A DNA stretch of 32,000 bases from Oscillospiraceae bacterium (GTDB taxonomy: Bacteria; Bacillota; Clostridia; Oscillospirales; Oscillospiraceae). Position numbers and translations under genes: made by a program. The notes below the pieces were generated by a model. The model was not told the DNA's origin. It made no database searches and saw only the letters and a program-made list of their open reading frames with translations. Below, in pieces: positions 1 to 32,000 of this stretch; position 1 is the stretch's first letter; each line of letters opens with the position of its first letter. The DNA lies in assembly GCA_017527825.1 (NCBI GenBank), contig JAFXPO010000040.1, positions 19,952 through 51,951 of the forward strand, read 5' to 3'.

Positions 1-224
1 GGCACTCCCGTCCAAGCGGGCGCCTTGTCGTTGGCGTCGACGTAATACCAGCCGAAGGTCGGGGTATAGTCCATGACGCGGGAACCGGCAAAAAGGCACT
101 GGCTGGCAAAATTGGTGCAGTCGCCGCCCAGCAGCTCGTAGTCGTAGAAGTGCGGATTTCTGGCGAATGCCCAGCGATGGGCGTAGCGCACCGCCGCGGC
201 GCGGTCATAGGGATACAGTTCCAT
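1..224 (-). CDS. putative amidase-domain protein, N-terminal 74 codons only (gene runs off the left edge)
   Basis: It is absent from the ORF track because it is open at the window edge. The reverse-strand ATG is at 224-222, with GGAGGA (complement of 231-236) 6 nt upstream. Translation: MELYPYDRAAAVRYAHRWAFARNPHFYDYELLGGDCTNFASQCLFAGSRVMDYTPTFGWYYVD. The GGDCTNF-SQC pattern is what I remember for the 'putative amidase domain' family; this is from memory and was not searched. Confidence 0.55.
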   Translation of the reverse strand, partial: MELYPYDRAAAVRYAHRWAFARNPHFYDYELLGGDCTNFASQCLFAGSRVMDYTPTFGWYYVDANDKAPAWTGV

Positions 225-278
225 GAAGCGTCCTCCTTTTCTTCCAACTCTATGGCGCGGCGAGGCGGGATATGCCGC

Positions 279-307
279 TTGACAAAGCGCCGCGTCAAGC
301 TTAGACT
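279..307 (+). promoter_or_regulatory. sigma-A type promoter for the 339-662 gene
   Basis: TTGACA (279-284), a 17-nt spacer, then TAGACT (302-307), about 30 nt upstream of the ATG at 339. The -35 lies inside an inverted repeat, GCTTGAC-N10-GTCAAGC. Confidence 0.4.
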
Positions 308-338
308 GGGGACAACGACAGAAAAGGAGTGTGCGCCT

Positions 339-662
339 ATGAAAAAGGGAATCGTTTTTGCCCTGCTCGCCACCCTTGCCGCCGGAGCTGCCGCGGCGCT
401 GTGGCTGCAAAATCGCCCGGATGGAGAGAGGGAAGCCCCTGAGGGCGACCCGGAGATCAGCGCGGACAATACTGTCTCGACCCACCTCAAAAGCAAGTAT
501 GTCGACTACAGCGCCGGCGGGGAGCATCCCCGCTATCTGTTGGAACTGGAGACGCCGGACGGCGTCAAGGAGATCGCTGTGACGGCGGAACAGTATGAGG
601 ACTGCTACATCGGCGACGAGGTGCTGTGTGTCGTGAGCGGTGGGAGATATTGCCCCATCTGA
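339..662 (+). CDS. small membrane-anchored protein of unknown function (107 aa)
   Basis: ATG at 339 is preceded by AAAAGGAG (322-329). The N-terminal hydrophobic helix is IVFALLATLAAGAAAALWL. The ORF-track start at 150 would overlap the divergent gene and the promoter, so I use the internal Met. Confidence 0.6.
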   Translation: MKKGIVFALLATLAAGAAAALWLQNRPDGEREAPEGDPEISADNTVSTHLKSKYVDYSAGGEHPRYLLELETPDGVKEIAVTAEQYEDCYIGDEVLCVVSGGRYCPI

Positions 663-673
663 AGCAACCTGCA

Positions 674-711
674 TAAAAAAACTCCCGAAACGATCGTTTC
701 GGGAGCTTTTT
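674..711. terminator. bidirectional intrinsic terminator between convergent genes
   Basis: An A-tract, the stem CTCCCGAAACG / CGTTTCGGGAG (682-692 / 695-705), then a T-tract. It sits between the stops at 662 (+) and 722 (-). Confidence 0.8.
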
Positions 712-721
712 GCCGGATGAA

Positions 722-994
722 TCAGTTCAGAGCGTCCTTGAGCGCCTTGCCAGCCTTGAACGCGGGAGCCTTGGAAGCCGTAATCTGAACGGGCTCCTTG
801 GTCTGCGGGTTGATGCCGGTACGCGCAGCACGGGTCTTGACCTCAAACGTGCCAAAGCCAACGAGCTGGACCTTGTCGCCATCCTTGAGCGCATCCTCAA
901 CGGAGGTGAGGAACGCGGTGAGAGCCGCCTCAGAATCCTTCTTGGTCAGACCGCTCTTCTCAGCCATGGCGGCAATCAGTTCTGTTTTGTTCAT
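722..994 (-). CDS. hup: HU family DNA-binding protein
   Basis: 90 aa. [25 protein letters not shown]...[22 protein letters not shown]...[11 protein letters not shown] is a textbook HU/IHF sequence with the beta-arm RxGRNPxT motif. RBS GGAGGAAA is upstream. Confidence 0.95.
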
Positions 995-1053
995 CTTTTG
1001 TTTCCTCCAAAAAATAAAATGATGTCATAAGGTTGTTACACAGTACAGAGGGC

Positions 1054-1082
1054 ATTATGGCGAATTTGAACAGTATTGTCAA
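1054..1082 (-). promoter_or_regulatory. sigma-A type promoter for hup
   Basis: On the reverse strand: TTGACA (1082-1077), a 17-nt spacer, CATAAT (1059-1054). Confidence 0.55.
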
Positions 1083-1213
1083 GGGTATTTCCGCAAAAAA
1101 ATCATTTTTTTATAAGAGGACACAGAGAAGCGCGGTTTTTGGGGGATTCTGGTCGCTTTGAACAAAAGGGGGAGAAACTGCCTGAGAATGCGCGGCGACA
1201 TCCAGAAAATGCA

Positions 1214-1243
1214 TTGAATATCCCAATGGAAAAGTGCTATAAT
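1214..1243 (+). promoter_or_regulatory. sigma-A type promoter (extended -10) for the 1275 gene
   Basis: TTGAAT (1214-1219), an 18-nt spacer, TGcTATAAT (1235-1243). The ATG is 32 nt downstream. Confidence 0.5.
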
Positions 1244-1274
1244 CAACGAAATAAACGGCAGGAAGAGGGACGGT

Positions 1275-2402
1275 ATGAACCAGAAGGAAATCAACGAACT
1301 GCGCCGCCGGTTTCGGGCGGACAAGAGCAATATCAGCCGTATCTACGGCTGCTTCGTCAATACCAACAAGGAGATCGTCGCCTACATCGATTCCTCCCTT
1401 GGCATGCTCAAGGAGGAGGAGCAGGAGATATACCTCGGCAGGCTGAAAAAGTGCCTGAGCGGGGGACAGGGGCGAAACCTCATGGACATTGCGTTCTCCA
1501 CAGCGCAGGTGGTGGACAGCGAGGAGCACCGCCTGCTGAGCAAGCTGCGCAGCACCCAGTGCGCGGACGCGGACGCGCGGGAAGCGCTGTACCGCAGGGT
1601 TATTGACGCGCTGGACATGGAGCAGAGCAACTACGTCATCCTGCTTGCCTCGGACAGCTACGACGTACCCTACCGCGGCACGGATGACGTGGAGCAGGCG
1701 GACGCCTCGGCAGACGTGTTCACTTATTTTGTCTGCGCGGTCTGTCCTGTCAAGGACGCTACCGCCGACCTGCGTTTTTACTACGACGTGAGCGAGTTTC
1801 ACATCGCGTCCTCCGGTCCGCTGCTGGGCAATACGGCGCTGGGGTTCCTGTTCCCGGCGTTTGACGACCGCAGCGCGAACATCTATAACGCGCTTTACTA
1901 TATCCAAAAGCCGGAACTTCTGCATCAGGAGTTCATCGACGCTGTGTTCCGCACCGAGGCGCCAATGTCCGCCCCGGAGCAGCGCAACGCCTTTCACACG
2001 GCGCTTGCCGACGCGCTGGATGCCGAGTGCAGCTACGGCGTGGTGCAGAGCGTCCACGAGCAGCTCCGCGAGCGCGTGGAGCTGCACAAGGCGGAGAAAA
2101 ACCCGGAGCTGCTGAGTTTGGAGCCACGGGAGGTGGAGAACATTCTGCGCCAGGGCGGGGTATCTGAACCTCGCGTGGAGGCGTTCCGCAAGGCGGTGGA
2201 GGAGTCCTTCGGCGAGGATGCCGCGCTCCAGCCGGGGAATCTGGTGGACAAAAAGTTCGAGATCGTCACGCCAAACGTGAAGATCACCATGCCGCCGGAA
2301 TACAGCGAAATGGTGGAGACCCGTGTGATCGACGGGCGCAAGTACCTCCTGATCCCCGCCGGGGACGGGTTGGAGGTCAACGGCATTTCGATTCAGTTCT
2401 AA
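1275..2402 (+). CDS. conserved hypothetical protein (I recall this type as DUF4317-like; unverified)
   Basis: A 375-aa ORF with RBS GAGGGA and a clean start. I see no catalytic motif. The long antisense ORFs in this region are GC-driven shadows. Confidence 0.7.
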   Translation: MNQKEINELRRRFRADKSNISRIYGCFVNTNKEIVAYIDSSLGMLKEEEQEIYLGRLKKCLSGGQGRNLMDIAFSTAQVVDSEEHRLLSKLRSTQCADADAREALYRRVIDALDMEQSNYVILLASDSYDVPYRGTDDVEQADASADVFTYFVCAVCPVKDATADLRFYYDVSEFHIASSGPLLGNTALGFLFPAFDDRSANIYNALYYIQKPELLHQEFIDAVFRTEAPMSAPEQRNAFHTALADALDAECSYGVVQSVHEQLRERVELHKAEKNPELLSLEPREVENILRQGGVSEPRVEAFRKAVEESFGEDAALQPGNLVDKKFEIVTPNVKITMPPEYSEMVETRVIDGRKYLLIPAGDGLEVNGISIQF

Positions 2403-2515
2403 GGAGCGCCGCAGACTTTTCCCTGTGTCCGCCGGTTGCGCTTCTCACACGGCTTGCGTCGCGGGCGGAATACCGATCGAATGCTCCAGAGAACAACAGA
2501 ACGGGGGACGGAATC

Positions 2516-4663
2516 ATGTCAGAGCTTTTACTCAACGAAGCGCAGCGCCGTGCCGTTACCACAACAGAGGGCTATGTGCGCGTGATCGCGGGCGCGGGTT
2601 CGGGCAAGACCCGCGCGCTGTCCCACCGCTTTGCGTATCTGGTCAACGAGCTGGGCATCCTGCCCGGCAACATCCTCTGTGTGACGTTCACCAACAAGGC
2701 GGCAAACGAGATGCGTCAGCGCATTCACAACCTCACCGGCGACAACGACACCGGCTATATTTCCACATTTCACGGCTTTTGCGTGTCCGTTTTGCAGGAG
2801 GACAGCAACGCCGTTCACTATCCGAAGAGCTTTCTGGTTCTCGACAATGCCGACATCGACGACATGCTCAAGCTCATCTACGCCGAGCGCGGTCTGTCCC
2901 TGCGGGACATGACCTTTTCCCGCGCACGGGACATGATCGAGATGCAGAAGTGCGTCAAGCGACCGGAATACTATCTTGACATGATCACCATGTCGCTCGA
3001 TACGCTGCACGACAAGTATCTTGCCGCGGACACCGCGGAGGATATTATCTTCTACGGTTATCTTTATCAGGAGAAGAAGTGCTTCGGGCTGGACTACAAC
3101 GACCTCATCAAGTTCTCGCTCTATATTTTTGAGCAGAACGAGGAGATCAAGCTCAAGTGGCAAAAGCGGCTCGAATACATTATGATCGATGAATTTCAGG
3201 ACATTGACGAGCTGCAATACAAGCTCATGGAGGCGCTGTGCGGCTACCACAACAACCTGTTCATCGTCGGTGACCCCGATCAGACCATCTACACCTGGCG
3301 CGGCGCGAACGTCAAGTATCTGATGGAGTTCGACCATCGCTTTCCCAAGGTCGAGACCATTCTGATGACGCAGAACTACCGCTCCACGCCTCAGATTCTC
3401 GCGGCGGTCAATTCCCTGATCAGTCGCAACCGCTTTCGCATCAAAAAGGAGCTGCTGCCCACGCTGCCGGACGGGGAGACCGTCCTCTGCCACCACGCCG
3501 ATACCGCGCAGGCGGAGGCGGAGTGGATCGCGTCGGAGATCGCGCGTCTGCGCGAGAACGGCGTGCCGTATCGGGATGTGACGGTGCTCTACCGCGCGCA
3601 CTACATCACGCGGAACATCGAGGACGTGTTTCTGCGGGAGAAAATTCCCTATCATATCTACAGCGGCATACCGTTTTTCGCCCGCGCGGAGATCAAGGAC
3701 GCGCTGAGCTATCTTCGCATGATCGCCTATCGGGACGACCTGTCCTTCCGGCGCGTCGCCAACGTGCCCAAGCGCAACCTCGGCGAGCGGCGCATGAAGT
3801 TTTTGGAGGAATACGCCGCGGCGCACGAGTGCTCGCTCTACGACGCGCTGCGTGCCTCGGCGGACGAGGAGCTTTTCAAGGGCACCAGGGCAAACCGGTT
3901 CATTCGTCTGGTAGAGCGCTTTTCCGCCGATTATGCCGAACGCCCGATCTCAGAGCTGCTCTCCGATCTTTTGGACAAGAGCGGCTATGAAACCATGCTG
4001 CGCACCGAGGGCAGTCAGGAGCGGCTGGACAACCTCGCGGAGCTCAAGCAGTCCGTGTTCGATTACGAGACCACCTGCGGCGAGGAGGCAATGCTGGAGC
4101 ACTATCTCGCCCACGTCGCGCTCTTCACCAACAGCGATCTGGAGGAGACCGGCGACCGCGTTAAGCTGATGACCGTCCACGCCGCGAAGGGGTTGGAGTT
4201 CCCCTATGTGTTCCTCTGCGCCATGAATGAGGGGGTGTTCCCGTCGAAAAAGACCGACTCGCTGGAGAAGATGGAGGAGGAGCGCCGCCTTGCCTTTGTC
4301 GCCATGACCCGCGCGGAGCGGGGACTGTACCTCAGCGACGCCGAGGGCTGGAATCTGGACGGTTCGCCGCGCTATCCCTCCCGTTTTGTGCTGGACATTG
4401 ACCCCGCCCTGCTGCGCTATGACCAGCCGCCGCGGGACACATTGATCCGTGACGCGCGGGAGTACATCGAAGCCAGCGAGCGCTATCTCCCGGAGTCGCG
4501 GGAATCGAACGCGCTGCGCGTCGGGCAGCGTGTGACCCACGCGGTGTTCGGCGGCGGCACGGTGGTGGACGTGGACGCCGACCGGGGCGCGCACATCGTG
4601 CAGTTCGACGACATGCCGACGCCCCGCGCGATCTCGTTCCGGGCAAAGCTGACTCTCTTATAA
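2516..4663 (+). CDS. UvrD/PcrA-family ATP-dependent DNA helicase
   Basis: Walker A AGAGSGKTRAL; DEFQD box (MIDEFQDIDE); VGDPDQTIYTWRGA; QNYRS; TVHAAKGLEF; VAMTRAE. The C-terminal GQRVTHAVFGGGTVVDV is a Tudor-like tail typical of UvrD/PcrA. Confidence 0.9.
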   Translation: MSELLLNEAQRRAVTTTEGYVRVIAGAGSGKTRALSHRFAYLVNELGILPGNILCVTFTNKAANEMRQRIHNLTGDNDTGYISTFHGFCVSVLQEDSNAVHYPKSFLVLDNADIDDMLKLIYAERGLSLRDMTFSRARDMIEMQKCVKRPEYYLDMITMSLDTLHDKYLAADTAEDIIFYGYLYQEKKCFGLDYNDLIKFSLYIFEQNEEIKLKWQKRLEYIMIDEFQDIDELQYKLMEALCGYHNNLFIVGDPDQTIYTWRGANVKYLMEFDHRFPKVETILMTQNYRSTPQILAAVNSLISRNRFRIKKELLPTLPDGETVLCHHADTAQAEAEWIASEIARLRENGVPYRDVTVLYRAHYITRNIEDVFLREKIPYHIYSGIPFFARAEIKDALSYLRMIAYRDDLSFRRVANVPKRNLGERRMKFLEEYAAAHECSLYDALRASADEELFKGTRANRFIRLVERFSADYAERPISELLSDLLDKSGYETMLRTEGSQERLDNLAELKQSVFDYETTCGEEAMLEHYLAHVALFTNSDLEETGDRVKLMTVHAAKGLEFPYVFLCAMNEGVFPSKKTDSLEKMEEERRLAFVAMTRAERGLYLSDAEGWNLDGSPRYPSRFVLDIDPALLRYDQPPRDTLIRDAREYIEASERYLPESRESNALRVGQRVTHAVFGGGTVVDVDADRGAHIVQFDDMPTPRAISFRAKLTLL

Positions 4664-4666
4664 AAC

Positions 4667-4704
4667 AATCAGGTGCGCCGTCCGGCAGGACGGCGCACCT
4701 GATT
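4667..4704. terminator. bidirectional hairpin terminator between convergent genes
   Basis: A 17-bp perfect stem AATCAGGTGCGCCGTCC / GGACGGCGCACCTGATT with loop GGCA. It lies between the stop at 4663 (+) and the stop at 4705 (-). Confidence 0.7.
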
Positions 4705-5643
4705 CTATTCTTGCCGGCTGCGCATCAGCGCGCCGATCTGCGCGATTGCCTCCTCGTAAAAATCCCGGAAGCCGAGGCTGCGTTGAAGCGGCGTGCCGCC
4801 GGCGCGGGTCTTGCCGCAGTGCAGCACCTCGACGCCCAGCACCTTCAAAAGCTCCTCCTTCTCGTTGATGCCGTCGCCGGACAGCACCTCCGGCGCGAAG
4901 AACCACGTCCTGCCCGTGTCCGCCCGCTCCCGCTTCTTGCGGTTCAGCAGCCACCACAGGTCGAACTCCGACACGTCAAAGCCAAAGCCCAGCACATACA
5001 CGTCGCCGAAGAGAAACGCGTCCGCCCAGCTTCGGATGATGGGAACCTCGCCGCGCTCCTGCTCCCGTTTCCAGCGCGCGCCCTCGGCGCGGACATAGGA
5101 GGTGATCTTTTCCAGCAGGTTCGCGTAATAGTAATGTCCGAGGATCATGCTGTCCGGCTTGCGACCCTCGCCATGGACGTGCCAGACGGGGATTTCCCGA
5201 CCGCGCCAGCTCACCTGATTGTAGGTGTAAAACAGGTACTTCGCTTCGGCGTGGCGGCAGCCGTCGGTGTGGCGGAGCATCTGGCGCAGCTGGGGATCGT
5301 GGATCGCGCAGTCCGGCTGCGCCGCCGCTTCCAGCTCATAGCTGAAGTTGGTGGTGAGGATGTGGTCGAAGCCCATGTCCAACAGCGTCCGCAGCATGTC
5401 TGTGTGTCCGGGGTCGCCCAGCTTGCCGTAGAGGATATCGCCAGCCTTGCGCAGCTGCGCGCCCACGGTGTCTCCGGTGACAAGAATCGCCCGCAGCGGC
5501 ATTGGCAGATGCAGTGTGCAGTCCTCCGGCAGCGACGCGTTGCAGGTGATGTCCCGGATCAATTGCCCCCAGGAGCCGCCGCCGAAGGCGCGGTTGACGC
5601 CGTTGCCCAGCAGCAGCACCTGCGGGCGCTTCTGTTCAGCCAT
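4705..5643 (-). CDS. SIR2-like (SIR2_2 / AbiH-type) domain protein
   Basis: 312 aa. The ordered motifs are LLLGNGVNRAFGGGSWGQLI (a GxG nucleotide-binding start), ILTTNFSYELE (like TTNYD), VWHVHGE (the conserved HG), and VYVLGFGFDVSEFDLWWLL (like GYSxxDxxI). This order is what I remember for the SIR2_2 and AbiH families. It was not searched. Confidence 0.65.
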   Translation of the reverse strand: MAEQKRPQVLLLGNGVNRAFGGGSWGQLIRDITCNASLPEDCTLHLPMPLRAILVTGDTVGAQLRKAGDILYGKLGDPGHTDMLRTLLDMGFDHILTTNFSYELEAAAQPDCAIHDPQLRQMLRHTDGCRHAEAKYLFYTYNQVSWRGREIPVWHVHGEGRKPDSMILGHYYYANLLEKITSYVRAEGARWKREQERGEVPIIRSWADAFLFGDVYVLGFGFDVSEFDLWWLLNRKKRERADTGRTWFFAPEVLSGDGINEKEELLKVLGVEVLHCGKTRAGGTPLQRSLGFRDFYEEAIAQIGALMRSRQE

Positions 5644-5665
5644 TCCGTCTCACCCTTTCTATGTT

Positions 5666-7717
5666 TTACCGTTTCTGCGCGCGCCACGCGGGGACGGTAT
5701 TTTTTCTCTCCCGATGGTAGCACGCGTCGCACAGCCGTCCGCGGTGATGCCGCAGCAAGGGCTTGCCGCAGCGGTCGCAGAAGCGGATGTTGTTTTGCAG
5801 ACGATAGACCAATATCTCGTTGATTTCCTCTGCCACGCGCTCGCGGGTGTCGTAGAGCCTGTCCGCGTCCACGGGGCAGCCGAACGCCTTGGCGAAGGAA
5901 AAGTATAAATCCAGCTTGCGGTAGTACTGCTCCAGCTCCGGCAGCGTCTCGCTCTCACCGAGACCGGGCTGCTCGATGTTTTCTCCCTGCGTCCAGCGGC
6001 GCAGGAACGTGAAGAACAGTTCCTCCAGCGCGTCCTCGGTCTCGTCGAAGGGGATGTTCGCTGCCCGCAGCTCCTGTTCCTTGGTGAGCTGGAAGCCCTT
6101 TTCTCGCATCTTGGAGATGAGGGAGAGGTACCGCGTGATGTCCAGCTTGCGGTACGGCTCCACGGCGGGCAGCCTGCTCCACTCCGTCAGCACCTCCAGC
6201 AGATCGAAGTCCACCTGTAATACGAGGTCGGAAAAGCCCTGCACCGCGTATTGCAGCGGCGGCACGACGGTCTCCAGCCCCGCCCGGATCGCGCCGAGGT
6301 TCTCCATCGCACCGACAAAGCCCTTGGCATACATGCCGAAGCGCCCCGCACGTCCCGCGATTTGCTGGATTTCCTCCGGCTTCAGCTCCCGGCGCTCCAC
6401 GCCGTCAAATTTCTCCGTCTCCATGAACAGGACCCGGCGGATGGGCAGGTTTAAGCCCATGCCGATGGCGTCGGTGGCGACGACGTATTCCGTGCGCCCG
6501 TCGAGAAAGCCGTCCATTTGACGGCGGCGCGTGGCGTAGGGCAGCGCGCCGTAGATGATGGCAGGCTCCTTTCCTGATTGCCGCAAGTCCTCCGCGGCGC
6601 TGAGCACACCTACCTTGGAAAACGAGATCAGCGCATCGCCGGGCTGGACGTGGTCAAAGTCCACCGTGTGTGACATGCAGATGAGCGGCGTCTGACGCTT
6701 GTGAAGCTCCACCTCATAGCTGTCCCCGCAGCTCTCAATCAGGCGGATGAGCAGCTGCTTTGCCTGCGGCGCGGCGCAGAGATGCACCTCAGGAGCGAGG
6801 ACGCCGAGGATCGCCCGCGTCCACGCGTAGCCGCGCTCCCGGTCGGCGATCATCTGGCATTCGTCGATGACCGCCACGTCGTAATGCGCCTTCAGGTCCA
6901 GCTTCTCCGCTGTGGCGGCAACGTGGGTGTCGTCCTCGCGGATGTCCTCCTCCTCGCCGGTGGTGAGACTGCAATCCACGCCCGCGTCCAGCAGCGTCTC
7001 CTGCGCTTCCAGCGCCAGCAGGCGCAGCGGCGCGAGATATACGCCCGTGGACGCGGTTTTGAGCCGCTGAAAGCCCGCGTAGGTCTTGCCGGTGTTCGTG
7101 CCGCCCAAATGAAGAATGAAATGCCGGCGCATGGCGCGGGCTTCGGGGTACTCGTCCTTGGGATTCAGCGCCAGCAGCAGCTTCAAGCTGGAACGGATCG
7201 CCTGAGGCACATACCACACCGACCACACACCGCCGAGACCGTCGGTGAGCAGCTGCTGCGCGGGGAAATGCTTCTTTCCGAGCAGTTCGCTCAAGTCCGC
7301 CTCCGGCTGCGCGGCGTGAAAGTCCGCCGCCGCCTGCTCCGCCGCGGCATGGAGCACATAGGGGTAGCGTTCCAGCACATGCCGCGCCGTCAGGTGATCG
7401 GAACTCTCCGCCAGAAAACCGGCAGTGCGGATAAAATTCTTCAGGATTTCCGGCAGGCGTTTACTGTCGCAGCGCTGCTCCAGCGCGAGAAACTCGTTGA
7501 GCCAGCCGGTGATTTGCGCCATGCGCAGGCGCTTTGCACTCTGAATGCTTCGCAGCCGCGCCAGAATGGCACGGTGGTATTGACCTGCCAGCAGCCACGC
7601 CGTCGAGCCGTCCCGCTCCGCGCCTTCCCAAGCCTCGCTCAGCGCCTCCGGCGCACGCGCCGCAGGGGCGTTGGGATTCTGCCTGCGTCCGCGGCGACCC
7701 CGGTCCGGCATCAGCAA
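5666..7717 (-). CDS. SUV3-like SF2 (DExQ) helicase with C-terminal zinc ribbon
   Basis: GGTNTGKTY (Walker A), VIDECQMIADRERGYAWTRAILG (DExQ box), and QIAGRAGR (motif VI). The pattern closely parallels SUV3 (GPTNSGKT / DEIQM / AGRAGR), as recalled. C-terminal RFCDRCG...LCDACY. The ORF-track start is TTG at 7717. An ATG at 7711 overlaps the DJ-1 stop (TGATG), so the true start may be 7711. Confidence 0.85.
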   Translation of the reverse strand: MLMPDRGRRGRRQNPNAPAARAPEALSEAWEGAERDGSTAWLLAGQYHRAILARLRSIQSAKRLRMAQITGWLNEFLALEQRCDSKRLPEILKNFIRTAGFLAESSDHLTARHVLERYPYVLHAAAEQAAADFHAAQPEADLSELLGKKHFPAQQLLTDGLGGVWSVWYVPQAIRSSLKLLLALNPKDEYPEARAMRRHFILHLGGTNTGKTYAGFQRLKTASTGVYLAPLRLLALEAQETLLDAGVDCSLTTGEEEDIREDDTHVAATAEKLDLKAHYDVAVIDECQMIADRERGYAWTRAILGVLAPEVHLCAAPQAKQLLIRLIESCGDSYEVELHKRQTPLICMSHTVDFDHVQPGDALISFSKVGVLSAAEDLRQSGKEPAIIYGALPYATRRRQMDGFLDGRTEYVVATDAIGMGLNLPIRRVLFMETEKFDGVERRELKPEEIQQIAGRAGRFGMYAKGFVGAMENLGAIRAGLETVVPPLQYAVQGFSDLVLQVDFDLLEVLTEWSRLPAVEPYRKLDITRYLSLISKMREKGFQLTKEQELRAANIPFDETEDALEELFFTFLRRWTQGENIEQPGLGESETLPELEQYYRKLDLYFSFAKAFGCPVDADRLYDTRERVAEEINEILVYRLQNNIRFCDRCGKPLLRHHRGRLCDACYHRERKNTVPAWRAQKR

Positions 7718-8259
7718 TAGACAATGGACTTCGCCAGCGCGTCGGCACGCTCCTGGCTGTCCAGATACGCCACCAGCGAGAGCGCGAAGGGGATCGCTGT
7801 ACCCACGCCGCGGCTGGTGATGACGGCGCCGTCCTCCACGACGTGCTCCGTGCTCGCCGCGGCGCCGGTCAGCTTGCCCTCCAGACCCGGATAGCAGGTG
7901 GCGCGCCTGCCTTCCAGCAGTCCCGCCTTCGCCAGCACGGTGGGCGCGGCGCAGATCGCGGCGGTCAGCTTGCCCGCGTCGTGGAACGCGCGCAGCAGCG
8001 CGAGCACGCGGTTGTCGTTTCCGAGGTTCGTCGTACCCGGCTGACCGCCGGGCAGCAGCAGCGCGTCGTAAGCGTCTACAGTCACGTCGGCAAACGCCTT
8101 GTCCGCGCTCACGGTGATGTTGTGGCTGCCTGTGACGGTCGCCGCGCCGTCCAGCGCGACGATGTCGCAGACGATCTCCGCGCGGCGCAGCAGATCGACG
8201 ACGGTCAGCGCCTCGACCTCCTCAAATCCATTGGCAAACAGCATGACGGTTTTCTTCAT
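7711..8259 (-). CDS. DJ-1/PfpI family protein
   Basis: 182 aa. MKKTVMLFANGFEEVEAL..., LLLPGG, and the nucleophile elbow AAICAAP. RBS GAGGAGGAA. Confidence 0.9.
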   Translation of the reverse strand: MKKTVMLFANGFEEVEALTVVDLLRRAEIVCDIVALDGAATVTGSHNITVSADKAFADVTVDAYDALLLPGGQPGTTNLGNDNRVLALLRAFHDAGKLTAAICAAPTVLAKAGLLEGRRATCYPGLEGKLTGAAASTEHVVEDGAVITSRGVGTAIPFALSLVAYLDSQERADALAKSIVYC

Positions 8260-8317
8260 GGTGGTTCCTCCTCTTTGCGTCAGACGGGATGCCGCAGCAC
8301 CCCGTCCGTAGTTTATC

Positions 8318-8803
8318 CTATTTCGTGCCCGGATATCGGACGCGGGTGGTGAAGTAATCCGAGAGGCGCTTGCGCTCCTTTTGCAGCGTGTCGCTCTTTG
8401 CCTCGCCGCGCTTTTCGGCGTCCATCGCCTCGGCTACTACGCGGCAGGCGTCGTTGTATTCCCGCGTCAGCTCCCGGATGCGGGCGCTCATCTGCTGCAT
8501 GATCGCCATGACCAGCGCGGGCTTTTCCTGAAAACAGCTGCCAAACGCTTCCGCAGTGTAAACCTTCACCCGCGTTTCCTCCGTCGCTACCGCCGTGGTC
8601 GTGCGCGGCCGCGCCTCCACCAGCTCCATTTCGCCGAAGTACGCGCCGGGGCAGAGTTCCTTGACCAGAATCTGCTCCTTGGCGCCATAGTTCAAGTAGA
8701 GCGTAACACCGCCGTAGAGGATGTCGTACATGCACATTTCGTACTCGTTTTGGCGGTAAATGATTTCGTTTTTCCGGTAGGTGCGTTCCGGCAGATCTGT
8801 CAT
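8318..8803 (-). CDS. cyclic-nucleotide-binding domain protein (no DNA-binding domain)
   Basis: 161 aa. The cNMP phosphate-binding cassette is FGEMELVEARPRTTTAVA. The C-terminal part is helical and charged rather than a Crp-type HTH. Confidence 0.8.
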   Translation of the reverse strand: MTDLPERTYRKNEIIYRQNEYEMCMYDILYGGVTLYLNYGAKEQILVKELCPGAYFGEMELVEARPRTTTAVATEETRVKVYTAEAFGSCFQEKPALVMAIMQQMSARIRELTREYNDACRVVAEAMDAEKRGEAKSDTLQKERKRLSDYFTTRVRYPGTK

Positions 8804-8833
8804 GGTGCGCCCCCTCCTGATTTTATTTATAAT

Positions 8834-8862
8834 ATTGTATCACAGTCCTTTGCCGCTTTCAA
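8834..8862 (-). promoter_or_regulatory. sigma-A type promoter (extended -10) for the cNMP-binding gene string
   Basis: On the reverse strand: TTGAAA (8862-8857), a 17-nt spacer, TGaTACAAT (-10 at 8839-8834). Confidence 0.5.
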
Positions 8863-9068
8863 TCCCAATCCGACTGTATGAGAGGAAAGGGAAGAACCGG
8901 TTAAAAAACTATTACAAAATGTATATCTGACTTCAAACTTGCAAAATCCTCTTGGGCGCGTGCGCCGCAGTCCAGAAAGCTCAATTGCGCAAAACAGCGA
9001 AAGTCACGGGCGCGGAGAGTTGAAATGATGTTTACATAAAACAAACGATAATGAGAGACTACAAAGAG

Positions 9069-9114
9069 TTATCCACAATTTCCACAGGGTTATCCACAGA
9101 GATAATCTGGATAA
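9069..9114. promoter_or_regulatory. cluster of four DnaA-box-like 9-mers
   Basis: TTATCCACA at 9069-9077 and 9090-9098 (both perfect consensus); ATTTCCACA at 9078-9086 (7/9); TTATCCAGA on the reverse strand at 9106-9114 (8/9). All four lie within 46 bp of an AT-rich non-coding spacer. Confidence 0.45.
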
Positions 9115-9348
9115 AGAGGAAATGCATGTGCAATATGTCAGGCGAAACCGGAGTGAGACGGGAAATGTATGGCAGCGGAAAAACAGGATAAACTTGACAT
9201 AAAACAGAAAGAATCAAAAAGAAGAGAAAAAAACGCCATTTAGACCTTTTTCGGCAGACGTGCTGCAAGATTCGAAATATCACTTTCAAAAAAGAAAGCG
9301 TACCGCCTTTACAGGTCAAAAACTTTGCGAAAACTTCAAAAATAGGGC

Positions 9349-9377
9349 TTGCATTTTTCAAGGAGGTGTGATAGTAT
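9349..9377 (+). promoter_or_regulatory. sigma-A type promoter for tRNA-Pro
   Basis: TTGCAT (9349-9354), a 17-nt spacer, TGaTAGTAT (-10 at 9372-9377). The tRNA starts 19 nt after the -10. Confidence 0.55.
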
Positions 9378-9395
9378 ACCTAGGCTGTAAGGCAT

Positions 9396-9471
9396 CCGGG
9401 TGTGGCGCAGTTGGTAGCGCGCTTGACTGGGGGTCAAGAGGCCGTGAGTTCAAGTCTCGCCACTCGGACCA
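9396..9471 (+). tRNA. tRNA-Pro (anticodon GGG), CCA encoded
   Basis: Folded by hand. Acceptor CCGGGTG/CACTCGG (one G-U); D stem GCGC/GCGC with loop AGTTGGTA; anticodon stem CTTGA/TCAAG with loop CT-GGG-GG (G37); variable AGGCC; T stem GTGAG/CTCGC with loop TTCAAGT; discriminator A plus CCA. Confidence 0.9.
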
Positions 9472-9569
9472 AAATTCCGCCGAAATTGTTCAATTTCGGC
9501 GGAATTTCTTTTTCAAAAGTTGCGCTTTTGATTTTCTAAAAAATTTGACCACAGCGCAAGTCATAGACA
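9425..9569 (+). repeat. left copy of the 22,080-bp-spaced direct repeat (attL-like); overlaps the tRNA-Pro 3' part
   Basis: 9425-9488 is identical to 31505-31568 (64 bp). 9489-9569 versus 31569-31649 is 71/81 identical with no gaps. The repeat starts at tRNA position 30, in the anticodon stem. Confidence 0.85.
9473..9514 (+). terminator. intrinsic terminator of tRNA-Pro
   Basis: A 15-bp stem AATTCCGCCGAAATT / AATTTCGGCGGAATT with loop GTTC, followed by TCTTTTTC. Confidence 0.75.
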
Positions 9570-9570
9570 A

Positions 9571-9608
9571 ACGGGAACCGCGCTCCGTCTTTGGAGCGCG
9601 GTTCCCGT
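9571..9608 (-). terminator. hairpin terminator downstream of bcp
   Basis: A 16-bp perfect stem ACGGGAACCGCGCTCC / GGAGCGCGGTTCCCGT, 6 nt after the bcp stop (9614). On the reverse strand it is followed by TTTGTCT, a weak U-tract. Confidence 0.55.
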
Positions 9609-9613
9609 GTTTA

Positions 9614-10069
9614 TCAGCCCAGATACGCGAGGATCTCCTCGGCGTTGGTGTCGGGCTTAACCTTGGGCATGACGCGCTCAATCATGCCCTGTTCGTCGAT
9701 GAGATAGGTCGTGCGGACGACGCTCATGCTGACCTTGCCGTAGTTCTTCTTCTCCTGCCACACACCGTATGCCTCGATCGCCTGCCGCTCCGGGTCGGAG
9801 AGCAGAATGAACGGGAGCGCGTGCTTCTCGGCGAATTTCCGATGCGACGCGACGCTGTCCTTGCTGACGCCGATCACGACAACGCCCTTGCGCTTGAAGC
9901 CCTCGTAGCTCTTGGCGAACGCGCACGCCTGACGGGTGCAGCCGGGCGTGTTGTCTCTGGAGTAGAAATACAGCACCACCTTTTTTCCGAGAAAGTCGCT
10001 GAGGCTGACGGCGTTGCCGTCCTTGTCCGGCAGTGTAAACTGCGGCGCTTTGGTTCCGATTTCCAGCAT
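9614..10069 (-). CDS. bcp: thiol peroxidase, Bcp / peroxiredoxin Q type
   Basis: 151 aa. MLEIGTKAPQFTLPDKDGNAVSLSDF...VVLYFYSRDNTPGCTRQAC carries the peroxidatic Cys in TPGCT. The AAGGAGG RBS lies in the end of yaaA. Confidence 0.9.
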   Translation of the reverse strand: MLEIGTKAPQFTLPDKDGNAVSLSDFLGKKVVLYFYSRDNTPGCTRQACAFAKSYEGFKRKGVVVIGVSKDSVASHRKFAEKHALPFILLSDPERQAIEAYGVWQEKKNYGKVSMSVVRTTYLIDEQGMIERVMPKVKPDTNAEEILAYLG

Positions 10070-10072
10070 GGC

Positions 10073-10828
10073 TTACTCCTCCTTGATGAATGTATAGGTC
10101 GTTTCGTCGGATTCCTCCGAACAGAAGCGGTAGCCGAGCTGGTCGAAGTCCCGCATCTGCTCGGGCTGCTCTACGCGGCGCTCCGCCATCCAGCGCACCA
10201 TCTCGCCGCGCGCCATCTTGCACATCGTCCCCTTTTCGACGGTTTTGCCGCCGATGTGCTCGCCGAATACCGCCGTCACGAAGCGCACGTCGGGCGGCAG
10301 ATGCGGTTCGACGGCGCGGCTGTACTCCTTCGACGCAAGGTTGACGATGCAGCTGCTTTCGCCGCACAGCGATCCAGCGAGCGCGCCGCCCCAAAACTGA
10401 TAGAGGTCGCGGCAGCCGCCCGCCGAGAGCCTCGCGCCCATTTCCAGACGGTACGGCGTCACGCCGTCGAAGGGGCGCAGCACGCCGTAGAAGCCGGACA
10501 GGATGCGCAGGTGCGCCGCGACGTAGTCAAGTTGTTCGCCGGTCATCACATTCGGTGCCAGATAGCGGTAGGCGATGCCGTCATAGGAAAGCAGCGCGGG
10601 CGTCAGGTTCCGCCGCAGATCCATGTCGGTGAGGCGCTCCACGTTCAGCGCGGCAATCTGGTCGTTGCACTTCCAGAGCGCTTGCAGTGCGCGCGGTTCC
10701 ATGGCGCGAAGGGAAGCGAGCAGCGTTTCGGCTTTGTCGAGGAACTGCGGCAAATCGCGCACGGCAAAGCTGTCCGTGTCAACGCGCATTTTTTTCGCCG
10801 GGGACAGTATCATGACGAGCGTGTTCAT
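10073..10828 (-). CDS. yaaA: peroxide stress protein YaaA (UPF0246/DUF328)
   Basis: The start is set at the internal ATG 10828 (MNTLVMILSPAKKM...) because GGAGGA lies 9 nt upstream and ILSPAKKM matches the YaaA N-terminal SPAK signature. The stop is 4 nt before the bcp ATG. Confidence 0.8.
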   Translation of the reverse strand: MNTLVMILSPAKKMRVDTDSFAVRDLPQFLDKAETLLASLRAMEPRALQALWKCNDQIAALNVERLTDMDLRRNLTPALLSYDGIAYRYLAPNVMTGEQLDYVAAHLRILSGFYGVLRPFDGVTPYRLEMGARLSAGGCRDLYQFWGGALAGSLCGESSCIVNLASKEYSRAVEPHLPPDVRFVTAVFGEHIGGKTVEKGTMCKMARGEMVRWMAERRVEQPEQMRDFDQLGYRFCSEESDETTYTFIKEE

Positions 10829-10859
10829 TCCCACTATCCTCCATGCCGCATGATTCCTG

Positions 10860-10888
10860 ATTATAGCACCGCGCCGCGCTCTTGCCAA
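10860..10888 (-). promoter_or_regulatory. near-consensus sigma-A promoter for yaaA-bcp
   Basis: On the reverse strand: TTGGCA (10888-10883), a 17-nt spacer, TGcTATAAT (-10 at 10865-10860). The -35 is only 7 nt from the integrase stop codon (10896-10898). Confidence 0.55.
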
Positions 10889-10895
10889 GCCCGGG

Positions 10896-12323
10896 TCAAC
10901 AGGGAACATCCTGCCACCTGTCCTTTGCCCGGAGCGCGGCGATCTCCGCTTTCATCTCCGCGATGAGCCGCGCGAGCTTCGCCTCGCACTCGTCCTCGCT
11001 TTGGGCGTAGACGTTGCGCGGATGGCGCTTGCCGTCGGGGTAGGTCGGCGTGTAGCGTCCTTCCCACAGGCGTTCACCCAACTGCGTGACGCAGCCTGTG
11101 CCGGGCCGGCGTCGCTTGCCCTTGTTCGCCGTGAACTCCGTCGTGCGCGGCACGCTCGCTTCCGCTTTCGGCTTCTTCCTGCTCTTTGCGATGCCGCGGT
11201 CGATCTTCGCCGCGGCGTTTTTCTGCATCACGGTCGTGACGTGGGTGTAGACGTCCAGTGTGATCGCCGCCGAGACATGCCCGACGATGGCTGAGAGCGT
11301 CTTGACGTCCATGCCGCGCTCCAATGCCGTCGTGATGAAGGTGTGGCGGAGGTCGTGGAAGCGAACCTGCCTGCATTCCGCATGCTTCAGGACGCGCTGG
11401 AGGATCTTGCGCACGGAGCTTGGGTCGCGCGGGACGTCGCCGCCCAGCGGGGAGGGGAACAGCCAGCGCGAGCAAACGGTGTTGCTGTACTCGCGCAGCG
11501 CCGCTGTCACAGCTTCGGGCAGGAGGATCGTGCGCAGGGACGAGCGGGTCTTCGGCTCGATGGTCGTGAGCGTTCCGCGGACGCGATTGATCTGCCGCCT
11601 GACGCGCAGCTCGCCTGTATCGAGGTCGAGGTCGCTCCATTGGAGCGCCAGCAGCTCGCCGCGCCGCAGCCCCGTCGCCAGCTCCAGAAGGAAGAGCTCG
11701 TAATAGCCCTCATATTTGGCTTGGATGAGGAATCGCTGCATCTCCTCGCGCGTGAGCACCTGCGTCGCGCTGCGCGACTTGGGCGGCAGCTTGCAGCCCT
11801 CGGCGGGATTGCTCCGCAGGAGACCCGCTTCCACAGCCTTTTGCAGCGCCGCGCGGCAGTGGACATGGCAGAGACGAACCGAGCGGTCGGACAGCCCCGC
11901 GCCGTCCTGCTCGACGCGGATGAGCCGCCCCTGTCGTTTGAGGCGTCCGTAGAACTGCTGCAAATCGCTCTGCGTCAGCTTGTTGAGCGGGATCGCGCCG
12001 AGCGCCGGGATGATATGCCCGTAGATCGAGTTCTCATAGCCCTGCTGGGTGGAAGGTCGGATTGTGTCCTTGAGATAAGTCTGATACCAGTGGTCGAGCC
12101 AATCGCCGAACGGCATATCCGCCGAGAGCTTGTCCGACTGTGCGGGTGCGAGCCGCGCCTTGAGGGCGTCCAGCTTCTCGGCACATGCGCGCCTGGTTTT
12201 GGCGAGGACGCCTTTTGTCTTGGGGTAGCCCTTGTCGTCGTAGCCGACGACCACACGCCCCTCCCAGCGTCCGTCCTTTCTCAGACGGACGGTGCCTTCG
12301 CCGTTTTTCCTTCGTTTTGCCAT
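10896..12323 (-). CDS. tyrosine recombinase / phage-type integrase (475 aa) with an extra C-terminal arm-binding-like segment
   Basis: The start is at ATG 12323 (MAKRRKNGEGTVRLRKDGRWEGR, an arm-binding-type N-terminus). Catalytic motifs are intact: ATGLRRGE, HDLRHTF, VGHVS, LDVYTHV. The ORF-track start at 12614 is a read-through extension into the upstream integrase gene. Confidence 0.9.
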   Translation of the reverse strand: MAKRRKNGEGTVRLRKDGRWEGRVVVGYDDKGYPKTKGVLAKTRRACAEKLDALKARLAPAQSDKLSADMPFGDWLDHWYQTYLKDTIRPSTQQGYENSIYGHIIPALGAIPLNKLTQSDLQQFYGRLKRQGRLIRVEQDGAGLSDRSVRLCHVHCRAALQKAVEAGLLRSNPAEGCKLPPKSRSATQVLTREEMQRFLIQAKYEGYYELFLLELATGLRRGELLALQWSDLDLDTGELRVRRQINRVRGTLTTIEPKTRSSLRTILLPEAVTAALREYSNTVCSRWLFPSPLGGDVPRDPSSVRKILQRVLKHAECRQVRFHDLRHTFITTALERGMDVKTLSAIVGHVSAAITLDVYTHVTTVMQKNAAAKIDRGIAKSRKKPKAEASVPRTTEFTANKGKRRRPGTGCVTQLGERLWEGRYTPTYPDGKRHPRNVYAQSEDECEAKLARLIAEMKAEIAALRAKDRWQDVPC

Positions 12324-13468
12324 GGCAGAATATCCTCCATAAAGCCGCCGACGATCTCCGCGGCGCGCTTTTGCATATCGCCCGTGACGTGGGTGTAGGT
12401 ATCGAGCGTGAACGAGGCGTTGGTGTGACCGAGGATCGCCGAGAGCGTTTTGGCGTCCACGCCGCTTTTGAGCGCGTGGGTCGAGAACGTGTGACGGAGA
12501 TCGTGGAAGCGGATGTCCGGCAGGTTCGCGTTCGAGAGGATCGCCTTGAGGCGGCTGTAGGCGCTGCTTGGGGAGAGCGGCAGCTCCGGCCTTGTCGGGT
12601 TCGGGAAGATCCACTCGGAGCAGGACGTTTCCCTGCGCTTGCGCAGCAGCTCCGCCGTGCTGTCTGCGAGCAGGATGTCGCGTGTGCCGCTTCCGGTTTT
12701 CGTCGCGCCGGTGACGAGACGCCCACGCTCTGCGTGCAGTGTGCGGCGCACATGGAGTATGCCGCGCTTCTCATCGAAGTCATCCCAGCGCAGACCGCAG
12801 ATCTCGCCGCGCCGCAGTCCTGTGGTCAGCTCCGTGTAGAAGAAGTCGTGCCAGACTGTGTCACTCTGGATCGCCTTCATGAACATGTCCAGCTCGCGCT
12901 CGGTGAGGATGCGCATTTCGCCGCGCTCCACCTTTGGTGGCGAGGCGTGGACGGTCGGGTTCCATGCGATGATGTGCGCGCGCACCGCTGCGTCGAGCGC
13001 GAGGTGCAGCATGGCGTGGATGTGGCGCACGGTGCTTGCGGAGAGCTGGGAGCCGTGCTTCTCGTCCGGCTGTATGCGCCCGTGCTCGCGCAGGCGGCGG
13101 TACATCCGCTGGACGTCCTCCGTCGTGACGGAGGAAACCTGCTTGTCGCCAAGCTCGCGCCTGATCCGCTCCGCCATGTGGCGGTAGTTTTCAAGCGTTG
13201 TGTGGCGCACGGCGTTCGCCGCGTACTCGTCGAGCCAGCGGTCGAGCCAATCGCCCAGCGTCATGAGGCTGTCCTCGGTCAGCTCCACGCCCTCGTAGGC
13301 GACGATCTCGCGGTGGAGCTTGTCGAGCAGTTCCTTCTGCGTCCTTGCGTAGACGCTGCGAAAGATCGGCTCGCCGTTGCGCTTGTGCCCGACGACGATG
13401 CGCCCCTCCCAGCGTCCGTTCTCTCGCTTCCGCACCATGCCGTCGCCGGACGCTCTGCGTTTTGCCAT
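12281..13468 (-). CDS. tyrosine recombinase / phage-type integrase (395 aa)
   Basis: MAKRRASGDGMVRKRENGRWEGR N-terminus. Catalytic motifs: TTGLRRGE, HDLRHTF, LGHTN, LDTYTHV. RBS AAGGAG. Its last 43 nt overlap the start of the downstream integrase gene in another frame. Confidence 0.9.
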   Translation of the reverse strand: MAKRRASGDGMVRKRENGRWEGRIVVGHKRNGEPIFRSVYARTQKELLDKLHREIVAYEGVELTEDSLMTLGDWLDRWLDEYAANAVRHTTLENYRHMAERIRRELGDKQVSSVTTEDVQRMYRRLREHGRIQPDEKHGSQLSASTVRHIHAMLHLALDAAVRAHIIAWNPTVHASPPKVERGEMRILTERELDMFMKAIQSDTVWHDFFYTELTTGLRRGEICGLRWDDFDEKRGILHVRRTLHAERGRLVTGATKTGSGTRDILLADSTAELLRKRRETSCSEWIFPNPTRPELPLSPSSAYSRLKAILSNANLPDIRFHDLRHTFSTHALKSGVDAKTLSAILGHTNASFTLDTYTHVTGDMQKRAAEIVGGFMEDILPWQNEGKTAKAPSV

Positions 13469-13594
13469 GCCGTCATCTCCTTCTTAGTTACCGATGTGAA
13501 GATTTTGCGCTCGTTTTGTCAGCTCAAACAATACCGAGGACGCGCCCGCAAGTCTACTGAAACCTCGTTGACCAAACGGAGAAATAACCGCCGC

Positions 13595-14002
13595 TCAATC
13601 CATCCGCTTCTGGAACTTGAGCGCGTCCTCAAAATCCAGAACGCCGTGGGTACGCATGACGCGCTTGGCGCAGGTGCCCGTCAGCGTTTCCAGCGTTTCC
13701 AGATCCACGTCCGTGTCCGCCGCGAGCAGGTTCGCCATGACCGCGTCCTGCACCGCCAGCTTGAACAGCGTCTTGCCGATGCGGTCGCCGAAGAGCAGGA
13801 GCTTGCCCTCCAGCACGTCCGCCAGCACGCGCGGCAGATACGCGCCCGCGTCACGCGCGTTCAGGTAGCCCGTGTAGAAGCGGATCGCCTTTTCGATGTA
13901 CTCGTTTTGCGTGGAACAGTTGTCGTCTCGGTAGTGGTTTTTCACCTTTTCCCATGCCTCGTTTGTCAGCCAGACGGTGTGTCTGGCTTTTTCGCTTTTC
14001 AT
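13595..14002 (-). CDS. hypothetical protein with N-terminal ribbon-helix-helix-like segment
   Basis: 135 aa, RBS AAGGAGGAA. HTVWLTNEAWEKVKNHY...STQNEYIEKAIRFY has a strand-helix-helix pattern. The call is from pattern only. Confidence 0.55.
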   Translation of the reverse strand: MKSEKARHTVWLTNEAWEKVKNHYRDDNCSTQNEYIEKAIRFYTGYLNARDAGAYLPRVLADVLEGKLLLFGDRIGKTLFKLAVQDAVMANLLAADTDVDLETLETLTGTCAKRVMRTHGVLDFEDALKFQKRMD

Positions 14003-14037
14003 TGCGTAAATTCCTCCTTATTTATCGTTTAGCGTCA

Positions 14038-14077
14038 GGTGAAACGCCGCCGGTACGCGGTCAGGCGGCGTTTCACC
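14038..14077. other. 14-bp perfect inverted repeat in the RHH/HTH intergenic region
   Basis: GGTGAAACGCCGCC (14038-14051), a 12-nt loop, GGCGGCGTTTCACC (14064-14077). There is no U-tract on either strand, so it is not a classical terminator. Confidence 0.6.
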
Positions 14078-14310
14078 GAAGATTGAGCGTCATCGCTGTT
14101 TTCGGCGATCCGAAACAGCGTCACGATGAATCGCCCGAACCGCGCCCCGCACCGCGGGACGCTGTGCCCGCGCTGGCGCTTTAGCGTCGGCGCTTTTTCC
14201 TGCTTCCTCGTCGCACCCCTCCAAAATCGCCGCACACGCCGCTTTGTTCCCTCGACGGTGCTGGGATGCCCTGCGCGCCGAACGATGCGACACAGCGGCA
14301 ACAGCGGCGC

Positions 14311-14742
14311 TCACAGCGGAAGTTCTTCCGGCTCATGCACAGTCCTCGCGGCGACGTATTCGGCGCGGGGAATCTGTCTGCGCGACAGCTTCTTCCGCAT
14401 GTGCGCCGCGTCGAGCTTGGCGAGCTGGCGTTCGTGGAACAGACTAACCGCGCGACGGATCGGCAGGAGCGTGTAGCGCAGGTTGCCGTTCCACTTCAAT
14501 CCGTCCGCCGTGGTGACGGAGGTCGGCTCGATGTCGATTAGCCCCGCCTCGCACAGCTCTGCAACGTACTTCGCCACCGTGCGCGTGCTGCAACCGAACG
14601 TGTCGGCAATGTTCGCGTAGCTCGGCCAGCACTGGTGCGTCTCGGGATCGGTGAGCCGCCGCAGATACGAGTAGATGGCGAGCGCATTTGCGGAGAGGTG
14701 GATTTGGAATATCTCGTTGGGCAGGATCGTGCAGTTGTTCAT
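14311..14742 (-). CDS. winged-helix/HTH DNA-binding protein of the mobile-element module
   Basis: The start is at ATG 14742 (MNNCTILPNEIF...), with GGAGG upstream and an ATGA overlap with the xis-like stop. The HTH-like segment is YANIADTFGCSTRTVAKYVAELCEAGLI. Confidence 0.7.
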   Translation of the reverse strand: MNNCTILPNEIFQIHLSANALAIYSYLRRLTDPETHQCWPSYANIADTFGCSTRTVAKYVAELCEAGLIDIEPTSVTTADGLKWNGNLRYTLLPIRRAVSLFHERQLAKLDAAHMRKKLSRRQIPRAEYVAARTVHEPEELPL

Positions 14743-14951
14743 GTGGAACCGCCTCCGCTCTCGCGTTCGACCCACGCAATGAACTTGTCCCGCGGGACGA
14801 CGATGCGGCTGCCGACCTTGAGCGCCGGGAAGCCCTTCTCGCGCATGAGTTCGTAGCCGCTGGACGGCGACACGCCGAGCACGTCCGCCACCATCCGCGC
14901 GTTGAGAAACAGCGGCAGCTCGTCATAGCTTTGGTACTGGGATTGCTTCAT
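14739..14951 (-). CDS. excisionase-type (HTH_17/MerR-like) DNA-binding protein, 70 aa
   Basis: The start is at ATG 14951, with GAGGAGGAA upstream. LFLNARMVADVLGVSPSSGYELMREKGFPALKVGSRIVVPRDKFIAWVE is the usual excisionase-family pattern. Confidence 0.7.
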   Translation of the reverse strand: MKQSQYQSYDELPLFLNARMVADVLGVSPSSGYELMREKGFPALKVGSRIVVPRDKFIAWVERESGGGST

Positions 14952-14997
14952 GGTTTCCTCCTCGTTGGCGGCGCGGTAGGCCTCCCGCGTTTGCCGC

Positions 14998-15056
14998 TTG
15001 ATTTTTGCGTCCGAATCGGATAGCATGACTGTAGCAGTCCTGCATCGTGATTGCAA
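14998..15056. promoter_or_regulatory. pair of overlapping divergent sigma-A promoters
   Basis: Plus strand: TTGATT (14998-15003), 17 nt, TAGCAT (15021-15026). Minus strand: TTGCAA (15056-15051), 17 nt, TACAGT (15033-15028). The two -10 hexamers are 1 nt apart on opposite strands. Confidence 0.45.
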
Positions 15057-15111
15057 TGGCTTGGGACGACCTTGAGAACATCTCAAAACTCTATCGGTAA
15101 CAGGAGGGCGC

Positions 15112-16158
15112 ATGGATCAGTTTGACGCATTCTCTGTTTTCTTCTGGGATAACAACGTACACGTCGGCGGGCGCACCTACCCCTTGGGACAGGTGACGGT
15201 GGACGTGCTGAACCTCTCGACGGAGACGTTCGACCGCCTCTGTGATAGCGCCGAGGCGTTTGACCGCGCGCTGGATCGTATGCTTGAGCGGCGGGACAGA
15301 CGCATGGCGGAGGAGGTACAGGCGAAGTTCAACGCGGCGTATGACGTCATCCTCACGCTGCCGGTGTTCCGTGACTTGGAGCTGGACGAGGGTGCGCGGA
15401 CGGTGTTCACGGACTTGCGCGACACGCCCGAGGCGTGGGACGAGGCGATGCGAGAGGACACGGCGGGCGGTCAGCTGCTGCGGGCGTTCGCCGCCAAGGT
15501 TTCGTGCCTGCCGGAGCGTCTGAACAACTTTCGCGGGCAGGTCGCGCTGATGCTGGAATACTTTTTCGAGGACTTGCCGCGACGTGACAGCGCGGAGTAC
15601 GGTCGCGCGTTCGACGCCTACTGGCGCGCGATGGTCACGGACGGCACGAAGATTTATCCGTTTCAGGAATTCGAGCAGAGCTTTCCCGCGGAGCTTTCGT
15701 TCGTGCCGATGCGTCATCCTGACCATCCGAACGAGTTTCATGTCGCGGAGCGGGCAAAGTTCGCGGAGCTGCGCTTCTTCCTCTACACCGATTTCTACCG
15801 TGCACTCGCGCACGGCAACGCGCCGCGTCGCTGTCACAACTGCGGGCGGTACTTCCTCCTGACGCGCGGCTACAACACCTGCTACTGCAACAACATCGCG
15901 CCGGGCGAGACGACGCGCACCTGCCGCAAGGTCGGCGCGCACACGAAGGAGCGCCGCGAGCGCGAGGGCGCATCGCCGGTACAGCAGGAGTACAACCGCG
16001 CGTATGGGCGACTGAAGATGCAGCGCAGCCGCCGCAAGAAGGATGCCTCGGAGTACAACCGCGAGGTGGCGCAGGCGCAGGACATCCGCGACGCCTACGC
16101 GCGCGGCGAGCTCGGCGAGGAGGATGCCATCGCGCGGCTGAAGTCGATCGGAGGATAG
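15112..16158 (+). CDS. conserved hypothetical protein with Cys-rich C-terminal (zinc-ribbon-like) region
   Basis: 348 aa, RBS AGGAGG. It has RRCHNCGRYF...CYCNN...TCRK followed by a basic/coiled tail. I recall similar proteins next to integrase/excisionase modules in Clostridia (possibly a DUF family; unverified). Confidence 0.7.
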   Translation: MDQFDAFSVFFWDNNVHVGGRTYPLGQVTVDVLNLSTETFDRLCDSAEAFDRALDRMLERRDRRMAEEVQAKFNAAYDVILTLPVFRDLELDEGARTVFTDLRDTPEAWDEAMREDTAGGQLLRAFAAKVSCLPERLNNFRGQVALMLEYFFEDLPRRDSAEYGRAFDAYWRAMVTDGTKIYPFQEFEQSFPAELSFVPMRHPDHPNEFHVAERAKFAELRFFLYTDFYRALAHGNAPRRCHNCGRYFLLTRGYNTCYCNNIAPGETTRTCRKVGAHTKERREREGASPVQQEYNRAYGRLKMQRSRRKKDASEYNREVAQAQDIRDAYARGELGEEDAIARLKSIGG

Positions 16159-16165
16159 AAAAATA

Positions 16166-16204
16166 CCCCGCGGGATCGGAGCGCGTTGCTCTGATCCCGC
16201 GGGG
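16166..16204. terminator. bidirectional hairpin terminator
   Basis: A 12-bp stem CCCCGCGGGATC / GATCCCGCGGGG (16166-16177 / 16193-16204) between convergent stops at 16158 (+) and 16244 (-). Confidence 0.7.
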
Positions 16205-16243
16205 GCTATGTTTGGTTACAGTGGGGAAGAATTTGCAGGGGGT

Positions 16244-16753
16244 TCAGCGCAGCGCCGCCGTCAGAGCGGCTTTCACGCTTGCCTTGATCTTGTCGTAGTT
16301 GTCGCCGGGATGTGCCTCATAGAGCTTTTCATCGCCCGCGTAAATCGTGGGAACATAGTAATAGTCGGTGTAGCGGCTCGCCGCCTCACGCTCGCGCTCC
16401 TCCTCGATCCACTCGACTATGACGGCGCGATAGGCGGGGTTCTCTGCTTGCAGCTCGGCGAGCGCCTGACGCGCCTTGTGGCAGTAGGGACAGTTGTCCA
16501 AGTGCAGGATCGTGAGTTTCTTCTCTCTGCTCATCCACTCCCCGGCGTACAGGAGCATCTTGTCCCGGTTCTGCGCGATCTCGCCGCGCTCCATGCGCTC
16601 ATCCCACACGTCAGGCGAGATCGCCTCGTAAGAGATGTTGATCGCCGCCTGCGGGCAGCCCCACAGCTCCAGCAGCGTTTCGTTGATGCGCTCGGCGACC
16701 TTGCGCACGGTTTCCTCATCCTTTGGGTATCCTTTGATGGCGATGTACGGCAT
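16244..16753 (-). CDS. 4-oxalocrotonate-tautomerase-like domain fused to a glutaredoxin/thioredoxin-fold domain
   Basis: 169 aa, RBS AAGGAGGG. The N-terminus MPYIAIKGYPKDEETVRKVAERINETLLELWGCPQAAINISYEAI has Pro1 plus a beta-alpha-beta tautomerase pattern. The C-terminal part has LTILHLDNCPYCHKARQAL...YYYVPTIY (CPYC redox motif). Confidence 0.75.
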   Translation of the reverse strand: MPYIAIKGYPKDEETVRKVAERINETLLELWGCPQAAINISYEAISPDVWDERMERGEIAQNRDKMLLYAGEWMSREKKLTILHLDNCPYCHKARQALAELQAENPAYRAVIVEWIEEEREREAASRYTDYYYVPTIYAGDEKLYEAHPGDNYDKIKASVKAALTAALR

Positions 16754-16771
16754 GATGTGACCCTCCTTATC

Positions 16772-17650
16772 TCATGTATCGAATAAACTCATCTGTGGAA
16801 ATCGCTCCGGCAGCTCCTGCATAAAGCGGAAGCAGTCCTCCGGCTCGTACAGGATACCGTGCTCCGCGCAGACGCCGCGAAACAGCCGCATGAGTTCTTT
16901 TGCGCGCGGGCTTGGCAGCTCGTAGGCATTCCCGTACCGCTCGATATAGCGTTCCTTCATGCCCGGAAAGTGCCTGTCCAGCGCCGCGTAGAAGTATTCC
17001 CGGCTGCCCTCGCGGAGCGTCACGCCCATGTTGAAGCAGACGATCCCCATCACGCCCACACGGACGCACTCATTCAGGATCGCCGTGACGTTTTCCCCCG
17101 TGTCGTTAATGAACGGCAGAATGGGTGTCAGCCAAACGACCGTCGGGATGCCGCGCTGTCGCATGGCTTCGAGCACCTCGATGCGTCGCTTCGTGTTGCA
17201 GACGTTCGGCTCGAGGATCACGCACAGCGCGTCGTCGTAGGTCGTGAGCGTTATCTCCACCACGCATTTGGCGGTCCGGTTGATCTCATCGAGCAGGTCA
17301 ATGTCGCGGAGAATGCGGTCGGACTTCGTCTGGATCGCCAGACCGAAGCCGTTGTCGCGGATGATTTCAAGACACCTTCGCGTCAGCTGGAGCTTTTCTT
17401 CACAGTGCATGTAGGGATCGGACATGGAGCCAGTGCCGATCATGCACTTTTTTCGCTTGGATTTCAGGGATTTTTCCAGAAGCGCGGGGGCGTTCTGCTT
17501 GACCTCAATGTCCTCGAACGGGTGCGTGAACTGGTAACAGCGGCTCCTGCTGTCGCAGTAGACGCAGCCGTGCGTGCAACCGCGGTATAGGTTCATGCCG
17601 CAGCGCCCGCCGCTCGTGGTGAGGATTCCTTTTGCATCGACAAAGTGCAT
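16772..17650 (-). CDS. radical SAM protein, SplB / 'DNA repair photolyase' (COG1533)-like
   Basis: The start is at ATG 17650 (MHFVDAKGIL...), with GGAGA 8 nt upstream. The CX3CX2C cluster motif is GCTHGCVYCDSR. The family is assigned from memory of COG1533-type sequences. The gene starts 19 nt after the hsdR stop. Confidence 0.8.
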   Translation of the reverse strand: MHFVDAKGILTTSGGRCGMNLYRGCTHGCVYCDSRSRCYQFTHPFEDIEVKQNAPALLEKSLKSKRKKCMIGTGSMSDPYMHCEEKLQLTRRCLEIIRDNGFGLAIQTKSDRILRDIDLLDEINRTAKCVVEITLTTYDDALCVILEPNVCNTKRRIEVLEAMRQRGIPTVVWLTPILPFINDTGENVTAILNECVRVGVMGIVCFNMGVTLREGSREYFYAALDRHFPGMKERYIERYGNAYELPSPRAKELMRLFRGVCAEHGILYEPEDCFRFMQELPERFPQMSLFDT

Positions 17651-17669
17651 GGTGTACGTCTCCGTGCTT

Positions 17670-20600
17670 TCACGCCACCTCCGGGTAGCGCGTGTATACA
17701 TACTCGTATATCTTCTGCCGATAGGTCGAGATGCTGATCTCGTCGTAGCAATCCGGCAGCTCCGCCCATAGCGTGTCGCGGATCAGGGTGTCGATGGTCG
17801 CCTTGGTTTCCTGCTTGTCTGTCCAGTGATCCAACTCGGCGATCTTGGCCTTTACCTTCTGAAGCAGACTCGCCGCGACCTTCTTGATGGTCTTGATGTC
17901 CTGCTTGGAGAGGCTTTCCGAGAACAGCAGATCGTAGATGGACAGCTCCTCGTCGTTGGCAAAGCCCTCGCGGACGTAGCGCTGCTCCTCCTGATCCATG
18001 GAGTTTGCGAGATCCATCAGCTCCATGAACGTCTTTTCGATCGTGGCGCGATCCTGCTCGCTGTTGTAGTCCTCGATGATCTCCTGATACCGCTCATAAT
18101 AATTGATGCGTCCCGGATTCGCCGCGACCATCTTCTCCAGCCGTTCCTGAATCAAGTCCTCCAGATCCTTGAGCACCAGATTCCTCTGCTTTGCCCGTGC
18201 GAACTCCGCGCGCAAGAGATCAAAGTCGATTTGGCTGATATCGAAGCGACGGCTCTCTGCCAACCCTTCCTGCGGTTGCTCGACTTGGACGTATTCGCTG
18301 ATGATTTGATTGATCTGTACCATCAGATCTATGTTGCTTGCGTGCTTGCGCTTCCTGCAAAGCTGTGCGTCGATTTCAACGATGGCGTTGCACCGTTTAC
18401 GGACGGACGGCTCAATATCCTCGCGGTCAGCGTATTTCAGGAGACGCTGCAGCTCGTTTGCGAACGTCTGGAACTCCTTCCGCTCCGGCAGGCTGGCAGA
18501 CACGGCGTTCGCCGCTGTTTGCAGCAGATCGACCTTTGCAAAACCGCTTGCGTCTACAAGTGTTTGGAGGGCAAAACCCCGCTCCGCGAGAAACGCCTCT
18601 GACGCTGCGACGGTTTGCAGTATCCGCGCGACCAGCTCCTCCTTATCGACGGTCGGATCGACGCCAGCGCCGCCCTCGATGTTTGCGGTATAGTCCGCCA
18701 GCGCCTTTCTCAGCGCCTTGACGATGCCGACATAGTCTACGATCAGGCCGTTGCTCTTGCCCTCCGCGACGCGGTTGGCGCGGGCGATGGTCTGCATCAG
18801 CGTGTGCGCCTTGAGCGGCTTGTCCAGATAGAGACAGGAAAGGCACTTGACGTCAAAGCCGGTCAGCCACATGGCGCAGACGAACACCACGCGGAGCGGG
18901 TTTTCGGCGTCCTTGAACTCCTTATCCAGCTCTCGCTTTTCCATCTTCTCGCGGTGCGTTTTGATATCCAGCCCCCATTTCTGGAACGTCTGGATCTCAT
19001 TCTGCTCCTGACTGATGACGACCGCCATCTCCGTTTCACGCATCCATGCGAGCTTGCGCTCCAACTCCTTGACTTCTTGCTGCTCCACCGTCCTGATCTG
19101 CGCTTCGAGCCTTTTGATTTCCTCCGCCCAGTACTTCTGCACAAGGTCATACATCCGCACGCAGGACACTTTATTGAGGCATACGAACATCGCCTTGCCG
19201 CTCGTCCACAGGTCGGAGTAGTGCCCCACAAAGTCGCGCGCGATGGAGTCAAGGCGCGGCTCCGCCGTCAGCAGATGGATCTCCTTGGCGAACTCGCGTT
19301 CCAGCTTGTCCTGCTGATCGACGTCCAAATCAGCCTGCTCGATGGCGTCGAGAATGCGGTCGGTGATCTCCGGGTTGTGCAGGTCCTTGATCTTGTCGCC
19401 ACGGTTTTCGTAATACAGCGGCACCGTCGCGCCGTCGTCCACGGCGCGCTTGAAGTCATAGATGGATATGTAGCCGCCGAAGGTGCGCTCGGTGATGTTG
19501 TCGTTGGAGAGCAGCGGCGTACCGGTAAAGCCGATGCGTGATGCGGTCGGCAGCAGGGAAACCATGTTGTTGGCGTAAATACCGTATTGGCTGCGGTGCG
19601 CCTCGTCCGACATAATAATAACGTCGTGGTCGGGATAGATCGGCGCGGCGTCCGGCTGGTTGAACTTCTGGATCAGCGTGAAGATGAAGCTGGGATTGCC
19701 GCGCAGCTTGTCGATTAGATCGTCGCCGCTCTGCGCGATGAACTGCCGCGCCTTCGTCTTTCCGAGCAGGCCGCAGTTCTCGAAGGTGTCGCTGATCTGC
19801 TTGTTCAGCTCGTCGCGGTCAGTCAGGATCACGATGGTCGGCGAACCCGCGAACTTGCGGCGGATCTTCTGCGCCAGAAACACCATCGAATAGCTCTTGC
19901 CGCTGCCCTGCGTATGCCAGAACACGCCCAGCTTGCCGTCGCGCAGCTTGCGTTCGGCGTATGCCTTGACCGCCTCGTTCACGCCGAGATACTGGTGGTT
20001 GCGGGCGAGTATCTTTGCCGTGCGCCCGCCGGAGTGGTCGAACAGGATGAAGTTTTCCAGCAGGTCGAGGAAGTTTTCCTTTTTGCAGATGCCGCGCAGC
20101 ATGGTTTCCAGCGCGACGCTGCCGGCGTCCTTCTCGTTCAGGCGCTTCCACTCGTGGAAGAACTCGTACTTGCTGCCCAGCGTGCCGACCTTTGCCTCCA
20201 CGCCGTTGGAGAGGATGAGAAAGGCGTTGTAATAAAAGAGCTGCGGGATGGTGTCGAGGTAGTCGGTGTAGTTGTCCGTGTAGGCGTTCTGCACGTCCAC
20301 CGTGGTCTTTTTCAGCTCTACAAACAGCAGGGGGATACCGTTGACAAAGCCGACAATATCCGTGCGGCGGCGGTACAGATCGCCATGAATTTTCAACTCC
20401 TTGATGGCGAGGAAACGGTTGTTTTCGGGGTGCCGGAAGTCGATCACCACGGCGCGCTTTTCCTCTGTTTTGCCGCCCGGACGCTTGACCGTGACGGGGA
20501 TGCCGTCGCGGATCAGGTTGTACTTTTCCTCATTGATTTGCAGCAGCGACGCGGTGGAGAGGCGGCTTTCCATGGTACGCTGCGCCTCGTCGAGCTGCGC

Positions 20601-20807
20601 GGGCGTGATCCACGGATTCAGCCGTTGGAGTGCGGCTCGAAAGTCCCGCGTGAGCAGAATCTCCTGATAGCTCCTGCGCCCAAAGGAGCCGTCCGCGCCA
20701 AGCACCTCGGTGTTGTAGGCATAGGCGACGTCCCAACCCAGCTCGTCGCGGAGCAGGTCGCCCGCCGCGCCTTGGATGAGGATGTTTTCGGAGTATTCGT
20801 AGGACAT
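17670..20807 (-). CDS. hsdR: type I restriction endonuclease, R subunit
   Basis: 1045 aa. The N-terminal PD-(D/E)xK-type nuclease segment is TDIVGFVNGIPLLFVELKK. Helicase motif I is HTQGSGKS and motif II is DEAHRSQ. It has the long helical C-terminal region typical of HsdR. Confidence 0.95.
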   Translation of the reverse strand: MSYEYSENILIQGAAGDLLRDELGWDVAYAYNTEVLGADGSFGRRSYQEILLTRDFRAALQRLNPWITPAQLDEAQRTMESRLSTASLLQINEEKYNLIRDGIPVTVKRPGGKTEEKRAVVIDFRHPENNRFLAIKELKIHGDLYRRRTDIVGFVNGIPLLFVELKKTTVDVQNAYTDNYTDYLDTIPQLFYYNAFLILSNGVEAKVGTLGSKYEFFHEWKRLNEKDAGSVALETMLRGICKKENFLDLLENFILFDHSGGRTAKILARNHQYLGVNEAVKAYAERKLRDGKLGVFWHTQGSGKSYSMVFLAQKIRRKFAGSPTIVILTDRDELNKQISDTFENCGLLGKTKARQFIAQSGDDLIDKLRGNPSFIFTLIQKFNQPDAAPIYPDHDVIIMSDEAHRSQYGIYANNMVSLLPTASRIGFTGTPLLSNDNITERTFGGYISIYDFKRAVDDGATVPLYYENRGDKIKDLHNPEITDRILDAIEQADLDVDQQDKLEREFAKEIHLLTAEPRLDSIARDFVGHYSDLWTSGKAMFVCLNKVSCVRMYDLVQKYWAEEIKRLEAQIRTVEQQEVKELERKLAWMRETEMAVVISQEQNEIQTFQKWGLDIKTHREKMEKRELDKEFKDAENPLRVVFVCAMWLTGFDVKCLSCLYLDKPLKAHTLMQTIARANRVAEGKSNGLIVDYVGIVKALRKALADYTANIEGGAGVDPTVDKEELVARILQTVAASEAFLAERGFALQTLVDASGFAKVDLLQTAANAVSASLPERKEFQTFANELQRLLKYADREDIEPSVRKRCNAIVEIDAQLCRKRKHASNIDLMVQINQIISEYVQVEQPQEGLAESRRFDISQIDFDLLRAEFARAKQRNLVLKDLEDLIQERLEKMVAANPGRINYYERYQEIIEDYNSEQDRATIEKTFMELMDLANSMDQEEQRYVREGFANDEELSIYDLLFSESLSKQDIKTIKKVAASLLQKVKAKIAELDHWTDKQETKATIDTLIRDTLWAELPDCYDEISISTYRQKIYEYVYTRYPEVA

Positions 20808-20824
20808 GGTTGGTCACCTCGTTA

Positions 20825-21913
20825 TCAGATTAAATCCGGAATACGAGGATCACATCGTTTTGCGTTTGTTTGTGCTAATACACGTCCAACTTGTGTAATG
20901 GAAAATCCGCGAGGAAGAGAATCCCACCAAGTTCCAATTTTACTAAGGGAATCAAAAGAATTCCACATTTCCTTAAATTTTGTATTAACCTGATCCATCA
21001 GTTTGGAATCCTTCGAGTACATATTCCACACTTGTCTTACTGCTTGTTTATGATCTTCACTTAGTGGCACTTTTTCTGCTCCTTTATTGAAAAGCAAATT
21101 ATCAATGCTATTATACTGACATATTGCCAAACGAACATAATTATCCAAACAATCATTGGGAATTAAACAACTCGAATTTATATGGGCTGCATTAAGAATA
21201 TCAATTGCTTTTCTATATTCCTCCGAATACTTCTCAATTCCAACACAAATATAGCCATCTAGAGTTGATGAATAAAAATCAAAGATTTGCTTCATGGTGA
21301 TAAAAGAATCCAGCCTGATCGCACCAAGGACGTCTAAATGGTCGAGCCACTCAGTTCCAGATGGTAGTTCGTGGTATAAAAGCTTATTAAACAATTCGTT
21401 CAGTACATGAAGACCTTCTAAAGTATTTCCTGTTATTGGGACAAACTGCATAATCGCATGTGCGACTGTTAAGGCACACAGCGCATCATTGTCTATTTCT
21501 CCTACTATGCTGATTGCCCTGCCAATTCCAGCTCGGTTTTTCCTACCGTCTCCTTTTTGTACATGGCATACGAGCAATTCTGATAACAGTGAATAATCAT
21601 CTTCACGTTCAGTCGAAGCCGCTGTTCTCTGGGCATTTTTTAGTGCAAATTGAAATGTCGGATCTGCAAATGCTGGAAGCATTTCTTCCACACGTTTTAC
21701 CCGATTCAGCAATTCATTTTCAAATTGATTTATCCGGCTTCTTGCGGTGTTTGTGGCTTCATCGGTGTATTCTTGAAGAATTTGAGGGAGCAATTCATTG
21801 CATATTTCACGAGCTCGCTGCTCGGTAATACCATTATTGACTATTGTCAGGTTTTCTATCTGCGTTTGTGTGGCACCATTGCCAGCCTTTTGCATTTGCC
21901 CTTCATTTGTCAT
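20825..21913 (-). CDS. hypothetical 362-aa protein embedded in the type I R-M operon (no recognisable motif)
   Basis: AT-rich ORF. Its ATG lies inside the last 11 nt of the upstream small ORF, and hsdR starts 17 nt after its stop. It looks predominantly helical by eye. I find no Walker A, HEPN Rx4-6H or HTH. Confidence 0.75.
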   Translation of the reverse strand: MTNEGQMQKAGNGATQTQIENLTIVNNGITEQRAREICNELLPQILQEYTDEATNTARSRINQFENELLNRVKRVEEMLPAFADPTFQFALKNAQRTAASTEREDDYSLLSELLVCHVQKGDGRKNRAGIGRAISIVGEIDNDALCALTVAHAIMQFVPITGNTLEGLHVLNELFNKLLYHELPSGTEWLDHLDVLGAIRLDSFITMKQIFDFYSSTLDGYICVGIEKYSEEYRKAIDILNAAHINSSCLIPNDCLDNYVRLAICQYNSIDNLLFNKGAEKVPLSEDHKQAVRQVWNMYSKDSKLMDQVNTKFKEMWNSFDSLSKIGTWWDSLPRGFSITQVGRVLAQTNAKRCDPRIPDLI

Positions 21914-22115
21914 TCTTTTTCTCCTTGTTGTCGCTTGTAATAGTCACATTTCCAATTTGGGTCAATTTTGATTGATTTCCTGCGGTTTGAGACTGTTTAT
22001 TATGATTCTTTATTCCAAATCTGTATCCAGTTATACCACCGATTATCAGGCCAATAAGCAAACTAATTATTTCCGTTCCAATTCCATCGAAAACCCATTC
22101 ATACCACATTTTCAT
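21903..22115 (-). CDS. small single-pass membrane protein (70 aa) embedded in the type I R-M operon
   Basis: Its ATG overlaps the hsdS stop (ATGA). The hydrophobic helix is GIGTEIISLLIGLIIGGITGY, followed by a polar, Lys-rich tail. The tail shares a peptide motif with the N-terminus of the next gene. Confidence 0.6.
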   Translation of the reverse strand: MKMWYEWVFDGIGTEIISLLIGLIIGGITGYRFGIKNHNKQSQTAGNQSKLTQIGNVTITSDNKEKKNDK

Positions 22116-23323
22116 ACCTCCAATTCTCCGCTCATTAGCTTGGGCAGCAACCGATCTCGGGCTTGCTGCAAATGAGCAATTATCTTTGTTAATGTTCGCT
22201 GTTCTTTTATTATAGGGTCAATAATGGTTGTAAATCTCAGCAGCAATTCATTGTTTGGAACAATAATCTCCATATCTCGAAATGCTCGTTTCGATATTTC
22301 CAAAAACGTTGATCCTGTTGCTTTTCCCTTAATTTCATCTACACGCTCCATCAGATTGAAGAGCAAATAGTATCGCATTTCCGCACAACAAGGTACGCAA
22401 GAAATAAACCCCTGATTTGTACAAACTTCAAATTCGCATAAAGCAAAATATCCAATGCTGGCACGGCTTGTCATAAGAATCGTATATGGCGGCAACAGTT
22501 TTGCAGAGCTATTGTTCAAGCCGTCAATGGTTATTTTCTTTTCAGAATCCAGCAAAATCAAGCTATTCGCTTTTGTGAGATCAGTCGGCGTTACCCATCG
22601 TATAGTGCCATCGGAATAGTACTCGGACTTGGAAGTTGACGGTGTACCGCCGCCTATGGTATCACAAATATCGGAAATTGTTTCTTTCCTCCACCCCTCC
22701 GGCACACCGTCCATGATGGGCGTATTCTCATGTCCAGGAAAGCGGAGATCGACGAACCACTCCTTATACAGCCGCTGCGCCGCTTCCTCCAACAGCTTGA
22801 TTTGCTTTTGGTTGTTCTCGATGAACTCGTCGTAGGCGGAGAGAATATCTGTTACCCTGCGTTGTTTATCAAGAGGCGGAAGAGCAATTACTATATTGCG
22901 GAGAGCAGACAAACTAATCGTCCGCTGTGCAGCACCAACTGCCGCCGCATCAGCCTTTGCATAGAAGTCTTTGCTCAGCATGGTATAGTACAAAAACGCG
23001 GAAAGCACTTTTTCGTTCGGACGTAGTATAGCTATATGTCGCTGAAAGGAAAAAGGCTTGTTCTCTTTGATAAGTACAGGAATCCCGAAAGAACCTACTA
23101 CCGAATACAAGACATCCCCAATTTGCGCTTTTCTTTTGGAATCCAACGCATCATAGTATTCCTGCGAAACATACATCGTATTGCTGAAATCAAACTGATT
23201 AAACGATGTGATGTTCGAAATCGTTACAAATGGAACTCCGTTTTCTGCTTTCGGCGGCGGTTGGTGATCTCCGTCGGCGATTGATTTGCAACAATCAGCA
23301 AGCCGTACTTTTTCCCACTTCAT
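22112..23323 (-). CDS. hsdS: type I R-M specificity subunit
   Basis: The start is at ATG 23323, overlapping the hsdM stop (ATGA). It has two target-recognition halves separated by the conserved helical spacer LPPLDKQRRVTDILSAYDEFIENNQKQIKLLEEAAQRLYKEWFVDLRFPGHE, and a C-terminal LQQARDRLLPKLMSGELEV. The ORF-track start at 23527 is a read-through into hsdM. Confidence 0.9.
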   Translation of the reverse strand: MKWEKVRLADCCKSIADGDHQPPPKAENGVPFVTISNITSFNQFDFSNTMYVSQEYYDALDSKRKAQIGDVLYSVVGSFGIPVLIKENKPFSFQRHIAILRPNEKVLSAFLYYTMLSKDFYAKADAAAVGAAQRTISLSALRNIVIALPPLDKQRRVTDILSAYDEFIENNQKQIKLLEEAAQRLYKEWFVDLRFPGHENTPIMDGVPEGWRKETISDICDTIGGGTPSTSKSEYYSDGTIRWVTPTDLTKANSLILLDSEKKITIDGLNNSSAKLLPPYTILMTSRASIGYFALCEFEVCTNQGFISCVPCCAEMRYYLLFNLMERVDEIKGKATGSTFLEISKRAFRDMEIIVPNNELLLRFTTIIDPIIKEQRTLTKIIAHLQQARDRLLPKLMSGELEV

Positions 23324-25338
23324 AGCCCCATCTCCTTCATATTCTTCGAGATGGTTTCCATCAGCGAATTGCTCTCCGCCTGCAAGGTCAAAAGCTCCGC
23401 GTGTATCTCCTTCATGCGCGCGGCGAAATCCACGCCGTCGTCCTCGGTCGGCGCGACGCCGACATACGCGCCCGGCGTGAGCGACCAGCCCTTGTCCTCG
23501 ATCTCCGCGCGCGTGGCAACTTTGCACAAGCCGGGAATATCGGCGTATGCGCCAACCCCAAACTTCTCATAGAGCCAAGCTGCTTCGGCAATCGTTTTGA
23601 GGCAATCGCTGATCTCTTCGACAAATGTATCAATAGTGCCGTTCAAGCTCTTTGTAAACCATTTGCCGCGCGCAGGTCCTTTCCCAGCATAGCTCTCCAC
23701 AAACGCCTTAACCTCGTGGTTTAGCTTGTTTTCCTCTATATGTGCTGCAAACTTCGCCGCCGCCGCTTTTACCTCGCGTTGATATTCGCCCAATGCATTT
23801 TTGATTGATTCACACTCGGAAAGACTAATTCCGTCTTCCACCCTGCGCCTGAGCGCAAAGGCTTTTTCGTATGCCTCCGTATAGAATGGCGGTAGCATGA
23901 GATGTGTCAGAGATTCTGCTTGAAAATCGACAATCGAGCAGATGGAGCGAATAATTGCGCCCTCATACTCCTTAAGCAAGCCCCGGTACTTCTCCGCCTC
24001 GCCGCGATAGAGCCAGACGATAGCGTTCAGGTTCTTGAGCTGCCACTCGCTCCACTCGTTGAGCGTGCGGTCGACCACGGTATAATAGTTGCGGGCGTCG
24101 ATGAACAGTACCTTGTCCCGCAGCTCCTCGCGCTTGCCCTTGTCGAAGAACCAGAGGGAACAAGGCAGGCTCTTGGTGTAGAAGAAGTTATTGCCGACGC
24201 TGACCATCACGTCCACATGACCGCTCTCCACCAGCTTTTGGCGGATGTCCTTGTCCTTGCCCTGGCTGTCGGTGGCGGAGGACGCCATGACAAAGCCCGC
24301 GCGGCCTTTTTCGTTCAGATAGGCGTAAAAATACGAAATCCAGAGATAGTTGGCATTTCCGAACTCCTTCTTCGCGTTGATGGCGGGCAAGCCGAAGGGC
24401 AGGCGTCCGGCGCTCTGCGCTGTCTCGGCGTTGACCTTGTCCACGTTAAAGGGCGGATTCGCCATCACATAGTCACATTCGCCCGCGAGGTTGTGGGCGT
24501 CGTGGTAGAAGGTGTTCGCCTCGTCGCCGGACTTGATGACGCCGGTCAGCCCATGCACCGCCATGTTCATCAGGCAGAGCTGGGCGTTGTACTCGACCTT
24601 TTCCTGCCCGTAAAAGGTCATGGCGCTGTTGGCGGACATGCCCGCCTGATTGACAAAATCGCCGGTCTGGACAAACATACCGCCGCTGCCGCAGGCGGGG
24701 TCGAGCAGCACGCCGCCCTTGGGCTCCAGCACGTTGACGATCATCTTGACGAGGGACTTGGGCGTGAAGAATACGCCGTCGTCCTGCGCGATGTTCTTGG
24801 CGAATTTGTTGAGGAAGTATTCATAGATGCGCCCAATCACGTCGCCGCCGACCTCGTCGAGCGCGTTATTGTTGAAGATACGCAGCAGCTTATCCAGCAG
24901 CGCGTCCGGGAACATAGTGTAGTCTTTGGGCAGTACACCGTGGAGCTGCTCGCTTTGCGCCTCGATCAGTTCCATGGCGTTGTTGACCACCTCGCCGAGG
25001 CTGTTCATGACATGGCCGGACGCATTTTTGATATTTGCGGAGGGTATATTGGCTGGCAGGTTGAGCAAAAAGTCATACTGCGCCTCTTTTGGGAGAAACA
25101 GCGCGCTCTTGGAGGCAAAGTCGCTCGCCTCGACGGGCAGAACGCGCCCGCCGCGCGTGGGGCGGTCTTTCGTGATCTCCCGCTCCACCAGCTTGAACCG
25201 GCTGTAGGCGTAGCGGAGGAAAATCAGCCCCAGCACAGGCATACAGTATTGGTTCGAGGTCAGCTTGGATTCCGCGCGGAGCAAGTCCGCGGATTCCCAC
25301 AAATCGCTTTCAAGCTTTCGGATGCTGCGATTGTCCAT
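23320..25338 (-). CDS. hsdM: type I R-M N6-adenine DNA methyltransferase subunit
   Basis: 672 aa. The HsdM N-terminal pattern is LWESADLLRA. The SAM motif is LLDPACGSGGMF and the catalytic motif is NPPFN. Confidence 0.95.
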   Translation of the reverse strand: MDNRSIRKLESDLWESADLLRAESKLTSNQYCMPVLGLIFLRYAYSRFKLVEREITKDRPTRGGRVLPVEASDFASKSALFLPKEAQYDFLLNLPANIPSANIKNASGHVMNSLGEVVNNAMELIEAQSEQLHGVLPKDYTMFPDALLDKLLRIFNNNALDEVGGDVIGRIYEYFLNKFAKNIAQDDGVFFTPKSLVKMIVNVLEPKGGVLLDPACGSGGMFVQTGDFVNQAGMSANSAMTFYGQEKVEYNAQLCLMNMAVHGLTGVIKSGDEANTFYHDAHNLAGECDYVMANPPFNVDKVNAETAQSAGRLPFGLPAINAKKEFGNANYLWISYFYAYLNEKGRAGFVMASSATDSQGKDKDIRQKLVESGHVDVMVSVGNNFFYTKSLPCSLWFFDKGKREELRDKVLFIDARNYYTVVDRTLNEWSEWQLKNLNAIVWLYRGEAEKYRGLLKEYEGAIIRSICSIVDFQAESLTHLMLPPFYTEAYEKAFALRRRVEDGISLSECESIKNALGEYQREVKAAAAKFAAHIEENKLNHEVKAFVESYAGKGPARGKWFTKSLNGTIDTFVEEISDCLKTIAEAAWLYEKFGVGAYADIPGLCKVATRAEIEDKGWSLTPGAYVGVAPTEDDGVDFAARMKEIHAELLTLQAESNSLMETISKNMKEMGL

Positions 25339-25408
25339 ATCGTGTACCTTCCTGTGGGCGAGAATACCCTTGCATTTTCTGACACCATTCTACAATGGTT
25401 TCTATATG

Positions 25409-27664
25409 TCATTCAAATTGAATCTCTTCTTGGTTTGCGTTATAGAGTTCAAGTTTCTGCTGAATATCAAGTTCGTTTACGATCCAACCCCTTAACGTAC
25501 AAGCTCTGATAAAATCCTGAATGCGGTTAATACCGTTGATTTCCCGCAAAGTGACGACCGCGCCGAAATTCAGACCATGCATTGTGCGGGAAGCTAACCG
25601 CTCCTTTGATGTAATGGCTATTCCCCACAGGCGTTCTTCGTAGGCTTTCGCCGGACGGTTACCACGTTTCAGCACCTTGGAAATAAACTTGGTATTCTCC
25701 CACTTTCGAAAGTCCTTGCGTGACTGTCTCTCGTCAACGTGGGCAATCTCTTCGTCCTGAACATTATCGTTGATATCGTCTATGGTGCCATTGGTTTTAA
25801 CACGCCCGAACTGCAGAGATAATTCTCTGCTTGTGTAATCAACGCCCTGAGACCTTGTGCATTCGGGGAAGTAGCAAAGTGTTGCACGAGCGATATAAGG
25901 GTACTTTCCATCCTCGTCTTTGGGAATCGGTATGGCATAGTTGGTTGTTTTATAAGATTTGGAGGTGCCATAGACTATAAAACGAATCTCATCACTATCG
26001 GTGGAAAGCAGCTTTTCTATATTAATTGGGACAACACCATAACCAAGAGTGTTTCTGTGAAGATATGTAGAAGCCTTGTATTCCCATCCTGCGGCGGAAT
26101 CAATGAGGAGAGCTTTCGCAACCTCACGCGGGAGGCCCATAATATCGATTAGATAGCATAGCTTTCTGCTGATCCATGGCGCGGCAAAAGAGGTTCCGTA
26201 GACGTCCTCTCTGCCGTATGGCGAGTACGCAACGATTCTTTCATCATAATCGCCGCCATAATAGGAAATGTCCGGCTTGCTAAAGAAAGACAGCACCGTG
26301 CCTTCGCGTGAGTATGAGGCTGGTATGCCACTACGTTTCACGGAATTGACAACGATGGCATTTAAGGAATCTGCCGGAGAACCGATTCTCAGCCGTGGAG
26401 AGCGATTTTGCTGTTCATCATTCGTGCCGGATATGACAAATAAAACGTTTTTCTGGGATTGCAGCTCGTCTAAAACTGAGGCATCAAAAGAGATAAAGTT
26501 TTTGGAAACCTCGTCCTCGGTGCCAAGAGAGAGATTCCAGACATGAATATCCGGATTCCTCGAAACGATTTCTTTGATTTTCCTAACAAGCCGAGGAACG
26601 GATATTTTGTCGCCGCAAACGCCAAAGTGGCGTACACGAAAGCGTCCGCATCCGTCGTCAAGCCACGGATTCAGGGTGGGACCATCCACGATGATCGAAG
26701 ACACCTCCGTCCCGTGGTTTTTCCAATCGTCTCGAACCATCGATTGTTCTATATCGGAAAGATAGTCTATATTCTCGACCCAATCGCGAAAGTAAACGCT
26801 TTCGTCAAAAAGTGTATCTATCACACCGATGACAGGCTCATTGGCTGGAGACGGAATGTCGATTTCTTCCCGTGTCGGTGCACCTGTGATCTGGTCGATT
26901 CTGATTTGTGAAAAATCCGTTGAGATCATTGAGATCATGTAAGGAACATGGCTCTCAAGAAAGTTATAAAAATCCTTCGTAACAGAAATGGTATCTTTCC
27001 CGTAAGACGAATAGTGGTATCGTGCATCGTCGACCTTGAGCTTTTCCATTAGTTTTTCCAGCGGTAATTCTGTCTGGTAAAACGTAAGCAAGAAAGTATC
27101 GCTCTCAGGAACAGCCGAAATGCCCGGTACTGAAAAAGAATCAATTACAGAGCAGTCAACAATGATATGGCGCAGTTGGGCTTTGCTTAGTTCGAACCCA
27201 GTATAGTCAATCTCGCAGTCCGGTTCGTTGAAGTTTTTGTGCGTTGCTTTGCCACTTAGCTGATCTTTGAGAAACTTCTGTGCAATTCTTAGATTATGAA
27301 TTGTTCGTACAATCGTTGCAGCATCCACATAATATGTGATAATATGATTTTCCTCGCCAGCAGGTGCATCGGAAAACCTCGCTCCGACAACAATGTCGTT
27401 TGTTTGTACTGACCCTGTTGGCTTGAGCACTTCCCTGACCCTGTTGGACTTTGCAATGATATCATTGTAATTCACATCGATCAGTATCTTGTCGAGCATT
27501 TTGGGAATTCCCCTATAATAACGCAATACGGCGTTCAGGTCATCAACCAGAGCATCAATTTTCTCGGACGTCGTATGATCCCGCACTCTCAGATTCCGAG
27601 CTCCAGGACGTTGCCTGTTCTTCTCACTAGCAAATCGAAGCTTTATCTGTAATAAATGGTTCAT
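25409..27664 (-). CDS. ietS: S8 (subtilisin-like) serine peptidase with a roughly 270-aa unknown N-terminal region; IetS-like
   Basis: 751 aa. The catalytic triad is in canonical order: VIGVIDTLFD (Asp), HGTEVSSII (His), GTSFAAPWIS (Ser), with oxyanion Asn in VWNLSLG. Its ATG overlaps the upstream AAA ATPase stop (ATGA). The symbol is given on architecture only (AAA ATPase plus S8 protease pair). Confidence 0.7.
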   Translation of the reverse strand: MNHLLQIKLRFASEKNRQRPGARNLRVRDHTTSEKIDALVDDLNAVLRYYRGIPKMLDKILIDVNYNDIIAKSNRVREVLKPTGSVQTNDIVVGARFSDAPAGEENHIITYYVDAATIVRTIHNLRIAQKFLKDQLSGKATHKNFNEPDCEIDYTGFELSKAQLRHIIVDCSVIDSFSVPGISAVPESDTFLLTFYQTELPLEKLMEKLKVDDARYHYSSYGKDTISVTKDFYNFLESHVPYMISMISTDFSQIRIDQITGAPTREEIDIPSPANEPVIGVIDTLFDESVYFRDWVENIDYLSDIEQSMVRDDWKNHGTEVSSIIVDGPTLNPWLDDGCGRFRVRHFGVCGDKISVPRLVRKIKEIVSRNPDIHVWNLSLGTEDEVSKNFISFDASVLDELQSQKNVLFVISGTNDEQQNRSPRLRIGSPADSLNAIVVNSVKRSGIPASYSREGTVLSFFSKPDISYYGGDYDERIVAYSPYGREDVYGTSFAAPWISRKLCYLIDIMGLPREVAKALLIDSAAGWEYKASTYLHRNTLGYGVVPINIEKLLSTDSDEIRFIVYGTSKSYKTTNYAIPIPKDEDGKYPYIARATLCYFPECTRSQGVDYTSRELSLQFGRVKTNGTIDDINDNVQDEEIAHVDERQSRKDFRKWENTKFISKVLKRGNRPAKAYEERLWGIAITSKERLASRTMHGLNFGAVVTLREINGINRIQDFIRACTLRGWIVNELDIQQKLELYNANQEEIQFE

Positions 27665-28701
27665 TTTGTATCCTTCAACTTTCTTGAAACACTACTTTTA
27701 GGAATCCTCGTGAGGATTTCTATTTCTCTTGTCGTATATCCCAGCTCGTTAAGTTTTTGGATATCAACAGTTTCAGGATTGCCATTCAGCGCAAGATATA
27801 TTTTTCTTAAATAATCGAATTCGCTTGTTTCATCGCTGAAAGCAATAGAAGTCTTGATTACTTGCTTTAAATCACCCGGATAGGGGATGTTGCCGAGGTT
27901 GCTGAGAATTTTGTGAAAAAGCCTCAAGTCCTGTTTTGATTTAACGGATTTTCTTAGATTTGACACAAGAATAGAATCGGCAATATCAATCAAATCCTCT
28001 CGAGAGTAACGGTCAAAAGATATGGCTGCGTCAAATCTCCGAATCAATGCTTTGTCCAGACTAGGAAAAAGATTGGTAGTTGCAATGATTGTTATCTTCT
28101 CATTGAGCGCATCAAGTTCTTTCAGGAACAAAGAGGTTACCCGTCCCATTTCGCGCAAATCATTTTGGTTAATTCTGTCCAGAACCAACGCATCAATTTC
28201 ATCAAATACCACAAGTACCTTGCTGAATGGCAGATGATTGATTTCGTCAAAAAGCGATGCAACATTCTTTGCTGTTTCGCCAAGTCTGCTGTCAATGAGT
28301 TGTTCAAAATCAACGGACAGGATATCGCGGTTTAAAATCCTTGCGATTTGATATGCTGATTCTGTCTTACCACTGCCAGGTGCTCCATAAAACAGAAATT
28401 TGGACAATCCAGCATTGTTGCTGATTGACCGTGTGATTCCAACAATATCTTCCTCGATAATGTTGGGAAGCAAGAGGGGCTGCGCAGAGTATTCTTTCTT
28501 TTTTAGATATCTCAAACTTTTGTAGCTTGCCTGCGGTACATAGAAATTCGCATTGGAAATCAGCTCCATAAGGTATTCTGCTACGGAAGTATCGCCGCTT
28601 TCATCAAATTCTTTTGCGATTTTTGCTACCTCGGACGCAAATGCTTCCTCATTGTTTTCAACATGATATCGAATCAAATTCACCAAATTTTGTTTTTTCA
28701 T
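27661..28701 (-). CDS. ietA: AAA-family ATPase with C-terminal HTH-like tail; IetA-like
   Basis: The start is at ATG 28701 (MKKQNLVNLIRYH...). Walker A is FYGAPGSGKTE and Walker B is LVVFDEIDAL. The arginine-finger region is ALIRRFD. The C-terminal LGYTTREIEILTRIPKSSVSRKLK looks like an HTH. The symbol is from architecture only. Confidence 0.7.
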   Translation of the reverse strand: MKKQNLVNLIRYHVENNEEAFASEVAKIAKEFDESGDTSVAEYLMELISNANFYVPQASYKSLRYLKKKEYSAQPLLLPNIIEEDIVGITRSISNNAGLSKFLFYGAPGSGKTESAYQIARILNRDILSVDFEQLIDSRLGETAKNVASLFDEINHLPFSKVLVVFDEIDALVLDRINQNDLREMGRVTSLFLKELDALNEKITIIATTNLFPSLDKALIRRFDAAISFDRYSREDLIDIADSILVSNLRKSVKSKQDLRLFHKILSNLGNIPYPGDLKQVIKTSIAFSDETSEFDYLRKIYLALNGNPETVDIQKLNELGYTTREIEILTRIPKSSVSRKLKDTK

Positions 28702-28718
28702 CTTATTCACCCTTTTAT

Positions 28719-28747
28719 AGTATAACAAGCAGCGGGGCAAATGTCAA
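28719..28747 (-). promoter_or_regulatory. near-consensus sigma-A promoter heading the ietA-to-tautomerase gene string
   Basis: On the reverse strand: TTGACA (28747-28742), a 17-nt spacer, TATACT (28724-28719). The ATG 28701 is only about 18 nt after the -10, so the leader is very short. Confidence 0.6.
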
Positions 28748-28875
28748 CAGAAATGGGACGCATTGTATATGTCTATGAGGCGCGGCAACGAAAAGTTTCG
28801 TGGCACTTGGCTGTTCCATTTGGCTCATGTCGCCGTATATCGGCATAAATTAGCGATTTTCGAACAAACGTAATC

Positions 28876-28904
28876 TTGCTTTTTTGCCGATAACGGCGTA
28901 TACT
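28876..28904 (+). promoter_or_regulatory. sigma-A type promoter for the fic operon
   Basis: TTGCTT (28876-28881), a 17-nt spacer, TATACT (28899-28904). Confidence 0.55.
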
Positions 28905-28935
28905 ATCCTCGACCAATATGCAGGAGGTGAGGGCG

Positions 28936-29823
28936 TTGAACTATCGTTCCGTTGCGGAAGCAGCGAGATTGTGGGGCGTTTCCGAACGCAGTGTGCGCAA
29001 TTACTGCGCCGAGGGGCGTGTCGAGGGCGCGGTGCTGATCGGCAAGACGTGGCACATTCCGGCGGCGGCGTCCAAGCCGGAGCGGCTGAACATGCATGAC
29101 GATACGCCGAAGGATCTGCTCTCGCGTCTGCGGGCGGAGAAGGCGGCGAAGCTGCGTGGCGGGATTTACCACAGGGTACAGATCGACCTGACCTACAACT
29201 CCAACCACATCGAGGGTAGTCGCCTCACGCACGACCAGACGCGCCTCATCTTCGAGACGAACACGATCGGCGGCGCAGAGGCGGTCAGGGTGGACGATGT
29301 GGTGGAGACTGCAAACCATTTCAAGTGTATCGACATGGTCATCGACAGCGTCGCCTACGCGCCGAGTGAAGCGTTCATCAAGCAGCTCCACTCGACCTTA
29401 AAGAGCGGCACGAGCGACGCGCGGCTCGACTGGTTCGCGGTCGGTGATTACAAGAAGCTTCCAAACGAGGTCGGCGGCAAAGAAACAACGCTGCCGGAGA
29501 ATGTTCCGGCGGCGATGAAGGAGCTGCTGGCGAGGTACAACGAAGAAAAGGAAAAGACGCTCGACGACCTGCTGGATTTCCACTACCGCTTCGAGCGCAT
29601 CCACCCGTTTCAGGACGGCAACGGGCGCGTTGGGCGGCTGCTGCTGTTCAAGGAATGCCTGCGCCATAAGATCGTACCGTTTATCATCACGGAGGAGCTG
29701 AAGTTTTACTACTATCGCGGACTGCAAAACTGGGAAAAAGAGCGCGGTTATTTGCGCGACACCTGCCTGACGGCGCAGGATGCGTTCCGCGAGACGTTGG
29801 CATATTTCAGGATCGAGCCGTGA
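28936..29823 (+). CDS. Fic-family protein (AMPylase-type motif) with N-terminal excisionase-type HTH
   Basis: The Fic motif HPFQDGNGRVGR matches HxFx(D/E)GNGRxxR. SNHIEG matches the intramolecular inhibitory (S/T)xxxE(G/N) motif. The N-terminus YRSVAEAARLWGVSERSVRNYCAEGRV is an HTH. The start is placed at TTG 28936 (AGGAGG 8 nt upstream). The ORF-track ATG 28918 would sit only about 7 nt from the predicted transcription start and has no RBS. Confidence 0.85.
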   Translation: MNYRSVAEAARLWGVSERSVRNYCAEGRVEGAVLIGKTWHIPAAASKPERLNMHDDTPKDLLSRLRAEKAAKLRGGIYHRVQIDLTYNSNHIEGSRLTHDQTRLIFETNTIGGAEAVRVDDVVETANHFKCIDMVIDSVAYAPSEAFIKQLHSTLKSGTSDARLDWFAVGDYKKLPNEVGGKETTLPENVPAAMKELLARYNEEKEKTLDDLLDFHYRFERIHPFQDGNGRVGRLLLFKECLRHKIVPFIITEELKFYYYRGLQNWEKERGYLRDTCLTAQDAFRETLAYFRIEP

Positions 29824-29837
29824 GGGAGGTATCGCTT

Positions 29838-30422
29838 TTGACCGTCATTGATATTTCACAGGAGGTTTTCTCCTGTCAGGTATACCCCGGTGATCCGAAG
29901 CCCGAGAAAAGCACGCTTTCCGGCATCGCGGACGGCGGCGTCTGCAACCTGACCGCGTTTTCCATGTGCGCCCACAACGGCACGCACGTTGACGCGCCGT
30001 ACCACTTCATTGAGGGCGGCAAGAGGATCGACGAGCTGGACGTGTCCGTATTCGTGGGCGACGCTTATGTGGCGCGGAATGAGGGCGACGTAACGGCGGC
30101 GGACGCGAAGGGAATCCTTGACCGCGCGGCGGCAGAGAACGCCGCGGAGCGCATCCTGATTGCGGGACGCGCGACGGTTACGGCGGAGGCGGCGCGCGTG
30201 TTCGCGGACGCGGGGATCAAGCTGCTTGGCAACGAGTCGCAAACCGTCGGGCCGGAGGACGCGCCGATGGAAGTGCATCTCATCCTGCTGGGCGCGGGCG
30301 TCGTGCTGTTGGAAGGCGTCCGCCTCGGCGGCGTGAGCGAGGGGAAATACCTGCTCAGCGCCGCGCCGCTGAACCTTGGCGGCTGTGACGGCGCGCCCTG
30401 CCGCGCGGTGCTGATGCGATAG
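29838..30422 (+). CDS. cyclase-family protein (kynurenine formamidase-like metal hydrolase fold)
   Basis: HNGTHVDAPYH matches the HxGTHxDxPxH cyclase-family motif. The start is placed at TTG 29838 (GGGAGG 8 nt upstream). The ORF-track GTG 29820 overlaps the fic stop and is the alternative. Confidence 0.8.
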   Translation: MTVIDISQEVFSCQVYPGDPKPEKSTLSGIADGGVCNLTAFSMCAHNGTHVDAPYHFIEGGKRIDELDVSVFVGDAYVARNEGDVTAADAKGILDRAAAENAAERILIAGRATVTAEAARVFADAGIKLLGNESQTVGPEDAPMEVHLILLGAGVVLLEGVRLGGVSEGKYLLSAAPLNLGGCDGAPCRAVLMR

Positions 30423-30432
30423 GAGGCGCGAT

Positions 30433-30966
30433 ATGAACATCACGGTCTATCTCGGCGCGAACGAGGGCGTTGACCCGACGTTCAAAACGGCGGTGCGCGA
30501 GCTTGGCGCATGGATCGGCGGGAGCGGTCACGCGCTCGTCTACGGCGGCTCGAAGTGCGGGCTGATGGGCGAGCTGGCGGAGAGCGTGCTGCAAGCGGGC
30601 GGCGAGGTCACGGGCGTGGAGCCGCAGTTCTTTATCGACGCGGGGTTTGAGTATGACGCCATCACGCGGCTCATTGTCACGCAGGATATGTCCGAGCGCA
30701 AGGCGAAGATGATCGAGCTGGGCGATGCGTTCATCGCGTTTCCCGGCGGAACGGGCACGCTGGAAGAGATCGCCGAGGTCATGAGCAAGGTGTCGCTGCG
30801 GCACCTCGACGCGCCGTGCATCCTCTACAACCTCGGCGGCTACTACAACGACCTTCGCGCGCTGCTCCGCCACATGATCGACATGGGGCTTTCCAGCGAG
30901 GAAAAACAGCAGGGCATTTACTTTGCCGACGATCTCGCGCAGATCAAGGCGATACTGGAACGCTGA
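30433..30966 (+). CDS. LOG-family (TIGR00730-type) nucleotide N-glycosidase / phosphoribohydrolase
   Basis: 177 aa, RBS AGGAGG. It has LVYGGSKCGLMG and the PGGTGTLEE motif characteristic of LOG/lysine-decarboxylase-like proteins. Confidence 0.85.
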   Translation: MNITVYLGANEGVDPTFKTAVRELGAWIGGSGHALVYGGSKCGLMGELAESVLQAGGEVTGVEPQFFIDAGFEYDAITRLIVTQDMSERKAKMIELGDAFIAFPGGTGTLEEIAEVMSKVSLRHLDAPCILYNLGGYYNDLRALLRHMIDMGLSSEEKQQGIYFADDLAQIKAILER

Positions 30967-30968
30967 CG

Positions 30969-31235
30969 ATGACGGAGCGGAATTACACCTACCTCCTGCG
31001 CTGCGCGGATGGGACGCTCTACTGCGGTTGGACGAACGACCTCGAAAAGCGCGTCGCGGCGCACAACGCAGGTATGGGCGCAAAGTACACGAAGCCGCGC
31101 CGCCCGGTGGAGCTCGCGTACTACGAGACCTTTGCAACCAAACAGGAGGCAATGCGCCGCGAAGCGGAAATCAAGCGACTGACGCGGCAGGAGAAGCTGG
31201 CGCTTTGTCAAACCTTTTACCAAATGTCGGAATAA
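30969..31235 (+). CDS. small GIY-YIG nuclease-domain protein (88 aa)
   Basis: The start is at ATG 30969, 2 nt after the LOG stop. YTYLLRCADGTLYCGWTNDLEKRVAAHN...YYETFATKQEAMRREAEIK carries the GIY-YIG core with conserved Arg and Glu. Confidence 0.85.
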   Translation: MTERNYTYLLRCADGTLYCGWTNDLEKRVAAHNAGMGAKYTKPRRPVELAYYETFATKQEAMRREAEIKRLTRQEKLALCQTFYQMSE

Positions 31236-31278
31236 TCTTTTGCCAATCGTCGGAAAAATTTTGCGCCAATCGTCGGAA
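31220..31278 (+). repeat. three direct 13-mers phased at exactly 23 bp
   Basis: CCAAATGTCGGAA (31220-31232), CCAATCGTCGGAA (31243-31255), CCAATCGTCGGAA (31266-31278). Each is preceded by a TTTT tract. The first copy lies in the last codons of the GIY-YIG gene. Confidence 0.65.
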
Positions 31279-31504
31279 TTTTGCTGGATGGTGAAAATGA
31301 GTTGTCGAGTATTACCGTGCTGCCTGCGGGATTGACGTTTCCTTTTAGTTACAGCGGCGAAAAATCTTCCGTTCAGACCACAGCACAGCTATAGATTTTC
31401 TCCGCAGCGTGCGGAAACGGCGGGACAAAGGTGCTAAAAAAATAATCATTTCGTAGTGGAAATCGGGAAAAGAGCGGAAAGCGCTATAAAAAAGTTTGCA
31501 GTTC

Positions 31505-31551
31505 GACTGGGGGTCAAGAGGCCGTGAGTTCAAGTCTCGCCACTCGGACCA
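31505..31551 (+). pseudogene. displaced 3' fragment of tRNA-Pro (positions 30-76, no 5' half)
   Basis: It is identical to 9425-9471. The sequence immediately upstream (31480-31504) has no similarity to the tRNA 5' half. Confidence 0.85.
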
Positions 31552-31555
31552 AAAT

Positions 31556-31594
31556 TCCGCCGAAATTGCTCGATTTCGGCGGAGTTTCTTTTTC
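31556..31594 (+). terminator. copy of the tRNA-Pro terminator hairpin
   Basis: Stem TCCGCCGAAAT / ATTTCGGCGGA with loop TGCTCG, followed by GTTTCTTTTT. Confidence 0.6.
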
Positions 31595-31754
31595 AAAAGT
31601 TGCGTTTTTGATTTTCGAAATTTTTTGACCACAGACCAAGTCATAGACAGGATCGAAACGCACTCCGGCAACGGAGCGCATTCTTTTGCGTTTTCGGCCC
31701 TTTTTTAGTTACTGCCCGGAAGAATTTTACCGATGAGGGCTTGGGCGGCGGGCC

Positions 31755-31784
31755 TGAGACGGTGCCAAATTTGGCACCATCTCA
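31755..31784. repeat. 30-bp near-perfect palindrome (18-bp perfect core)
   Basis: TGAGACGGTGCCAAATTTGGCACCATCTCA. The core GGTGCCAAATTTGGCACC (31761-31778) is perfect, and the outer arms have one mismatched pair. Confidence 0.7.
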
Positions 31785-31940
31785 ACCATGAACAGGGGGC
31801 TAATTTGGCAGGGGGTTAACATTTGGCTTGAGAGTTTTCGCCTTGGAAAGAGCCACCCTACCATGTGCCAAATTTGATATGCTCCCTCTATGAGAGACAG
31901 TGAAAAAGGAAAATGCTGTCAGCATAGGGGGAGCAATGTT

Positions 31941-32000
31941 ATGCCAAATAAGCAAAAGCTGGAAGCAGAAGAAAAGGTGAAGATAGTCCTTGAGTACCTC
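31941..32000 (+). CDS. first 20 codons of a transposase-like (IS3-type OrfA-like HTH) ORF, truncated by the window
   Basis: RBS AGGGGGAG, then an ATG at 31941. MPNKQKLEAEEKVKIVLEYL resembles the xEEKxxIVxEY N-terminus I associate with IS3-family OrfA proteins. There is very little sequence to judge from. Confidence 0.35.
   Translation, partial: MPNKQKLEAEEKVKIVLEYL

Follow-up and report, generated by a model that had tools for sequence, protein, structure and literature searches.

A two-gene cassette with a motif shared by both products, lying between hsdS and hsdR of an Oscillospiraceae type I restriction-modification operon: a possible membrane-acting anti-phage module

Why does an operon for a type I restriction-modification (R-M) system carry, between its specificity and restriction genes, two genes that encode no R-M subunit? 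The question arises from a 32,000-nucleotide stretch of an Oscillospiraceae metagenome-assembled genome (MAG), here called the window, in which hsdM, hsdS, an ORF of 68 or 70 amino acids, an ORF of 362 amino acids and hsdR follow one another on the minus strand with tight coupling throughout (Table 1). HsdM (with N6_Mtase), HsdS (Methylase_S) and HsdR (HSDR_N and ResIII) are encoded as one co-oriented unit and identify the locus as a type I R-M operon. The initial annotation had described a non-R-M ORF pair inside an hsdM-hsdS-hsdR operon, and all of its coordinates and junctions were reproduced. The operon sits on an element that carries two integrases according to precomputed annotation, and within the window it is flanked by IetA/IetS and a Fic PDC-S04 gene.

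Table 1. Positions of the operon genes, and of segments within the two cassette products, in the window
Feature	Position	Strand	Basis or remark
Promoter-like site 5' of hsdM, candidate operon promoter	25387..25416	(-)	Consensus scan, 9/12 matches; pattern match only
hsdM (opens the operon), 672 aa, type I R-M methyltransferase	23320..25338	(-)	Precomputed Pfam HsdM_N and N6_Mtase, identical contig
hsdS, 403 aa, specificity subunit	22112..23323	(-)	Pfam Methylase_S
Small partner gene	21903..22115	(-)	70 aa from ATG 22115, or likelier 68 aa from ATG 22109
Transmembrane (TM) helix of small protein, residues ~8-30 of the 70-aa form: VFDGIGTEIISLLIGLIIGGITG	22026..22094	(-)	Hydropathy and AlphaFold
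Motif copy in small-protein tail, residues 39-60: KQSQTAGNQSKLTQIGNVTITS	21936..22001	(-)	HMM match, 20.7 bits
Large partner gene, 362 aa, LPO_1073/Vpar_1526 family	20825..21913	(-)	NCBIfam NF045477 and Pfam PF28206
Motif copy at large-protein N-terminus, residues 5-30: GQMQKAGNGATQTQIENLTIVNNGIT	21824..21901	(-)	Conservation and match to small tail
Globular body of large protein, residues 31-354: helical bundle 31-178 and alpha/beta lobe 188-354	20852..21823	(-)	AlphaFold
hsdR, 1045 aa, restriction subunit	17670..20807	(-)	Pfam HSDR_N, ResIII, SWI2_SNF2, T1R_D3-like

The junctions bear out the tight coupling. The true start of hsdS is MKWEK, at residue 69 of a longer ORF, which gives a 4-nt overlap with the hsdM stop, and its product ends in ...GAATTGGAGGTATGA. 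The small ORF was said to begin in an ATGA overlap with the hsdS stop (22115) and to encode 70 residues; the overlap is there, but a second in-frame ATG at 22109 is the likelier start, since it lies 7 nt past a GGAGG, is the one used by gene callers (68 aa) and corresponds to the position at which several homologs begin (MWYEW...). Read from ATG 22109, the small ORF is still tightly coupled to hsdS. As first described, the 362-aa ORF begins within the last 11 nt of the small ORF, and the hsdR ATG, at 20807, stands 17 nt past the 362-aa stop with a GAGGTG of its own; the spacing is 7 nt both for this GAGGTG and for an AAGGAG in front of the 362-aa start. The absence of any internal terminator or promoter also held, as no terminator-like site was found on the minus strand in 17500-25600 and the promoter-like site lies only 5' of hsdM. 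A programmed frameshift joining the two ORFs was considered and rejected: taking the small ORF as reference, the large one is read in the +1 frame, GAGAAAAAG is no proper -1 slippery heptamer in the required frame, and the overlaps and gaps between the two genes range from -38 to +37 nt among loci, so that translational coupling is favoured. Both ORFs are real genes, as judged from exact protein records in NCBI (MBR3561678.1 and MBR3561679.1, from the Oscillospiraceae MAG) and from hundreds of homologs. The cassette is mobile and compositionally foreign, its GC content being 0.34-0.39 versus 0.57-0.58 for hsdM and hsdR. The window hsdM (GC 0.565) is 65-78% identical to the hsdM genes of related operons and the window hsdR (GC 0.58) is 72-82% identical to its counterparts; the GC of hsdS, 0.44, is below that of both.

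The large protein had been called unassignable, which was too strong. It scores 101 bits (E 8.3e-29; residues 28-353 against positions 1-245 of the 257 in the profile) with NCBIfam NF045477, 'LPO_1073/Vpar_1526', well above the curated cut-off of 45 bits for the whole-protein HMM. RefSeq gives the same family name to the homolog WP_175494688.1, and precomputed matches to Pfam PF28206 (Vpar_1526) are present in the exact window protein and in all 120 homologs listed. NF045477 and PF28206 are families without known function, and the one to which the large protein belongs has 2,092 clusters at 50% identity (E<=1e-3). Literature on LPO_1073, Vpar_1526, PF28206 and NF045477 came to a proteomics table only; Vpar_1526 has been found in whole-cell, outer-membrane and surface-exposed fractions of Veillonella parvula (PMC5491611). 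Confident matches were confined to NF045477 and PF28206, and a characterised family with a non-defence role, named beforehand as the outcome that would speak against a new system, was not among them.

AlphaFold models the large protein with high confidence (pLDDT 93, pTM 0.88), and Foldseek searches of the PDB and BFVD with this model gave no match at E<=0.001. The best PDB match, to SipD (E 0.04, TM 0.12), and weak matches to ClyA and helical bundles were rejected as generic; the best BFVD match was to an unnamed phage protein (E 0.024 over 164 columns), and the best match in a profile search of PDB sequences, to M protein (E 0.024), was taken as chance. Regular expressions confirmed that Walker A, Rx4-6H and simple PD-(D/E)xK motifs are missing from the large protein, and no Pfam family other than PF28206 and no PADLOC v2.0.0 model matched it. 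Pfam and PADLOC scans of 122 homologs returned nothing consistent, the PADLOC matches being scattered and at chance level, and NACHT, NB-ARC, TPR, GreA and PIN matches were absent from these 122 family members. The initial annotation had set the pair apart from Abi_2-type genes and from PrrC, and on both counts it appears to have been right: Abi_2 (PF07751) and Abi_alpha (DUF4393, PF14337) gave no match at E<=1 to the window protein or at E<=0.1 among the 122 homologs, and the PrrC-like ATPase head is lacking, with no Walker A and no PrrC match in PADLOC or Pfam. Scans of both proteins with Pfam, PADLOC and PHROGs were otherwise unproductive, the one exception being a match of the large protein to phrog_19542 (E 1e-8), a PHROG of unknown function. 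The large protein likewise shows no NLR/STAND NTPase (or TGP, as in Agp) of the kind found in known sensors, and no conserved set of catalytic-looking residues was seen. Any assignment of sensor and effector roles is therefore a guess, as no domain typical of a sensor, an NTPase or an enzyme can be recognised in it.

The small protein, which has 844 homologs without a Pfam domain, was correctly read as having one TM helix: there is a single hydrophobic segment (Kyte-Doolittle 19-residue mean 1.86, residues 8-26), and AlphaFold draws the helix at residues 3-23 of the 68-aa form. The segment is glycine-zipper-like (GxxxGGxxG), and W[IV]FDGIGT...GGxxGY is kept in small partners across phyla. Basic residues follow the helix, suggesting by the positive-inside rule that the tail is cytoplasmic. 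None of the helical cell-death domains HeLo, Hell, Bell or Babybell was found in the small protein, in which a single TM helix of ~22 residues precedes the motif described below and leaves no room for a globular domain. A Pfam scan of small partners gave nothing beyond weak TM-type matches, and PADLOC v2.0.0 gave a weak PDC-M43A match only, covering the N-terminal ~60 residues in 3/19 small-partner sequences (E 5e-3 to 8e-4); the supplements of Payne et al. hold no annotation of the PDC-M43 families.

The two genes are obligately paired across phyla. A small single-pass membrane protein is encoded directly upstream of the large gene in 82/86 distinct loci, bearing out the expectation that the small gene accompanies the large, and the overlap between them is typically 11 or 14 nt. 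When homologs of the small protein are sought instead, Vpar_1526 genes are again found beside them. Paired loci occur in Firmicutes, Bacteroidota, Fibrobacter, Planctomycetota, Actinobacteria and Gastranaerophilales and on one Methanobrevibacter MAG contig, so that no fewer than six bacterial phyla, and one methanogen contig from a MAG, are represented. A single-protein scan of genome contigs gave no match, the A2 alignment proved too heterogeneous for a search pattern to be drawn from it, and in phage and plasmid collections the family was rare or absent (one partial phage match, no plasmid match and 5 IMG/VR contigs), for which reason a phage origin and a role as anti-defence decoy were set aside. 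In some genomes the two proteins form a natural single-chain fusion, which opens with the TM helix, continues with one or more motif copies and closes with the large domain (P0141, P0142, P0178, P0211, P0249, P0264, P0234, P0190 and L009). These fusions, and the motif that co-varies between the partners, strengthen the original idea of a membrane partner joined to a soluble one.

That motif, QxQKAGxxSxQxQ, is ~20 aa long and recurs in both products, at the N-terminus in the large protein and in the tail in the small one. When a motif HMM was built solely from 27 N-terminal residues of large proteins, 61/73 small partners scored above all 7,300 shuffled decoys, and 250/252 motif matches in ~1.3 Mb of fetched loci fell within small/large pairs. 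There are two copies in most small partners and one in the large protein. Over 122 large homologs the residues that are >=90% conserved include Q8, G11, Q18 and G28, yet despite this conservation the N-terminal segment is unstructured in the monomer AlphaFold model (pLDDT 51-57). In a concatenated model both motif copies appear as short strand pairs at equivalent residues, although with low confidence (pLDDT 50-66). The motif is very polar in its first half (QxQKAGDNSxQxQ), and in 54/73 small partners the copy ends in an RHIM-like phi-Q-phi-G core, in which the preceding residue is Q or E and not G. No RHIM, PP or HET-s model of Pfam is among the 25 families listed of the 34 matched for 19 small partners at E<=10, nor among the families listed for large proteins.

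The motif varies in concert between the two proteins. In 5/5 non-canonical lineages (L136, L137, L014, L139 and L141) both partners bear the same variant, of the type GxNSGxIMG in L136, INIxTGxxSTNIT in L137 and ISSGxNxNNxQ in L141, and in L136, L137 and L014 the identity between the two motifs of a locus is 10-11/19 versus 0.7-3.7/19 to canonical motifs. None of 100,000 permutations over 37 pairs reached the observed value. Among canonical pairs alone the excess of cis over trans identity is small (8.79 vs 8.26 of 19), and the test is convincing only once the divergent lineages are added. Gene conversion between the adjacent motif copies could produce such concerted variation without selection for pairing. 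The arrangement as a whole, with adjacent genes and the motif at the C-terminus of the upstream product and the N-terminus of the downstream product, is that of the fungal and bacterial amyloid-signalling pairs (FASS/BASS).

Because both proteins carry the same motif, in a layout known from amyloid-signalling cell-suicide defences, the pair is probably an undescribed anti-phage module. Our fuller proposal, built on gene order, coupling, family membership, pairing, fusions, the co-varying motif and the defence neighbourhoods, all of them observed by computation, is that the cassette may be an autonomous, mobile, two-component module of the abortive-infection type, in which a sensor is coupled through the motif to a membrane effector; we favour it tentatively and stop a little short of calling it probable. 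The 362-aa Vpar_1526-family protein could be the cytoplasmic sensor, and the 68/70-aa single-pass glycine-zipper protein the effector, or at least a membrane anchor, the partners being coupled through the Q/G/N-rich motif in the cytoplasmic tail of the one and at the extreme N-terminus of the other. A phage cue would change the state of the large protein or cause it to oligomerise, and its N-terminal motif would then pair homotypically with the small-protein motif as a beta-sheet, possibly as an amyloid-like template. Such physical contact would cluster the TM helices and permeabilise the membrane, and the infected cell would die or arrest; a link between the cassette and failure of restriction may be imagined but is equally conjectural. 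The absence of the family from PADLOC v2.0.0 counts against a role in defence, as the authors of that release mined genes embedded in type I R-M (T1RM) operons (10.1101/2024.01.29.577857). A bolder reading, which we think on balance unlikely though worth stating, is that QxQKAGxxSxQxQ represents a new family of amyloid-like signalling motifs with an RHIM-like phi-Q-phi-G end, coupling Vpar_1526, as a sensor of unseen fold that is no NLR, to a one-helix glycine-zipper effector.

The strongest competitor, unlikely as we hold it to be, is that the small protein is a static membrane tether, which anchors the large protein at the inner membrane face by motif-motif or motif-domain binding without any templating. 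The large protein would itself be active, for example as a superinfection-exclusion or injection-blocking factor or as a membrane-proximal sensor-effector. It is the more conserved and much the larger partner, and the family member of V. parvula was recovered from outer-membrane and surface-exposed as well as whole-cell fractions. The fusions speak for it too, since they make the tether permanent while retaining 2-3 motif copies; motif copies held in one chain suit lasting attachment no less than they suit a switch. Against it, simple anchoring leaves unexplained why most small partners have two copies and the large protein one, and why the motif is the best-conserved part of a segment predicted to be disordered, and neither an effector-like domain nor catalytic residues were seen in the large protein.

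The neighbourhoods bear on whether the cassette is concerned with defence at all. Some 29-30 of 48 lineages (~60%; clusters at 90% identity, a set biased toward close relatives) place the cassette between hsdS and hsdR, and most lineages outside hsd operons adjoin genes for TIR, Band_7, SLFN_AlbA_2, KAP NTPase, PIN, Abi_alpha, caspase, nSTAND or McrBC. Other neighbours outside the window include T1RM, Abi_2, SoFic, ThsB_TIR, NERD and BrxL, and Abi_2 and Abi_alpha are separate neighbouring genes in L137 and L139. The homologs are thus recurrently nested in hsd operons or defence islands, as had been predicted, and are not scattered in unrelated contexts. Precomputed annotations, sampled for 12 lineages, show known defence genes next to the cassette in 10, many of them without any R-M genes; since it occurs also without R-M genes, the cassette appears to be an autonomous module, and the suggestion that it is guarded by the R-M complex found no specific support. 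The pair might instead serve outside defence, as an envelope or polysaccharide accessory, or as an accessory specific to type I R-M such as a membrane localiser of the enzyme. Three independent lineages are indeed co-directional within polysaccharide biosynthesis (EPS or glycosyltransferase) clusters, one family member was detected in envelope fractions, and the cassette is very often co-transcribed with hsdR. We nevertheless regard such a role as improbable, given the 10 defence-adjacent lineages, and polysaccharide loci are themselves variable and horizontally exchanged regions; the R-M-specific version is disfavoured by the many defence-adjacent lineages without R-M genes.

Least probable of all is a toxin-antitoxin or addiction module, with the small protein as a membrane toxin (in principle Hok/TisB-like) and the large one as antidote, whose benefit would be the stable upkeep of the R-M operon or of a mobile element. 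In its favour, the small partner is short and consists largely of a glycine-zipper TM segment, and the cassette is mobile, of foreign composition and carried on integrative elements. However, a toxin fused to its antitoxin in one chain is hard to square with such logic, the two proteins should be made in roughly equal amounts given the order and coupling of their genes, no autoregulator that binds DNA is apparent, and we know of no precedent for a 362-aa antitoxin with a matched motif.

If the cassette is instead a sensor-effector module, its closest analogues would appear to be the Bab/Agp and HET-S/NWD2 amyloid-signalling systems. Bab/Agp (BASS11) is an amyloid-signalling abortive-infection system of E. 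coli ECOR25, in which Bab, a 109-aa protein with an N-terminal hydrophobic helix and a C-terminal motif, is activated by an adjacent sensor with the same motif at its N-terminus (10.1101/2024.11.07.622273). The cassette resembles it in its adjacent, co-oriented genes, in its upstream small protein (68-96 aa here), which begins with a hydrophobic helix and carries a motif of ~20-25 aa at its C-terminus, in its downstream large protein with the same motif at the extreme N-terminus, in its defence-island setting and in a motif rich in G, N and Q. Bab differs in having a four-helix 'Babybell' domain of ~80 aa, which cups helix 1 and keeps the protein soluble until activated; the small protein has a bare TM helix only and is therefore probably inserted constitutively. 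Where Bab/Agp has Agp, the cassette has a Vpar_1526-family protein of unmatched fold; the motif sequences of the two systems are apparently unrelated, and the cassette family has single-chain fusions that retain the motif, unlike Bab/Agp.

The Bell/NLR BASS pairs of filamentous bacteria and the fungal HET-S/NWD2 pair, in which HET-s has two motif repeats and NWD2 one, have been described together (10.1101/2020.01.06.895854). Like the cassette, these pairs have an effector gene followed, often with overlap, by a sensor gene, carry matched motifs at the effector C-terminus and sensor N-terminus, and use motif families that vary between lineages but match within a pair; HET-s/NWD2 also has the two repeats on the effector side and the one on the sensor side. 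The phi-Q-phi-G core of the small partner recalls the G-phi-Q-phi-G of RHIM, PP and BASS3, although the cassette motif, unlike the RHIM, PP and HET-s motifs, is unmatched by those Pfam models. In contrast to the Bell/NLR pairs the large protein is no NLR/STAND NTPase, having no Walker A, and unlike both kinds of pair the small protein has no Bell or HeLo domain. The hosts differ as well, being mostly unicellular gut and rumen Firmicutes and Bacteroidota for the cassette and Actinobacteria or Cyanobacteria for the BASS pairs.

With respect to position, the cassette can be compared with the PrrC anticodon nuclease, the model case of a second-line suicide defence housed in a type I R-M operon. 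PrrC lies between hsdS and hsdR in the EcoprrI operon, as the cassette does here, and its gene shares a transcript with those of the R-M system; its single chain combines an ABC-type ATPase head with a tRNA nuclease domain, and EcoprrI physically keeps it latent. The present cassette, however, has two genes and none of the PrrC domains, and is often found without R-M genes. That genes embedded in T1RM operons can act as defence systems has been demonstrated (PMC11411939; 10.1101/2024.01.29.577857). Other two-gene cassettes embedded in T1RM operons include TgvAB, an independent defence with GmrSD-like type IV restriction (PMC11411939), and the PDC systems, predicted to be independent defences through 'guilt-by-embedding' (Payne et al. 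2024, 10.1101/2024.01.29.577857). The present cassette differs from these in that its Vpar_1526 protein has no PADLOC v2.0.0 match and its small partner only the weak one to PDC-M43A.

Should the cassette prove to be a defence system, it would add a large family (>2,000 clusters in many gut and rumen phyla) that is missing from PADLOC v2.0.0, and would explain one recurrent 'passenger' of type I R-M operons. The large protein, with its confidently predicted and unmatched fold, is a target for structure determination and for a search for the trigger. To our knowledge, amyloid-type signal transmission in bacteria has so far been shown only for Bab/Agp, and the matched, co-varying motif offers a concrete and cheap handle on how general such signalling is in bacterial immunity. 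If the motif does represent a new signalling family, templated-assembly ('prion-like') signalling would not be confined to Bab/Agp or to the NLR/Bell pairs of multicellular bacteria, but would be a widespread means of defence among Firmicutes, Bacteroidota and other phyla with unicellular members in gut and rumen, where type I restriction operons would commonly house it as a second line.

The small ORF and the 362-aa ORF between hsdS and hsdR are part of a bona fide type I R-M operon of five co-oriented minus-strand genes (hsdM, hsdS, small ORF, 362-aa ORF and hsdR), in which HsdM, HsdS and HsdR were confirmed by precomputed Pfam matches on the identical public contig. We rate this cassette as a candidate matched-motif, two-gene Abi-type module embedded in the R-M operon. 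Its coordinates and its junctions with hsdS and hsdR agree with the initial annotation: the 362-aa ORF starts 11 nt within the small ORF with AAGGAG ahead, and hsdR starts 17 nt past the 362-aa stop with GAGGTG ahead. The first ATG of the small ORF does overlap the hsdS stop (GTATGA), as had been described, with the refinement that a second in-frame ATG at 22109 has the better GGAGG spacing (7 nt), is the start chosen by gene callers (68 aa) and is where homologs (e.g. MWYEW...) begin. One promoter-like site was found upstream of hsdM, and no terminator-like site on the minus strand from 17500 to 25600. NCBI lists the two exact proteins, MBR3561678.1 and MBR3561679.1, as hypothetical and from an Oscillospiraceae MAG. 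Long ORFs on the strand opposite hsdM and hsdR are most probably not genes but artefacts of the high GC content there. In an otherwise identical public contig (locus L028, 8592-9802), two ORFs of 74 aa and 289 aa take the place of an intact hsdS, so that the specificity gene is inactivated or a variant there, or else the assembly is in error.

Features of the type I R-M operon and its surroundings in the window
Feature	Position	Strand	Remarks
Four-gene block	28918-31235	plus	divergent; Fic, 'Cyclase' family, LOG/LDcluster4-like, small GIY-YIG
AAA ATPase	27661-28569	minus	PADLOC IetA, E 5e-35
S8 subtilase, 751 aa	25409-27664	minus	PADLOC IetS, E 1e-60
hsdM	25338..23320	minus	R-M operon gene
hsdS	23323..22112	minus	R-M operon gene
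Small ORF	22115 or 22109..21903	minus	between hsdS and 362-aa ORF
362-aa ORF	21913..20825	minus	large-partner gene
hsdR	20807..17670	minus	R-M operon gene
Radical-SAM, then glutaredoxin-like gene	16244-17650	minus	co-oriented with operon
Island flank	10896-16158		two HTH genes, DUF6076 gene, two tyrosine integrases
Tyrosine integrases	about 10896-13468	minus	adjacent, overlapping
Antisense long ORFs, 258-535 aa	23902-25509, 19914-20993, 17826-19541	plus	antisense to hsdM/hsdR

The window is a defence island, located on an apparent integrative element, with the order GIY-YIG, LOG-like, cyclase and Fic genes; IetA/IetS; the R-M operon with the cassette; radical-SAM and glutaredoxin-like genes; and DUF6076, two HTH and two tyrosine integrase genes. 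The IetA-like ATPase gene overlaps the IetS-like subtilase gene directly upstream of hsdM (pair at 25409-28569), and the PADLOC matches of the two indicate that the Gao 'Iet' defence system adjoins the R-M operon. For the Fic protein, PADLOC gave a strong match to its candidate PDC-S04 (E 5e-108). The radical-SAM gene starts about 19 nt past the hsdR stop; it and the glutaredoxin-like gene, neither of which PADLOC matched, may be co-transcribed passengers. With integrases, HTH and DUF6076 genes at the flank, the whole defence cluster is apparently carried by an integrative element.

By profile match, the large protein is a member of the NCBIfam family NF045477 'LPO_1073/Vpar_1526 family' (101 bits, cut-off 45 bits) and of the recent Pfam family PF28206, Vpar_1526 (precomputed match). 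An exhaustive profile search gave 2,092 clusters at 50% identity (E<=1e-3), 462 of which reach E<=1e-30, and the family is scarce in the phage and plasmid collections searched. No other Pfam family matched the large protein, and none was consistent across 122 homologs; no sequence relative was found in the PDB. The lack of Walker A, HEPN and PD-(D/E)xK motifs noticed at first was borne out by the searches, and Abi_2 and Abi_alpha, checked explicitly, are absent as well. No PADLOC v2.0.0 model matched the large protein either, and the cassette is neither PrrC, Abi_2 nor Abi_alpha, nor another of the PADLOC v2.0.0 systems. An AlphaFold2 model built with a 122-sequence alignment is confident (pLDDT 93, pTM 0.88) and predicts an unstructured N-terminus ahead of a helical bundle (31-178) and an alpha/beta lobe (188-354). 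Foldseek with this model returned nothing at E<=0.001 from the PDB (best 0.04, TM 0.12) or BFVD (best 0.024), and most of the residues that remain conserved at identities as low as about 32% are of a structural kind and form no obvious catalytic set. The protein that gave the family its name, Vpar_1526 of Veillonella parvula, was identified by mass spectrometry in whole-cell, outer-membrane and surface-exposed material (PMC5491611), which is odd given the absent signal peptide and could stem from tethering at the membrane or from assemblies that co-sediment.

The small protein has one hydrophobic, glycine-zipper-like helix (VFDGIGTEIISLLIGLIIGGITG; KD19 1.86), and because basic residues come after the helix, its tail should be cytoplasmic by the positive-inside rule. 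Across phyla it is an obligate partner of the large protein: in 134 loci drawn from genomes, metagenomes and an exact-protein look-up, 82 of the 86 distinct large proteins have a small TM partner directly upstream, most commonly with a gene overlap of 11 or 14 nt. The exceptions are a small/large fusion (L009), a contig edge (L078), a partner displaced by insertion (L131) and a divergent partner missed by the filter (L014). Hosts include Firmicutes, Bacteroidota, Fibrobacter, Planctomycetota, Actinobacteria, Gastranaerophilales and one Methanobrevibacter MAG contig. On this last contig (L019, 439-2875) two tandem large genes, the second likewise bearing the N-terminal motif, come after a single small partner; with a length of just 3.1 kb, this contig can be assigned to an archaeon only tentatively. 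The reverse search from the small protein gave 844 homologs, none with a Pfam domain, and returned to Vpar_1526 genes. At least nine natural single-chain fusions (390-462 aa) join TM helix, motif(s) and large domain in that order, providing Rosetta-stone evidence of joint function. These fusions, together with the envelope detection of Vpar_1526, also favour a rival reading in which the small protein is a permanent membrane tether and the large protein the active part; the fusions speak against a toxin-antitoxin or addiction module, which we disfavour.

The matched-motif reading is built on a short element common to both proteins. An element of ~20 aa, QxQKAGxx(S/A)xQxQ(I/V)G, occurs in the tail of the small protein, twice in most homologs and once in the others, and large-protein N-termini carry it once, as QxQKAGxxSxQxQ(A/I/V)Gx(I/V)x(I/V)NxG. 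The most conserved large-protein positions of the family (Q8, G11, Q18, G28; >=90%) fall in this segment, for which the AlphaFold2 monomer model nevertheless predicts disorder (pLDDT 51-57), a combination typical of an interaction motif. An HMM trained solely on 27 N-terminal residues of large proteins scored 61 of 73 distinct small partners above all 7,300 composition-matched decoys (20.7 bits in the window's small protein). Of the 252 motif matches in the ~1.3 Mb of loci that were fetched, 250 lie inside small/large pairs; the remaining two belong to the second of two tandem large genes and to a partner that has been displaced.

Motif sequences of the window pair and of fetched loci with a non-canonical large-protein N-terminus
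Locus	Small-protein tail	Large-protein N-terminus
Window	KQSQTAGNQSKLTQIGNVTITS	GQMQKAGNGATQTQIENLTIVNNGIT
L136	NNKGENSGVIMGVNTGDV	KNTGDNSGTIMGENSGNV
L137	NINIKTGKKSTNITTESG	KINIETGDDSTNITGKTV
L014	NNTIAGRDAYVVKGNGNKIG	QDVIAGQDANVIKGNENSIT
L139	KQKVKGNNNSQSIGHV	EQKIDGDENFQQSVGTQ
L141	QNISSGDNCNNIQFGEN	QEISSGANSNNYQGEN

Where the large N-terminus is non-canonical, the small-partner tail shows the same departure (5/5 lineages). In the three scored variants (L136, L137 and L014) the partners share 10-11 of 19 residues in cis, compared with 0.7-3.7 of 19 in trans with canonical motifs. The observed cis mean over 37 pairs was reached by 0 of 100,000 permutations, and canonical pairs alone show a small cis excess (8.79 vs 8.26). 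Such concerted change on two proteins argues for selection on homotypic matching, with gene conversion between neighbouring copies as an alternative. When the window pair was modelled as one concatenated chain, the TM helix and globular body were unchanged from before, and both motif copies were predicted, at low confidence (pLDDT 50-66), as short strand pairs of equivalent residues (QTA/KLTQI, QKA/TQTQI). In 54 of 73 small partners the motif ends in phi-Q-phi-G-x-x-N, which recalls the RHIM/PP/BASS3 core.

The expectation that homologs recur in hsd operons or defence islands held. In ~29-30 of 48 lineages (clusters at 90% identity, a set skewed to close relatives) the small gene follows directly on hsdS, and hsdR begins 10-25 nt past the large gene; in a more diverse genome set this nesting falls to about half. 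Among the surroundings of R-M-free cassettes are SLFN_AlbA_2 and an integrase; two TIR proteins, Band_7, YhcG and a resolvase; KAP NTPase and PIN; ThsB_TIR, caspase, Abi_alpha and NERD; and an nSTAND NTPase. Three lineages have the cassette in polysaccharide clusters, which suggests a non-defence envelope or R-M accessory role, a reading disfavoured by the many R-M-free defence contexts. In L137 the operon reads hsdM, Abi_2, hsdS, TIR, small, large, SoFic, AAA_14, hsdR; with Abi_2, TIR_2, the pair, SoFic and AAA_14/DUF4143 embedded between hsdM and hsdR, L137/L138 is an extreme case of defence genes inside an R-M operon. Every R-M-embedded locus has a low-GC core (0.32-0.44) of hsdS plus cassette (window 20825-23323; L001, L038, L047, L061, L073 and others), in some loci with hsdM/hsdR reaching 0.53-0.60; in the window there is an abrupt GC boundary at the hsdR start. 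Between operons the cassette proteins share 42-56% identity, and HsdM and HsdR 63-84%. This pattern suggests that the central segment is repeatedly exchanged, or evolves fast, between conserved flanks.

In the EcoprrI R-M operon, prrC sits between hsdS and hsdR. The nesting of the cassette parallels this arrangement and that of TgvAB (PMC11411939), and agrees with Payne et al.'s principle of 'guilt-by-embedding' (10.1101/2024.01.29.577857). The closest architectural likeness is to amyloid-signalling gene pairs such as fungal HET-S/NWD2 and bacterial Bell/NLR BASS (10.1101/2020.01.06.895854), whose signature the cassette shows in four traits: the upstream protein is small, begins with a membrane helix and ends with the motif; the gene downstream overlaps and encodes a large protein that has this motif N-terminally; the small partner bears two repeats, the large one a single repeat; and motif families vary between lineages and agree within a pair. 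The bacterial example demonstrated by experiment is the Abi system Bab/Agp of E. coli, in which the sensor Agp converts the matching motif of the 109-aa Bab upon phage T5 infection, and converted Bab moves to the membrane, killing the cell (10.1101/2024.11.07.622273). The cassette resembles such pairs in gene and motif architecture but falls outside the families described so far: unlike them it has no Bell or HeLo domain and no NLR or TGP sensor, and RHIM, PP and HET-s are not among the Pfam matches listed for its proteins.

The mechanism that we propose starts from the co-varying motif common to both proteins; beyond it, we infer that the Vpar_1526 protein would be a cytoplasmic sensor whose N-terminal motif is exposed or oligomerised by a phage cue and would then recruit or template the small-protein motif. 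Clustering of glycine-zipper TM helices would in turn breach the membrane, leading to abortive infection. The initial proposal of a membrane partner with a soluble partner is supported by the obligate pairing, the fusions and the co-varying motif. Its suggestion that the pair backs up or is guarded by the R-M complex survives in part: since cassettes are found outside R-M operons too, the pair probably acts as a second line of defence in its own right and not as a guard dedicated to the R-M enzyme. We consider it rather unlikely that the cassette stands for a truly new and widespread system of amyloid-like signalling. What is new here is the matched, co-varying motif together with obligate pairing across phyla, so that a specific mechanistic hypothesis, open to testing, can now be stated for what was a hypothetical pair.
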